Below are positions 1 through 56,435 of a stretch of DNA of 56,435 nucleotides, piece after piece (within the stretch, counting starts at the first letter, position 1; each line of letters begins with the position of its first letter). The stretch is taken from positions 1-56,435 of the forward strand of contig DASZZV010000299.1 in NCBI GenBank assembly GCA_035544835.1, in the 5' to 3' direction. Origin of the DNA: Thermoanaerobaculia bacterium. Its GTDB lineage: Bacteria; Acidobacteriota; Thermoanaerobaculia; Gp7-AA8. The notes below the pieces were generated by a model. That model worked only from the letters and a program-made list of their open reading frames with translations. It was not told where the DNA came from and made no database searches. The translations under genes and the position numbers were made by a program.

Positions 1-103
1 CATCCTTTTTCGGATGTCTGCGAATCGCGATGAAGGCACCGGCGGCGACGATGAGAATGACGATTGGAATGATGATTTTCTTGCGGGACTTCGCTGGTTC
101 CAT
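1..103 (-). CDS. 5' end of a gene that continues past the left edge; basic N-terminus plus one hydrophobic helix (signal-anchor)
   Basis: Not in the ORF track because it is too short inside the window. Minus-strand ATG at 103-101 is preceded by GGGAGTGAG. It translates to MEPAKSRKKIIIPIVILIVAAGAFIAIRRHPKKD and stays open to position 1. Confidence 0.4.
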   Translation of the reverse strand, partial: MEPAKSRKKIIIPIVILIVAAGAFIAIRRHPKKD

Positions 104-159
104 CTCACTCCCTACGACCGAGTCGCATTTTCGTTGAAAGGGGATTTTGTTGTCCGGCA

Positions 160-1371
160 CTACGACAGGTTGTCTTGACCAGGAGCGTCGATTTCATCCG
201 GCGGCGGACCATGGATGACACTCGTGTCTGCCCCGAGCAACTTGCGTGCGAGCGGCCGTATGGCAAACCCCAGCACGCTGCCGGCCGGCTGGCCCTGGTC
301 GATCCGGCGCAGTCTCGATATCTGTTCGGCCAGCAGGGCTCCTGCCACGAGGCCCGACAAGATGCGCCGGAACGTGAATGCTCCCATCGAAATTGAGAAG
401 AACGCCGAAGCCATTCCGGTCACGGCCGCTGCCATCAGCCAGTAGACCGTGGTTCGTCCCCAGGCGATGTAGTCAAACACAAATAGTTCGGCCAGCAGCT
501 TCTGTTCGGGGGGCGACAGGAGTGCCAGGAATGGCTCGCGCGAATGGTAGAGATCGAGCAGTTGTTGCGCAGGAGTGATCGGCAGGGGGCTCGTCGACGT
601 GAGTCGCTGACCCTGGCGTAGTTTGTAGCGGCGGTCGCGAGCGGTCAAAATGTCGAGATCGGCCGCGAGTTGCGGAGAGATTTCACGATTCGGTAGCACA
701 GGGTCTGCAGGCGGCGCTCCCCGCAGGTGGCGGACGCCTCTGACAATCCAGTAAATCGCCACGCCGAAAAGCGATCCAATGGGTTGGCCATCCAGAGAGC
801 GTCTCAACCGCACGACACTTTCGAAGAAAAGAAAAAGGCCGGTGAATACAACCGTGATCGGAAGCGATCCGGAAAGACCTTTAAGACCGGGGATGGGAAT
901 CCGCGCCGCGCAGTAAGCTCCGAACAGGAAAGCGGGGATGGTCGAGATCATGGTCATGCGGACGGCGGGAAGGCCGTACTCCGACTCGATCTCGTTTTGA
1001 GCTGAGGCGGGAAGGTGTCCGTACACGACTCCGAGAAGGCCGATGCTGGTCGCTTTCCTGCTGTTCAGCAAGGTCTTCTGATGCGCGTCGAGTCGTTGTG
1101 CTTCGCTGGCTTCGTCGTAATGCTCGACGACGCGGATGACATTGATGTCCTTCCAGGGCTCGAGGACATAGCGGACACGGCCCGATGGAGTGCTCACCAC
1201 ATCCACGACTTCAAAATGCGCGTCTTCGCTTTGCACTGCGGTACCGGGAAACTCGGCCGACGTACCGCTCTTTGGCTTGCGGGGCAGCCATCCCTTGTCG
1301 TAAGGAGAAACAAGGATGATCTCGCCCGGGCGACGAGTCTGAAGGCGATCGGATCCGTAGGCCTTCATCAC
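160..1371 (-). CDS. hypothetical polytopic membrane protein with a soluble N-terminal domain and an internal duplication
   Basis: 403-aa ORF with several hydrophobic helices. The motif (E..)RLRR...GQP.GS..G.AI occurs twice (ESVVRLRRSLDGQPIGSLFGVAI and EQISRLRRIDQGQPAGSVLGFAI), each time after TM segments. I do not recognise a family. Confidence 0.6.
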   Translation of the reverse strand: MMKAYGSDRLQTRRPGEIILVSPYDKGWLPRKPKSGTSAEFPGTAVQSEDAHFEVVDVVSTPSGRVRYVLEPWKDINVIRVVEHYDEASEAQRLDAHQKTLLNSRKATSIGLLGVVYGHLPASAQNEIESEYGLPAVRMTMISTIPAFLFGAYCAARIPIPGLKGLSGSLPITVVFTGLFLFFESVVRLRRSLDGQPIGSLFGVAIYWIVRGVRHLRGAPPADPVLPNREISPQLAADLDILTARDRRYKLRQGQRLTSTSPLPITPAQQLLDLYHSREPFLALLSPPEQKLLAELFVFDYIAWGRTTVYWLMAAAVTGMASAFFSISMGAFTFRRILSGLVAGALLAEQISRLRRIDQGQPAGSVLGFAIRPLARKLLGADTSVIHGPPPDEIDAPGQDNLS

Positions 1372-1397
1372 CGTGAGCCACCGCCGTCAGAGGGACG

Positions 1398-1634
1398 GAA
1401 TTGAAAATTGAAAATTGAAAATTGAAAAAAGAAACGAAGGTCGTCCCGGAACGTGTTCACCCGGGTGTCATCCCGAGCCGCAGCGAGGGATCTGGGTGGT
1501 GGCCTTTCCATCCTTGTGCTTGCGAACATTGTTGATCTCCGAGGGCGTCAGGCCTCCGCCCAGATCCCTCGCTCGACGCTCGGGATGACACCCAGTCGTG
1601 TGTTCTCGGGTTTTTCAATTTTCAATTTTCAATT
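1398..1634. repeat. long-range inverted repeat whose arms are tandem GAAAATT heptamers (1398..1431 and 1610..1634), bracketing MITE-like copy A1
   Basis: Left arm is gaattgaaaattgaaaattgaaaattgaaaaaag. Right arm is tttttcaattttcaattttcaattc, and its reverse complement matches the left arm in register. The right arm overlaps the stop codon of the 1629..2573 gene. Confidence 0.85.
1465..1593. repeat. MITE/REP-like palindromic element, family A, copy A1
   Basis: Arms are gtgtcatcccgagccgcagcgagggatctgggtgg ... cccagatccctcgctcgacgctcgggatgacaccc around a spacer of about 60 nt. Near-identical arms recur at 14239..14364 and 19840..19977. Confidence 0.85.
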
Positions 1635-2573
1635 CGGTACGCTCGCTCCCGGCGATGGGCCCAAAGCGTTTTCCACCGCCGGTCCGAGCATGTCGACGAA
1701 TCGCTCGGTCTCCTCGACCCGCGTGACGATATTGCCGAGGGACCGGGTGATCTCGCCTGCATCGAGCTGCGGTGTGCTCAGCCGCGCCAGGATCATCTCG
1801 AAGGCGTCGGGAAACGCTTCCAGCTGCGCCGCTGCGCTCAGATCGCGCTTCTCGCATTCGGCCAGCAGTTCTCGCTGTTTCTCCAGAATTCCGATGTGCC
1901 ACTCACGAGCTGAGGCTGTAATCGGCTCTTTCTCGGCGAGTGTCTTGAGCTCCGCGATGTGAACCGAAATTTCCTGGATGCACTCGCCGAATGAAGGGAT
2001 GCGCAGCACGATTGGTGACGGTTTTTTCCCCCGCTGCGGCGGCTGACTTGGCTGTGGGTCGCGCACCCTGCTGTCCCGAAGAAGTCGCAGGTACTGCATC
2101 CGCGCTTTGACGAGTTGTAGATAGCTCGACAGCATGTCGTTGATCTGCTGCAGGATTCCGAGCTCGGTCAGAAACTCGATCTCAGTTCGCTCTCTCGCCA
2201 GCGAGGCCAGCCTGCCCCGAATCTCCACCAGGCGGGGATAGGCTTCCAGCGGGTTGCGGAGCTGACCGGTGGCGATCCAATCGGAAAAGGGGGGCTCACA
2301 GAGCCGGGAATCGATCCTTGAGCGCAACTCTTCGCGATCGTGCTCGGCCTTCTGTTCGAGCGCGGTGCGCTTTTCGTCGAGGACCCGTTGCGAGTACTTT
2401 TTGGACGTCGAGGCCAGCGCGACCCACGTAGCAGAGCCGAGTCCCCAGAGAATCAGCGGAAGGGGATTCCACATCGCCGCGGCCGCGACCAGACCTACCG
2501 CGCCGGTGACGACGTTCGCAGGAGCGGTCGCCGCCATGGCCGCGCTCTTTTTCCATATCTCTTTGGGTGTCAT
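1629..2573 (-). CDS. hypothetical membrane-anchored, largely helical/coiled-coil protein
   Basis: 314-aa ORF. Two N-terminal hydrophobic helices (VVTGAVGLVAAAAMW, LPLILWGLGSATWVALA) are followed by a charged helical region. I do not recognise a family. Confidence 0.6.
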   Translation of the reverse strand: MTPKEIWKKSAAMAATAPANVVTGAVGLVAAAAMWNPLPLILWGLGSATWVALASTSKKYSQRVLDEKRTALEQKAEHDREELRSRIDSRLCEPPFSDWIATGQLRNPLEAYPRLVEIRGRLASLARERTEIEFLTELGILQQINDMLSSYLQLVKARMQYLRLLRDSRVRDPQPSQPPQRGKKPSPIVLRIPSFGECIQEISVHIAELKTLAEKEPITASAREWHIGILEKQRELLAECEKRDLSAAAQLEAFPDAFEMILARLSTPQLDAGEITRSLGNIVTRVEETERFVDMLGPAVENALGPSPGASVPN

Positions 2574-2585
2574 GGTTGGTGGAGG

Positions 2586-2838
2586 CTTCTAGCTATTAGC
2601 TTCTAGCTATTAGCTTCTAGCTTCTAGCTTTTAGCTGTTAGCTTTTAGCTTCCCCCTACATTTTTTCGTTGCTTTGTTCACGAGAGTGACCGGCAACCAT
2701 CAAGATACGCCCATCAACATTGACTTTGCACTCCTACGGCGACCGCAAGATTTGGCGTCGCGTCGCGCTGAGCCATTGGACCTGCAGTGCGACGAGCTAA
2801 AAGCTAGAAGCTAGAGGCTAGAAGCTAGAAGCTAAAAA
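2586..2838. repeat. intergenic palindrome of about 250 bp with arms of tandem TAGCTNN heptamers (2586..2652 and 2794..2838) around a 140-bp unique core
   Basis: Left arm carries 9 units (tagctat tagcttc tagctat tagcttc tagcttc tagcttt tagctgt tagcttt tagcttc). Right arm carries 6 complementary units (gctaaaa gctagaa gctagag gctagaa gctagaa gctaaaa). The arms abut the stop of the ABC ATPase gene and sit 13 nt from the start of the 1629..2573 gene. Confidence 0.85.
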
Positions 2839-2839
2839 C

Positions 2840-3670
2840 CTACAACTCCCGAAATCGATGCCGGATTTCTCCGAGTAATTCGAGGAACTCCGGCCGCGTC
2901 GTGATTCCCTTGTGCCAGGCCAGCCCCCGCTCGATGAGATTGTACGTGGCCTGAATCCGTGCACCGGGAATCACGTTCCCCTTCGCATCGCGATCGCGGC
3001 CGATGAGCCAGATGGTATCGGCGACCTCCAAAGCCGCGGCGATGTCATGCGTGACGATGATAAAGGTGTTCAACTCGTGCGCGCATGCGACCTCGGTGAT
3101 CATTCCCGCCACGCGCTCCACGGCCAGCGGATCGAGACCGGAGAAGGGCTCGTCCATCAGCAGAAAATTTTCGCTGCACATGAACTGCTGCGCGATGGCC
3201 ACCCTCTGCCGCTGCCCGCCCGATAGAACTGCCGGATAGCGATCTCGGTGAGAGTCCAGATCGAAGCGAGCCAGCAATTGATCTGCCTTGGCTCGGGCAG
3301 CACCACGGTCAAGACCGGAGCGTCGTCCTGCGATCTCGAGATTCCCGAGGACCGTTCGATGTGCGAAAAGCGGGTAGTGCTGCGCGACCACGCCGACCAT
3401 TCCCCGCTCGACAGGCCGAGCCTCTTCTCCGATGAGGACCTGGCCGGTAGTCGGGTGTGTGAGGCCGGCCATCACGCGGAAGAGCTGCGTTTTCCCGATC
3501 CCAGATGGACCGAGCAGACCGACCACCTGGCCTGCCGGGCAGTCGGGGCGAACGATGTCGCGGATCTCCAGGTTGACGTCGCGCAGGATGAGGTTCTCGC
3601 CGAGCTTCAGCGATACGTCGCGCACCTTCAGCACCGTCCCGCGTAGCTCGTAAGGGAAAGCGGTGCTCAT
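2840..3670 (-). CDS. ABC transporter ATP-binding protein (NitT/TauT nitrate/sulfonate/taurine-like)
   Basis: Walker A GPSGIGKT, signature LSGGQRQR, Walker B FLLMDEPFSGLD, H-loop VTHD. The track ORF (to 3961) was trimmed to MSTAFPYEL at 3670, which overlaps the permease stop by 4 nt (ATGA). Confidence 0.9.
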   Translation of the reverse strand: MSTAFPYELRGTVLKVRDVSLKLGENLILRDVNLEIRDIVRPDCPAGQVVGLLGPSGIGKTQLFRVMAGLTHPTTGQVLIGEEARPVERGMVGVVAQHYPLFAHRTVLGNLEIAGRRSGLDRGAARAKADQLLARFDLDSHRDRYPAVLSGGQRQRVAIAQQFMCSENFLLMDEPFSGLDPLAVERVAGMITEVACAHELNTFIIVTHDIAAALEVADTIWLIGRDRDAKGNVIPGARIQATYNLIERGLAWHKGITTRPEFLELLGEIRHRFREL

Positions 3671-4464
3671 GCGCGTCGCTCCAGGGTCATCTCCGACCAT
3701 GGGCAGAACGCGCTCTTCAGCGTCCCGATGGCGAAATCCTGGAAGAGGCCCAGGAGGAGAATCATGAACTGGATGGCGAACACCTCGGCCAGATGGAAGT
3801 GCTTGTTCTGGTTGAGCAGCATGGCCCCGATGCCGCCCTCGGAGCGCGAGATTCCCTCGACCATGGTCAGCATCATCCAGCCGATGGCGGCGTTCTGACG
3901 GAAGACCTCGAAAGCCTGATCGGCAGTTCCCAGAATCACAACTTCCCAGACCACCTGCCACTCATTCATTCGAAGTGTCCGGGCGTGGTCGAATTTCTCG
4001 CGAGGGATCTCGGCAACCACTGAGGCCATGGACGTGACGAAGAAAACCGTCATGCCGAAGACCAGCAGAGCGATCTTCAGCGGACGTCCGCCGCCCACCA
4101 TGAGCGTAAAGACGAACGTCAATCCGATCAACCCGAGGAAACGACCCTTGGAGATGGCCGTGGCGATCGGGCGAAACAGCGGGATGACGGTGAGGTAGGC
4201 CAGGCCGAGAGAGATGATGACCGTCAACCCAAGCGCCTCGAGGTTCATGGCGAAACTCGTCCACAACTCGTGGGCTAGGCCCTCGGTCATCCAGAGATTC
4301 TGCAGCGCTGCTGCGACCTCGGCGGGGCGCGGAAGCACCTTGAATGGCGAGAGGATCCAGATGGCGAAGGCAATGGCCACCTGCACGGCGATGATCGTCC
4401 GCATCACCGCCGATGAGATGGTCCGGTTCGGCAGGATTGGATCTGCTGTTGATGACAGATTCAT
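3667..4464 (-). CDS. ABC transporter permease (NitT/TauT-like, binding-protein-dependent inner-membrane component)
   Basis: 265 aa with about 6 hydrophobic helices. It is translationally coupled to the downstream ATPase gene and lies between the binding-protein and ATPase genes. Confidence 0.85.
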   Translation of the reverse strand: MNLSSTADPILPNRTISSAVMRTIIAVQVAIAFAIWILSPFKVLPRPAEVAAALQNLWMTEGLAHELWTSFAMNLEALGLTVIISLGLAYLTVIPLFRPIATAISKGRFLGLIGLTFVFTLMVGGGRPLKIALLVFGMTVFFVTSMASVVAEIPREKFDHARTLRMNEWQVVWEVVILGTADQAFEVFRQNAAIGWMMLTMVEGISRSEGGIGAMLLNQNKHFHLAEVFAIQFMILLLGLFQDFAIGTLKSAFCPWSEMTLERRA

Positions 4465-4491
4465 TGATGTTTCTCCTCCCTGCTATGAAAA

Positions 4492-4610
4492 GGGGGGAGG
4501 CGGCATCCTGCCGCCTCTGCTGCCCGTAAAAACAGAAACGCTTCGCGCTTGCGTAAGTCGAACGCCTCGGTTTCAGGGAACTGAAGAGGCGGCAGGATGC
4601 CGCCTCCCCC
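4492..4610. repeat. hairpin-of-hairpins palindrome, family C
   Basis: Arms ggggggaggcggcatcctgccgcctct (4492..4518) and agaggcggcaggatgccgcctccccc (4585..4610) are perfectly complementary over 26 nt. Each arm is also self-complementary (gaggcggca/tgccgcctc). A degenerate single unit occurs at 50821..50845. Confidence 0.85.
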
Positions 4611-4629
4611 TGAGCCATGCATTTTAGTG

Positions 4630-6435
4630 TTAGCTGTGGGTTGTACCGATTACGATCTCGACGCGCCGATTCTGAGCCCGCCCGTCCGCCGTCGAATTCG
4701 GAGCGATGGGATTTTCCTGGCCATGCGAGAAGACACGGATACGACCCTGAGGGAAGTTGATCGACGACTGCTGCTCGAGCCATTGCTTCACGGCGAAGGC
4801 TCGCTCCTCCGACAGAGACATGTTCGCCTGCACGGTGCCCTGACTGTCGGTGTGTCCGTGGATCTCGACGACGGTGCCGCCGGCCACGAGCAGGTCCTGG
4901 AGCAGCTTATTCAGTTCGGCCTCTGTCCCCGAGGAGAAAGAAGCGCGGCCTGAGTCGAAGTTGATATGCCAGGCCCGGCGACTGACCACGCTCTTGAGCT
5001 GTTCTCCGGCGCTGGCGAAAACAGGCTGTGCCTCTTTCGTCTCCGGCGCGTTCTTCGCGGCGATTGCTTTGATGTAGGAAGTATCCAGCACCTCCTTCAC
5101 CGGCATGTAGCTGGGAACGAGCTCGGGATACTGGTTCACGACGATGTCGCCAAATACCTTGTAGGTGGCGGCAAAGAGATTCGACGATCCCGGGACGAGG
5201 CCGAACAGCAGGAGGTTGTCGGCGAGATTATTCGCCGCAGAGCCACCCAGTTCGACGATCGATCCGGTGCGGTCCTTCTCGGTGGTGCCGTGGTAGTACT
5301 TCTCCCAATAGGCGCCGTCCGACTCGTGATAAACCTTGGCGCTTACCTTCGACGCGAACTCGAGTGCCCGTGCGCTCGACTTCACCTGATCGCCACCCTC
5401 GAGCATCGCCGTGAGCATGCCGGTGACTTCCGGACGATTGGCTTTCATCCACTTGTCGATGCCGATGATGACGTGCGGCATCTGCGACGTGTACTCGCGC
5501 GTCGACACGATGGAGACTAGTCCTCCGCGCTTCTGGGCCACGGTGACGTCGCCCGGCGTCCAGGTAACGACCCCGTTCACGCAGACGTGTTTCGTCTCAC
5601 CGGTCTTCTTACCGTGCGAGACGACCGGTCTTTCTTCACAGTAACCGGCCACATATTTCTCGGCTGCGTCGATGTAGTCGGAGGCAGCCACCCAGTTCAA
5701 GCACTGCGCGTCCCAGGTATGTTCGTCGGGGTTGTTGCAAAGGCTGTTGTCGCCGAGCCATTTCTGGGCGATGTTCCAATCGCCATCACGGAGATAGCCG
5801 GCCACAAGTCCACCGCGTGAGGCGGAGGGATTCTCTTTCCACTGCGCGGGGCCCATGAACTTGTCTTCGCCCCGCGAGTAGCCGAGCGAGCCGACGACCT
5901 TGGCCTGGTACTCAGGACCGAGTCGTTTGAGTGTGTCGTTCAATCCCTTCAGAAAGGTCGCGCTGCCGTCTCCCATGATTCCGACGAAATGAGCGCCCGT
6001 GGTCGGGTTGGGATTGCCCTTGCTGAGATCGGTCGCGAAAGCGACCAGCGCTTCCTGCATCTTCGAGGAGTCATCCTCCCGGACCAGCTTGAGGTTCGCG
6101 CCATTACTGCACATCAGACTTCCCTCGGTCGATTGCGGGCCGCCGTTGGCGAACATCGCTCCCATCTGAGCGTTCCAGGCCCAGACCAGCATCCTGACCT
6201 CGGGCTTATCGCTGCAACCTACGGCCGTGCCGGGAAGGTCGACAGCTTTGGTTGATGACGAGCCGCCTGCCGGCAGGTCGGGAAGATCTGCTCGCAGAGG
6301 GACTCCCGAGGGCTGCACTTTAGCCGAGGGGATCAAGCGATTGAACGTATCGGGCGCGAAGTGCCGGACGCTGAGGAATGCCGCGGCCAGCACGGACGCA
6401 AAAAGGACGAGCTTTGCGAAGGGCGTTAGTTTCAT
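4630..6435 (-). CDS. ABC substrate-binding-like protein fused to a C-terminal OmpA/MotB peptidoglycan-binding domain
   Basis: 601 aa. AGGAGGA lies 7 nt upstream of the ATG, and the N-terminus is a signal/anchor. The C-terminal 120 aa carry OmpA_C motifs (HGHTDSQG...NMSLSEERA..VKQWL...ADGRAQNRRVEI). It is the first gene of the permease/ATPase operon. Confidence 0.8.
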   Translation of the reverse strand: MKLTPFAKLVLFASVLAAAFLSVRHFAPDTFNRLIPSAKVQPSGVPLRADLPDLPAGGSSSTKAVDLPGTAVGCSDKPEVRMLVWAWNAQMGAMFANGGPQSTEGSLMCSNGANLKLVREDDSSKMQEALVAFATDLSKGNPNPTTGAHFVGIMGDGSATFLKGLNDTLKRLGPEYQAKVVGSLGYSRGEDKFMGPAQWKENPSASRGGLVAGYLRDGDWNIAQKWLGDNSLCNNPDEHTWDAQCLNWVAASDYIDAAEKYVAGYCEERPVVSHGKKTGETKHVCVNGVVTWTPGDVTVAQKRGGLVSIVSTREYTSQMPHVIIGIDKWMKANRPEVTGMLTAMLEGGDQVKSSARALEFASKVSAKVYHESDGAYWEKYYHGTTEKDRTGSIVELGGSAANNLADNLLLFGLVPGSSNLFAATYKVFGDIVVNQYPELVPSYMPVKEVLDTSYIKAIAAKNAPETKEAQPVFASAGEQLKSVVSRRAWHINFDSGRASFSSGTEAELNKLLQDLLVAGGTVVEIHGHTDSQGTVQANMSLSEERAFAVKQWLEQQSSINFPQGRIRVFSHGQENPIAPNSTADGRAQNRRVEIVIGTTHS

Positions 6436-6557
6436 CGGTACTTCCTCCTGGACGATTGCGAAAATAATAATCGTGTTTGGCTTGCTGAGCTAGACTTATC
6501 ATCCTGGAAGGAGTCGATGATCGGGCTTTTGAGCGGGTATTGGAGGCTCGACTCCCT

Positions 6558-6787
6558 CAGCGCGCGAAGGCGCGCGGCAGACCTATAGCACCGGGCGTAA
6601 GCCCGGTGTTAGTGAGAGCGCGCTCTCCAATTCTCAGCCCGCGAAGGCGGGCGACAGCGGTGTGTCCGTGATCTGCCGCCCGCCTTCGCGGGCTCGTAGA
6701 ATTGAAAGCAGTTGTGTTGTTCGGTCTTCCGCGTGACACCGGGCTCACGCCCGGTGCTACAGGTCTACCGCGCGCCTTCGCGCGCTG
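6558..6787. repeat. nested hairpin-of-hairpins palindrome, family D
   Basis: Outer arms 6558..6608 and 6737..6787 are complementary with 3 mismatches in 51 nt. Inner arms 6636..6657 and 6673..6694 have 1 mismatch in 22 nt. Each arm is built of short GC stems closed by 4-nt loops, two of them GNRA-like (cgcgcg-aagg-cgcgcg, caccgggc-gtaa-gcccggtg, gcccgc-gaag-gcgggc). Confidence 0.85.
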
Positions 6788-6850
6788 CATTCTGGTGCGA
6801 ATCAAAGAGAAGCCGTCCGCCTCGCGTCCAGAGCCGCTCTCCGTTTCCTC

Positions 6851-6877
6851 GCGACGAAACCCTGTGAGAAATGCGGG
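6851..6877 (+). promoter_or_regulatory. 27-nt conserved motif gcgacgaaaccctgtgagaaatgcggg, upstream of the M20 peptidase gene
   Basis: An identical 27-mer occurs at 16103..16129 and a near-identical inverted copy at 16071..16091. Here it lies 50-76 nt upstream of the ATG at 6927, and a TACAAT hexamer sits at 6899..6904. The function is unknown; it may be only a repeat. Confidence 0.4.
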
Positions 6878-6926
6878 CTAGCGGATCGAACACACCGGTA
6901 CAATGCCTCGCTTGTAAGGAGTGTGC

Positions 6927-8318
6927 ATGACCGTCGAATTGAGTCTGGCTTCGTTACGTAAGTTTGCCGCCGGCCGCCGCGACGAGTACGAGTCGCTTCT
7001 CGGCGAGCTGGTGGAGATGCCTACGGTCTCCGCTCAACCGGATCACAAGGGCGACATTCTGAGATGCGCCGACTTCGCCGCGGCTACGATCAGCAGATTT
7101 GGCGGCAAGGCGACAGTCATCAAGACTACCGGAAACCCAGTGGTGCACGGTTCCTTCGTCAATGAGCGCGGCCTGCCTCGGGTGACGGTCTACAACCATC
7201 TCGACGTGCAGCCGGCTTCGCGCGAGACGGAATCATGGGAGACCGAGCCTTTCGTCTTCACGAAGAAGGGAGACACCTATTTCGGCCGCGGTACGACCGA
7301 TGACAAAGGGCCGGCCGTGAGCGCGCTGTTCGGAATTCTCGCCGCGCGTGAGGCGGGCGTGCCGATCAACACCAGCGTGTTGTGGGAGTTTGAAGAGGAG
7401 ATCGGTTCCGGTAATTTCGCGTCAGCGCTCAAGAGCAAGCCGTCGGTAGTGACGACCGACTCGATCGTCGTGTCGGACACGATCTGGGTCTCGCGAAAGC
7501 GGCCGGCATGTCCGGCCGGACTCCGCGGGTTGTACGGCTTTACCCTGGTTCTCGAGACCGGCACGACCGATGTTCATTCCGGAACTACAGGAGGCGCGGC
7601 TCGAAACCCTCTCGGCGAACTGATGAAGCTCGTTTCGGAAATGTATGACGCCACGACAGGGAGAGTGAAGATCAAGGGCTTCTACGACGACGTCGAGCCG
7701 CCGACGAAGCGCGAGATCGCCGACTTCAGGAACTCCGGCTTCACGGTCCGGGAATTCAAGAAAGCGCACAAGCTGAAGTCGATCCGCAGCGACGATGCGC
7801 TCGATGTGATGAAGCGGCTTTGGGCCATGCCCACCATGGAGGTGCACGGCGTTGTTGGTGGATACACGGGACCAGGAGTGAAGACGGTGATTCCGCCTCG
7901 CGCCGAGGTGAAGGTGTCGTGTCGGCTGGTTTGCTCTCAGGATCCGGTGAAGATCGAGAAGTTGATCAAGGCTTTCGTCAAAGGCCGCAACGGTGACGTC
8001 AAAGTCGAGCCTGAGAGCCACATGTATCCGTACAAGGCACCCACCGAGGGACCTTATGCCGATGCTATTCGTCGCTCCATGAAGTTCGCTTTCGGGCGCG
8101 AGCCGGTATTCGTACGGGAAGGGGGCTCGATCGGAGCAGTACCTTCCATGGAGAAGCTTCTCGATTGTCCCGTGCTCTTTCTGGGTTTGTCGCTTCCGGA
8201 ACATGGCTACCACGCTCCGAATGAGAACTTCGATTGGCGACAGGCCTCGGGCGGTATGATCGCTTTCGCGAGATATTTCCAGGAGCTTTCTCAGCTGTCC
8301 CGGACAGTCTTGCGATAG
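6927..8318 (+). CDS. M20-family metallopeptidase (dipeptidase/ArgE-DapE-CPG2 superfamily)
   Basis: Motifs VYNHLDVQPA, W.TEPF, GRGTTDDKGP, EEEIGS. AAGGAG lies 5 nt upstream of the ATG at 6927 (the track begins at GTG 6921). Confidence 0.9.
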   Translation: MTVELSLASLRKFAAGRRDEYESLLGELVEMPTVSAQPDHKGDILRCADFAAATISRFGGKATVIKTTGNPVVHGSFVNERGLPRVTVYNHLDVQPASRETESWETEPFVFTKKGDTYFGRGTTDDKGPAVSALFGILAAREAGVPINTSVLWEFEEEIGSGNFASALKSKPSVVTTDSIVVSDTIWVSRKRPACPAGLRGLYGFTLVLETGTTDVHSGTTGGAARNPLGELMKLVSEMYDATTGRVKIKGFYDDVEPPTKREIADFRNSGFTVREFKKAHKLKSIRSDDALDVMKRLWAMPTMEVHGVVGGYTGPGVKTVIPPRAEVKVSCRLVCSQDPVKIEKLIKAFVKGRNGDVKVEPESHMYPYKAPTEGPYADAIRRSMKFAFGREPVFVREGGSIGAVPSMEKLLDCPVLFLGLSLPEHGYHAPNENFDWRQASGGMIAFARYFQELSQLSRTVLR

Positions 8319-8376
8319 CTCAGCTTCTAGCTGTTAGCCTCTAGCTAGAAGCTAGAAGCTAGAAGCTACTAGAAGC
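8317..8376. repeat. heptamer-built hairpin using the same TAGCTTC unit as 2586..2838; likely terminator of the peptidase gene
   Basis: tagctcagcttctagctgttagcctctagc | tagaagctagaagctagaagctactagaagc. It starts within the stop codon at 8316-8318 and ends 22 nt before the kinase start. Confidence 0.8.
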
Positions 8377-8397
8377 CTTTCAAGCCAGGATGGTGAA

Positions 8398-9288
8398 TTG
8401 AACAGCCAGCACGTCTCGCATTACCGCATTCTCCGGAAGCTGGGGGAGGGTGCAATGGGCGAGGTTTATCTGGCTCAGGACACGGTTCTGAATCGTTACG
8501 TCGCGGTAAAGCTCCTTCCGAAACAGTACACACGTGACCCCGAACGTCTGCATCGCTTCCATCAGGAAGCGCAGGTGGCATCGGTGCTGAATCATCCCAA
8601 CGTTCTGACGATTCACGAGGTCGGTCAGCAGGAGGACCTTCACTTCATCGTGACGGAATTCGTCGATGGCGAGACGTTGAGGATCAAGCTCAACGGAGGT
8701 GCGCTGGATGTCTCCGAGTCCTTGCGGATCGCCATGGGAATCGCGCAGGCCCTTCAGGCGGCGCACGAGTTCTGGATCGTGCATCGAGACATCAAACCGG
8801 AGAACGTGATGATCCGGAAAGACGGATGGGTGAAGGTGCTCGATTTCGGACTGGCCAAGTTGAATGAGCCGAAATTGCTGGCCGGTGGAAAGGCGATGTT
8901 CGTGACTTCGCCAGGCATGGTGCCCGGTAGTGTGCGTTACGTGGCTCCGGAGCGTCTGCGAGGCGAAGCAGCCGATCCTCGCTCGGACCTTTTCAGCCTC
9001 GGTGTCGTGATCTACGAGATGCTCACAGGGGACAGCCCGTTCGCCACGACCTCGCTCATTGAATCGATCGAAGCGATTCTTCGGGCCACGCCGCCTCCGA
9101 TCGCCGATCGCCGCGCCGGTCTTCCCGACGAACTTCAGCCCATGCTGAACAAGCTCCTTGCCAAGGAACCGATCGCGCGATACCAGACCACAGCAGAATT
9201 GGTCAGCGACTTGAAAGACATCGTCGCTGTATTCGATTACGACGAGACGACCAACCGGCGTCGCCGGAGGCCCTCTCCAGCGGGCTAA
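8398..9288 (+). CDS. Hanks-type Ser/Thr protein kinase, kinase domain only
   Basis: GEGAMGEVY (G-loop), VAVK, HRDIKPEN, DFG, APE. TTG start. 296 aa with no TM or sensor domain and an Arg-rich C-terminal tail. Confidence 0.85.
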   Translation: MNSQHVSHYRILRKLGEGAMGEVYLAQDTVLNRYVAVKLLPKQYTRDPERLHRFHQEAQVASVLNHPNVLTIHEVGQQEDLHFIVTEFVDGETLRIKLNGGALDVSESLRIAMGIAQALQAAHEFWIVHRDIKPENVMIRKDGWVKVLDFGLAKLNEPKLLAGGKAMFVTSPGMVPGSVRYVAPERLRGEAADPRSDLFSLGVVIYEMLTGDSPFATTSLIESIEAILRATPPPIADRRAGLPDELQPMLNKLLAKEPIARYQTTAELVSDLKDIVAVFDYDETTNRRRRRPSPAG

Positions 9289-9292
9289 CTCG

Positions 9293-11227
9293 ATGAGCAG
9301 CAGGGCCAGCGCCACGTCCGAGAAACTTCTCCGTTCGTATCTCCCACCCATGCTGGCGACGCTGGCCGATCACCCTCCGCGCGATCCCGAGCAGTACGTC
9401 TATGAGATGAAGTACGACGGTTTCCGCGCCCTGGCGTCGCTCCTCGATGGCAACCTCACCTTGTGGAGCCGCAATGGGATCGATCTTTCGGCTCGTTTTC
9501 CGCGAGCGGCCGAGGCAGTTCAGAAGCTCCGCGTCGACAGTGTCGTCCTCGACGGAGAGATCGTAGCGCTCGATGATAAGGGCGCCCCTCGATTTCAGCT
9601 TCTGCAGCGCGGAGCAGCCGAGGATGCCCTCTACTTCGTTTTCGACCTTCTCTACCTCAACGGTCACGACCTCAGAGGAGAGCCGGTCGAGCAACGTCGG
9701 GGTCTTCTCGAGAAGCTGCTGGAGAAACCGCCGAAATTCATTCGTATTGCCGAGCAATTGCTGGAGCCTCCTGATGCCGCGCTCGCCGATGCAGCCAGGC
9801 GCGGTTATGAAGGGCTGATCGCGAAGCGAAAGGGCTCGACATACGAGAACCGCCGATCCAAAGAGTGGTTGAAACTCAAAGCGGTGAACTCTCAAGAGCT
9901 CGCCGTGATCGGCTTCACGGCCAGCAACCACTCCGACCGCGAGATTGGGTCGCTGATGCTCGGGGTGATGGAAGACGGCGCCATGCGATACGCGGGAAAG
10001 GTCGGTAGCGGCTTTTCTGCGAAGGAGCGCGTCCAGCTCAAGAGCGATCTGCTCAAAGATGCGAGCCCTGAGGCAAAGCCGGCCGGAGCCCCGAAGATGC
10101 GAGACGTGACGTGGACCAGGCCCCGAATCGTCGCGCAGGTGCAATTCATGGAGTGGACATCAGACGGCAAGCTGCGCCATCCCTCGCTGCTCGGATTTCG
10201 CTTCGACAAGAAGCCGGCGGAGTGCATTCGCGAGAAGCCGGAGGCGGTTCTGAAGCCCGCACCGAAATCGCCAACGATGGAGAAAACGGTGAAGAAGAGC
10301 GCGACGGTCCGCACCCTGAAAACAGCGAAGACTTCTGCCTCCAGAGATTCAAGGAAGAGCGCCCCGACGATCGTCTTCACGAATCCCGACCGCATTCTCT
10401 ATCCGCGCGACGGCATTACGAAGAAGGACGTCGCGGAGTATTACGCCGCAGTCAGTGATGCGATGCTGCACACCTTGAAGGAGCGTCCGCTGGTGCTCGA
10501 GCACTGGAACAGGGGGATTTCGGCGCCTTCGTGGTTCCATCAGAACATCGCTACGCGCGAGGCCGAGCCGTGGATGTCGCTGGTCGAGACGCCGACCCGA
10601 ACCAGCAACCGCGAAGTTCGCCATCTCGTGGCCGACTCACCCGCTACTCTGCAGTGGCTGGCGCAACATTCTGTTCTCACCGTGCATATGTGGTCGTCGC
10701 GGGCCGGGTCGTTGGAAAGGCCGGACTGGCTGACCTTCGACCTCGATCCGGCCAAGGGAGCGGGGATTGAACAGGCCGTCGACACGGCGCTGGTGTTGCG
10801 CAGACTGTTCGAGGATCTCGAGATTCCGAGCTATCCAAAGACCTCAGGAAAGAGGGGAATTCACCTTTTCGTTCCGCTCGCTCCGGTCTACTCGCATGAG
10901 GAAGCGGTCGAGTTTGCCAGTCGCCTCGGCGAAGCAGTTGCTTCAAAGTTGCCTTACGCGACGGTCGATCGTGCCCTGACCAGGCGGAAGGGCCGCCTGT
11001 ACCTTGACTGTCTGCAGAACGGGTACGGGAAGACGCTGGTCGCTCCCTACTCGCTCCGCGCCGTGGACGGCGCGCCGGTGTCGGCGCCATTGCAGTGGAG
11101 TGAGATCAACAATCGGCTCGATCCCGCTAAATTCAACCTGCGGACGATGCCTGAGCGGCTCGCGAAACTCGGGGATCTCTTTGCTGGTGCCACGGGAAAG
11201 GGAGTCAAGCTTCCTCGAGTGCGATGA
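9293..11227 (+). CDS. ligD: ATP-dependent DNA ligase D, ligase domain plus C-terminal polymerase/primase domain; no phosphoesterase domain recognised
   Basis: Ligase motif I YEMKYDGFR in the N-terminal half, then a Lys/Ser/Thr-rich linker. The C-terminal half has LigD-Pol motifs (PDRILYP..GITK.DV..YY, FDLDP, GKRGIHLFVPL). It starts 5 nt after the kinase stop. Confidence 0.9.
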   Translation: MSSRASATSEKLLRSYLPPMLATLADHPPRDPEQYVYEMKYDGFRALASLLDGNLTLWSRNGIDLSARFPRAAEAVQKLRVDSVVLDGEIVALDDKGAPRFQLLQRGAAEDALYFVFDLLYLNGHDLRGEPVEQRRGLLEKLLEKPPKFIRIAEQLLEPPDAALADAARRGYEGLIAKRKGSTYENRRSKEWLKLKAVNSQELAVIGFTASNHSDREIGSLMLGVMEDGAMRYAGKVGSGFSAKERVQLKSDLLKDASPEAKPAGAPKMRDVTWTRPRIVAQVQFMEWTSDGKLRHPSLLGFRFDKKPAECIREKPEAVLKPAPKSPTMEKTVKKSATVRTLKTAKTSASRDSRKSAPTIVFTNPDRILYPRDGITKKDVAEYYAAVSDAMLHTLKERPLVLEHWNRGISAPSWFHQNIATREAEPWMSLVETPTRTSNREVRHLVADSPATLQWLAQHSVLTVHMWSSRAGSLERPDWLTFDLDPAKGAGIEQAVDTALVLRRLFEDLEIPSYPKTSGKRGIHLFVPLAPVYSHEEAVEFASRLGEAVASKLPYATVDRALTRRKGRLYLDCLQNGYGKTLVAPYSLRAVDGAPVSAPLQWSEINNRLDPAKFNLRTMPERLAKLGDLFAGATGKGVKLPRVR

Positions 11228-11301
11228 CAGGTAAGTAGTGAGTTGCAACGCACAACGCAGCAGCTCAGTGCAATCGTCACTGAACCGTCACATCGGACAT
11301 A

Positions 11302-12621
11302 ATGTGGGCCTTAAGCAGGTTTCTGGAACAAAGGACGGCCCTCCCACCTTACAATCACGACGCCGCACTTTTCTTGAAGATTAGGAGTAACGCCTTGAGT
11401 ATCATCGCCGAACCAGTTGTCATACGGGAAAGTCGCAGAGTCCGCCCCTTGGCGGCCTTTGGTTTTGCCCTTGTCCATGTCGCCGCTCTGGGCGTCTTCT
11501 ACCTCGGCTTTTCGTGGAAGGGCGTCGTCCTCTGCATCCTCTCGTATTACCTGAGAATGTTTGCGATCACGGCCGGTTTTCATCGCTACTTCAGCCACAG
11601 GACCTATCGCCTGAACCGTTTCTGGCAATTCTGCATGGCCTTTCTCGGGGAAACCTCGGCACAGAAAGGCGTGCTGTGGTGGGCTTCCAACCATCGCCAC
11701 CATCACAAATATTCAGACATGCCCGAGGATATTCACAGCCCCCTCCGGCGCGGGTTCTTTTGGAGTCACATCGGCTGGATCCTGGCCGGAGACGATGGGA
11801 CCGACTACGCACGGATCCCGGACATGGCGAAGTATCGCGAAATCCGTTTTCTGGATCGCAATCAGTACATGCCGACGATGCTTTACGCGATCGCTCTGGC
11901 TCTGGTCTTTGGACCGATCGGGCTCTTCTACGGCTACTTCCTGTCGACCGTGCTCCTGTGGCACGGCACCTTCTCGATCAACAGCCTCATGCATCTGTTC
12001 GGCAAGCGTGTATATGAGACGACCGACGACAGTCGCAACAGCATGATTCTCGCGCTGGTCACTATGGGCGAGGGCTGGCACAACAATCATCACTACTATC
12101 CCGGGTCGGCGCCGCAGGGTTTCCTCTGGTGGCAGCTCGACGCCAGCTATTACATTCTCTGGATCGGAGAGAAGCTCGGCATCGTCAAGGATCTGCGTCG
12201 CGCTCCGGCTCGGGTGATCGAGGCTGCCAGACAGGATGTTCCTCGCTTCGGTGAGGCCCGCCCGGTGGCAATGCCTATGGCAGTTCCGGCAACTTCGTTT
12301 GTGACCAGCCTGGAAACGGCCAGCGAAGCTATTCATGAGCGTATTGAGCGTCTGTCGGTTCAATGGGCAGCTGCGCGCGACTCAGCCAGGCTGAAGGCCG
12401 ATCATGCCATCGCCGATCTGGAGGCGCGTCGTGCTGCTCTGGCCCTCAGGATCGAGAAACTGCAGGCCGAATACTCAGCGTACTGCAAGCGCGCCGGGGC
12501 GGCCGCCGAGAAGAAGGTACGCGAGCTCTCCGCGGAGCTGGAGCTGGCACGTCTTCATCTTCTGGAGACACTGGAGAACCTGCTCACCACAGCAGGCGCT
12601 CAACCAGCTTTCGCGACGTAG
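11302..12621 (+). CDS. membrane fatty-acid (delta-9-type acyl-CoA/acyl-lipid) desaturase with a C-terminal helical/coiled-coil extension of about 130 aa
   Basis: Three His boxes (HRYFSH, HRHHH, HNNHH) and TM helices. The tail from about 12200 is Ala/Arg/Glu/Leu-rich with heptad character. The exact start is uncertain. Confidence 0.85.
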   Translation: MWALSRFLEQRTALPPYNHDAALFLKIRSNALSIIAEPVVIRESRRVRPLAAFGFALVHVAALGVFYLGFSWKGVVLCILSYYLRMFAITAGFHRYFSHRTYRLNRFWQFCMAFLGETSAQKGVLWWASNHRHHHKYSDMPEDIHSPLRRGFFWSHIGWILAGDDGTDYARIPDMAKYREIRFLDRNQYMPTMLYAIALALVFGPIGLFYGYFLSTVLLWHGTFSINSLMHLFGKRVYETTDDSRNSMILALVTMGEGWHNNHHYYPGSAPQGFLWWQLDASYYILWIGEKLGIVKDLRRAPARVIEAARQDVPRFGEARPVAMPMAVPATSFVTSLETASEAIHERIERLSVQWAAARDSARLKADHAIADLEARRAALALRIEKLQAEYSAYCKRAGAAAEKKVRELSAELELARLHLLETLENLLTTAGAQPAFAT

Positions 12622-12622
12622 A

Positions 12623-13027
12623 GTGGACAAACCGCGCCCTGTACTGATCGTCGACGACGATCCGTCGATTCTCGCGCTGCTGACGGCCATCGTGAGACGC
12701 GAGGGGTTCGAGGTCCAGACCGCCAGGGATGGTATTTCCGGGATCGTGGAGCTTCAGGTTGCCAAGTACTGCGTAGTCCTGCTCGATCTGATGATGCCGA
12801 ACTTCGACGGCATCTCGGTGATCCGCTATCTCGACAAGCATCATCGCGACATCCTGAGGCGCGTCATCGTCATCACGGCCAGCGGTACGGAGCCGGTGAT
12901 GGAGGAGATTCGGGCAACTGAGGTTTTCGCTGTATTGGGGAAGCCCTTCATTCCTCAAGAGGTCGCCGACGCAGTAAGGCGTTGTGCCGCTACCGTTGCA
13001 GCTCCTCCGCTCAGGCCAGGTTCCTGA
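12623..13027 (+). CDS. single-domain response regulator (CheY-like receiver)
   Basis: VLIVDDD, VVLLDLMMP, VITASG, GKPF are all canonical. The track ORF was trimmed to the GTG at 12623, 2 nt after the desaturase stop codon. Its 3' end overlaps the convergent pilT-family gene by 17 nt. Confidence 0.8.
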   Translation: MDKPRPVLIVDDDPSILALLTAIVRREGFEVQTARDGISGIVELQVAKYCVVLLDLMMPNFDGISVIRYLDKHHRDILRRVIVITASGTEPVMEEIRATEVFAVLGKPFIPQEVADAVRRCAATVAAPPLRPGS

Positions 13028-14192
13028 CCTCGTCCGGACGCGCCGTTCGGGAAAGCGCTTCTTCCCGCGAGATCAGGCCTTTCCGCACCAGCTCCGTCAG
13101 CGAATCTTCCATGGTCACCATACCGAGCCGCTTCCCGAGCGTCATCTCGTTGTAGAGGTTCTGAAGCTTCTCACTGCGGATGTGCGAACGAACGGCATAG
13201 GTTGCCAGGAGCAGCTCCATGGCCGGAACGCGCCCCTTCTCGTCGATGCGAGGTAGCAGTTGCTGGCAGAGCACGGCGTGAAGACTCAGAGAGAGCTGCC
13301 TGTAAATCTGACCCTGCTGTTTCGCTGGAAACACATCGACGATTCGATTGATGGCCTGCGCTGCGTCGCTGGTATGCAGAGTAGACAGGATGAGGTGCCC
13401 GGTCTCCGCGGCCGTGAGAGCGGTCTGCACCGTTTCGAGATCTCTCATTTCCCCGACCAGGATGACGTCGGGGTCCTGACGGAGAGCGGCCCGCAGTGCT
13501 GATGCAAACGACGGTGCGTCGCGCCCTACCTCGATATGCTCGACAATCGATTTGATATCGCGGTGTTCGTACTCGATCGGGTCTTCGATGGTGATGATGT
13601 GTTTCGACCGGCGAGAGTTGATCTCGCCGAGCAGAGCGGCCAGCGTCGAGGTTTTCCCTGCACCGGTCGGCCCGCACACCAGGATCAGTCCCCTGTTTGT
13701 CGTCACCAGCTCGGCCAGGGAAGCCGGAAGATTGAGTTGGGAAAGCGAAGGGATCTCGACGGGGAGCGCCCGTATCGCCGCGGCAAGTTCGCCTCGCTGC
13801 CGATGCAGGTTGACACGAAAACGGCGTTGACGTTTTTCCGCCGTCTCATTCTGAAGAACGATTGAGAAATCTGCCGCGCCGTCATTCTCGAGACGCTGAC
13901 TCCGCCGCGGCGTGATCTGGAGCTGGAAAATCGACTGAACATCCGTCCCCGTCAGAGCCGGGCCGAACGAGCGCAGCTCGCCGTGGATGCGGAATGTGGC
14001 CGGCGCCCCGGCGATGACGAGGAGGTCGGTGGCGTTGTGCCGCACCATGTCCGAGAGCAGCTGACGCAAACGCTCCGCCGGAGCACGGTCCTCTTCGGGC
14101 ACTTCGGCCATCGTCGCTCCGTCGATCGCGTCGTCTCCGTTGAGCTGTTGGATCAGGCGGTTGATCTCGGGATCTCTCACATAGTCTGTCAT
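13011..14192 (-). CDS. pilT: type IV pilus retraction ATPase, PilT/PilU family
   Basis: Walker A GPTGAGKTST, IITIEDPIEY, His-box region TGHLILSTLHT. The track ORF was trimmed to MTDYVRDPE (ATG at 14192) because the extension runs through repeat A2. Confidence 0.85.
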   Translation of the reverse strand: MTDYVRDPEINRLIQQLNGDDAIDGATMAEVPEEDRAPAERLRQLLSDMVRHNATDLLVIAGAPATFRIHGELRSFGPALTGTDVQSIFQLQITPRRSQRLENDGAADFSIVLQNETAEKRQRRFRVNLHRQRGELAAAIRALPVEIPSLSQLNLPASLAELVTTNRGLILVCGPTGAGKTSTLAALLGEINSRRSKHIITIEDPIEYEHRDIKSIVEHIEVGRDAPSFASALRAALRQDPDVILVGEMRDLETVQTALTAAETGHLILSTLHTSDAAQAINRIVDVFPAKQQGQIYRQLSLSLHAVLCQQLLPRIDEKGRVPAMELLLATYAVRSHIRSEKLQNLYNEMTLGKRLGMVTMEDSLTELVRKGLISREEALSRTARPDEVRNLA

Positions 14193-14238
14193 CGGGTCCC
14201 TGATGCTTGAATTGCTTGTTATCCCTGAGCCGAAGGGT

Positions 14239-14364
14239 GTGTCATCCCGAGCCGCAGCGAGGGATCTGGGTGGTGGCCCTTCCATCGTGGTACTCGCACA
14301 TTTTCGATTGCCAGGGGCGCAGGGCCCCCGCCCAGATCCCTCGCTGCGGCTCGGGATGACACCC
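14239..14364. repeat. MITE/REP-like palindromic element, family A, copy A2
   Basis: The left arm is identical to A1. The right arm cccagatccctcgctgcggctcgggatgac is the exact reverse complement of the left arm. The central spacer resembles that of A1. Confidence 0.85.
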
Positions 14365-14400
14365 AAAACAACCTATTTACAGGTTGAATTGTGTCAAAGA

Positions 14401-14432
14401 ATCGAAAAGGGCGGAAGGCCGCCCTTTTCGAT
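14401..14432 (-). terminator. intrinsic terminator-like hairpin downstream of htrA
   Basis: atcgaaaagggcgg-aagg-ccgcccttttcgat forms a 14-bp perfect stem with a 4-nt loop, 22 nt after the htrA stop on the minus strand. The following T-tract is weak. Confidence 0.55.
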
Positions 14433-14453
14433 ATTAAGGCTGATTGATAGTGA

Positions 14454-15989
14454 CTACGGCACCTGCACGTACGCAAAGAACGATGCAGGACGGTCCGCGC
14501 CTCGCGTCGAACGCGAGATGTAAAGGCGCAAGTACTGGCCGCTCTTGAGGCTGTCTACGAGGCCGCGGAACTGATCGAGGCCCGTGACCCTCTGCCCGTT
14601 GGCTTGAGTGATGACATCGCCTTCGGTGAGTCCGGCATCGCCGGCAGGCGACACTTCCTTCACGTCGGTGATGGCGACGCCGCGAACCGAGTCGTCGATG
14701 CCGTAAGCCTGGCGCACGGCCGGAGTGATCTCCTGAACCGAGATACCCAGCTTATTGCGCACTGGAGCCTTCGGTTCGGTCGGCGTCGCCTCTTCGGCCT
14801 GGCCGATCGTGGCCGGTCGCTCTTCGGTCCTGGCCGTAACGTTCTTACGCTGCCCGTTCCGAATCAGGGTGATGCGAACACTACTGCCGGGTGGTTGATC
14901 GGATACGTAGTCGATCAAGTCACGAGTCTTACGGACATCCTTGTTGTCGACCTGGACGATGACATCCTCGGGCTGAATGCCTCCTTTCTCGGCGGGGCCA
15001 CCCGGAACGACGAACTCGACGAAGGCGCCTTTCATCTCAGAGAGGCCGAGCCCATCCTTTTTCTTGCTGTCGACATCGGTGATGTTGATTCCGAGATACC
15101 CACGGCTCACTTTTCCGCGCTCCTTGAGCTGCGGATAAATTCGCTTGGCGATGTTGATTGGTGTGGCGAACCCGATGTTCTGGGCATAAGCGCGGATCGC
15201 CGTGTTGATGCCGACAACCTCGCCGTTGATGTTGAGGAGAGGACCGCCGGAGTTGCCGAAGTTGATGGCGGCATCGGTCTGGATGAAATTCTCGAACGAC
15301 TGCGTGGTCCGGTTGATGCCGAGCGCGCGGCCGCGACCGGAGATCACTCCGACCGTAAGAGTGTTCTCAAACTGCAGCGGGTTCCCGATGGCAATGGCCC
15401 AATCGCCGATCCGGATCCGATCGGAATCGCCCAGACGAACTGCCGGAAGCTGCTCTTTGACGTCGATCTTCAGCAGAGCGATGTCGGTTGCGGGATCGCG
15501 ACCGATGATCTTGGCCGGCACGCGACGATCGGAGCCGTTGTCGGAGTTCCCGTAGTGAACCTCGACCCTGGTGGCGCCTTCGATGACGTGGTTGTTGGTC
15601 AGGATGTAACCGTCGGGGGAGATGATGAATCCCGAGCCACCGCTCTTCTGCTGGTGCTCGTCATCGTCATCTCCTTTAGGCGCGCGGCGCTTGTGAGGGT
15701 CGGGGAAGAAGAAATCGAACGGGTCGACTCCCTGCCCGCCATGCGGCTGCTGGGCGTCTTCCTTGACTACTTCGGTGGATGTAATGGAAACGACAGACGG
15801 CATCACCCGCTCGGCTACGTCTGCAAATGAGGGGATGGTGACGGCATTCACCGGGCCGCCGGCCGTCTGAATCGTCTGGGCGCTGGAGCGCTGCGTCCAG
15901 CCAAGGTCGGCAGTAAGGACCATGCCGCCCGCCACACAGGCGATGGCGATGGCCAGCATAGACAGATTTCGCTTCATCACGTGACTCAT
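14454..15989 (-). CDS. htrA: periplasmic serine endoprotease HtrA/DegP/DegQ family with two PDZ domains
   Basis: Catalytic motifs TNNHV, D.ALLK, GNSGGPL, followed by two PDZ-like regions. The start was set at MSHVMKRN, with AAGGAGGAG 9 nt upstream. Confidence 0.9.
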   Translation of the reverse strand: MSHVMKRNLSMLAIAIACVAGGMVLTADLGWTQRSSAQTIQTAGGPVNAVTIPSFADVAERVMPSVVSITSTEVVKEDAQQPHGGQGVDPFDFFFPDPHKRRAPKGDDDDEHQQKSGGSGFIISPDGYILTNNHVIEGATRVEVHYGNSDNGSDRRVPAKIIGRDPATDIALLKIDVKEQLPAVRLGDSDRIRIGDWAIAIGNPLQFENTLTVGVISGRGRALGINRTTQSFENFIQTDAAINFGNSGGPLLNINGEVVGINTAIRAYAQNIGFATPINIAKRIYPQLKERGKVSRGYLGINITDVDSKKKDGLGLSEMKGAFVEFVVPGGPAEKGGIQPEDVIVQVDNKDVRKTRDLIDYVSDQPPGSSVRITLIRNGQRKNVTARTEERPATIGQAEEATPTEPKAPVRNKLGISVQEITPAVRQAYGIDDSVRGVAITDVKEVSPAGDAGLTEGDVITQANGQRVTGLDQFRGLVDSLKSGQYLRLYISRSTRGADRPASFFAYVQVP

Positions 15990-16070
15990 ACGAATCAGCT
16001 CCTCCTTGGAGACTGGGATAAAAGATAGAAATGCCGTTCCATCGGGAGTGCCACAGCACCTGCCGACAGA

Positions 16071-16129
16071 ACCCGCATTTCGCACAGGGTTATTGCTGAG
16101 AAGCGACGAAACCCTGTGAGAAATGCGGG
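16071..16129. repeat. inverted pair of the 27-nt motif, located between the divergent htrA and dusB genes
   Basis: acccgcatttcgcacagggtt (16071..16091) and aaccctgtgagaaatgcgggt (within 16103..16129) are complementary with 1 mismatch and separated by a 17-nt loop. Each copy is in the sense orientation relative to the gene it precedes. Confidence 0.7.
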
Positions 16130-16221
16130 TTTAATGGTGAGACGCGCCTGAATCGAAAATGTTTCCCTCGGAAAGATGAGGAAGATAGTACTCTCTGGCC
16201 CTGTTAACGGATTGTTTACAT

Positions 16222-17202
16222 ATGTCTTTCGCGCTCAAATCCTTCTCGATCGGCCCGGTTTTGGTCGATCCTCCTCTGGCACTCGCGCCGATGGCCGAGG
16301 TCACCGATACCTATTATCGCTCGTTGATCAAAGAGCTGGGATCGGTGGGGCTGGTCGTGTCCGAATTCGTTTCTGCCGAGGGGCTGACCAGGAACAATGC
16401 CCGTTCCAGGAACATGCTCGCTTTCGACGAGCGTGAGCGCCCCGTGGCCATTCAAATCTATGGGGGAGACCCCGACCGAATGGATGACGCGGCGGCCATC
16501 GTCGAGGACCAGGGTGTCGACATCGTCGACATCAACATGGGTTGCCCGGTCAAAAAGATCGTGAATAGCGGGGCCGGCTCGGCTCTACTGAAGGATTTCG
16601 ATCGCGCCGCCCGCGTGGTCGAGAAGATTCGCAGACGGGTCAGTATCCCCGTGACAGTAAAAGTTCGTAAAGGATGGGAGAGCGATGACGTCATTCCGCT
16701 CCTGAAGAGGTTTGAAGAAATGGGAGTGGCGGCGATCGCGATTCACGGACGGACACGAAGCGAGGCTTATTCGGGTGCCAGCGACTGGAAGTACATTGCA
16801 GCGGTAAAGCGGGAGATCTCGATTCCTGTCTTTGGAAACGGTGACGTCAAAGTTGCCGAGGACGCCCTGCGGATGTTCCGGGAGACCGCTTGTGATGGGG
16901 TCATGATCGGTCGGGCGGCGTTGCACAATCCTTTCATCTTTAGAGACATCGCCGCAGTGGTGTCGGGAGAGGTTGTCACCGATGAAGTGGATCGGCGCAT
17001 CGTGGCCATGAAACGCTATCTTCAGAAGATCGAGGGTGCTCCGCAGCCGGAGCTCTGGAAGCTTCACAAGGCGCGTACGGTCATTGGCTGGTTCTCGAAG
17101 GGGATACCTCATGCCAAAGAACTGCGGCAGGGGCTCGCCGGGATCACCTGTATCAACGACGTCCTTTATCTTCTCGATCGAAGCCGCGAGATCGCGGCTT
17201 GA
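16222..17202 (+). CDS. dusB: tRNA-dihydrouridine synthase
   Basis: LAPMAEVTD, IDINMGCP, HGRTR and TIM-barrel Dus family motifs. 326 aa. Confidence 0.85.
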   Translation: MSFALKSFSIGPVLVDPPLALAPMAEVTDTYYRSLIKELGSVGLVVSEFVSAEGLTRNNARSRNMLAFDERERPVAIQIYGGDPDRMDDAAAIVEDQGVDIVDINMGCPVKKIVNSGAGSALLKDFDRAARVVEKIRRRVSIPVTVKVRKGWESDDVIPLLKRFEEMGVAAIAIHGRTRSEAYSGASDWKYIAAVKREISIPVFGNGDVKVAEDALRMFRETACDGVMIGRAALHNPFIFRDIAAVVSGEVVTDEVDRRIVAMKRYLQKIEGAPQPELWKLHKARTVIGWFSKGIPHAKELRQGLAGITCINDVLYLLDRSREIAA

Positions 17203-18215
17203 GTCAGGTTGCGACACGCATGACCTTCCCTCGGCATCTCGCCGAAGTACTCGATCGTTTCCGGATCCGTCCCGACACGAAGGCTACGTTGTACGACTTT
17301 TACCTTCAGTACGGGGCCGATGCCCTCGATTCCTTCAGCTCTTTGTCGGAAGATTTCGACGCCGCTTCGCAGATCACACCTGAGGATCTGGCCGGCCTGC
17401 GCACCAGAATGGTAGAGGCCTACCTTCGCAAGAATCACGAGCTCTGGCTGCAGGGAAAGCCAACGCCGAGCCTTTACGCGCCGCGCGCAGCGGAAGGTCG
17501 AGCTTCAGGGCTGGTCATGCCGCTCGGCAATCTCGACGTACTTCCCGACGAGGGCTCGCTACTGAGCGAGATCAAGCGGTCCATCGACTCCATACTCGCG
17601 CCTGGTCAGGTTGCCCCGTCAGGGCTGGTGCTGTTCTCGAAGAACGCCCATTTCGGTGGACGGGCCGAGACCATCTCGTTCGACGTGGTCAGTAGTGATC
17701 TCGATGATGCACTTCTCGTCGCCGGCGCCGAAGGCCGCCAGCACACTGTTCCCGGATCGATCGGCGAAACCAGTGGCACTCTGGACGCCGCCGAGAAACT
17801 GGCGCTCATCTGGGAGATTCAGCCGAATGTGCTCAAGCCCTTTGGCGAGCGGAACCAGACCATTGCCAAAATTCACCGTCGCAATCGCAACTGGCATCTT
17901 CTTACGCTGGCAGCGGCCATCCGCTGGCTGCAGGCCAGAGGAATCGACATTCTCATTCTGAACGGGTCGGCCCTTACGGCGACGCACGAAGTCAATCCGC
18001 ATCAGCCCGTGCCTGAGGCCGTCATTGTTCTGCATGATCGCACCGTCGAAACGGTGGCCGCGGGACTGGGGAATGAGCTCGTGGCCGTCTCCACGGACGA
18101 CCAGGAGCGTCTCATCGGCACGGAGCTCATGAACACCGGGCTGCGCAAGCTGGTGTCCGAGCGGGGGGCGCGTCACGCCATGCGCCGGCTCCGCTACGAG
18201 CGCCGCATAGAATAG
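17199..18215 (+). CDS. hypothetical protein, no family recognised
   Basis: 338-aa ORF with coding-like composition. The TTG start overlaps the dusB stop by 4 nt; an alternative ATG lies at 17220. It ends 43 nt before rimO. Confidence 0.6.
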   Translation: MSQVATRMTFPRHLAEVLDRFRIRPDTKATLYDFYLQYGADALDSFSSLSEDFDAASQITPEDLAGLRTRMVEAYLRKNHELWLQGKPTPSLYAPRAAEGRASGLVMPLGNLDVLPDEGSLLSEIKRSIDSILAPGQVAPSGLVLFSKNAHFGGRAETISFDVVSSDLDDALLVAGAEGRQHTVPGSIGETSGTLDAAEKLALIWEIQPNVLKPFGERNQTIAKIHRRNRNWHLLTLAAAIRWLQARGIDILILNGSALTATHEVNPHQPVPEAVIVLHDRTVETVAAGLGNELVAVSTDDQERLIGTELMNTGLRKLVSERGARHAMRRLRYERRIE

Positions 18216-18258
18216 GCCGGCCCTTTCCGCTGTTTAGCGAGACTCCTGAAAGTACCCA

Positions 18259-19614
18259 ATGACCGAAAAAACCATTTCCCGTGTCGGGATGATCTCGCTA
18301 GGCTGTCCCAAGAACCTCGTCGACGCCGAGATCATGCTCGGTCAGCTGCAGGCTGGCACCGAGATGCAGGTCACGAGTGACCTCGACGACGCCGACGTTG
18401 TGATCGTCAATACCTGCGGTTTTATCGACGCCGCAAAACAGGAATCGATCGATACGATTCTGGAGATGGCTGAGCGTAAGAGCGGAAAGCTCAAGCGGCT
18501 CGTCGTGACTGGCTGCATGGTTCAGAAATACCGCTCCGATCTTCAAGAGGCAATTCCCGAGATCGACGCCTTCGTCGGACTCGATCACCTCGAGCAGATC
18601 ACCGCTGCCGTCACCGGCCAGGACTACTCCGGCGACAGCGCTCCGGTGAAGCGGAAGATGTCGGCGAGGTTGTATGAGGACCTGCCCCGCGTGCTGACTC
18701 AGGGCACATCACACGCCTACCTCAAAGTCTCTGAAGGATGTTCAAACCCCTGCACCTTCTGCGCGATTCCGCAGATGCGCGGCAAGTTTCGCAGCCGCCA
18801 GCTCGACTCTCTGATTTCTGAGGCCCGGCAGCTCGAGCTCAAAGGTGTCAAGGAATTGTGCCTCATCGCTCAGGACACGACGCGTTACGGAGAGGACCTC
18901 GGGGTCGAGCACGGACTGACTCGACTCGTGGAGCGCCTTCTGGCCGAAACAGACTTCCAGTGGATCCGTTTTCTCTACGCCTACCCCGGCAGCCTCGATT
19001 GGTCGCTGTTTGAGCTGATGGGCCGCGAGAAACGCTTTGTTTCCTACTGCGACATTCCGTTGCAGCACGCCTCGGAAAATGTGCTTGGTCGCATGAGACG
19101 CCCCGGCTCGCCGCAGCAGTATCGCGACATGGTCAGCCGCATGCGAGAACTCGTTCCGGATCTCTCTTTGCGCACCACTTTCATCGTCGGCCATCCCGGG
19201 GAAACTGCGAAGGACTTCGGCGAGTTGTACGACTTCGTCGAGTGGGCGCAATTCGATCAGATGGGCGCTTTCTGTTATTCACCCGAGGAGTTCACGCCGG
19301 CCTCGAAGATGACCGACATTCCAACGAGAAAGACGGCAGAGCGGCGCCGCGACAAGCTCATGGAACTGCAGCAGGCCATCTCGCTGGCGCGGAACACGGC
19401 GAAGGTGGGCCAGACCTTCGACGCCATCATCACCGGAGTCTGTGCCGAGACCGAGCACCTTCTCGAAGGACGCATCGCAGGACAGGCCCCGGAGATCGAC
19501 GGCCGCCTTCTGATCAACGACGGAATGGACAGTGTGCGCGAGTTCCCGCACTTCGCCAGAGTCGAGATCAACGACGCCCATCCCTACGATCTGGTCGGCG
19601 CGCTGGTCGGCTGA
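18259..19614 (+). CDS. rimO: ribosomal protein S12 methylthiotransferase (radical SAM, MTTase family)
   Basis: N-terminal SLGCPKNLVD, radical-SAM CSNPCTFC and a C-terminal TRAM-like region. 451 aa. Confidence 0.9.
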   Translation: MTEKTISRVGMISLGCPKNLVDAEIMLGQLQAGTEMQVTSDLDDADVVIVNTCGFIDAAKQESIDTILEMAERKSGKLKRLVVTGCMVQKYRSDLQEAIPEIDAFVGLDHLEQITAAVTGQDYSGDSAPVKRKMSARLYEDLPRVLTQGTSHAYLKVSEGCSNPCTFCAIPQMRGKFRSRQLDSLISEARQLELKGVKELCLIAQDTTRYGEDLGVEHGLTRLVERLLAETDFQWIRFLYAYPGSLDWSLFELMGREKRFVSYCDIPLQHASENVLGRMRRPGSPQQYRDMVSRMRELVPDLSLRTTFIVGHPGETAKDFGELYDFVEWAQFDQMGAFCYSPEEFTPASKMTDIPTRKTAERRRDKLMELQQAISLARNTAKVGQTFDAIITGVCAETEHLLEGRIAGQAPEIDGRLLINDGMDSVREFPHFARVEINDAHPYDLVGALVG

Positions 19615-19671
19615 TTCGAAGCCGAAGTCCATTCCCAGCCGTGGACACCGAGGTTGCCGGTGAGAAGGCTT

Positions 19672-20033
19672 GTCATCCTGAGCGAAAGCGAAGGATCTTT
19701 GGTGACATCACCCTGGTGTAAATTGACTACCTCGCGAGTGCCACCAAAGATCCTTCGGTCGCACTCACTCTTTGCTGATCGTTTGTTTCGCGCGTGCTCC
19801 CTTCTAAGAAACTGCCAGTATTTACGCGGGTTTGCGGAGGTGTCATCCCGAGCCGCAGCGAGGGATCTGGGTGGCGGCTTCGGGTCTGTGGCGCCGCGTA
19901 CAATCGTACGTGATGCCTCCGGACCGAAACCGCAAGGCCCCCACCCAGATCCCTCGCTCGACGCTCGGGATGACACCCTTTCGGTTTCTTTTCTCAGGCG
20001 CAGCGCGCACGCTGTCCTTCGCTTCAGGATGAC
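19672..20033. repeat. cluster of nested or degenerate palindromic elements
   Basis: A family-A-related variant arm gtcatcctgagcgaaagcgaaggatctttggtg (19672..) has a partial partner caccaaagatccttcg at about 19742 and a second inverted half-site ccttcgcttcaggatgac at 20016..20033. Copy A3 lies between them. Confidence 0.7.
19840..19977. repeat. MITE/REP-like palindromic element, family A, copy A3
   Basis: Arms are gtgtcatcccgagccgcagcgagggatctgggtgg ... cccagatccctcgctcgacgctcgggatgacaccc. It shares the right-arm variant seen in A1 but has a different spacer. Confidence 0.85.
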
Positions 20034-20068
20034 GACGTACCGGCCGCTCGGGCCAGATGTACCCGAAC

Positions 20069-20980
20069 CTACTGTTTCTCGTCTGTTCGCAAGGCCTCGT
20101 TCTTGATGCGGATCTGCTCGCACTTCGGGAGCCCTGGCTTACCGAGAACGCTCCGCTCCCAGGAGCCATAGGTCGGGTTGGGGATCATGAACCATTTCTT
20201 GCCGAAGTAGTCCCGGTAACGCTCCAGCAACGCCGAACGCTCCTGTAGCGTCTTCCCATTTGCCGGTACGAAATCATTGAGGTCGTCACCGAAGAGAAGG
20301 ATGACGCGGTATTTGTCGGACACGAACCTGCGACGGGAAGTCTTATCCGACGAATTCCAGTCCTCGCGCTCCCCCTGGACCAGGACGGTGTCCACTTGGT
20401 CGTCGATCGGGAAGCCGAGTTTGTTGAGGTTGTCGCGAACCACTTTTTCCATCGAAGCGCGCTGGTTCGTTATGTAGAAAACGGTTACTCCCTGCCCCTG
20501 CGCGAATCGGCAGAAATCGACAGCGCCGTTGATCGCTCGTGAGACCGCTTCATCACGAAAGAGTTGGAAGCGGTCGTCGTTGTGGTTCTCGTGATGTTTG
20601 AGCAGCCGAGCCTGGTAGGCAGAGTTGTCGAGGACCGTCTCGTCGATGTCGAGGATGACCGCCGGCGACTTCCCGGCCGTCGTCTCCTGCTCCGTGGCGG
20701 CGGACCAGCCCGGATCTTTCGCTGCCTCGACGAGCATCTTTTTTCCCCAGCGATAGATCTCCTCGGTAAGGGCTTGATATTCGGCCGAGGTCTGCATCCA
20801 GAGAACACTGTTGAGGTCAGGCTCCACCAGCGAGCAGTCCGGCATCGCGGTTGACGCAACGCCCCCGGCCACGTCGGGAGTCGGAGCCGCGACGGGTCGA
20901 GGCTGCGATGCGGAGTGCGTACAGCACGCCAACAGAAGAAGTGTTACGGCGATGGTGACAAGAGTCTGATTTGATTTCAC
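20069..20980 (-). CDS. class C acid phosphatase / 5'-nucleotidase, lipoprotein e(P4) family (HAD superfamily)
   Basis: Lipobox LLLAC, HAD motif I ILDIDETVLDNS and motif FGDDLNDF. 303 aa. Confidence 0.8.
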   Translation of the reverse strand: MKSNQTLVTIAVTLLLLACCTHSASQPRPVAAPTPDVAGGVASTAMPDCSLVEPDLNSVLWMQTSAEYQALTEEIYRWGKKMLVEAAKDPGWSAATEQETTAGKSPAVILDIDETVLDNSAYQARLLKHHENHNDDRFQLFRDEAVSRAINGAVDFCRFAQGQGVTVFYITNQRASMEKVVRDNLNKLGFPIDDQVDTVLVQGEREDWNSSDKTSRRRFVSDKYRVILLFGDDLNDFVPANGKTLQERSALLERYRDYFGKKWFMIPNPTYGSWERSVLGKPGLPKCEQIRIKNEALRTDEKQ

Positions 20981-20994
20981 GCGAGTCTCCGTTA

Positions 20995-21030
20995 CAAAAA
21001 AAAGGCCACCCGAAATCGGGTGGCCTTTTT
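20995..21030 (-). terminator. rho-independent terminator downstream of the TonB-dependent receptor gene
   Basis: ggccacccg-aaat-cgggtggcc is flanked by A9 on the plus strand (a T9 run after the stem on the minus strand) and by T5 on the other side. Confidence 0.8.
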
Positions 21031-21049
21031 ACCACTGCGATGGAATGCT

Positions 21050-24000
21050 TTAGAAGACGATCTTCGCTGCGACCTGATACTGACGCGGGTCGACGGCCGT
21101 GTTGTAGCTCGTCGGAATGCCGTAGTTCGCATTCTTTGTGATGGTGGTGAACTTGTCCGTAGACGCGGTGTAGTTCACGGTGTACAGCGACTGGTTCGTA
21201 CCGGTGATGAACTGGTTGCTCTGGGCGAGAAGGTTGAAGACCTCGCCGATCAACTCCAGCTGAACACCATGTGTGAGTCCGAAGCGTTTGGAAATGCGGG
21301 CGTCGATGTTGGTCACGGTGGGCTGACGGCGTCCGTTGCGCGAGGCGATATGCGCGCCCTGGGCGTTGAGGAAGTCGGCGAACTGCGGGCGAGTCATGCC
21401 GGCAGCCTTGGTGAGATCGATGATCTGGCCGCTGCTGTCGAGGAAGACCGGGATGTTTCCGGTGATGTTGGAGAGACCGTTCAACGAGAGGCCGCCGCAG
21501 TTGCAGAAGATGTTCTGCGTGTACGGCGCTCCGGACCGGTAGTTATAGATACCGGACACGAAGAAGCCGAAAGGCAGTTCGTAAGTTCCGTCGACGACGA
21601 CGCGATGACGGATGTCGAAATCCGAAGGACCCTGGCTGAGCGAAGGATTGAGCGGATCGAAACGGAAAGAAGAGGAAGTGCTGCGCTCGTTCGATTCCTG
21701 GTCGACCGACTTGGACCAGGTGTAATGAGCGTCCCACGAGAACTTGCTGTTCTCCAGCGCTAGCTTGTGGGTCTCGACGGTGAAGGAGCGATTGTTGGCC
21801 TTCTCGTCCGAGGTATCGGCTAGGACGCTTCCGTAATCCAGATACCGACGGTTCGGGCTGTTGAGGGAGTAAACGGGGAGATTGCCGAACGAGTAGGCTT
21901 GCGCAACGGCGTTGAGCTGGGTCTTTCCCTGAACGTGGGTGAGGCGAGCGTATTCGCCGCTGATACCCGCGCTGTACTGACTGCCAAGTTGCTGCTCGAA
22001 CTGAAGGCTGGAGCGTAGTGACTCCTGAGCCTGAAAGTTGTCGGTGATCGCCTGGATCGAGTTACCCGAAGCTGGCGTTGCTGCGAACTGCGCCGGCGTG
22101 AGGATGTTCGGGAAGGTCGGGCACGGAAGCGCCGTGGTGCAGGGAAGATTGATGAAGGTGAATCCACCGCTGATCTGCGCCAGCGGATTGGCCAGAAGAA
22201 TCGCCGGGAGGTAGTTGTAGAACTTGCCGGTGCCGCCACGGAGAACAGACTTGCCGGTTCCGAAGACGTCGAAGGCGAAACCAAGACGGGGGGCGACGTT
22301 GTTTTTGTCCGACTTGAAGTTGTTCACGAACTCGGGGTACTTCACCGCCGCGAGCGCTGCCTTGGGTTTCGGCATGGTCTGATAGTCGTATCGCAAGCCG
22401 ACATCGACCGTCAAACGGTCGATCAGCTTGAACGAGTCCTGAATGAACGTGCCGTAGGTATTCTGGCTGAAGGGCGTTGCGCCACCGGTCGGTCCGAAGC
22501 CCATCTGGAAACGGCTCGGCTTGTTGGCGATGAAGTCGGCAACTGAAGCGTACGAGTACTGACCGCGAGCAAAGCGCGGGAACATATTGTTGAACTTTTC
22601 GAACAGACCCTCTGCTCCGACCTTCACATTGTGGCGGCCGATGCTCCAGGAAAGGCTGTCCTTGATCTGGTACTTCTTCTCCGTGGTGTTGTTGGGGAGG
22701 AAGTTGATGTTTCCGAAGGTCGCCGTCTGCCCGCTCTGCGTGACGTTGATTTCAGGGAAGCCCTCAGACGTAGGATTGATGGGACGTTCCTGCATTTCGT
22801 ATTGGGCGATCAACTGGTTGAAGATCGAGGGCGTCAGGATCGATTCGGCCTGTCCGACGAGCTGATTGAACTTGTCGGTCTCATTACCCTGGTTCGATGC
22901 GAGCTGGAAGCCGTTCTGATTGTTTGAATTCGTAAATTCGGAATAATTGTCTCGAATCGAGGCGTGGTTCCTGGTTCCGAGGTTGAGGTCGACTTTGCCC
23001 AGATAGGTGTTCTGGTCGAAGGTCTGATCGTAATTGAGCTCCTGGGAGAAGGGATGCCCGACGATATCCTGGAAGCGTGTGAAGAATGCGGCACGGACGT
23101 CCGGCGAGAGGGCCGTGAATTGCGAGCGTGCCGTGAAGTCGCTGGCGATGATCGGAAGCTTCTGGCGCTGGAAGTCAGCGTTTACGAAGAAAAATGCCTT
23201 GTCGCGGACGATGGGACCGCCGGCGGCAAATCCGGGCTGATTCGAATCTTTGCCTCGGAAGCTCTCCGTTGCTTTCTGGCCATGCAGAAACGTCGGACGC
23301 TTCGAGGCCCACTGACCTTTGCGGTAGAAGTCAAAGACTTCACCGTTGACGTTGTTGCTGCCACTCTTGGTGATGGCGTTCAAGGTAGCGCCCACGCCGC
23401 GAGCAAACTCAGCGTTGTACTGCGAGCGAATGACCTGAAACTCTTTGATGGCGGCCTGGGAGAAGGTGAAGGGGGCGCGCGTGCCGCCTGTCTGCTCGCC
23501 GAAAAACTCGGAGTTCGCGTTAGCGCCGTCAATGTTGAAATCGGTCGTAATACCGCGGCCGCCGTTGGCCTGAATACGGCCACCGAAAGCCGCATTGACC
23601 CCGGGAGTCAACTCGGCGAGGGATCGGAAGTCGCGACTGAGGAGGGGAAGATTCTCGATCTGTTTCTCAGTGACCGAGGTCGTCTGACCTGACTGCGTAA
23701 CGTCGACGACCGGGGCGGTCGCCGTTATCGTGATCTCCTCGGAGATCTGTTGGTTGATCTTCAGATCGGTCTTGGTGGTGGTACCGAGAAGAACGGTCAC
23801 TCTGGGGTTGGCAGCTTTGCCAAGTCCTGCCATCTCCCCGGTGACGCTGTAGCGTCCCGGCGGAAGGAGCGCGAGTGAGTAATCACCCGCGGTCTCGGTT
23901 ACGGCGTTACGCGACAGACCGGTATCAGTGTTGGTCGCAGTGATGGTGACGCCGGGGAGAGCTCCCCCCGTGCTATCGGTGACCTTGCCGCTGATGGAGC

Positions 24001-24094
24001 CGGTCGTTGCATTGACCGACTGCGCCGAAGCGCTCACGACAAACAGCGCCAGGCACAACGAAATCGCGACGAAAAGACAGTTGCGGAAACCCAT
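21050..24094 (-). CDS. TonB-dependent outer-membrane receptor with N-terminal carboxypeptidase-regulatory-like domain
   Basis: Signal peptide MGFRNCLFVAISLCLALFVVSASA follows AGGAGGA. An N-terminal GxxxGxV.D..G..LPGV beta-sandwich is followed by plug and barrel, ending in an aromatic residue (KIVF). The track ORF was trimmed to the ATG at 24094. Confidence 0.9.
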   Translation of the reverse strand: MGFRNCLFVAISLCLALFVVSASAQSVNATTGSISGKVTDSTGGALPGVTITATNTDTGLSRNAVTETAGDYSLALLPPGRYSVTGEMAGLGKAANPRVTVLLGTTTKTDLKINQQISEEITITATAPVVDVTQSGQTTSVTEKQIENLPLLSRDFRSLAELTPGVNAAFGGRIQANGGRGITTDFNIDGANANSEFFGEQTGGTRAPFTFSQAAIKEFQVIRSQYNAEFARGVGATLNAITKSGSNNVNGEVFDFYRKGQWASKRPTFLHGQKATESFRGKDSNQPGFAAGGPIVRDKAFFFVNADFQRQKLPIIASDFTARSQFTALSPDVRAAFFTRFQDIVGHPFSQELNYDQTFDQNTYLGKVDLNLGTRNHASIRDNYSEFTNSNNQNGFQLASNQGNETDKFNQLVGQAESILTPSIFNQLIAQYEMQERPINPTSEGFPEINVTQSGQTATFGNINFLPNNTTEKKYQIKDSLSWSIGRHNVKVGAEGLFEKFNNMFPRFARGQYSYASVADFIANKPSRFQMGFGPTGGATPFSQNTYGTFIQDSFKLIDRLTVDVGLRYDYQTMPKPKAALAAVKYPEFVNNFKSDKNNVAPRLGFAFDVFGTGKSVLRGGTGKFYNYLPAILLANPLAQISGGFTFINLPCTTALPCPTFPNILTPAQFAATPASGNSIQAITDNFQAQESLRSSLQFEQQLGSQYSAGISGEYARLTHVQGKTQLNAVAQAYSFGNLPVYSLNSPNRRYLDYGSVLADTSDEKANNRSFTVETHKLALENSKFSWDAHYTWSKSVDQESNERSTSSSFRFDPLNPSLSQGPSDFDIRHRVVVDGTYELPFGFFVSGIYNYRSGAPYTQNIFCNCGGLSLNGLSNITGNIPVFLDSSGQIIDLTKAAGMTRPQFADFLNAQGAHIASRNGRRQPTVTNIDARISKRFGLTHGVQLELIGEVFNLLAQSNQFITGTNQSLYTVNYTASTDKFTTITKNANYGIPTSYNTAVDPRQYQVAAKIVF

Positions 24095-24281
24095 ACATCC
24101 TCCTGTTATGGTCAAAGACGAGACTTTGATGCAGCTGGAGCCCGAGGGCTCCTGTATTTTCAAACTTGAGCGCGATAACTTAACCCCATTCACCCGTCCC
24201 GCAAAGCTGTTTCGATGTTTTCGTGAAAAGAACGGGTATTCCGGGCGTAAAGAGCGGCCCGGAGATGGATCAGTGCCGGCC

Positions 24282-25637
24282 TCAGAAGCTCTTCAGGAAG
24301 GCCTCGTTGGACGGGTACTTCTGCATCTTTTCCAGCAACATCTTCATCGCCGTCATCGGGTCGGTACCGGCTAGAGCGCGTCGAAGCGTGTGAATCTTGG
24401 GCTGCCACTCGAGCGGCAGTAACTTCTCTTCCTTGCGGGTTCCGGTCTGAGCGATGTTGATGGCCGGGAAGATACGGCGCTCGAAGAGTCCCCGGTCGAG
24501 AACGATCTCTGTATTACCCGTGCCCTTGAACTCCTGGAAGATGACCTCGTCCATGCGCGATCCGGTATCGATCAGGGCAGTGGCGATGATGGTCAGCGAG
24601 CTCCAGTCCTCGCCACAACGTGCCGAGCCGAAGAATTTGCGCGGCTTCTCCATCGTCCGTGCGTCGATGCCGCCGGTGAGAATGCGCCCGCTGGAGCGCT
24701 GCTCGTTGTTGTAGGCGCGCGACATTCTCGTGATCGAGTCGCAGAGGATGACGACGTCGTGCTTGAGCTCCACGAGGCGTCGTGCGCGCTCGAGAACGAG
24801 CTCGGCCAGGATGATGTGATTCTCCGCCGTCTCATCCGAAGAGGAGGCGATGACTTCACCCCGCACCGATCGTCGGATGTCGGTGACTTCCTCGGGGCGC
24901 TCGTCGACGAGCAAGACCATCACGATCACCTCGGGATGATTCTTCTCGATTCCGTGGGCGATGTCTTTCAGCAGCGTCGTCTTGCCAGCCTTGGGTGGCG
25001 CTACTACGAGGCAGCGCTGGCCGCGGCCGATGGGAGCGAGAAGATCGAGAACGCGGGTGGAGAGTCTGTCGGGCTCGGTCTCGAGCTTGAAACACTGGAT
25101 GGGATCAATCGAGATCAGCTCAGAGAAAGGACGTCGCGTTTCGCGGAATACCTCGAGAGGCATGTCCTCGACCATTTCGGGATTCACCAGCTCGATGGTG
25201 TTTCCGGCCCTGCGCGCCGGGCCGGACATCTTCAGACCGGCCTGCAGGTGATAACGCTCGATGATGTTTCTCGGCACGATCGGGTTGATCGACTGAGCGA
25301 TGTAGTTGTTGGCGGGGTTTACAAGGAAGCCGGTGCCGTTGGCCTTGATGAAGAGCACGCCACTGGCTTCATCGACGACCTCTGGCAGCGCCGGCTGGTC
25401 GCCGGAAACCGTTCGCGGCGAATCGAAGCGCGGCTCGCCTTCACCTCGGCGCCGGTGTCGTGAACGACGACGACGCGAACGATTCTGGGGCGCGGCTGAG
25501 CCCTGCGCCGTTCGCTCGGGCGGAGGTGGGGCGTCGGAGCCGTTGCCGCCTTGAGGGTTGGGGGTTGCGGCGTTATTTCCGTTGGGGCGACGCCGGCGAC
25601 GCCGACGCTTACGATTTTTAGTTTCTTCTGGTGTCAT
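24282..25637 (-). CDS. rho: transcription termination factor Rho with an atypical Arg-rich N-terminus
   Basis: RGQRCLVVAPPKAGKTTLL, LLVDERPEEVTD, ALIDTGSRMDEVIFQEFKGTGN, and cold-shock-like GVLFIKANGTGFLV. The first ~95 aa are Arg/Pro/Gly/Asn-rich low complexity. Confidence 0.95.
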   Translation of the reverse strand: MTPEETKNRKRRRRRRRPNGNNAATPNPQGGNGSDAPPPPERTAQGSAAPQNRSRRRRSRHRRRGEGEPRFDSPRTVSGDQPALPEVVDEASGVLFIKANGTGFLVNPANNYIAQSINPIVPRNIIERYHLQAGLKMSGPARRAGNTIELVNPEMVEDMPLEVFRETRRPFSELISIDPIQCFKLETEPDRLSTRVLDLLAPIGRGQRCLVVAPPKAGKTTLLKDIAHGIEKNHPEVIVMVLLVDERPEEVTDIRRSVRGEVIASSSDETAENHIILAELVLERARRLVELKHDVVILCDSITRMSRAYNNEQRSSGRILTGGIDARTMEKPRKFFGSARCGEDWSSLTIIATALIDTGSRMDEVIFQEFKGTGNTEIVLDRGLFERRIFPAINIAQTGTRKEEKLLPLEWQPKIHTLRRALAGTDPMTAMKMLLEKMQKYPSNEAFLKSF

Positions 25638-25875
25638 GCGCGGTTCTTGTGTGACCTGCCTCAGATTTGAATATCCGGAATCTGCGACTCTCGGCGGAGT
25701 TCAAAGCTCGAACGCCTGGCGGGAAAGCCGATCGGAGTCTTTGCTCGATTCGTGGCCCGAGGCCGCTGGGCGCCGAAAAATCCGGCGACCCTTTCAATAG
25801 CGGCGGTAGTATACCGGAATCAAACCCGACCGTTGCAAGTAGAAAATTCTGGTCCCATGTCGCCGCCACAAGCGT

Positions 25876-25905
25876 TTGACCGGTGTGTGACTCCTGTGTG
25901 ACAAT
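25876..25905 (+). promoter_or_regulatory. candidate sigma70-type promoter for the 25941 gene
   Basis: TTGACC (25876..25881), an 18-nt spacer containing the direct repeat tgtgtgac-tcc-tgtgtgac, then TG-n-GACAAT (25900..25905). Identified by eye only. Confidence 0.3.
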
Positions 25906-25940
25906 TGGATAACTTTCATCATTCTAAAGACTTCAATCCC

Positions 25941-28823
25941 ATGTCAGACAATATTCTCGTCGTCGAGTACGAACCTCGCTATACGGATCGGGTCAAGCAG
26001 GCTCTCAGTGGCCAGCCTTATGATGCCGTATTCGTGAAGGATGGGGAGGAAGCCCTGTCGACTCTCGACAAGCGGCAGCCACGTCTCATCGTGATGTCCT
26101 CGGTTCTTCCCAGGATCAGTGCTCCGGAGCTCATCAGGCTGATTCGCAATCGGTCGGACTTCAAAGGGACGCCGATCCTGGTCACCGTGTCCGGCTATAA
26201 CGGCAAGAGCACCAAAGCCGACGCCATGAAGCTCGGCGCGTCCGACATTCTGCCGAAGCCTTATTCGGAAGGGGAGTTTCTTGGCAAGGTGAAACAACTG
26301 CTGGGCGGGGCGTCAAACCAGACCGTGCAACTCGATCTTCGTGAGCTTGGCCTGCTCAATCCCAAACCTGCCGCGGCACCTCCCGGCGGTGGGCAAAAGC
26401 TCACTTCTGACGATATTTTTGGAGACATGGTGGACGATAAGAATCCCGCTGCGATCGCTTCGCGTAAATCTGCGAAGGCCTCGCAGGATCTCGACGACAT
26501 GCTCTCGCAGACACTCTCGGGCGTGCGCGCGGTCAAGAAGAAGCCAGAGGACCAGCGGCCAGATGGCCAGGCGGCTCCCACTCCATCAACACCGGCCGTT
26601 CCCAAACCCGCAAAGCCCAGAAGCACCATCGATGACCTTGTTCAAAACACACTTTCAGGACTCGAGAAACAGAACCGGCCGCGGCCTGCCGCGGAAGCTC
26701 CCGTCGCCGCGCCTCCGCCCGCCACGCCTCGTGTAGCTCCGGTGGCCGCCGCACCTCAAGAGGTACCAGCCCGTCCATCTCCAGCTGCGGCACCTCGTCC
26801 TGCTCCAACGCCCCCTCCAACACTCGTCGATGTGCCCCTTCCGCAGAAGGTGACCATCTCGGCTCCGATCATTGTGCCGAGAGTCGAGCCCGAGAAGCAC
26901 GATGAGAAGGAAAAGGAAGATGTCGACGGCATTCGCTTTGGCCAATACGTACTGAAAGAAAAGATCGCGACTGGCGGAATGGCCGAGGTCTGGAAAGCCC
27001 GGATGCGTGGAGTCGAAGGCTTCCAGAAGATGGTGGCGATCAAGAAGATCCTCCCGCATATGTCCGACAACGAGGAATTCGTCACGATGTTCATTGACGA
27101 AGCCAAGCTGGCGGCGCAGCTCAACCACAACAACATCATTCATATTTATGATCTCGGCAAGATCGCCTCCTCGTTCTACATCGCGATGGAGTTCATCGAT
27201 GGCCGGGATCTGAAGGCCATCCTCAAGCGGGGCGAGGATCGCGGCCAGCCCATGACCATCGAGCTGGCCTTGTTCATCACTTCCAAGATCGCCTCGGCTC
27301 TGGACTACGCCCATCGCAAGCGCGACTTCGATGAGAAGGAAATGGGTCTCGTCCACCGCGATGTGTCCCCGCAGAACGTGCTCATCTCCTACGAGGGCGA
27401 CATCAAGCTCTGCGACTTCGGAATCGCCAAAGCTGCCTCGAAGGCCTCGCACACGATTGCCGGTGCCTTAAAGGGAAAGCTTCAGTACATGTCACCGGAG
27501 CAGGCCCGCGGAAAGAACATCGATCGCCGCTCCGATATCTTCGCCCTGGCCGTCGTTCTGTTCGAGATGCTCACCGGGAGGAAGCTCTTCACTGGCGAAA
27601 GCGAGATGTCGATCCTCGAGCAGGTGCGCGAGGGCCAGGTGCAGACGCCTTCGCACATCAACGATGAGGTGACTCCGGAGATCGACCACATCGTTCACAA
27701 GGCTCTGGAGAAGAATGCTGACGACCGCTATCAGACCGCTGGAGAGATGGCGCGGGACCTCGATGCCGTTCTCTATAGCTTCCGCCCCACGCCGACCAGC
27801 GCGGATCTCGCCATTTTCATGCACCGAATTTATGGCGGTGAGGACGAAGTGGTCGCACCCGTCGAGGAAGTAGCCGCGCCACCGGCTCCGGCAGTAGTCG
27901 CGCCGCCGCCACCACAAAAAGTCACGCCGCACGTCGCTGCTGCCGCCCCTGTACACGTGGCGGCTCTGGTCCCGGTTGCAGTTTCTTCTTCTCCCGAACC
28001 GACATTTTCTTTCGGCGTCCCTGCCGAAGAGAAGAAGGCACCCGTGGCCTTGATCGCCATCGGTGTTCTGGTGGCCGCAGCGGTCATTGGCGGCGTGGTG
28101 ATGGCCACCAGGAAGAGCTCACCAGCGTCGCCGGTCAACTCGCCAGCACAGACCGCGTCGATTCCGGCCGCGACGACTTCTGTTGGCAGCACGGCGGCAC
28201 CCGTCGTTCCGACCACCACAGTTACGACCGCGACAACGGGAACGGCGCTCGGGCAGAATGATCAGGCCCTGATCAACGAGGAAGTCAAGAAGCGGCTCGC
28301 TCAGGAGAAGGCGCGTCTCGACCTGCAGAAGGCAACTCAGACCGCAGCACTGGCCAAGCCTCCCGAAACGAGGCCAGCTGCTCCAACCCTACCGACTCCG
28401 GCCCCGGCTACGCAGACCATAGCGGCGCAGCCGACTCCGGCGCCACCTCCACCGGCTGCGACGCAGACAGTGGCGGAAGCGCGGCCTGAACCGGCCGCTC
28501 CAGCCGCAGCCCGTGTCAAAGAAGGCGACCTCGTCGAACAGGGAGCGGAGGGATTGGAACCGCCGCAACTCATCAAGCTCAGCAAGATGCAGTACCCGCC
28601 GATGGCAAAAGCGCAGAAGGTTCAGGGGCTGGTCGTGGTTCGGGCCCTGGTCTCGGAAACGGGAAAGGTGCTCGAGATCAAAGTGCTGCGAGGAGTGGCC
28701 CAAAACGTGGGTATCAATGAGGCCGCGGCCGAAGCTGTGCGTTCCTCAGCGTTTCGTCCAGCCACCAAGGATGGGGTACACGTGAAGTCGTACTACACGA
28801 TGACTATCCCCTTTAAGCTATAA
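25941..28823 (+). CDS. multidomain protein: pseudo-receiver domain, Hanks Ser/Thr kinase, single TM helix, C-terminal TonB_C-like domain
   Basis: REC-like fold with EYE replacing DD and Ser replacing the acceptor Asp (LIVMSSVLP). Kinase motifs GGMAEVWKA, VAIKK, HRDVSPQN, DFG, SPEQ. TM helix VALIAIGVLVAAAVIGGVVMA. C-terminus is TonB_C-like (YPPMAKAQKVQGLVVVRALVSETGKVLEIKVL...FRPATKDG). The start was set at the ATG at 25941. Confidence 0.85.
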   Translation: MSDNILVVEYEPRYTDRVKQALSGQPYDAVFVKDGEEALSTLDKRQPRLIVMSSVLPRISAPELIRLIRNRSDFKGTPILVTVSGYNGKSTKADAMKLGASDILPKPYSEGEFLGKVKQLLGGASNQTVQLDLRELGLLNPKPAAAPPGGGQKLTSDDIFGDMVDDKNPAAIASRKSAKASQDLDDMLSQTLSGVRAVKKKPEDQRPDGQAAPTPSTPAVPKPAKPRSTIDDLVQNTLSGLEKQNRPRPAAEAPVAAPPPATPRVAPVAAAPQEVPARPSPAAAPRPAPTPPPTLVDVPLPQKVTISAPIIVPRVEPEKHDEKEKEDVDGIRFGQYVLKEKIATGGMAEVWKARMRGVEGFQKMVAIKKILPHMSDNEEFVTMFIDEAKLAAQLNHNNIIHIYDLGKIASSFYIAMEFIDGRDLKAILKRGEDRGQPMTIELALFITSKIASALDYAHRKRDFDEKEMGLVHRDVSPQNVLISYEGDIKLCDFGIAKAASKASHTIAGALKGKLQYMSPEQARGKNIDRRSDIFALAVVLFEMLTGRKLFTGESEMSILEQVREGQVQTPSHINDEVTPEIDHIVHKALEKNADDRYQTAGEMARDLDAVLYSFRPTPTSADLAIFMHRIYGGEDEVVAPVEEVAAPPAPAVVAPPPPQKVTPHVAAAAPVHVAALVPVAVSSSPEPTFSFGVPAEEKKAPVALIAIGVLVAAAVIGGVVMATRKSSPASPVNSPAQTASIPAATTSVGSTAAPVVPTTTVTTATTGTALGQNDQALINEEVKKRLAQEKARLDLQKATQTAALAKPPETRPAAPTLPTPAPATQTIAAQPTPAPPPPAATQTVAEARPEPAAPAAARVKEGDLVEQGAEGLEPPQLIKLSKMQYPPMAKAQKVQGLVVVRALVSETGKVLEIKVLRGVAQNVGINEAAAEAVRSSAFRPATKDGVHVKSYYTMTIPFKL

Positions 28824-28888
28824 TCGCCGCCCGTTTCAGCAAAATCAGCAAGATAGAAAAAAAATCGAGAGCAATCGAGGGACTTAAG

Positions 28889-29119
28889 ATGGCGACTTTG
28901 ACCGATAAACAGCGTGAGTTTTATCAGAGCACTCTCGAGGTCACGAGAGCGGAAGTAAATGATTTGAAAGATCTGATCGAGGAAGAGTTGAGCAAGGTCA
29001 AAGAGCGCATCGCCGACCTCACCAATGCCATCAATGCGGCCAAGCAGATGTATGCGGCGGCCTGTAACCGGCTGGGAATCGAGAATGATCTGGCCGAGGA
29101 AGACGACGAGCAGTCGTAA
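28889..29119 (+). CDS. small acidic coiled-coil protein, unknown function
   Basis: 76 aa, with GAGGGA 7 nt upstream of the ATG. The sequence is helical with heptad character and has an acidic tail EEDDEQS. Confidence 0.5.
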   Translation: MATLTDKQREFYQSTLEVTRAEVNDLKDLIEEELSKVKERIADLTNAINAAKQMYAAACNRLGIENDLAEEDDEQS

Positions 29120-29136
29120 CGGGTACCTCTTTCAGC

Positions 29137-30036
29137 GTGCTTAAAAATCTACGACCGACCCTCCCGGGTCGGTTTTTTATTTCGCTTTGCCTCCTCACTC
29201 TTCTGCTTCTGCCGGCATGCCGCCGTCGAGGCAGCGGGTTGAAGGACGACGTCGGGAGAGACGTCGACTTCAGCCCTCCTGCCAGACGAGTGGTCACCAT
29301 CGCCCCGAATGTGACGGAGCTGGCTTTTGCGGTGAAAGCAGGCAATCGCGTTGTCGGCACCGACGATTTCTCGGATTTTCCTGCTGAGGCGGCGAAGCTT
29401 CCGAAGGTCGGAGCTATGGAGCCGAACCTCGAGTCGATTGCCCGGCTCGAACCCGACCTCGTGTTCGCATCGACCTCCGCGAATCGCCCGGGACTTGCCG
29501 AAGCGATGCGCGAGATTCACATACCGCTTTATGTCGTGAAGACGGAGCGTCTATCGCAGATCGCTCCGGCAGCGGCCAGAATTGCCGGAATTCTCGGCGG
29601 CGACGCTTCCATTGCGGCGACCATCGAGAAGGCCATCGCGGCGCAGAAGCGAGTCCGGCCGAAGCCGCCGCGAGTCTTGTTTCTCCTCTGGCCGAATCCG
29701 CTTTACGTGGCAGGTCACGACACTTTCATCGACGACCTCCTCACACTCACCGGCGCAGTCAACGCCGTTCCACCGACGGTGAAGGGATGGCCTCAGTATT
29801 CTCTGGAAGCGCTGATCGCGAATCCGCCCGATCTCATTCTTTTCCCCTCGAAATCTGTGAATCTCGCCACTCTGCAGAAGCAACTGTCGGGCGATTCGCG
29901 AACTGCGACGCTCGAGGTTCTCCACGACGGCCTCATCATCCCGGTCGACGAAAATCGATTCACTCGTCCGGGGCCACGTGTTGCGGAAGCGGCCGCGGAG
30001 CTCAATGCGATACTCGATGGTCTGGAGTTCCGGTGA
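29137..30036 (+). CDS. periplasmic binding lipoprotein of the BtuF/FhuD (cobalamin/iron-siderophore) class
   Basis: Lipobox LLLPAC. RVVTIAPNVTELAFAVKAGNRVVGTDDFSDFP...LPKVG...LEPDLVFAS is typical of Peripla_BP_2 proteins. Confidence 0.8.
   Translation: MLKNLRPTLPGRFFISLCLLTLLLLPACRRRGSGLKDDVGRDVDFSPPARRVVTIAPNVTELAFAVKAGNRVVGTDDFSDFPAEAAKLPKVGAMEPNLESIARLEPDLVFASTSANRPGLAEAMREIHIPLYVVKTERLSQIAPAAARIAGILGGDASIAATIEKAIAAQKRVRPKPPRVLFLLWPNPLYVAGHDTFIDDLLTLTGAVNAVPPTVKGWPQYSLEALIANPPDLILFPSKSVNLATLQKQLSGDSRTATLEVLHDGLIIPVDENRFTRPGPRVAEAAAELNAILDGLEFR
29154..29178 (+). terminator. terminator-like hairpin with T-run lying inside the signal-peptide codons of the binding-protein gene
   Basis: accgaccc-tccc-gggtcggt followed by tttttt, 35 nt after the stop of the small ORF and 17 nt after the GTG at 29137. 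Confidence 0.45.
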
Positions 30037-30038
30037 CG

Positions 30039-31016
30039 ATGGTTCCAGGTAAGACGGAGCTGCGTCGTGGCCTGCTGCTATTGTCGATGGCGCTGATCCT
30101 GTCAATCCTCATTGGTATTTCGGTTGGCGGAACGCGCGTCACGGGAAGCTCCTTCTTCGAAGGCGAGCGAGTCGCACGTCTCATCGTCCTGCAGATTCGA
30201 CTTCCCCGCGTACTGGTTGCCGGATGCGTCGGGGCCATTCTGGCCATGTCCGGTGCGACGTTTCAGACGTTGCTTCGCAATCCGCTCGCCGATCCCTTCG
30301 TGCTGGGAGTATCGGGTGGTGCCGCCTGTGCCGCGGCCATTGCCACGGCACTCGGCTTCGGTCGGATACCGGGGGCGCTCGCGCTGATTGCGTTTGGCGG
30401 TGCGCTAGCCGCAACATTTGTCGTTCTGATGGTTTCCAGACGGCATGGATCTGTTGATTCGGCGCGGCTTCTGCTGGCCGGACTCGTTCTGAACGCCCTG
30501 TTTTCCGCCCTGATTCTGCTGGCCCTGTCGGTGTTGCGAGGGGGAGATCTGACCATGGCGCTTCGGTGGATGATGGGAACTTTCTTCGCCTCGACCGTCG
30601 CAGAAGCGGAGGTTCTGGGGATCGCCCTGACCATCGCCATGGGAGCGTTGTGGTGGATCTCGCGCGACCTGAGACTCCTGAGTTTCGGCGAGGAAGACGC
30701 AAGGGCCAGAGGAGTCAATACCGAGCGCACGAAAGTAATCGCCTTCATCGCGGCCTCGCTGGCCACCGGTGCCGCCGTTTCCGCGGGCGGAATCATCGGC
30801 TTCGTGGGACTTCTCACCCCCCATTTCGTCAGACGCTTCTGGAGCAGCGATTACCGGATCAGCATGCCCCTGGCCGCGCTCGCAGGCGCGGTGCTTCTGA
30901 TCCTGGCCGACGCCCTTTCGCGTGTAGTCGTGGCACCCGCCGAGCTTCCGGTGGGAGCCCTGACGGCGCTTCTCGGAGTGCCTTTTTTCCTCATGCTGGT
31001 GAGGAGATCCGCCTAG
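30039..31016 (+). CDS. FecCD/BtuC-family ABC permease
   Basis: About 9 hydrophobic helices and motifs LPRVLVAG, GVSGGAA, GIIGFVGLLTPH. The start is at ATG 30039 or GTG 30033 (GTGA overlap with the upstream stop). The track's N-terminal extension overlaps the upstream gene. Confidence 0.85.
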   Translation: MVPGKTELRRGLLLLSMALILSILIGISVGGTRVTGSSFFEGERVARLIVLQIRLPRVLVAGCVGAILAMSGATFQTLLRNPLADPFVLGVSGGAACAAAIATALGFGRIPGALALIAFGGALAATFVVLMVSRRHGSVDSARLLLAGLVLNALFSALILLALSVLRGGDLTMALRWMMGTFFASTVAEAEVLGIALTIAMGALWWISRDLRLLSFGEEDARARGVNTERTKVIAFIAASLATGAAVSAGGIIGFVGLLTPHFVRRFWSSDYRISMPLAALAGAVLLILADALSRVVVAPAELPVGALTALLGVPFFLMLVRRSA

Positions 31017-31793
31017 ATGCTCATGAGGCTCGAGGCGGTCGATTTTAGATATGGCGGTGGAACGACGGCGCTTTCGGGGATCGACGTGTCATTCGGCGCG
31101 GGCGAGCTCGTCTGCGTGGCCGGCCGGAACGGCTCAGGAAAGTCGACACTGCTTCGATTGATGAGCCGCATCATCGATCCGACCAGGGGGACGATCTGGT
31201 TCGATGGGGAACCGGTTTCGACGATCGACCGCAGGATGTTCGCGCGCTCGGTCGGCTACCTCGCGCAGAATCCAACCGTTGCCTTTCCGGCGACAGCGCT
31301 GGAGATCGTGCTCTCAGGGAGATCGGCTTACCTGGCCCGATTCGGATGGGAGACTCCGGCTGATCTGGAGCTCGCGCATGCGGCGCTGGCCTCGTGCGAT
31401 GTCGATCGTCTGGCCGGTCGTTACCTCGATGAAATGAGCGGCGGCGAGAAGAAGCGTGTTTTTCTGGCGCGGGTGCTGGTGGGAGCTCCGCGAGTAGTAC
31501 TCCTCGACGAGCCACTCGCAGCCCTCGATTTCGCGCATGTCGAGCAGCTGCTCGGGCTGTTGCGGCGAATCGTCGTGGAGAGGAAGTGCTCGGTCATCTT
31601 CGTGTCTCACGACTTGAGCTGGAGCTCCGCCTGCGCCGACCGGGTTCTGGTTCTCGATGACGGAAAGCTCGTCGGCGATGGCCCGCCGGAGCGAGTTCTC
31701 ACGGTGGAAAATATCGAGAAGCATTTCGGATTCAAAGCGCAGCGGGTTGCGGGAGCCGAGGGACGGCAGTGGATCGTTCCCTACCTTCCTTGA
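31017..31793 (+). CDS. ABC ATP-binding protein (FecE/BtuD-like)
   Basis: Walker A GRNGSGKST, signature MSGGEKKR, Walker B VVLLDEPLAALD, H-loop VSHD. The ATG immediately follows the permease stop. Confidence 0.9.
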   Translation: MLMRLEAVDFRYGGGTTALSGIDVSFGAGELVCVAGRNGSGKSTLLRLMSRIIDPTRGTIWFDGEPVSTIDRRMFARSVGYLAQNPTVAFPATALEIVLSGRSAYLARFGWETPADLELAHAALASCDVDRLAGRYLDEMSGGEKKRVFLARVLVGAPRVVLLDEPLAALDFAHVEQLLGLLRRIVVERKCSVIFVSHDLSWSSACADRVLVLDDGKLVGDGPPERVLTVENIEKHFGFKAQRVAGAEGRQWIVPYLP

Positions 31794-31812
31794 TGTAGCC
31801 TTCTTCAGGGCT

Positions 31813-31947
31813 GGCGTAGGGCCGCACGGCGTGCGGCCGATACCTTCCTGCACCGGGTCCAAGGTTCGATGTGGACCGCCGAGCGACTGCCTTATTCATT
31901 TGTGATCCGCGACGGGATACCGGCCGCACGCCGTGCGGCCCTACGCC
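31813..31947. repeat. hairpin-of-hairpins palindrome, family E
   Basis: ggcgtagggccgcacggcgtgcggccg (31813..) and cggccgcacgccgtgcggccctacgcc (31921..31947) are perfectly complementary over 27 nt. Each arm contains its own palindrome ggccgcac/gtgcggcc. Confidence 0.85.
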
Positions 31948-32059
31948 GATCGAGACACGCACACGGACAACGGACCACCACCAACCAGAACAGACGAAAC
32001 GTGGCACGGACCAACGGGATCCAGACACTCACAACGAACCTAGGACATCGTGTTCGCTT

Positions 32060-32068
32060 TGTTATACT
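32060..32068 (+). promoter_or_regulatory. candidate extended -10 element (TGtTATACT) for rel
   Basis: TG at 32060-61 and TATACT at 32063..32068, 24 nt upstream of the ATG at 32092. The -35 is weak. Identified by eye only. Confidence 0.3.
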
Positions 32069-32091
32069 CGCGACCTGCCGGGAGCGCGGCG

Positions 32092-34263
32092 ATGATCCGA
32101 TTCGAAGACATCCTCGACAAGGTCGAGTCGTACAAGCCGAACTTCGATGAGGAGCTCCTCGAGAAGGCCTACATCTTCACCGCTCTGGCCCATAAAGGGC
32201 AGACTCGTCAGTCCGGCGAACCCTACCTGATCCATCCTCTCAACGTCGCTCACATCCTCGCCGAAATGAAGCTCGACGAGACCTCCATCGTGGTTGGTCT
32301 TCTACACGACGTGCTCGAGGATACGCTCACCACGAAAGAGAAGCTCCACGAGCTCTTCGGGGAAGAGGTCGCAGATATCGTGGATGGCGTGACCAAGATT
32401 TCCCGCTACGCCTACGTCTCGAGAGAAGAGCAGCAGGCCGAGACTTTCCGCAAAATGATTCTGGCCATGGTTTCCGACCTGCGGGTCGTGCTCGTCAAGC
32501 TGGCTGATCGCCTGCACAACATGCGGACGCTGAACCATCTCCCGCAGGACCGCCAGCAGGCCATTGCCAAAGAGACCATCGAGATCTATGCACCGATCGC
32601 CAATCGCCTGGGGATGGGCAATGTCAAAAACGAGCTGGAGGATCTCTCGTTCCGCTACAGCAGCCCCAAGGAATTCGAGGAATTGAACGAGGCCGTCAAA
32701 GAAAAGATGTCGGTGTCGGGCGTTGTCGTCGAACGGATCCGTTCGACACTGCTCCATACGATGAAGGAGAACGTCATCGACGTCGAGGTCTTCGGCCGTG
32801 TGAAGTCGATGTACTCGATCCATCAGAAACTTCGCCGGCAGCAGAACGACATCGGGCAGCTGTACGACTATCTGGCCTTTCGCATCGTCACCGCCAGCGT
32901 GCGGGACTGCTACTCCGCGCTGGGAATCATTCATCAGACATGGCGACCCGTTCCCGGCCGGATCAAGGACTATATCGCCATGCCCAAGCCCAACTTCTAC
33001 CAGTCCCTCCACACCACGGTGGTGGCTGAGAAGGGACAGCCCTTTGAGGTGCAGATTCGCACGCGAGAGATGGACCTCATCGCCGAACAGGGCATCGCTG
33101 CTCACTGGAAATACAAGGAAGGAAGACTGGGCGCCTCACCCGACGACGCCAGCTTCCTCTGGCTTCGTCAATTGGTGGAGTGGCAGAACGACATCAAGGA
33201 CCCTCGGGTTTTCATGCAGTCCCTGAAGATCGATCTCTATCCCGACGAGGTCTACACGTTCACGCCCAAGGGGGCTGTTTACGCCTTTCCGCGCGGCGCC
33301 ACGCCTCTGGATTTCGCCTATCGGATCCATACCGACGTCGGCCACCATTGTGTGGGAGCGCGAGTGAACGGGAAGCTGGTCCAGCTTCGCTCCTCTCTCA
33401 AGAACGGCGACATCGTCGAGATCATGACCTCCACGACTCAGACGCCGAATCAGGAGTGGTTGAGCCTGGTGGTGACGTCGCGAGCACGTCATAAAATCCG
33501 TCACTGGCTGAACTTAGAGCAGAAGAATCGTTCGATCGAACTGGGGCGGAAGCTGATCGACAAGGAGGCCAAGAAGTATCGGGTCTCATTCAAGAAGCTG
33601 ATCGCGGAGGGAGCGCTGGACGGGGTTTTGTCGGAGTATGGGGTTGGCAGGATTGAAGATCTTTACGCCGACGTCGGTTTCGGAAAGATCGCGGCGAAGG
33701 CGATCGTGGAGCGCTTCGTCCCCGAGGAAGAGAAAGAAAAGAGGGAGCTGGCTTCCGCCGGCGTGTTGCAGCAGGCGGTCCGCAAAATTTTCCCTTTTAC
33801 GGCGGCGCCGACCATCAAGGTCAAGGGTTACGACGATCTGATGACTTATCTGGCCAAGTGCTGCAATCCACTCCCCGGCGAGCCGATTCTCGGGTACGTG
33901 ACGCGCGGGAAGGGAATCGCTGTCCACAGCGCCGACTGTCCGAATGTAAAGAACCTCATGTTCAACCCTGACCGGCAGATCGATGTGGAGTGGGCAGGGC
34001 AGGGGACATCGCAGTTCCGGGTGGAGCTCGAAGTGGTAGCCGAGGACCGGACTGGAATGCTGGCGCGGGTCGTGTCGTCAATCGCCAATCTGAAGACCAA
34101 TATCAGGCATATCGAGGCCCGGACGGCCGATGGGCGCGGGATGATCGACCTGATTGTGGAGATTGCAGATTTGAAGCATCTCGAGAAGGTCATTCGATCG
34201 ATCAGCTCGATCGAGGGGGTGCTTCAGGTGGAGAGGAAGTACAACATCCGGCACACGGCGTGA
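32092..34263 (+). CDS. rel: bifunctional (p)ppGpp synthetase/hydrolase, RelA/SpoT homologue
   Basis: HD hydrolase motifs (HPLNVA, LLHDVLEDT), synthetase region (YRSLHT-like YQSLHTTV), TGS and C-terminal ACT-like domain. The start was set at MIRFEDIL. Confidence 0.95.
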   Translation: MIRFEDILDKVESYKPNFDEELLEKAYIFTALAHKGQTRQSGEPYLIHPLNVAHILAEMKLDETSIVVGLLHDVLEDTLTTKEKLHELFGEEVADIVDGVTKISRYAYVSREEQQAETFRKMILAMVSDLRVVLVKLADRLHNMRTLNHLPQDRQQAIAKETIEIYAPIANRLGMGNVKNELEDLSFRYSSPKEFEELNEAVKEKMSVSGVVVERIRSTLLHTMKENVIDVEVFGRVKSMYSIHQKLRRQQNDIGQLYDYLAFRIVTASVRDCYSALGIIHQTWRPVPGRIKDYIAMPKPNFYQSLHTTVVAEKGQPFEVQIRTREMDLIAEQGIAAHWKYKEGRLGASPDDASFLWLRQLVEWQNDIKDPRVFMQSLKIDLYPDEVYTFTPKGAVYAFPRGATPLDFAYRIHTDVGHHCVGARVNGKLVQLRSSLKNGDIVEIMTSTTQTPNQEWLSLVVTSRARHKIRHWLNLEQKNRSIELGRKLIDKEAKKYRVSFKKLIAEGALDGVLSEYGVGRIEDLYADVGFGKIAAKAIVERFVPEEEKEKRELASAGVLQQAVRKIFPFTAAPTIKVKGYDDLMTYLAKCCNPLPGEPILGYVTRGKGIAVHSADCPNVKNLMFNPDRQIDVEWAGQGTSQFRVELEVVAEDRTGMLARVVSSIANLKTNIRHIEARTADGRGMIDLIVEIADLKHLEKVIRSISSIEGVLQVERKYNIRHTA

Positions 34264-34324
34264 GAAACCAGAAACCAGAAAGGACTGAATTGCCTTCTGG
34301 TTTCTGGTTTCTGATTTCTGGTTT
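34264..34324. terminator. heptamer-built (ACCAGAA) hairpin that fills the gap between the convergent rel and rpmB genes; probable bidirectional terminator
   Basis: gaaaccagaaaccagaaagg-actgaattg-ccttctggtttctggtttc, followed by tgatttctggttt. It starts 1 nt after the rel stop and ends inside the rpmB stop codon. Confidence 0.7.
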
Positions 34325-34517
34325 ACCGGGCTGCTTTCTGGATCGCGCCGCTCCGAATGCAACGGGTGCAGACCTGCATGCGGCGAACGGCTCCGGCTAC
34401 CATCACGCGAACGCGCTGCAGATTGGGCAGCCAGCGGCGGCTGCTCACATTGTGGGCGTGGCTGATTCGATTTCCGAACACCGGCCCTTTCCCGCATACT
34501 TCACACATCTTGGCCAT
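34323..34517 (-). CDS. rpmB: 50S ribosomal protein L28
   Basis: [30 protein letters not shown] is the characteristic L28 N-terminus. AAGGAG lies upstream. Confidence 0.95.
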
Positions 34518-34546
34518 GGACTACTCCTTCAGTTGAAAAGGTGTGG

Positions 34547-34575
34547 ATAATAAACAGTGACGAGGTTTTGTGCAA
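34547..34575 (-). promoter_or_regulatory. candidate sigma70 promoter of rpmB
   Basis: Minus strand reads TTGCAC, 17 nt, TATTAT. The -10 ends 29 nt upstream of the ATG. Confidence 0.45.
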
Positions 34576-34638
34576 TCCCGGAGGCGAACAAAGGGGCGCG
34601 AAACCCCGTATCTTTAATGCACGGCAAAAGTTGTTGTG

Positions 34639-34667
34639 TTGACAGGCCTTATAAATCGGTGTACTTT
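34639..34667 (+). promoter_or_regulatory. candidate sigma70 promoter of the pilM operon
   Basis: TTGACA (34639..34644), 17 nt, TACTTT (34662..34667), about 70 nt upstream of the pilM GTG. Confidence 0.35.
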
Positions 34668-34734
34668 CGCAGGCATCTTTCTCCGTTTTGTGAAAATTTA
34701 GGCCAACGAGAAGTCGTGAGATGTGGGGTGAGCG

Positions 34735-35790
34735 GTGTTCTTCTCAAAGAGCAAAAGTCTTGTCGGGCTTGATATCGGCTCCTCAGCGATCAAACTGGTC
34801 GAGCTGAAGGAGAAGAAAGCTGGTAGCTACCAGCTTGTGAAAATCGGGCTTGAGCCTTTGTCACCGGAGGCCATCGTCGACGGATCCATCATGGACTCGT
34901 CCATGGTGGTTGAAACCATTCAGCGATTGAACGCGGCCCAGGGCGTGAAGAATTCCAATTACGCCACGTCGCTTTCGGGTCACTCGGTGATCATCAAAAA
35001 GATATCGCTTCCGGCGATGTCTCCCGAGGAGCTGGCCGAGTCGATCCAGTGGGAAGCTGAGCAGTACATCCCCTTCGATATCAACGACGTGAGTCTCGAC
35101 TATGTGCCGTTGCCATCGACGGCGGGCGAGAACCTGGACGTCATCCTCGTGGCCGTCAAGAAGGAAAAGATCAACGACTACACCTCGGTGATCTCTCAGG
35201 CCGGTAAGACTGCGGCGCTCGTCGACGTAGACGCCTTCGCCCTGCAGAACGCTTACGAGGTGAGTTACCCCATCGAAGAAGGAAGAGTCCTGGCGCTGGT
35301 GAATATCGGCGCGTCAGTGACCAACGTCAATGTGCTGTCGGGGGCGACCTCACTTTTCTGGCGAGACATCACGTTCGGCGGAAACCAGTACACGGATGCC
35401 ATCCAGCGCGAGTTAAACCTCTCTTTCGCTCAAGCCGAGTCGCTCAAGCGCGGGGAAGCGGTGGGTGACTATTCCATCCAGCAGGTCATTCCAATTCTGA
35501 ATTCAGTCTCCGAGGATTTCTCCGGAGAACTTCGTAAGACCCTCGACTTCTTCACGGCGACATCGGGAGCAGAAAGGGTCGATGAGATCGTTCTATCGGG
35601 TGGTGGCTCGGGAGTGTTGAACCTCGATTCGATCCTGCGGGATAAGTTTGGCATCGGCGTCGAGATCATGAACCCTCTCAAGAACATCACTTTCAACGAG
35701 AGTGACTTTAATCCTGAGTGGATCTCCGAAGTGGCGCCGAGCATGGCTATCGCCGTCGGTCTCGCCATCAGGAAGTTGGGGGACGCTTGA
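34735..35790 (+). CDS. pilM: type IV pilus assembly protein PilM (actin-like ATPase fold)
   Basis: The N-terminus LVGLDIGSSAIKLVEL is typical of PilM. 351 aa, first gene of the pilMNOPQ order. Confidence 0.9.
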   Translation: MFFSKSKSLVGLDIGSSAIKLVELKEKKAGSYQLVKIGLEPLSPEAIVDGSIMDSSMVVETIQRLNAAQGVKNSNYATSLSGHSVIIKKISLPAMSPEELAESIQWEAEQYIPFDINDVSLDYVPLPSTAGENLDVILVAVKKEKINDYTSVISQAGKTAALVDVDAFALQNAYEVSYPIEEGRVLALVNIGASVTNVNVLSGATSLFWRDITFGGNQYTDAIQRELNLSFAQAESLKRGEAVGDYSIQQVIPILNSVSEDFSGELRKTLDFFTATSGAERVDEIVLSGGGSGVLNLDSILRDKFGIGVEIMNPLKNITFNESDFNPEWISEVAPSMAIAVGLAIRKLGDA

Positions 35791-36485
35791 TTAAGATCAA
35801 TCTGATCCGAGAGGGGCGCTCTCCAGTCAAGGGAGCCGCCGCTCCCGGTGCTTCTGCCGTGTCCACCGCTGGAGGGGCTGCCAACCTCAACAACATTCTG
35901 GTGGTCGGGTTGCTGGTGCTCGGTCTATTGGCCTCAGCCGGATACTGGTTCTACAGGCATTCGGAATTGAAGCGCAAAGAAGAAGAGAAGGTCGCAAAGC
36001 AGGCCGAGGCCCAGAAACTCGAGGCCATCATCAAAGAGGTTGAGGACTTCGAGAGGCGAAAAGTATCGCTCGAGAAGCGGATTGCCACGATCAATGATCT
36101 GAAGAAGAACCAGAAAGGTCCGGTCCGGATCATGGATCGTGTCAGTCAGGACCTTCCTGACCTCGTGTGGATCGATCACATGGCTCTGCAGAAGGGTATT
36201 GTCTCCCTCGACGGGCGCGGCCTGAACCCTACGGCAATTGCTACTTTTATTGAAAACGTGAAGGGTGACCCTCTATTTCAGGAGCCGGATGTCAGCGCGG
36301 TCACGCAGGCCTCGACCGGCACGGGTTCGCAATCCGTGTACACGTTCGGTATGAGCTTCAGCTTCAAAGTGCCGACCGCGGCCGATGCGAATGTCGGTGA
36401 AGCGGGTACTTCAACGTCCACGACGGGCACATCAGCGACGGGCGTAACCACGACGAGCGGCACGACCGCGGCGCCCGGAAAGTAG
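35787..36485 (+). CDS. pilN: type IV pilus assembly protein PilN
   Basis: LIKINLI N-terminus, single TM helix, coiled coil. The TTG start overlaps the pilM stop (TTGA). The C-terminus is a Thr/Ser/Gly-rich tail. Confidence 0.8.
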   Translation: MIKINLIREGRSPVKGAAAPGASAVSTAGGAANLNNILVVGLLVLGLLASAGYWFYRHSELKRKEEEKVAKQAEAQKLEAIIKEVEDFERRKVSLEKRIATINDLKKNQKGPVRIMDRVSQDLPDLVWIDHMALQKGIVSLDGRGLNPTAIATFIENVKGDPLFQEPDVSAVTQASTGTGSQSVYTFGMSFSFKVPTAADANVGEAGTSTSTTGTSATGVTTTSGTTAAPGK

Positions 36486-36497
36486 CGAGGAGGAGCG

Positions 36498-37139
36498 ATG
36501 CCGCTGGAGACAGCTCTAGAAGGAAAGCCGGTGTACTGGGGCCTGGGTATCGGGCTCGTCCTGGCAGCCCTGTGCCTCGCGGGGACGCAGTACATGTGGA
36601 TCAACGACATCAATGCTTCCATTGCTACAACCAATGCGGAGCTTGACGAGCTACAGAAGAAAATCGAGAACGGCCGGGCCGCGGAGAAGAAGCTTCCGCA
36701 GTTCCGGGAGGAAGTCGCCCGCCTCGAGCTGGAGCTCGAGAAGCTGCGTCGCATCCTCCCCTCGAGCAAGAACACCGAAGAGATCATCAAGAAGATCAAG
36801 TCGCTGGTCGATCAGGGAGATTTCGCCCTCCGCTCGATGGTGTTCCCCAAGCTCAAAACCTCCGGTGAGGGTGGTGAGCCGTTCGTCGAATGGCCGATTC
36901 AGATCGTCGTGGACGGGAGTTACCACAATCTGGCCATTCTCTTCAATCGTCTGAGTAATTTCAGCCGCATCATGAATGTCGAGCAGTTCAACATCACCGC
37001 TCTTTCGACACAGCAGGACCGGACCATTTCGGCCGACTTCATTGCCAAGACGTTTGTCTACGTCGAGCCGAAAGAGCCGGAGCCCGACGCCACGAAGAAA
37101 GCCAAGCCGGGCGGCGCCAAAGCAGGCGGAGGAGAGTAG
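36498..37139 (+). CDS. pilO: type IV pilus assembly protein PilO
   Basis: TM helix plus coiled coil plus ferredoxin-like C-terminal region. Called from its position in the operon; GAGGAGGA lies upstream. Confidence 0.75.
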   Translation: MPLETALEGKPVYWGLGIGLVLAALCLAGTQYMWINDINASIATTNAELDELQKKIENGRAAEKKLPQFREEVARLELELEKLRRILPSSKNTEEIIKKIKSLVDQGDFALRSMVFPKLKTSGEGGEPFVEWPIQIVVDGSYHNLAILFNRLSNFSRIMNVEQFNITALSTQQDRTISADFIAKTFVYVEPKEPEPDATKKAKPGGAKAGGGE

Positions 37140-37142
37140 GCG

Positions 37143-37694
37143 ATGAAACGGACATTGATCGGAGTCTCGCTTCTGTTCTCGGCCTCGGTCGGCCTGCTGT
37201 TCGCGCAGGCTGGAACGCGCACCGCCCCAGGTGGTTCCGCGGCGAAGGCGACCGCGACGGTATCCAGTACGTCCAGTTCGGACCCTTCTGCTCTTCAGCA
37301 GAATCTCGAGGAGATCCTGGCGGAGCCGGTGCAGGGCGAGTCGTACCACTACGACTCCCAGGGACGTCGTGATCCATTCCGCTCGCTGATCGGGCCGGCT
37401 TCCAATCGCCGGGTTGGCGGACCGAAACCGGAGGGGGTCCCTGGCTTCCTGGTCGACGAGATCGATCTGACCGGAGTCGTCCGGACCAAGCAGGGCCTGG
37501 TGGCGATGATCACCGGACCCGACAACAAGGGATACCTGCTTCGTGTCGGCGAGAAACTGTTCGACGGTGAGGTCGTTCAGATCACCAATACCGGGATTCA
37601 TTTCCGGCAAGAGGTGAACGATCCGACCAGTATTGAGCGCTACAAGGAAGTAGTGAAAGAGTTGACGCCGCAGTCTGGGAAGAAGACTCCATAG
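37143..37694 (+). CDS. pilP: PilP-like pilus assembly protein
   Basis: Signal peptide and C-terminal beta-domain motif GLVAMITGPDNKGYLLRVGEKLFDGEVVQI. Called from its position between pilO and pilQ. Confidence 0.7.
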   Translation: MKRTLIGVSLLFSASVGLLFAQAGTRTAPGGSAAKATATVSSTSSSDPSALQQNLEEILAEPVQGESYHYDSQGRRDPFRSLIGPASNRRVGGPKPEGVPGFLVDEIDLTGVVRTKQGLVAMITGPDNKGYLLRVGEKLFDGEVVQITNTGIHFRQEVNDPTSIERYKEVVKELTPQSGKKTP

Positions 37695-37733
37695 AGGGTG
37701 GGACGACAGGATGGCTGCGTGGAGGGCTGTGTG

Positions 37734-40331
37734 ATGGTGAAGGTGGGAACAAACGTGAACAAGCCGCATCTTCTGGCGCTGGGAGCTCTGGTTGCGATCG
37801 GGTTGGTAATGCCGCCAATGATGGCAGCCAAATCGCTCCGAGCGCGCCAGGGCGCTTCTCGAGAAGTGGCCAAGGGCGCCACTTCGCTCGACAGTGTGAC
37901 CATGGAGCTCAGCCCCGCGCCTCGGATTCTGCTGAAGACTTCCGGCGCTCCGTCCTTCTCATCGTATAGCCCTCAGCCGGACATTTATGTGATCGATCTG
38001 CCGGGTGCCGTACGAGCCGACTCGCTGACCTTTCCGACTCACTATCCGTCCTTCATCAATTCGGTAACCGCTGAAAACGCGACAGAGCTCGGTACGGGCC
38101 TCACCCGTATTACGGTTCGTTTCGCGCAAGCCGTTCCGGCTCACACCGCTTCGGTGGATGGTGGGCTGGTCGTCACATTCGATTCCGACTCCCTCGCTCC
38201 CGTCGTGGCAGATGCATTGCCGGCGCGGACCGAAACGGTTACTCCGGCAACACCGCCGCCCGCAACTGAGGTCAAAAAGGCACCGGCAGTCCAGGCGCCC
38301 GAGAGTGTGGTTGCTGCCGCGCCCACTGTTTCGGAACCGTCCAGCATGCAGGCTGCCGTCTCCGAGTCCGAAGCCACTACTGGTTCGACACGCAGAGCAA
38401 CCCAGCTCCGGGGCGTGACCACGGAGGGATCGGGGCCAGGCTTGAGGGTCGTGCTCTCCACGAATGGACCAGCCCAGTACTCCGCTTTCAAACTAGCGAA
38501 TCCCCTTCGGCTCGTCGTAGATCTGAAGGGAGTCAATAACAAGACTCGCTCCGCTGCCATGAATCTGGGCGATCCCCTTGTCAAGCGCATTCGCGTCGCG
38601 CAGTTCAAGGGCGGCCCCGAGCCTGTTACCCGGGTCGTTCTGGACCTTGACGAAGCGGTCGATTATCACGTTACGAAATCTGCCGACGCGGTTCGGATCT
38701 CATTCGGCGACGAACTGGCCTCGGCGACTTCCTCGTTGCCGGAAGCAGTCGTCGCTACAGCGTCTACTCCGAAGGCGCTAAAGAACCCGCCGCGCAGCGA
38801 GGCACGGCCTGCAGTCGCGGCTCCGGTCCCGGTCAAAGAGAGCGTATTTGCCGAGGTCCCCGTGATCGCCCCCGCGCCTCCGACCAGGACCACACAGATC
38901 AGCAATCGAGCCCGAAAGTCGGAGACGATGGTGGTGCGATCATCGGCCGATCAGGCAACCCCTACCCGACGCGGTACGAAGACGACGACAACAACAACAA
39001 CGACCCCCGCCGGGACTGAGGATGTTTTCGCCGGTCAGCCTGGTACGGCCTCCAGCCAGGCGCCCCTCTCCGGCAGCGGCATCGGTCATACGGCCAGCAG
39101 GACCCTGAGCGGCGGCGACAAGGTCTATACCGGCGAACCGATCGATCTGAATCTCAAAGATGCAGACATCAAAGACGTCCTGCGCACGTTTGCACAGCTC
39201 ACCGGGCTGAATATCGCCATCGATCCTCAGGTCAGCGGCACCGTCACCGTTCAGTTCGAGGGCGTTCCGTGGGACCAGGCACTCGAGATCATCCTTCGGC
39301 AGAACGATCTCTCCTACATCCTGCAGGGGAACGTAATGCGAGTGGGAAGGATCGACCGTCTGGCAACGGAACAGACGCAGACCAGAAAATTGGAGGAGGA
39401 GGAACGCCTCAACGTCGCTACCCAGACCGTCATCAAGAAGTTGTCCTACGCAAAGGCCAACGACGTTCAAGGCCTACTCAAGGAGCTTTCCTCGCCGAAA
39501 GGCCGGGTCATTGTCGACTCACGAACCAACCAGCTCGTGATTACCGAAGTCCCCCAGTATCTTCAGACGATGCTCAACCTGATCGAGACCGTCGACATCC
39601 CGACTCCGCAGGTCGTGATCGAAGCGCGAATCATAGAGACGACGAAGACTTTCCTGCAGCAACTCGGAATCGACTGGGGTTTCGGAGGCCGTCTTGATCC
39701 CACCCTTGGCACCGGAACCGGTCTGGTCTTTCCGAATCGCGTTGGTATCACCGGCGGGCCCTTCAATCTCGGTGTTGGAAATCCGGTGCTGAAGCTTTCC
39801 CTGGGTAACGTTCTCGGCACATTTGACCTCGATGTTCTCCTGACCGCGGCAGAAGCCGAGGGTCTGGCCCGAATTGTCTCCGCACCCAAGGTCACGACAC
39901 AGGACAACCAGTCGGCCGAGATTCAGAGCGGCGTTCAGATCCCCGTCCAGACCAGGATCAACTTCACTACGACCATCACGTATACGGACGCCACCCTCCG
40001 ACTTACGGTCACGCCGCAGATCACGTCGCAGGACACCGTTATCATGGATATCAGCGTCCAGAAGACGGAGCCGGCGACCGGTATTTCGGTGGCCGGCGGT
40101 ACAGGAACTCCGCTGTTGACACGACGCGCCTCCACCAAAGTCATGGTTCGGGACGGCGGGACGACAGTCATCGGAGGCATTTACCAGTCGACGGAAAACA
40201 ACGCACAGACGCGCGTTCCGTTCCTGCATGAAATTCCGGTGCTCGGAAATCTATTCAAGAATCGGGACAGAAGCAGCCGGCATGACGAACTTTTGATTTT
40301 CATTACGCCGCGAATCGTTCGTAACATCTGA
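37734..40331 (+). CDS. pilQ: type IV pilus secretin PilQ with two AMIN-like domains
   Basis: Two AMIN-like repeats (...VIDLPG..., ...LVVDLKG...), a Thr-rich linker, N0/Secretin_N (DADIKDVLRTFAQLTGLNI) and the secretin C-terminus (VPFLHEIPVLGNLFK...ELLIFITPRIV). Confidence 0.9.
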   Translation: MVKVGTNVNKPHLLALGALVAIGLVMPPMMAAKSLRARQGASREVAKGATSLDSVTMELSPAPRILLKTSGAPSFSSYSPQPDIYVIDLPGAVRADSLTFPTHYPSFINSVTAENATELGTGLTRITVRFAQAVPAHTASVDGGLVVTFDSDSLAPVVADALPARTETVTPATPPPATEVKKAPAVQAPESVVAAAPTVSEPSSMQAAVSESEATTGSTRRATQLRGVTTEGSGPGLRVVLSTNGPAQYSAFKLANPLRLVVDLKGVNNKTRSAAMNLGDPLVKRIRVAQFKGGPEPVTRVVLDLDEAVDYHVTKSADAVRISFGDELASATSSLPEAVVATASTPKALKNPPRSEARPAVAAPVPVKESVFAEVPVIAPAPPTRTTQISNRARKSETMVVRSSADQATPTRRGTKTTTTTTTTPAGTEDVFAGQPGTASSQAPLSGSGIGHTASRTLSGGDKVYTGEPIDLNLKDADIKDVLRTFAQLTGLNIAIDPQVSGTVTVQFEGVPWDQALEIILRQNDLSYILQGNVMRVGRIDRLATEQTQTRKLEEEERLNVATQTVIKKLSYAKANDVQGLLKELSSPKGRVIVDSRTNQLVITEVPQYLQTMLNLIETVDIPTPQVVIEARIIETTKTFLQQLGIDWGFGGRLDPTLGTGTGLVFPNRVGITGGPFNLGVGNPVLKLSLGNVLGTFDLDVLLTAAEAEGLARIVSAPKVTTQDNQSAEIQSGVQIPVQTRINFTTTITYTDATLRLTVTPQITSQDTVIMDISVQKTEPATGISVAGGTGTPLLTRRASTKVMVRDGGTTVIGGIYQSTENNAQTRVPFLHEIPVLGNLFKNRDRSSRHDELLIFITPRIVRNI

Positions 40332-40388
40332 GACGCGGGAAGCGGCGGAGAGACTTCGCACTTCCGGAGAAGCGAGGGGAGGAGTTGA

Positions 40389-40970
40389 ATGAGAGTCACC
40401 TTGAATCTGATTCGAGCAACGGCGGTCGTAGCGGCCGCACTGACCGCACTATCGTGCAATGAGGCGAATCGTGGCGCATCTCCCGTGGAGCTGGTCGCTA
40501 CGAACCACGCCAACATTCTGGTTCTCGACTTCGCCGACTCGACCTGCGGGTCCGGCGGTCTGGGAACCATAACACTCAGGTCGATCATCAAGAGAACGAA
40601 TCCGACCGATGTCCGTTTTCTCGATGTGAAGCTAAAGTCTTATCGCGTCACCTACCAGAGGACGGACGGAGGGAAGTTGATTCCCCAGTCGTTCGTGAGA
40701 TCGATCTCGGGGATCATCGGGGCCGGACAGACCGCCCTGTTGAATGACTTTCTGATTTTTGAGCCGGGCGCGTTTTCTCAGGCTCCGTTCGCAGCACTAC
40801 TGCCGCAGAACGGAGGCATCGATCCCGAGACGGGAAAGAGAACGGTGACGATGGAAATCATCGTCGATGTCTTCGGTGAGACTCTGGCCGGCGACGATGT
40901 TTCGGCGCGAACCCGAATCCCGCTGACTTTCTGTGACGGTTGCGGGTGTGTGAAGGCTTCTGGAGCTTAG
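40389..40970 (+). CDS. hypothetical lipoprotein
   Basis: Lipobox ALTALSC. 193 aa with beta-rich composition and a Cys-rich C-terminus CDGCGC. It starts 57 nt after pilQ. Confidence 0.65.
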   Translation: MRVTLNLIRATAVVAAALTALSCNEANRGASPVELVATNHANILVLDFADSTCGSGGLGTITLRSIIKRTNPTDVRFLDVKLKSYRVTYQRTDGGKLIPQSFVRSISGIIGAGQTALLNDFLIFEPGAFSQAPFAALLPQNGGIDPETGKRTVTMEIIVDVFGETLAGDDVSARTRIPLTFCDGCGCVKASGA

Positions 40971-41005
40971 ACAGCACCGGTTTTAACTTGGTATCGGGTG
41001 AGACG

Positions 41006-43027
41006 ATGGGGGTTACGATGAGAAAACTGAGTCAGCAGACACTTCTAATGCTGCTGTTGGTGTTGGTTACTGCGATCGCGGGATGTCAGGGTGAGTCACC
41101 GACGGCTCCGACTTCCACGACCGGCGGGGGTAGCGGCTCGGGTGGAACTCCCCCTCCGACTGGCTCGACGGTCGTGGTTACTCTCTCCAACGCCAACCCT
41201 CTGGTTCTTTCGACGACGCAAGTCACGGCAACGGTGACGGTCAACGGCTCGCCAGCCCCGAATGGAACTGGGGTTGAGTTCTCCACGGACTTCGGCACAT
41301 TCACCGATACCAACGCGCTAACCACGATTAAGACCACGACAGGCGGAGTAGCCAGCGCCATTCTGACGGCGACTACGGCCGGTACGGCTATCGTCACCGT
41401 GCGCGTGAACAACGTCAACCAGCGGGTCACCGTCGTCTTCAAGAATTCGGATCCCGTGCCGCCCGGGCCACCGAGCTTCAGCGTCACCTCGATCAGTCCG
41501 GCTACAGGCCGTCCCTCGGGCGGGGAGATCGTAGTGATCAAGGGCGTCGCTTTCAAGGCCCCGGTGCGAGTGCTCTTCGGAACCAAGGAAGCGGTGGTGA
41601 TCTCCTTCACGAGCACCGAGATTCGGGTCATCACTCCGCCGATCAATCTTGGCGGAACCACGCAATTCCAGGATGTTGACATTACCGTCTTCAATCAGGC
41701 CGGAACGACTTCCGAAGCTCAGATCACAAAGCCAAAAGTGTTTCGCTATCAGGTCGAGATCCTCACGCCACTGGTCTACACGGTGAGTCCGGCGTCGGGT
41801 CCGAACGAAGGTAATACGCGGGTCACAATATTCGGCGAGGGCTTCCAGGCGCCGACGCGCGTCTTCTTCGGTACGGCATCCAGTACCGGTGGTCTTCCGG
41901 GTCAGGTAGAGCTCGAAGTCATCAGCGTCAACTTCTCTCAGATCATCGCCGTAACTCCGCCGGCAACCGGCCTGGGCCTTTCCCTGAGGAACTTGCAGGT
42001 GGCGCTTCGAGTCTTGAATGTCGGCACGAATAAGGAATCCGTTCTTCCATTAGCCTTCCGCTACGGACCGACCATGCAGATCACTGCCGTTGGCCCGACC
42101 CAGGGAGACGTAGCCGGTGGCACCCAAGTCACGATCGACGGTCAGGGCTTCGATGATCCTGTGGCCGTTACGTTGGCCGGAATTGCCGCGATCCCAATCC
42201 GTGTCTCCGGAACGCAAATCGTCGTCATCTCGGGGACGCCAATCATTGCGGGCTGCGCCGGGCCATCCCCCGGCCCCGTCTCTGTCACGAACATCGAGAA
42301 TGGCGAGACGCAAACCGGTGGCACCTTCACATATACGATCGTCAAACCAGTCATTACGGGCATCAATCCCCAGCCGGTTGCTGCCGGAGGTATGCTCACG
42401 GTAACCATATCCGGAAACATCTCCGGCAATGTCCAGTTTCAGGTAAGCACGAAAACTGTCTTCGCGACGCAGGTCTCGCCGGGCGTATTCCAGTTCGTCG
42501 TGCCCTCAAATCTTGTGTTCCTTACTGCTCCCTGCGTCGACATGGTCACAGGCACAGCCGGAACCATGAACATTCCGACGAGTTTCCCTCTGACCTTTAC
42601 AGATCCGGCCACAGGTTGTACCCAGACGTTAGCCGAGGCGGTTACGGTGACTCCATCGGATGTTAACTGCAAGACGACGCCGGTGCCGCCCGCCGCTGCT
42701 GTGGCGGCGGCGCTTCCTCCAGACCAGCCCTTCGGAAGCACGACTGTGGGGACCCCTGTCAATCGCGCGCAGAAGATTTGCAATACCGGACCAGCGGCAT
42801 CGACTCTCACGGTCAATGGACCTGGATCGATCTCGGGAGCGGACGCAGGTCAGTTCGGACCGAATCCTCCCGGTCCGCCCGCGACTACGATGGTGACCGG
42901 TGGCAACTGCACTGCGTCGTTCAATCTTACTTTTACGCCGACTTCGGTGGGCGCGAAGACTGCTACGTACTCCGTGAACACGAGCGCCGGTATCGTCAAC
43001 GTTGCGCTGACCGGAACTGGCAATTAA
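41006..43027 (+). CDS. large surface/periplasmic lipoprotein: Big-like domain, about four IPT/TIG repeats, C-terminal choice-of-anchor-D/HYDIN-like domain
   Basis: Lipobox AIAGC. Repeated I(S/T).PA.G...GG..V.I.G.GF.AP.RV.FG modules. The C-terminus reads FGSTTVGTPV...ICNTG...LTV...G.DAGQF...C.ASFNLTFTPTSVGAKTATYSV. Confidence 0.8.
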   Translation: MGVTMRKLSQQTLLMLLLVLVTAIAGCQGESPTAPTSTTGGGSGSGGTPPPTGSTVVVTLSNANPLVLSTTQVTATVTVNGSPAPNGTGVEFSTDFGTFTDTNALTTIKTTTGGVASAILTATTAGTAIVTVRVNNVNQRVTVVFKNSDPVPPGPPSFSVTSISPATGRPSGGEIVVIKGVAFKAPVRVLFGTKEAVVISFTSTEIRVITPPINLGGTTQFQDVDITVFNQAGTTSEAQITKPKVFRYQVEILTPLVYTVSPASGPNEGNTRVTIFGEGFQAPTRVFFGTASSTGGLPGQVELEVISVNFSQIIAVTPPATGLGLSLRNLQVALRVLNVGTNKESVLPLAFRYGPTMQITAVGPTQGDVAGGTQVTIDGQGFDDPVAVTLAGIAAIPIRVSGTQIVVISGTPIIAGCAGPSPGPVSVTNIENGETQTGGTFTYTIVKPVITGINPQPVAAGGMLTVTISGNISGNVQFQVSTKTVFATQVSPGVFQFVVPSNLVFLTAPCVDMVTGTAGTMNIPTSFPLTFTDPATGCTQTLAEAVTVTPSDVNCKTTPVPPAAAVAAALPPDQPFGSTTVGTPVNRAQKICNTGPAASTLTVNGPGSISGADAGQFGPNPPGPPATTMVTGGNCTASFNLTFTPTSVGAKTATYSVNTSAGIVNVALTGTGN

Positions 43028-43050
43028 CGTCCGCTCCAGTCTTAACACTC

Positions 43051-43080
43051 GAACGACCGCCCCGAAAAGGGCGGTCGTTC
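43051..43080 (+). terminator. hairpin downstream of the IPT/TIG lipoprotein gene
   Basis: gaacgaccgccc-cgaaaa-gggcggtcgttc forms a 12-bp perfect stem, 23 nt after the stop. The T-tract is short (tgt). Confidence 0.5.
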
Positions 43081-43147
43081 TGTCGAGGGCGAGCCGTTGT
43101 TGCCGTATGCAGCGGATTCCGCCAGAATTGAGATTTCCCTAACGCCC

Positions 43148-44293
43148 ATGATTCCGCAACCGCAGACCAGCTTGAAGATCGAGGACTTGAAGGCGCGCGT
43201 CCGCGCCGACGCGAAGTCACGACATTTCTATGCTCTGGCTGAGGAGCTCCGAAAGATCGGGCGGCTTGACGAAGCTGAGCAGACTCTCCGGTCAGGACTC
43301 ATAGCCCATCCAACCTATCTATCCGCCTGGATAAGCCTCGGCAAGGTGCTTCGTGACGGCGGTAAGAAGGCCGAGGCCTGCGACACTTTTCTCCGCGCAC
43401 TGACAATCGATCCCGGCAACGTAGTGGCTGCTCGTCTCGCCGCAGACAATTACTTCGAGCTGGGGGAGAAGGTCGAGGCCATCAAGAAGTACAAGCTCGT
43501 GCACGCTCTGATGCCCTCAGACGAGGAAGTCGAAGGCATCATCGACCGCCTGGACCGGGAGCTGAATCCGGATGAGTATCTGAGCCAGGTCGACACAGCG
43601 GCCCCCGCAGTCGCATACATAAGTGAGTCACCTGCGCAGTCAGAGCACCCTTTCCGAGCAACTTCGTCTGAGGCTCCAGTCTCCGGCGCCGCAATGGAGT
43701 CGAAGGGTACGGGGAGCACGGCCGAGGACGTTTCACCACTTTCCACAGAGCATATCGATAACCCCTTCGGCATCGAGAGCGCCGAAGCGCAAGCCTCGCA
43801 GGTTGGAGAGGAACGCCCGGTAGAAGGTGACGACGTCTTCGCCGCGGTCTCGGTTGCATCCGCCGAGCCTTTTCCTGCGGATACCGGAGCTCCGTTCGCC
43901 GCTGCCGGTCCGGAGGCCGGTGCCAGCGGCGCAATCGACGAACCGCCTTCCGCGGGCATGTCCGTCTTCGAGAAGGCTGGCAGCGAGAGCGTCTGGGACG
44001 ACTCCGAGATTCCAGTGGCTGCAGATAAGCCAGGGCATGCTGAACCACTTGAGGAAGCACCTCCGGCCGGCGACCCTGGACTCGCGACCGTTACTATCGG
44101 CGATCTCTATGCTCAGCAGGGACATCACGAGGCCGCTCGCGAGATCTATGCAAAGGTAGTGGAGCGAGAGCCGGCAAACGAAGCTGCAGTTGAACGCCTT
44201 CGCGCTCTCGAGCCGGCAGGGAACGCCGGCAAAATCTCACGCCTCCAGCGGTGGCTGGGGAAAGTAGGACCACGTGACACAACCAGTGTTTAG
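43148..44293 (+). CDS. cytoplasmic tetratricopeptide-repeat protein with a long acidic disordered centre
   Basis: N-terminal TPR-like repeats (AEELRKIGRLDEAEQTLRSGL..HP.Y..AWISLGKVL...GKKAEACDTFLRAL.IDP) and a C-terminal TPR (LYAQQGHHEAAREIYAKVVEREP). No signal peptide. The start was set at the ATG at 43148. Confidence 0.75.
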   Translation: MIPQPQTSLKIEDLKARVRADAKSRHFYALAEELRKIGRLDEAEQTLRSGLIAHPTYLSAWISLGKVLRDGGKKAEACDTFLRALTIDPGNVVAARLAADNYFELGEKVEAIKKYKLVHALMPSDEEVEGIIDRLDRELNPDEYLSQVDTAAPAVAYISESPAQSEHPFRATSSEAPVSGAAMESKGTGSTAEDVSPLSTEHIDNPFGIESAEAQASQVGEERPVEGDDVFAAVSVASAEPFPADTGAPFAAAGPEAGASGAIDEPPSAGMSVFEKAGSESVWDDSEIPVAADKPGHAEPLEEAPPAGDPGLATVTIGDLYAQQGHHEAAREIYAKVVEREPANEAAVERLRALEPAGNAGKISRLQRWLGKVGPRDTTSV

Positions 44294-44639
44294 AACTATT
44301 CTCGAGAATATTCAACGCAAGGTTGAAGGGACCATGGCCATCAGCCTCATCGGCCTCGACGGCATTGCCATTGACTCAGTCAAGAACGAGGAGGTTCCGC
44401 TCGATTCGATGGGAGCTGAGTTCGGAGGCTTTCTGAAATCGATCCGGGTCTCGAATACCGAGCTTCACACGGGCGACGTGGAACAGTTTTCCCTGACCAC
44501 CGATAAGTTCGTCACGTTTCTCTCCGCCGTCACTTCCGAGTATTTCATTTTGATGGTACTTTCTCGCGGCGGCAATTATGGTCGCGCGCGCTTCGAGTTG
44601 CAGAAAGCCAAATTCGCATTGAAGGACGAGCTGACCTAG
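44274..44639 (+). CDS. Roadblock/LC7 (MglB-like) domain protein
   Basis: 121 aa. The pattern ...[19 protein letters not shown]...[24 protein letters not shown]...[10 protein letters not shown] fits the Robl/LC7 alpha-beta-alpha fold. The GTG start overlaps the TPR gene by 20 nt. Confidence 0.6.
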
Positions 44640-45136
44640 TGCCTTTCCTGAACTTCAAGGAGATTCTCGAGCTGATCGACAAAGTCGCCGACCGCGGTCT
44701 CTCCTCTCTGGAAATCGAAGTAGCAGGGCTGAAGCTGCGGCTGCAAGGGAAACAGGCAGAGATCCTCCAGATTCAAAGCTCGCCCCTGCCGCCAGCTCAC
44801 CAGTCGCATGTCGCTGCCTCAGGCGCTCCTTCACCTTCCCCGCCCCCGGCCCAGACATCGACGCCGGCCAGCGCGGATGTCGAAGCGGAAGACAGTTCGC
44901 TTCATGTCATCACGTCACCCATCGTCGGCACTTTTTATCGATCGCCGAATCCGGAGTCACAGTTTTTTGTAAACGTTGGCGATCGTATTACCAAAGGAAA
45001 GGTTCTGTGCATCGTCGAGGCGATGAAGCTCATGAACGAGATCGAATCTGAAGTCGACGGCGTGATCACGAGAATCTACCCGCAGAATGGTCAGCCCATC
45101 GAATACGGTGAGAAACTCTTCGCGGTCAAGCTTTGA
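44639..45136 (+). CDS. accB: acetyl-CoA carboxylase biotin carboxyl carrier protein
   Basis: Biotinylation motif [10 protein letters not shown] and a Pro/Ala/Ser linker. 165 aa. Confidence 0.9.
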
Positions 45137-45172
45137 CGCGGCAGTTGTGACTCCTCTCACCAGGTCCACCAC

Positions 45173-46507
45173 ATGATTTCCAAAGTGCTCATAGCGAATC
45201 GCGGCGAGATCGCCCTCCGGGTGATTCTTGCGTGCAAGGAGCTCGGTCTCAAAACGGTGGCTGTTCATTCCGAAGCCGACCGCGACGCCCTTCATGTCCG
45301 CTACGCTGACGACGATGTCTGCATCGGTCCGGCGACATCACGACAGAGCTACCTGAACATTTCCAGTATCGTGGCCGCTGCCGAGATCACCGGCGCCGAC
45401 GCCGTGCATCCCGGCTACGGATTTCTGGCCGAGAACGATCACTTCGCTGAGATTCTGCAGGAGTGTCAGCTCACTTTCATCGGACCGACTCCGGAAGTCA
45501 TACGGCTCATGGGCAACAAAGCAAAAGCGCGTGAGATGGCCAAGAAGGCCGGGGTGCCGATTCTCCCCGGCAGCGAAGGACCGCTCGGCTCGAGTGACGA
45601 GGCCATGGACATCGCCAGGCAAATCGGGTTTCCGATCATCCTCAAAGCGTCTGCCGGTGGCGGCGGCCGCGGCATGCGGATCTGTTGGGATGAAAAAGAA
45701 CTGGTCAACGCCTACGAGACTGCGAGGACCGAGGCAGAGCGCGCTTTCGGTGTCGCTGACGTCTATCTGGAGAAGTATCTCGAACGTCCGCGACATATCG
45801 AGTTTCAGATTTTCGGAGACAACTACGGACGCGTTGTGCATCTTGGTGAACGCGAGTGCTCGATTCAGCGAAGGCATCAGAAACTTCTCGAGGAATCGCC
45901 TTCTCCAGCAATGACCGACGACCTCCGGCAACGCATGGGCGACGCGGCCGTGAAGCTCGCCAAGTCGGTCGATTATACCAACGCCGGCACCATTGAGTTC
46001 CTGGTCCAGGGTGATGAGTTCTTCTTCATGGAGATGAACACGCGCATCCAGGTAGAGCACGCTGTTACCGAGGCGGTCACAGGGATGGACCTCGTGAAGG
46101 AGCAGATTCGGGTCGCAGACGGGCTGAAGCTATCGGTACCGAAGGAGAATATGCGTCTCCGCGGTCACGCCATTGAATTTCGCGTCAATGCCGAGGACCC
46201 AGTGACGTTCGCACCGAATCCTGGAAAAATCACGACCTTCCATTTGCCGGGCGGCCCGGGCATACGTGTCGACACCGCGGCGTATCGCGACTATGTTATT
46301 CCGCCGCACTACGACTCGCTGATTGCCAAACTCATCGCCCACGGTAAGGACAGGGAGGAAGCGATCGAACGGGGGCGGCGCGCCCTGGACATGTTCATCG
46401 TTGAAGGTGTAAAGACATCCATTCCTCTCCACCGAGAGATTCTCATGAATGAGAAGTTCAGGCGCGGTGACTTTTCTACGCGATTCATGGAAGAATTCTC
46501 GCGCTGA
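45173..46507 (+). CDS. accC: acetyl-CoA carboxylase biotin carboxylase subunit
   Basis: [38 protein letters not shown]. 444 aa. Confidence 0.95.
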
Positions 46508-46508
46508 C

Positions 46509-47144
46509 GTGAGACTCCATCGAGATGCTGTTCCTCCTCTCTACGCTCTAACGGACGACGTCGAGGCTTCGCTTCTGACCGAGCGACTGGCCGAGTTGAT
46601 CGCGGCCGGGGTTCGCTGGATCCAGATTCGCTCCAAGAACATCCCCGACGACCAGCTTTACCGGGTTGTTCGCGAAGCTGAGGGGATGATGCCGGCCAAG
46701 GTGATGCTCTTTGTGAATGATCGCGTGGACGTAGCTGTGGCTGCCTCAGCCGACGGCGTCCATCTTGGCAAACATGACCTTCCGCCCGATGCCGCGCGCA
46801 TGGTGGCCGGCGATCGAGAACTGCTCATCGGATGCTCGACTCACTCCGCCGAGGACGCCATAGCCGCTGCAGCGTGTGAAGAAGTCGACTACGTGGCTCT
46901 GGGCCCGATCTTTTCTTCACTCACTAAAAATGTTCGAGAGCCCCTTGGTCTCGACGAGCTTGCCCGGGCCCGTAAGGGAATCGGGAAACCTCTGATTGCC
47001 ATCGGTGGCATCACCGCGGGAAATATCGGAGGCATCATGCAGGCCGGTGCCGATAGCGCGGCGATCATCGCTGCTATCTATGAGCGCGGAACCATTGCCG
47101 AGAATGTGCGAAGGCTGCTCGAGGCGATGGAGAAGGAGCGGTGA
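46509..47144 (+). CDS. thiE: thiamine-phosphate synthase
   Basis: LYALTD, NDRVDVA...ADGVHLG..DL, GCSTH, DYVALGPIF.S.TK, AIGGI. The GTG start lies 1 nt after the accC stop. Confidence 0.8.
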   Translation: MRLHRDAVPPLYALTDDVEASLLTERLAELIAAGVRWIQIRSKNIPDDQLYRVVREAEGMMPAKVMLFVNDRVDVAVAASADGVHLGKHDLPPDAARMVAGDRELLIGCSTHSAEDAIAAAACEEVDYVALGPIFSSLTKNVREPLGLDELARARKGIGKPLIAIGGITAGNIGGIMQAGADSAAIIAAIYERGTIAENVRRLLEAMEKER

Positions 47145-47680
47145 AGATCTACCTGGTCGGCTTCATGGGAGCAGGGAAGAGCTCGGTCGGACTAGAGCTC
47201 GCAAAGCGGCTCGATGTTCCTTTCTTCGACCTGGATGAGCTGATCGAGGCTGCCGAGGGAAAGAAGATCAAGGACCTCTTCGCCACGCAGGGGGAGCCAT
47301 ATTTCAGGAAGCGCGAGCGTGATATGTTAAAAAGTACCCGCCACCTCGAGCACGCCGTGATCGCAACGGGAGGCGGGACATTCACATTCGAAGACAATAT
47401 TCAGTTTATTCTCGGAGAGGGCTACTCAATTCATCTGTCGGCTCCCTTCGCACTCCTGCGCAATCGAATCGGTGACAAGGCCACGGAAAGGCCCATGTTC
47501 CGCGACGACGTGGCCACTCATGAGCTGTATCAGCATCGCTTGAAGTTTTATCGCATGTCAGATGCCACCTTGGAGACTCGCGACGATGAGACCATTTCGG
47601 AAGTCGTAGAACGGTTGATCATGCTCTTACCGAAAGAAATTCTCGGCGCCATTCCCCGTCGTGACTGGAGAGCTCGATGA
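47141..47680 (+). CDS. aroK: shikimate kinase
   Basis: IYLVGFMGAGKSSVG, DLD, ATGGG. GTGA overlap with thiE. Confidence 0.9.
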   Translation: MKIYLVGFMGAGKSSVGLELAKRLDVPFFDLDELIEAAEGKKIKDLFATQGEPYFRKRERDMLKSTRHLEHAVIATGGGTFTFEDNIQFILGEGYSIHLSAPFALLRNRIGDKATERPMFRDDVATHELYQHRLKFYRMSDATLETRDDETISEVVERLIMLLPKEILGAIPRRDWRAR

Positions 47681-48420
47681 TCACCCTGGTGATCAGCGAT
47701 CTCCATTCCAACGACGCCGCGCTGGGCGCCGTCTTCGCGCACGTTCGGCGGAAGAGCATCGATCGAATCATCTGCCTCGGCGATTTCGTCGGATATGGAG
47801 CTCAACCGAACCAGGTCCTCGACAAGATACGGACCTTCAAGGCCAGAAAGTTGTACATACGCGGTAATCACGACCGCGTGGCCGGAGGTTTCGAAGATGG
47901 GGAAGGATTCAACTTCGCGGCGCGCTCGGCCGCACTGTGGACGCGTGATCATCTCAGCGGTATCAATCGTCGCTTTCTCCAGGAGCTTCCTGTTGGTCCT
48001 CTCAGTGCCGGCGAAGGTGTGCTGATTTGTCACGGATCTCCGTTCGATGAAGACGAGTACCTCTTCAGCGAGTACGACGCTCGTCGCATCTTCGATGTGT
48101 ATTCCGAGAATGTCATCCTCTTCGGCCACACCCACCTGCCATCTTTTTTCACGCTCGAGCCCGACGGCTCAGTCCATGGTCTTCTGGTTCGGGAGGCCAC
48201 ACGATTTCAACTCGCCAGCGGGAAGCGGTATTTGATCAACCCTGGTTCGGTAGGGCAGCCGAGAGATCGGAATCCTCAGTCGGCGTTTCTACTGTTCGAC
48301 GATCAAAAAAAATCCGTACAGTTCCAGCGAGTGGCCTACGACATCTCGGCCACTCGTGAGTCGATCCTCCGCGCGGGACTTCCCCGAATCCTCGCCGATC
48401 GGCTCCTCGTCGGCACCTGA
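47677..48420 (+). CDS. calcineurin-like metallophosphoesterase (YfcE/MJ0936-like)
   Basis: ISDLHSN, LGDFVGYG, RGNHD, GHTH. ATGA overlap with aroK. Confidence 0.85.
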   Translation: MITLVISDLHSNDAALGAVFAHVRRKSIDRIICLGDFVGYGAQPNQVLDKIRTFKARKLYIRGNHDRVAGGFEDGEGFNFAARSAALWTRDHLSGINRRFLQELPVGPLSAGEGVLICHGSPFDEDEYLFSEYDARRIFDVYSENVILFGHTHLPSFFTLEPDGSVHGLLVREATRFQLASGKRYLINPGSVGQPRDRNPQSAFLLFDDQKKSVQFQRVAYDISATRESILRAGLPRILADRLLVGT

Positions 48421-48592
48421 TTCCCGCCTCGATCTTTTATGAGGACAGGATGATCTCTTTTGAGGACTGGTCTCGAGCAATCCGGCCCGCGGTTGTGGGA
48501 TAAATCGTTGATTCTGAAATGAATCGTCGCAATGCGCCGGTGGCATGCCGGCCGCACTGCTGACCTCGCAGAATCGATCGGAGAGTTACCGT

Positions 48593-50782
48593 ATGTCCAG
48601 GAAAGTCACCCAGTTCGCGCTTCTTCTTTGTGTGATGTCGCTGGCCCCGCTCTACGCAGACGGTCGAAATCAATCGTATATCTCCTATGACGACGGCGAC
48701 TCTGTTCTTCTCCAGAACGACGGAAAAGAAGTCGACACCAGGCTCAACATGCCGGTCTATCCGGGCGATCAGCTCAGGACCAATCGGCGTGGTCGAACCG
48801 AGATTCGTCTCTCAGATGGGAATGTTCTGGCTGTCGATCGAGGCAGCGAAGTTCGCTTCCACTCCATGTATGACAGTTACGAGGGCGACGCCTCACAGAC
48901 GGTGGTGGAGTTGCAATCGGGAACGATCATGCTGCGTCGCCTGCGGCGTGAGAGTAATCCGGTTCGGGTCGATAGCGGTGTTGCCAGCTACGTGAGTGCC
49001 CGCAACGCTGTCTACGAGGTCGAGACCGACCTGCGGGGAGCCGATCTCCTCTCAGTGTACGAGGGGTCGGTCGAGGTGCGGACTCAAAACGACTCCGCGC
49101 GAGTTCGCTCCGGAGAAAAGGCCAGGGTCGATGGGGACGGTCTTTTCAGCACTGTCGATCTCGCTCGAGATGGCACGACTGACTTCGAACGGTGGTTCCT
49201 GAATCGGAACAGCACTTACGGTGCAACTCGGGCCCGATATCTTGATGGTGACCTGGCCTATGCCGAGGGAGATCTGGACGCCAATGGATCCTGGAAGTAC
49301 GTCTCCGATTACGGCGGCTGGGTTTGGCGTCCCACGGTCTCGGCCGGCTGGCGTCCCTATTACTACGGCTCGTGGCGGTGGGGTGGTGCCGGCGCGACCT
49401 GGGTTTCGGATGAGGCCTGGGGCTGGGTGCCATATCACTATGGACGCTGGGCATACAGCGGCCCCTACGGCTGGGTCTGGATCCCCGGATCAGGCTACTC
49501 TCCGGCGTGGGTGTACTGGGTGTACGGGCCGAGCTACCTGGGCTGGGTTCCAGCTGGATACTATGATTGCTTCCGTCCGTACTACGACTGGCTTTACCGC
49601 CCCTACTATCGGGCCGGATTCGACATCGGATCCGGTTTCTATGGGCGCGTTCGACTCACCTCCTACGACTATAATGCCTGGACATTCGTCGACAGCCGCA
49701 CCGTCTTTTCAAACCGTGCTGATCGTGCCGCGCTGACTGCCGATGCTGTTCGCGGCCGCCTTGCTCGGGACGGTGGCCAGGCCACGATCTCCAACGTTCC
49801 TTTCCGTGTACGTACCGACGAAATTCCGAATCCGGCCATCGCCGTGGGACGCATCATCCGCGGCGTTGGCGGAAGTGGTACCGGCAGAGATAGTTCGGGG
49901 CTTCCGATGGATATGACCTCATTTTTCCATCGGGACCCCGCGCTATCGGCCGAGGTTCGCACGCGCTTGTCGCGAGGGCGCACGCCTTCGGCCCCGCCTG
50001 CGGCGGGGGGCTCGGCGTCGATTCCTTCGTCACGGCCGGGCGATGACACCCGAAGCCCACGCGTGGGAGCGACGGACGGAGTCGTGCGCGGACGCTCCGC
50101 CGGCGAGGTGCCTGCAAGGGGTGGCGCTGATGTGGTGCGGCGTGGAGGCGATTCGACGTCCGGAGCCATCAGCCGGCCTTCAGCCCCGCAGCCGCGGACC
50201 GGAGGTGATGTCGACCACAATAACCCACGTCCAGCGGCCGGCGATGAGTGGCGAGGTCGAGTCATCGGCCGGACCAGGGATCGTTCGGAAGAGGCGCCCT
50301 CGACTCCGGCCGTCGAAGATCGTGGACGAACCATCCGTCGTGACGGTGATGAGCCGGCGGCATCGGCTCCAGGTGGAGATCACGTCTGGAGAGGTCGCTC
50401 TGTTGATCGCAGTACGCCTGCGGAAGCTCCGCCTGCGGACTCGTGGCGCAACCGCGGTGCCGTTAGGACGGGCGATGATGACACGTCGGCCGTTACACCT
50501 CACGGTCGCGGTGATGCGACCCCGAGGGCGCGCGCTCCGGAATCGGATGACGTGCCGCAGCGCGTCATCGGCCGTATCGTCGCACCACGGCCCAGTTCGC
50601 CCAGCTCTACGTCCGGCTCCGCCTCACGCTCGGGTTCGTCGTCGAGCGGCAGCCATCCGTCGCACGAATCAACTCCTCGCTCCTCGGGCGGAGAAGGTCG
50701 CGTCTCCCGGCCCGAGTCTCATTCAACATCGTCGCACTCGTCGAGCGAGAGCTCGGAGCATTCCAAACCGAAGAAAGACTGA
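48593..50782 (+). CDS. secreted FecR-domain protein with a Trp/Tyr/Gly-rich repeat region and a long Arg/Gly/Ser-rich tail
   Basis: Signal peptide. FecR-like PGDQLRTNRRGRTEIRLSDGNVLAVDRGSEV. W-rich block YGGWVWRP...GWVPYHYGRWAY.GPYGWVWIPG. A C-terminal region of about 330 aa is low complexity, with three xWR(G/N)R repeats and a poly-Ser end. Confidence 0.75.
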   Translation: MSRKVTQFALLLCVMSLAPLYADGRNQSYISYDDGDSVLLQNDGKEVDTRLNMPVYPGDQLRTNRRGRTEIRLSDGNVLAVDRGSEVRFHSMYDSYEGDASQTVVELQSGTIMLRRLRRESNPVRVDSGVASYVSARNAVYEVETDLRGADLLSVYEGSVEVRTQNDSARVRSGEKARVDGDGLFSTVDLARDGTTDFERWFLNRNSTYGATRARYLDGDLAYAEGDLDANGSWKYVSDYGGWVWRPTVSAGWRPYYYGSWRWGGAGATWVSDEAWGWVPYHYGRWAYSGPYGWVWIPGSGYSPAWVYWVYGPSYLGWVPAGYYDCFRPYYDWLYRPYYRAGFDIGSGFYGRVRLTSYDYNAWTFVDSRTVFSNRADRAALTADAVRGRLARDGGQATISNVPFRVRTDEIPNPAIAVGRIIRGVGGSGTGRDSSGLPMDMTSFFHRDPALSAEVRTRLSRGRTPSAPPAAGGSASIPSSRPGDDTRSPRVGATDGVVRGRSAGEVPARGGADVVRRGGDSTSGAISRPSAPQPRTGGDVDHNNPRPAAGDEWRGRVIGRTRDRSEEAPSTPAVEDRGRTIRRDGDEPAASAPGGDHVWRGRSVDRSTPAEAPPADSWRNRGAVRTGDDDTSAVTPHGRGDATPRARAPESDDVPQRVIGRIVAPRPSSPSSTSGSASRSGSSSSGSHPSHESTPRSSGGEGRVSRPESHSTSSHSSSESSEHSKPKKD

Positions 50783-50857
50783 CCGGGCGCGGGACGGGTC
50801 CCCAGGAACCTGTCCCGCGTGAGCGGCGCAGAATGCCGCCTCCTCTCATGGAGAACC

Positions 50858-50923
50858 GAATTGTGAATTTTGAATTGTGAATTATGAATTGTGACTAAAT
50901 TCAACATTCAACATTCACAATTC
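50858..50923. repeat. heptamer-built (GAATTNT) hairpin, probable terminator
   Basis: gaattgt gaatttt gaattgt gaattat gaattgt ga - ctaaat - tcaacattcaacattcacaattc. It lies 75 nt after the stop of the 48593..50782 gene. Confidence 0.8.
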
Positions 50924-50980
50924 GTCTCTCGCTCCCGGCATGATTGAACAATCCCGACCCCGCTCCTACAATGGCGGCGG

Positions 50981-51223
50981 ATGGCGACAACGTATCTGTT
51001 CATTTTCTACTGCTTTGAGGCAGGTATCTTTTTCATCGTCATCCCCTGGTCGCGGTTCTGGGCCCTCAATCCGCTCCTGCACTACTCACCTTCGATCGTC
51101 GCACTGACAGATAACAACTACATTCGTGGGCTCATCTCAGGCTTCGGTTTGGTGCACATCATGGTCGGTCTGGTCGACCTGAGCGCGATTGTGGGAAAGC
51201 GCCGGGCGCGAGAAAGAAAATGA
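50981..51223 (+). CDS. small two-TM membrane protein, unknown function
   Basis: 80 aa with two hydrophobic helices and a basic tail KRRARERK. Its stop overlaps the start of the next gene (ATGA). Confidence 0.5.
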   Translation: MATTYLFIFYCFEAGIFFIVIPWSRFWALNPLLHYSPSIVALTDNNYIRGLISGFGLVHIMVGLVDLSAIVGKRRARERK

Positions 51224-51810
51224 AGAGCCACGTCGTGGCACAGTACGACGGTACCTCCTCCTCGGCATTCTTCGAACGGATACAGCGGCTGGCCGCCCTC
51301 CAGGTCGACTACATTCAGCTTCGCGCTCCCGCCCTCTTCGATCGTGCAGTCTATGAGGCAGGGATGCGCTGCAGGGGATTGATAGGGTCTCCTACCCGTT
51401 TTCTCATCAACCGGCGGTACGATATCGCTATGAGCTGCAGTGCGGACGGGGTACATCTGCCAGGTCCAGGCCTGCCTGCTTCGGCAATCCGGAGCGCGGC
51501 TAAGAAGATGTTGATCGGACGGTCGTGCCATTCGCTGAGCGATTGTCGGGCCGCAGTTGCCGAGGACCTCGACTATGTATTGCTGGGGCCTGTATTCGAT
51601 ACGCGTTCCAAGAAGGCTTCCGCCCGGGTATCAATCAGCGAGCTCGCCGAAGCGTCCGCTCTCGAAATCGAAGTGTTCGCCATCGGTGGCGTGTCACGAG
51701 ACAACCTGCAGGCCCTCAAGGAAACGGGCATCGCGGGAGTGGCGGCCATCACGATGTTCATGCATGACGAGCCACTGGAACAGATCGTGGAGGAAGTACG
51801 AACACTCTGA
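51220..51810 (+). CDS. ThiE/TenI-family protein (second copy in the window)
   Basis: NRRYDIA...ADGVHLPG, GRSCHS, DYVLLGPVFDTRSK, AIGGV and the TMP-TENI fold pattern. Confidence 0.7.
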   Translation: MKSHVVAQYDGTSSSAFFERIQRLAALQVDYIQLRAPALFDRAVYEAGMRCRGLIGSPTRFLINRRYDIAMSCSADGVHLPGPGLPASAIRSAAKKMLIGRSCHSLSDCRAAVAEDLDYVLLGPVFDTRSKKASARVSISELAEASALEIEVFAIGGVSRDNLQALKETGIAGVAAITMFMHDEPLEQIVEEVRTL

Positions 51811-51845
51811 AGCGAACCCGCTTTTATCTGCCGCTGCTACTGACG

Positions 51846-53204
51846 GTGATTCTGTTCTCTGCGTACATTTCGCTCCAGGACAGGTCCCTGGTCGTCTCCG
51901 GCTACGGAGACGTGCGCGACACAATCTTCGGGCGCGATCTGAGCTACCTGCTCTTCGCGGCGTATCTGTCGCTGATCGTGCTGCTGGTGCGTATCCTGGA
52001 CGCCGTCCTCTTCGACTTCATCTTCACGCGGCGTAGAAACATCGTTGCCCCTCTTCTACTCCGGGAGATTCTATCGATCGGCTTTTATCTCGCCGGCCTG
52101 GCCTGGGCGTTGTCCTCGGTTTTCAAGTATCACATCACCGCGCTCCTCACGACGACGACCGTCCTGGCTGCCGTGATTGGTCTTGCGCTCCAGGACACCC
52201 TGGGCAACCTCTTTTCGGGAATCTCGCTGCACATGGAGTCCACGTTCGAAGTCGGCGACGTGGTCAAGTCCGGGGAGATGATCGGGGTAGTGGAGAACGT
52301 CAACTGGCGGGCGACCAGGATGCGGAGTTTCGAGAACTACATCATCGTTCTTCCGAACGCCGTCATCGCTCGTGAGCGCCTCCTGGTCTTCCCCCGCGCC
52401 ACCCTCAACGCACGCACTTTGACGGTCGGTCTCAGCTACGACACGCCGCCAGCAGAAGCCATCTCCGTACTCGAAAAGGCCGTCACCAACGTCAGCGGCC
52501 TTTCACGGGAGAAACCGATCGTGGTACGAATCGGCTCCTTTCAGGATTCAGCCGTCCATTACGAGATCAAGTACTGGACTCGAGACTACGCCAGGCACGA
52601 CGACATCGATGCGGCCGTGCTGCGCGCGGTCTGGTATGCCTTGAAGCGGAGCGATATAAGCATTGCCTATCCAATTCGATCGATACACCGTTTGCGGCCC
52701 ATCGAGCATCCGAAGGCTCTTTCCCGTGACGACATCCTCAGCCGCCTTCAGGCTGTGGATATTCTGCTTCCTCTCTCGAACGAGGAGCACGAGACCATTG
52801 CCGCAGGGACCGATGTCCATGTTTATTCACAGGGTGAAACGATCATCCGCATGGGTGATCGCGGCCACTCCATGTTCATCGTTCATGAAGGTCTGGTCTC
52901 AATACGAATCGGCGACGGCTCCAAAGAACTGGCGCAGCTGGGAGGCGGTAGCGTCTTTGGTGAGATGGCTTTTCTGACTGGCGAGTCGAGATCGGCCGAC
53001 GTCGTGGCTTTGTCGGATGCAACGGTTCTCGAAATCGACAAATCCGCGCTGCAGCCTGTGCTGAAAAACAATCCAGATCTCGTGAACGGCATTACCGAGA
53101 AAGTCATCGCGCGGCGGGATCACCTCGCGACCTCGCTGGCGGAGTCGGATGCGGAAGAAAAGAAAAGCGTTCTTGGGAAAATCCGAGCGTACTTCGCTCT
53201 CTGA
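51846..53204 (+). CDS. MscS-family mechanosensitive channel fused to a C-terminal cyclic-nucleotide-binding domain
   Basis: MscS pore/beta-domain region LQDTLGNLFSGISLHME..F.VGD.V......G.V..V.WR.T. The C-terminal cNMP-binding motif is FGEMAFLTGESRSADVVA. The GTG start is uncertain. Confidence 0.85.
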   Translation: MILFSAYISLQDRSLVVSGYGDVRDTIFGRDLSYLLFAAYLSLIVLLVRILDAVLFDFIFTRRRNIVAPLLLREILSIGFYLAGLAWALSSVFKYHITALLTTTTVLAAVIGLALQDTLGNLFSGISLHMESTFEVGDVVKSGEMIGVVENVNWRATRMRSFENYIIVLPNAVIARERLLVFPRATLNARTLTVGLSYDTPPAEAISVLEKAVTNVSGLSREKPIVVRIGSFQDSAVHYEIKYWTRDYARHDDIDAAVLRAVWYALKRSDISIAYPIRSIHRLRPIEHPKALSRDDILSRLQAVDILLPLSNEEHETIAAGTDVHVYSQGETIIRMGDRGHSMFIVHEGLVSIRIGDGSKELAQLGGGSVFGEMAFLTGESRSADVVALSDATVLEIDKSALQPVLKNNPDLVNGITEKVIARRDHLATSLAESDAEEKKSVLGKIRAYFAL

Positions 53205-53209
53205 TCGCT

Positions 53210-54598
53210 ATGGAACGCCTTCTGCTCGTCGAAGACAAACCCTCCCTCGGCAAAATGCTGAAAGAGGCGCTGGAGGCAGAAAAGCTCGACGTGGAATGGG
53301 CGACGACTGGTTCCGAAGCTCTGCGTCGCCTGGCCGAGAAACGTTACGCGCTGGTGCTGACTGACCTGAAGCTGCCCGGTGCTGACGGAATCGAAGTGCT
53401 GCGCGCCGTAAAGGAAGCCGACGCCGATACCGCGGTGATCGTGATGACGGCTTTTGGGACCATCGAGAACGCCGTCGAAGCGATGAAGCTCGGGGCATAC
53501 GAATTCATCCAGAAACCCCTCGACCTCGACTATCTGCAGATTCTCATCCGGCGTTGCCTGGATCTCCGGGCGCTCCGGTACGAGAACCTCCTCCTCAAGG
53601 AAGAGTTTCAGAAAAAGAGCCGGCTCCCGCCGATCATCGGTGACTCGCCGCCCATCGTCGCCGTCTCACGCCAGATTCAGAAGGTCGCACCGACGGAATC
53701 GACTGTCCTTCTTCAGGGCGAGTCGGGAACTGGAAAGGAACTGTTTGCCCGTGCTGTACACAAGCTATCGGGCCGGAAGGACAAGCCTTTCGTGGCAATC
53801 AACTGCGCCGCCATCCCGGACTCTCTCATCGAGAACGAGCTTTTCGGGCATGAGAAGGGTTCGTATACCGGCGCTGCGTCGAGGCAGCTCGGCAAATTCG
53901 AATTGGCCAGTTCGGGGACGATTTTCCTCGATGAGATTGGAGAGCTTGGCATCGCCGTCCAATCGAAGATTCTCCGGGTGCTGCAGGAGCGCAAGATCGA
54001 GAGGATCGGTGGTCTTTCAACCGTTGATGTCGACATCCGGATCATCTGCGCGACCAACCGCGACCTCGCTGAAGAGGTGAAGAACGGACGTTTTCGCGAG
54101 GATCTGTTTTTCCGGGTGAACGTCTTCCCGATCACCGTTCCGCCTCTTCGAATGCGCCGGGGCGACATCGACAAGCTCGCCGACCACTTTCTCGAAAAGT
54201 TCTCGCGAGAAATGGGAAAACGGCTGATGAAGATCAGTGACGCCGCTCGTGGAAGACTTCGCTCGTACGATTGGCCGGGCAATATTCGCGAGCTCGAGAA
54301 CTGCCTGGAGCGGGCTGTCATTCTGGCCGAGCGCAACGAAATCGGCCCCGATGACCTCAACCTCGGTGACAGAAGCAATGCCAATGAGCTGGCTCTTCGA
54401 GGCGCCATCGATCTTACCGGCTCGCTGGAGGACGTCAGCAGACGGGCCGTGGAGGCAGTCGAGAGACTGAAGATTCAGGAGACGATCGATACCTCCACCT
54501 CCCGCGCCGAGGCCGCCGAGCGCCTCGGCATCAGCTACAGAACCCTCCTCAACAAACTCCGGGATTACGGAATCGATGGCGCAGGAGATCAGTCATGA
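53210..54598 (+). CDS. sigma-54-dependent response regulator (NtrC family: REC, AAA+, Fis-type HTH)
   Basis: REC (LLVEDK, LVLTDLKLPG, KP), AAA+ (GESGTGKE, ESELFGHEKGSYTGA-type loop, FLDEIGEL, FREDLFFR) and a C-terminal HTH (AAERLGISYRTLLNKL). Confidence 0.9.
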   Translation: MERLLLVEDKPSLGKMLKEALEAEKLDVEWATTGSEALRRLAEKRYALVLTDLKLPGADGIEVLRAVKEADADTAVIVMTAFGTIENAVEAMKLGAYEFIQKPLDLDYLQILIRRCLDLRALRYENLLLKEEFQKKSRLPPIIGDSPPIVAVSRQIQKVAPTESTVLLQGESGTGKELFARAVHKLSGRKDKPFVAINCAAIPDSLIENELFGHEKGSYTGAASRQLGKFELASSGTIFLDEIGELGIAVQSKILRVLQERKIERIGGLSTVDVDIRIICATNRDLAEEVKNGRFREDLFFRVNVFPITVPPLRMRRGDIDKLADHFLEKFSREMGKRLMKISDAARGRLRSYDWPGNIRELENCLERAVILAERNEIGPDDLNLGDRSNANELALRGAIDLTGSLEDVSRRAVEAVERLKIQETIDTSTSRAEAAERLGISYRTLLNKLRDYGIDGAGDQS

Positions 54599-54834
54599 GC
54601 GAAATCCCGACCTCCAGCGACGTCGTGCGCCATCTGAACCTCCGATTCGCCGAGCGGCATCTCCCGTATCGGATCGAGCACCTCGCCGTGCTTCCTTACG
54701 TGAATCCGATGTGGATGGCTAACTGGGACCTGCCGCAACTTGCCGGGGTCACCGGAAGTGATCGCGATGCGATCGACGAGGAACTGCGTGAGGCACGCTG
54801 GCTTTTTCCGCAGGTGCTCGAAGACTTCGAGTGA
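54595..54834 (+). CDS. small hypothetical protein translationally coupled to the NtrC-type gene
   Basis: 79 aa. The ATG overlaps the upstream stop (ATGA). I do not recognise a family. Confidence 0.45.
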   Translation: MSEIPTSSDVVRHLNLRFAERHLPYRIEHLAVLPYVNPMWMANWDLPQLAGVTGSDRDAIDEELREARWLFPQVLEDFE

Positions 54835-54915
54835 GGGGCCTCTTGACGCGGGTCTGCTGTTGCTGTCATCCCGAGCAAGGGTGGGTGTGCGGGAGGGGCG
54901 AGGGACGGTGTGAAC

Positions 54916-54958
54916 CGGGCGCATAGGTAACACCATAAACCGGGCGGATGGGTTACAC
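54916..54958. repeat. IS left terminal inverted repeat
   Basis: cgggcgcataggtaacaccataaaccgggcggatgggttacac. It contains two copies of an at(a/g)ggt(a/t)acac sub-motif. Confidence 0.8.
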
Positions 54959-54985
54959 GCTCCTTTGGCAGAACCTAGCCGAAGG

Positions 54986-56167
54986 ATGCGAATGGCCTGG
55001 AAGGAAACCGAACCGGTGAGAGAACGAAAAGAATTCGTCCGAATGTATCTAACGCGTCGGTATGACATGACGACGCTGTGCACACTTTTTCAGATCAGCC
55101 GAAAGACCGGTTACAAAACGATTGCAAGATTTGAAGAGGGCGGAGGGGAAGCACTGAACAATGGATCCAGGGCCGCGCATTCACACCCGAATGCTACGCC
55201 TAGCGCGATCACTGCGCTGATCATCGAGGCGAAACACACACATCCGTCATGGGGTCCCGAGAAGCTGCTGGACTGGCTCACGCGAAGAGACCCTGATCTG
55301 GATTTGCCAGCAGTGAGTACGGCAGGTGAGATCCTCAAACGCGAAGGATTGGTGAAACCAAGACAGAAGCGACGAGCGATTGCACATCCAGGCAAAGCGA
55401 AGATCGCACCGATCACCCGTCCAAACCAGTTGCAGAACATCGACTACAAAGGCGAGTTTCGAACCGGTGATGGTCGGTGGTGCTATCCGTTGACGCTGAC
55501 CGACACGTTCAGCCGGAAGTTGCTCATCTGTCGCGCCTTTCATGCGATCAACTTCGACAACACCCGCGGCGAGCTCGAAGCGTACTTCCGCGAGCACGGA
55601 ATTCCCGATGCGATTCGCATGGATAACGGAAACCCATTCGTCATCTCCCGGAGTCTGGCAGGGCTCTCGAGGCTTGGTGTATGGCTCATCAAGCTGGGAG
55701 TTGAGAGGATCCGAACTCGGCCAGGGTCGCCGCAGGATAACGGTCTCCACGAGCGAATGCATCGCACTCTGAAAGAGGAAACCGCTCTGCCGCCGGCAGC
55801 CAATCTTGGCGCGCAACAGGATCGGTTCGATCATTTCATGGCCGAATACAACGACGATCGCCCTCATGCATCCTTGGGAGGAGACAGCCCTTCGGACCAT
55901 TTCGTTCCATCGAATCGCACGTATCCAGAGCGCTTGCAGGGAGTCGAATATCCAGGCCACTTCGAGACGCGCGCGATTCGAAAGGACGGCTCGTTCCGAT
56001 GGCATCAGAAGCTGGTGTTCGTGAGTGAATCACTCCGCAACGAACGCATTGGGCTCGAGGAGACGGAATACGGGATCTGGTCGGTCTACTTTGGTCGAAC
56101 CCTTCTTGGCATATTCGACGAAGCAGCAGGCAAAGTGTACGGCGATCGTCGCCGCACCAACCACTAA
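54986..56167 (+). CDS. DDE transposase/integrase (rve core domain) with N-terminal HTH
   Basis: N-terminal HTH-like region (LCTLFQISRKTGYK). Catalytic-core motifs NIDYKGEF, IRMDNGNPF, RPGSPQDNGLHERMHRTLKEE, YNDDRPHASLG. The start is at ATG 54986 or 54992. Confidence 0.85.
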   Translation: MRMAWKETEPVRERKEFVRMYLTRRYDMTTLCTLFQISRKTGYKTIARFEEGGGEALNNGSRAAHSHPNATPSAITALIIEAKHTHPSWGPEKLLDWLTRRDPDLDLPAVSTAGEILKREGLVKPRQKRRAIAHPGKAKIAPITRPNQLQNIDYKGEFRTGDGRWCYPLTLTDTFSRKLLICRAFHAINFDNTRGELEAYFREHGIPDAIRMDNGNPFVISRSLAGLSRLGVWLIKLGVERIRTRPGSPQDNGLHERMHRTLKEETALPPAANLGAQQDRFDHFMAEYNDDRPHASLGGDSPSDHFVPSNRTYPERLQGVEYPGHFETRAIRKDGSFRWHQKLVFVSESLRNERIGLEETEYGIWSVYFGRTLLGIFDEAAGKVYGDRRRTNH

Positions 56168-56383
56168 AGCGTCGTCTCTGTGGAAAAGGTCGCGGAAAAC
56201 CGAGATTTCCACAAAGAAAGAAAAAGTGGACAAAAAGAAAGAAAGGAGAACCGCCCTGATGGAAAAGTGGAAAACGCAAAAGGCCGCGTTTCCAACTTTC
56301 CCACAGGGCCCGCTACCAGACCGAAAATCGAAGAAAAGCAACGAGGACGGATGCGGTTTTCGACCGCATCTCTAGACAAACCT
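56168..56383 (+). other. purine-rich, hairpin-containing non-coding region inside the IS, downstream of the transposase
   Basis: Three local hairpins: tgtggaaa...tttccaca, ggaaaacgc...gcgtttcc, gatgcggt-tttcg-accgcatc. They are separated by A/G-rich tracts (aaagaaagaaaaagtggacaaaaagaaagaaaggagaa). gtgga(a/c)aa occurs four times. Confidence 0.5.
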
Positions 56384-56426
56384 GTGTAACCTATCCGCCC
56401 GGTTTGTTGTGTTACCTATGCGCCCG
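56384..56426. repeat. IS right terminal inverted repeat
   Basis: gtgtaacctatccgcccggtttgttgtgttacctatgcgcccg, the reverse complement of the left IR with 3 mismatches. Confidence 0.8.
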
Positions 56427-56435
56427 GCACTACCG

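What the first reader, a model, noticed from the sequence alone, without database searches (positions are those of the whole stretch)
25941..28823. Pseudo-receiver / Ser-Thr kinase / TM / TonB_C fusion: possible kinase-output cell-surface-signalling transducer
One 960-aa ORF contains six parts in order.
1. A receiver-like domain whose acidic pocket reads EYE instead of DD (ILVVEYEP) and whose phospho-acceptor Asp is Ser (RLIVMSSVLP). The T/S (VTVSG) and Lys (LPKPY) positions remain, so it looks like a pseudo-receiver.
2. A Pro/Ala-rich linker of about 200 aa.
3. A complete Hanks kinase (G-loop, VAIK, HRD, DFG, SPE).
4. One TM helix.
5. A Pro/Thr/Ala-rich spacer.
6. A TonB C-terminal-like domain of about 85 aa.

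TonB_C domains dock on the TonB box of TonB-dependent receptors. Canonical TonB has an N-terminal anchor and works with ExbBD. Here the TM helix is central and the cytoplasmic part is a kinase. That topology resembles a FecR-type transducer whose output would be phosphorylation rather than ECF sigma release.

A TonB-dependent receptor gene (21050..24094) lies about 1.8 kb away on the opposite strand, separated only by rho. I see no exbB, exbD, canonical tonB or ECF sigma gene in the window. The two other receiver domains in the window (12623.., 53210..) are canonical, so the D-to-S change is not a general feature of this genome.
Basis: partly seen in the sequence, partly recalled or inferred. 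Interest (0 to 1): 0.75.

Follow-up and report, generated by a model that had tools for sequence, protein, structure and literature searches.

The report
Membrane kinase with a TonB-like arm
The ORF is a real, widely conserved but unstudied membrane protein kinase of Acidobacteriota that carries a disabled two-component receiver inside the cell and a TonB-like docking arm in the periplasm; it may report outer-membrane transporter activity by phosphorylation, though that function is still only inferred.

Summary
ORF 25941..28823 (+, 960 aa) scores above curated cut-offs for Response_reg, Pkinase and TonB_C and has one strong TM helix (702-721).

It is not a frameshift artefact. More than 120 full-length homologues share the architecture, and at least 503 GTDB species genomes encode a relative (Thermoanaerobaculia, Holophagae, Aminicenantes-labelled MAGs).

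The receiver is a true aspartate-less pseudo-receiver: acidic pair E-Y, acceptor Ser53, and Ser84 and Lys106 kept.

The kinase is PknB-like. Its catalytic-loop Lys is Ser (HRDVSPQN), and a Lys sits in the P+1 loop instead.

The TM helix has no TonB-type Ser/His motif, and no exbBD lies nearby.

The proposed receptor linkage is not family-wide. A TonB-dependent receptor lies upstream in only 21 of 53 testable loci, beyond rho. A BtuFCD-like importer follows in about half.

It is directly downstream in practically every family locus and is followed by a terminator.

My best reading is an envelope-spanning receptor kinase whose TonB-like arm docks on Ton boxes. That step is inferred, not shown.

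Novelty: new variant of a known kind.

The parts
25941..28823 (+). Whole gene: pseudo-receiver / Hanks kinase / TM / TonB_C protein, 960 aa
   Evidence: ORF and translation. Pfam and NCBIfam domain hits above cut-offs. More than 120 full-length homologues with the same Pfam architecture.
25941..26306 (+). Aspartate-less pseudo-receiver (aa 1-122): E9-Y10 replace the DD pair, S53 replaces the phospho-Asp, S84 and K106 are retained
   Evidence: Response_reg 51.2 bits. Residue mapping against solved receivers. Invariance in the family. AlphaFold pLDDT about 75-93 with a (beta-alpha)5 pattern.
26400..26426 (+). Conserved cytoplasmic linker motif LTSxxIFGD (aa 154-162)
   Evidence: T155, S156, F160 and G161 are invariant in A1. 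The motif is also present in the divergent clade and in L083. The surrounding linker is predicted disordered.
26490..26669 (+). Two copies of the short helical motif D-x-D-x-M-L-x-x-T-L-x-G (aa 184-194 and 230-243) within the Pro/Ala-rich linker
   Evidence: D185, T191, L192, G194 and D231, T237, L238, G240 are invariant. AlphaFold predicts helices at 182-192 and 231-238.
26928..27833 (+). Hanks-type kinase domain plus conserved juxta-kinase helix (aa 330-631); PknB-like, catalytic loop HRDVSPQN, P+1 loop G-K
   Evidence: Pkinase 150.7 bits. Best solved relative is M. tuberculosis PknB, E 3e-47, and PknB is also the best fold match. Ser in the catalytic loop and Lys in the P+1 loop co-occur in 143 of 150 representative proteins.
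28044..28103 (+). Single transmembrane helix (aa 702-721), purely hydrophobic, flanked by KK and RK
   Evidence: Hydropathy maximum 2.85 at 702-720. AlphaFold helix 703-721. No conserved polar residue; His occurs in 1 of 46 sequences.
28257..28349 (+). Periplasmic coiled-coil-like helix (aa 773-803) between a Thr/Ala/Ser-rich and a Pro/Ala-rich spacer
   Evidence: AlphaFold helix 773-803. D774, E781, V782 and R785 are invariant. Spacer composition.
28566..28823 (+). TonB C-terminal domain (aa 876-960) with Q884-Y885-P886 and a terminal beta-strand ending FKL
   Evidence: TonB_C 49.3 bits and tonB_Cterm 43.5 bits. Best solved relatives are TonB C-terminal domains (5lw8, E 6.5e-7). pLDDT 89-96.
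28889..29119 (+). Conserved 76-aa partner gene ('sm76'): one long helix (6-62) plus an acidic tail, no TM helix, no known family
   Evidence: Directly downstream of the kinase in 70 of 75 testable loci. The five misses are three broken ORF calls (L050, L070, L082) and the two PEGA-type outgroup kinases. Also present in clade B at 61% identity. No Pfam or NCBIfam family. AlphaFold pLDDT 90.9.
29153..29183 (+). Intrinsic-terminator-like GC hairpin plus T-run, closing the kinase-sm76 unit
   Evidence: Pattern scan. An equivalent hairpin plus T-run about 45-55 nt after the sm76 stop scores -10 kcal/mol or better in 28 of 73 loci, mostly in the near clade, with different stem sequences.
29137..31793 (+). 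BtuFCD/heme/siderophore-class ABC importer (binding protein, FecCD permease, ATPase); an associated neighbour in part of the family only
   Evidence: Peripla_BP_2, FecCD and ABC_tran. Best NCBIfam matches are BtuF, BtuC and heme/corrinoid ATPase, all below equivalog cut-offs. Present downstream in 28-32 of 55 testable loci.
21050..24094 (-). Neighbouring Oar-like TonB-dependent receptor with the Ton-box-like sequence EEITITA; a candidate docking target, linkage clade-specific
   Evidence: CarboxypepD_reg plus OMP_b-brl_4 / TonB_dep_Rec_b-barrel. Signal peptide and EEITITATAP after the N-terminal domain. Upstream in 21 of 53 testable loci.

Best explanation
This is a single-pass, envelope-spanning Hanks-type receptor kinase.

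Shown:
- An N-terminal aspartate-less pseudo-receiver and a PknB-like kinase lie on the cytoplasmic side of one TM helix.
- On the other side, a TonB-style arm of about 240 aa ends in a genuine TonB_C domain. The arm has Thr/Ala and Pro/Ala spacers and a coiled coil.
- The gene forms a conserved two-gene unit with a 76-aa single-helix protein.
- The pair appears as one locus per genome among the loci fetched, across several classes of Acidobacteriota.

Inferred:
- The arm is not energised, because there is no TonB-type TM motif and no exbBD nearby. It docks passively by beta-strand pairing on Ton boxes that TonB-dependent transporters expose when loaded with substrate.
- Docking or clustering, helped by the periplasmic coiled coil, promotes trans-autophosphorylation of the activation loop (S503/T505).
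- The signal passes to cytoplasmic targets. The 76-aa partner is the prime candidate substrate or adaptor.
- The pseudo-receiver acts as a phosphorylation-independent dimerisation or docking module. In the S/T clades it might instead be switched by Ser/Thr phosphorylation at the former Asp site.
- The net effect would be a phosphorylation read-out of outer-membrane nutrient traffic, functionally analogous to cell-surface signalling but without an ECF sigma.
For: - All three domains score above curated cut-offs.
- TonB_C keeps the Q-Y-P motif, the conserved glycines and the terminal strand. It is the most confidently modelled part.
- The TM helix has no conserved polar residue.
- No ExbB or ExbD family appears among the ORFs of at least 150 aa scanned in the window, or within about 10 kb in five annotated loci.
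- The kinase's catalytic residues are invariant. The missing catalytic-loop Lys is matched by an invariant P+1-loop Lys in 143 of 150 representatives. It is closest to PknB.
- At least 503 species genomes encode a relative.
- The partner gene is present in 70 of 75 testable loci.
- A BtuFCD-class importer, which takes up TonB-dependent substrates, follows in about half of loci from more than one deep clade.
- The neighbouring receptor carries a consensus-like Ton box.
- The nearest outgroup kinases swap TonB_C for PEGA repeats. The periplasmic module therefore behaves as an exchangeable sensor.
- Published surveys report that aspartate-less receivers are enriched among Ser/Thr kinase or phosphatase fusions (PMC4395418).
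Against: - There is no direct evidence that this TonB_C binds any Ton box.
- Receptor adjacency is restricted to one sub-clade and lies beyond rho.
- Large clades have purely housekeeping neighbours: ruvC, yebC, accD and folC. That would equally suit a cell-envelope or cell-cycle kinase.
- A terminator separates the kinase unit from the importer.
- The acceptor-site hydroxyl is not universal. Counts among about 97 representative clusters are Ser 56, Asn 16, Ala 7, Thr 5, Asp 5 and Glu 3. This weakens the phospho-switch idea.
- The kinase N-lobe was poorly modelled, and no inter-domain information was available.
Confidence: 0.4

Rival explanations
1. PknB-type envelope or cell-cycle kinase. The TonB_C arm only tethers or positions the kinase at the peptidoglycan or outer-membrane layer, or senses envelope spacing. 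It would be a diderm substitute for PASTA repeats. The output would be control of growth or division through the 76-aa coiled-coil partner, as PASTA kinases act with GpsB or DivIVA-like proteins.
For: - The best NCBIfam and PDB matches are PknB, Stk1 and StkP, including the juxtamembrane and TM region.
- The gene appears as one locus per genome among those fetched and sits among housekeeping genes: rho, relA, ruvC, yebC, accD and folC.
- Its constant partner is a small coiled-coil protein.
- The outgroup uses PEGA repeats in the same position.
- Receptor linkage is not conserved.
Against: - TonB_C retains the motifs of Ton-box-binding TonB domains.
- No peptidoglycan-binding domain was detected.
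- The importer and receptor recur next to the gene in several clades.
- The GpsB analogy rests on my own knowledge, not on any sequence similarity.
Confidence: 0.3
2. A functional TonB paralogue. The protein would be energised by ExbB-ExbD encoded elsewhere and drive uptake through receptors feeding the adjacent BtuFCD-like importer. The cytoplasmic kinase and pseudo-receiver would regulate or report its activity.
For: - The periplasmic layout is TonB-like, with a bona fide TonB_C domain.
- The importer is downstream in 28-32 of 55 loci and a receptor upstream in 21 of 53.
- NCBI annotates relatives as 'TonB family protein'.
Against: - The TM helix is weakly conserved and wholly apolar. It has no Ser/His (SHLS-type) motif.
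- No ExbB or ExbD appears in the window or in annotated flanks.
- The helix follows about 700 cytoplasmic residues.
- A terminator separates the gene from the importer.
- Many clades lack both the importer and the receptor nearby.
Confidence: 0.1
3. A catalytically dead pseudokinase scaffold. Loss of the catalytic-loop Lys (HRDVSPQN) would abolish phosphotransfer, and the protein would act only as a trans-envelope adaptor.
For: Lys-to-Ser in the catalytic loop is invariant in the family. The N-terminal domain is also a 'pseudo' version of an enzyme-like module.
Against: - Every other catalytic residue is invariant: K368, E387, D474, N479 and the DFG motif.
- Loss of the loop Lys covaries almost perfectly with gain of a Lys at the P+1-loop Thr position, in 143 of 150 representatives. 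The canonical representative P0267 has K and T. This looks like relocation, not loss.
- The kinase domain is by far the most conserved part of the protein.
Confidence: 0.05

Closest known systems
PASTA-type receptor Ser/Thr kinases (PknB of M. tuberculosis, PrkC, StkP, Stk1)
   Same: N-in/C-out single-pass topology, with a Hanks kinase, a juxtamembrane segment, one TM helix and an extracytoplasmic sensor. The kinase domain is the closest solved relative (E 3e-47). The best NCBIfam hit covers kinase through TM.
   Different: - No PASTA repeats. The sensor is a TonB-style arm ending in TonB_C.
- An extra N-terminal pseudo-receiver and a 200-aa linker with conserved motifs.
- The catalytic-loop Lys is moved to the P+1 loop.
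- The host is diderm.
TonB (energy transducer of the Ton system)
   Same: A Pro-rich periplasm-spanning spacer and a C-terminal TonB_C domain with the Q-Y-P motif and a terminal beta-strand. It scores above the Pfam and NCBIfam cut-offs and matches solved TonB C-terminal domains.
   Different: - The TM helix follows 700 cytoplasmic residues.
- It lacks the conserved Ser/His motif that couples TonB to ExbBD.
- No exbBD lies nearby.
- It carries a kinase and a pseudo-receiver.
FecR/FecA/FecI-type cell-surface signalling
   Same: The concept is similar: an inner-membrane single-pass protein whose periplasmic part would contact an outer-membrane TonB-dependent transporter, and whose cytoplasmic part passes on a signal.
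   Different: - No FecR domain and no anti-sigma domain.
- No ECF sigma nearby.
- The neighbouring receptor has no STN signalling extension.
- The output would be phosphorylation.
- Contact would be with the Ton box rather than the signalling domain.
Aspartate-less / pseudo-receiver domains (e.g. FrzS, RitR, HP1021-type; PMC4395418, PMC12632262)
   Same: Receiver fold without the phospho-Asp. Ser accounts for about 15% of substitutions at that site. Acidic residue 1 and the Lys are kept while acidic residue 2 is lost, as is typical. Such domains are reported as enriched in Ser/Thr kinase or phosphatase fusions (PMC4395418).
   Different: Here the domain is fused upstream of a membrane receptor kinase with a TonB arm. 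The K-3 aromatic switch residue is Ile. How it is regulated is unknown.
   Same: Single-pass inner-membrane proteins with cytoplasmic regulatory domains and a periplasmic TonB_C-like domain. They are proposed to engage Ton-box-like motifs of outer-membrane partners.
   Different: Those belong to a motility machine powered by a TolQR/ExbBD-like motor and have no kinase. No sequence comparison was made here.

Membership tests
TonB energy transducer family | C-terminal TonB_C domain (PF03544 / TIGR01352) with the YP motif | tested here: met
   49.3 bits against cut-off 24.6, and 43.5 bits against 27.1. Y885 and P886 are invariant. Solved TonB C-terminal domains are the best PDB sequence hits.
TonB energy transducer family | Pro-rich periplasm-spanning spacer between the anchor and the C-terminal domain | tested here: met
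   Residues 804-860 are 28% Pro and 30% Ala. Residues 722-772 are rich in Thr, Ala and Ser. Both are predicted disordered or extended.
TonB energy transducer family | N-terminal TM anchor carrying the conserved Ser/His (SHLS) motif that couples to ExbB-ExbD | tested here: not met
   The TM helix is at residues 702-721, is wholly apolar and weakly conserved. His occurs in 1 of 46 aligned sequences.
TonB energy transducer family | Works with ExbB/ExbD (often encoded adjacently) | tested here: inconclusive
   No MotA_ExbB or ExbD family appears among the ORFs of at least 150 aa scanned in the window, or within about 8-10 kb in seven annotated loci. An ExbD-sized ORF below 150 aa was not specifically scanned in the window. 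exbBD elsewhere in the genome cannot be excluded.
FecR-type cell-surface-signalling transducer | Periplasmic FecR domain and cytoplasmic anti-sigma domain | tested here: not met
   No FecR or anti-sigma family among the Pfam hits at E up to 1.
FecR-type cell-surface-signalling transducer | Partner ECF sigma gene and a receptor with an N-terminal STN signalling extension | tested here: not met
   No sigma-70 or ECF family in the scanned window ORFs. The neighbouring receptor has CarboxypepD_reg but no STN.
Hanks-type (eukaryote-like) Ser/Thr protein kinases | Pkinase fold with the VAIK Lys, alpha-C Glu, HRD Asp, catalytic Asn and DFG | tested here: met
   Pkinase 150.7 bits. K368, E387, D474, N479 and D492-F493-G494 are invariant.
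Hanks-type (eukaryote-like) Ser/Thr protein kinases | Catalytic-loop Lys (HRDxKxxN) | tested here: not met
   The loop is HRDVSPQN, with Ser476 invariant. A Lys at the P+1-loop Thr position (K513) covaries with it in 143 of 150 representatives. Whether it compensates is untested.
PASTA kinases (PknB/PrkC/StkP) | Extracytoplasmic PASTA repeats | tested here: not met
   No PASTA hit. The NF033483 score of 302 bits is below its 450-bit cut-off and covers only kinase through TM.
Response regulator receiver (canonical) | Active-site quintet DD, D, T, K | tested here: not met
   E9, Y10, S53, S84 and K106 by alignment to solved receivers. Invariant in the near clade.
Aspartate-less / pseudo-receiver domains | Recognised as PF00072 with a receiver fold but lacking the phospho-Asp | tested here: met
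   Response_reg 51.2 bits. (beta-alpha)5 secondary structure with high pLDDT. Ser at the D site. The definition follows PMC12632262 and PMC4395418.

The most novel reading that the evidence does not exclude
The family would be a third, previously undescribed route of TonB-box-based trans-envelope signalling. A non-energised TonB-like arm would count substrate-loaded outer-membrane transporters and convert that into Ser/Thr phosphorylation, with a dedicated 76-aa partner as relay.

In addition, the fused receiver would have been rewired so that its former Asp site (Ser or Thr in most clades, Glu in one) is phosphorylated by the attached Hanks kinase. That would be a two-component receiver switched by a eukaryote-like kinase at the canonical site.

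The kinase itself would work with its catalytic Lys relocated from the catalytic loop to the P+1 loop.
Probability: 0.15. Interest if true: 0.85.

Novelty: new variant of a known kind. Interest (0 to 1): 0.6.

Why it matters
Acidobacteriota are abundant soil and sediment bacteria with very large sets of TonB-dependent transporters and almost no experimentally studied signalling.

- If the TonB_C arm really docks on Ton boxes, this widespread family would show that bacteria can read outer-membrane nutrient uptake through Ser/Thr phosphorylation. Known routes use ECF sigma factors or two-component systems. At least 503 species genomes encode a relative.
- The family would also give a natural system for an open question raised in recent reviews, namely how pseudo-receiver domains are switched on and off.
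- The apparent relocation of the catalytic Lys is of interest for kinase mechanism in its own right.
- Even on the conservative reading, the invariant kinase plus 76-aa pair is a well-defined target for first genetics in Holophagae or Thermoanaerobaculia.

Tried and rejected
- Frameshift or two-gene artefact: rejected. More than 120 full-length homologues, and 72 of the 85 family ORFs extracted from the loci, carry kinase plus TonB_C in one frame.
- Conserved receptor linkage: tested by tblastn synteny over 84 non-redundant loci and not found family-wide.
- Riboswitch or other RNA control of the importer or kinase: no Rfam hit at gathering threshold in the window.
- Tandem DNA repeats behind the low-complexity spacers: only one trivial 15-nt, 2-copy match.
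- JGI's label 'ElaB/YqjD/DUF883' for the 76-aa protein: not supported. There is no Pfam or NCBIfam hit, and the protein has no TM anchor.
- The idea that the acceptor-site hydroxyl is universal, and hence a phospho-site: weakened. It is S or T in the near clades, but Asn is common in the divergent clade.
- Fold search with the full-length model returned only kinases and added nothing on TonB_C.
- The full-length AlphaFold model has low overall confidence (pLDDT 59, pTM 0.37) and a badly modelled kinase N-lobe. No domain-domain conclusions were drawn from it.
- Literature searches for kinase-TonB fusions, GltJ and the myxobacterial kinome timed out, and 'TonB_C' + 'Pkinase' found nothing. Absence of prior description is therefore not established.

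Full report
**The observation**

The window has an ATG at 25941 opening a 960-codon frame that ends at 28823. Pfam finds Response_reg (residues 5-117, 51.2 bits, cut-off 30.2). It also finds Pkinase (336-598, 150.7 bits) and TonB_C (882-960, 49.3 bits, cut-off 24.6). NCBIfam agrees: tonB_Cterm scores 43.5 bits against a cut-off of 27.1. The best kinase model is the PknB/Stk1 PASTA-kinase equivalog. It scores 302 bits, below its 450-bit cut-off, and covers only kinase through TM.

Hydropathy gives one strong TM segment at 702-720. AlphaFold places a helix at 703-721. The spacers are rich in Pro, Ala and Thr.

**The pseudo-receiver**

Aligned to solved receivers, the acidic pair is E9-Y10 and the phospho-acceptor is S53. 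The Thr-site residue is S84 and the Lys is K106. EYEP and S53 are invariant among the 120 best homologues. This meets the published definition of an aspartate-less or pseudo-receiver. Published surveys put Ser at about 15% of substitutions at that site. They also report that such domains are enriched in fusions to Ser/Thr kinase or phosphatase modules (PMC4395418; PMC12632262).

The two other receivers in the window are canonical.

**The kinase**

K368, E387, D474, N479 and the DFG motif are invariant. The nearest solved structure by sequence and by fold is M. tuberculosis PknB.

In the PknB alignment the P+1-loop 'GT' is 'GK' here. Across 150 representative clusters, Ser in the loop and Lys in the P+1 loop co-occur in 143. 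The canonical representative P0267 has K and T. I read this as relocation of the Lys rather than loss of activity, but it is an inference.

**The periplasmic arm**

After the TM helix come four elements:
- a Thr/Ala/Ser-rich spacer;
- a conserved helix at 773-803;
- a Pro/Ala spacer;
- a TonB_C domain, modelled at pLDDT 89-96.

The domain keeps Q884-Y885-P886, the conserved glycines and a terminal strand. Its best solved relatives are TonB C-terminal domains (5lw8, 6.5e-7).

The TM helix, by contrast, is apolar and weakly conserved. It has no Ser/His motif. No ExbB or ExbD family was found among the ORFs of at least 150 aa scanned in the window, or in seven annotated relatives' flanks. The protein therefore has TonB's reach and docking domain but not its energy-coupling features.

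**It is a family, not an accident**

All 120 best database hits (50-86% identity) have the same Pfam architecture. Their sources name them 'TonB family protein' from Thermoanaerobaculia or Acidobacteriota MAGs.

A scan of one genome per GTDB species found at least 503 genomes with a relative. My own domain HMMs find the receiver in 77, the kinase in 82 and TonB_C in 72 of the 85 ORFs extracted from the loci fetched. Most exceptions are truncated or broken ORFs.

An exhaustive search of 50%-identity representatives shows dozens of clusters, all scoring above 420 bits. A second large Thermoanaerobaculia clade has a more degenerate receiver (E-Q/P-E; acceptor Ser or Asn). Pfam only sometimes recognises it.

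The closest outgroup consists of two Nitrospirae-labelled MAGs. They have the same kinase subtype but no receiver, and PEGA-like repeats instead of TonB_C. The periplasmic module therefore looks like an exchangeable sensor.

**Genome context**

I compared 84 non-redundant loci by tblastn with the window's proteins.

- A 76-aa ORF (window 28889..29119) lies directly downstream in 70 of 75 testable loci. The five misses are three broken ORF calls (L050, L070, L082) and the two PEGA outgroup kinases. In L050 and L070 the earlier table does place it within about 50 nt of the kinase match.
- It is also present in the divergent clade at 61% identity, while the kinases there are 46% identical.
- It has no Pfam or NCBIfam family. 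It is predicted with pLDDT 91 as one long helix with an acidic tail.
- A GC-rich hairpin plus T-run follows it at 29153-29183. Equivalent hairpins with different stem sequences follow it in 28 of 73 loci, mostly in the near clade. Kinase plus partner therefore look like a bicistronic unit.
- A BtuFCD/heme/siderophore-class ABC importer follows in 28-32 of 55 testable loci, in more than one deep clade.
- The TonB-dependent receptor is upstream in only 21 of 53 loci. It is always beyond rho and sits beside an e(P4)-type phosphatase gene on its own strand.
- Other clades show yebC-ruvC | kinase - partner - accD - folC.
- The neighbouring receptor does have a consensus-like Ton box (EEITITA) after its CarboxypepD_reg domain. 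It has no STN signalling extension.

**Interpretation**

What is shown: a conserved membrane receptor kinase with a cytoplasmic pseudo-receiver, a periplasmic TonB-like arm and an invariant small coiled-coil partner.

What is inferred: the non-energised arm docks on Ton boxes of substrate-loaded transporters. Docking or clustering activates the kinase, and the partner or other targets relay the signal. I give this 0.4.

The rivals, in order:
- A PknB-like envelope or growth kinase that uses TonB_C as a tether or spacer sensor (0.3). The housekeeping context and the coiled-coil partner favour it.
- A true, ExbBD-driven TonB paralogue (0.1). The TM helix and the missing exbBD argue against it.
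- A dead pseudokinase (0.05). The invariant catalytic residues and the Lys covariation argue against it.

The FecR analogy is functional at best, because every defining feature of that family tested here is absent.

The attractive idea that the former Asp site is phosphorylated by the fused kinase gets mixed support. The site is Ser or Thr in most near-clade loci and Glu in one distant group. But Asn is common in the divergent clade.

**Novelty and limits**

Databases annotate the family only as 'TonB family protein', and I found no description of it. However, most literature searches timed out, so prior work cannot be excluded.

Each of the three modules belongs to a known family. Their combination, the conserved partner and the kinase's swapped Lys make this a new variant of a known kind (receptor Ser/Thr kinases). 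It is not a categorically new system.

No binding, activity or phenotype data exist. The full-length model was too weak (pLDDT 59) to say anything about domain contacts.

Noticed in passing
window 28889-29119 (+): A 76-aa single-helix protein with an acidic tail and a conserved Cys59. It has no known family and is the only invariant neighbour of the kinase across all clades. It is more conserved than the kinase overall (61% against 46% identity to clade B).
   Followed up: yes
window 27354-27377 (HRDVSPQN, aa 472-479) and 27474-27479 (G512-K513): The catalytic-loop Lys is replaced by Ser, and the P+1-loop Thr is replaced by Lys. The two changes covary in 143 of 150 representative kinases, which suggests a relocated catalytic Lys.
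   Followed up: partly
L080:4983-7058 and L081:1520-3577: The nearest outgroup kinases (Nitrospirae-labelled MAGs) share the KIATGGMAE / HRDVSPQN kinase and a TM helix. They have no receiver, no 76-aa partner, and three PEGA-like repeats where TonB_C would be.
   Followed up: partly
L086:8001-11418, L087:8001-11529, L041, L060, L069: A second large Thermoanaerobaculia clade and the Holophagae have a degenerate receiver (acceptor Ser or Asn). Their context is yebC-ruvC | kinase - 77-aa gene - accD - folC, with no receptor or importer nearby.
   Followed up: partly
window 29137-29183: The longest ORF for the periplasmic binding protein starts at a GTG at 29137. It runs through the terminator-like hairpin at 29153-29183. 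Either the hairpin lies inside the 5' end of that gene or the true start is further downstream.
   Followed up: no
window 20069-24094 (-): The Oar-like TonB-dependent receptor lies next to an e(P4)-family 5'-nucleotidase or acid phosphatase lipoprotein gene on the same strand. In relative L004 a phosphodiesterase gene lies alongside them. This looks like an organic-phosphate scavenging module independent of the kinase.
   Followed up: partly
window 48545-50782 (+): A 745-aa protein with a FecR domain and DUF6600, with no adjacent ECF sigma or receptor.
   Followed up: no
window 54965-56167 (+): An IS-type transposase (rve integrase core plus HTH) at the window edge.
   Followed up: no
window 46449-47144 and 51220-51810 (+): Two thiamine-phosphate synthase (TMP-TENI) paralogues lie within 5 kb of each other.
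   Followed up: no
window 9293-11227 (+): A LigD-type fusion of ATP-dependent DNA ligase and primase-polymerase (NHEJ), noted only from Pfam.
   Followed up: no
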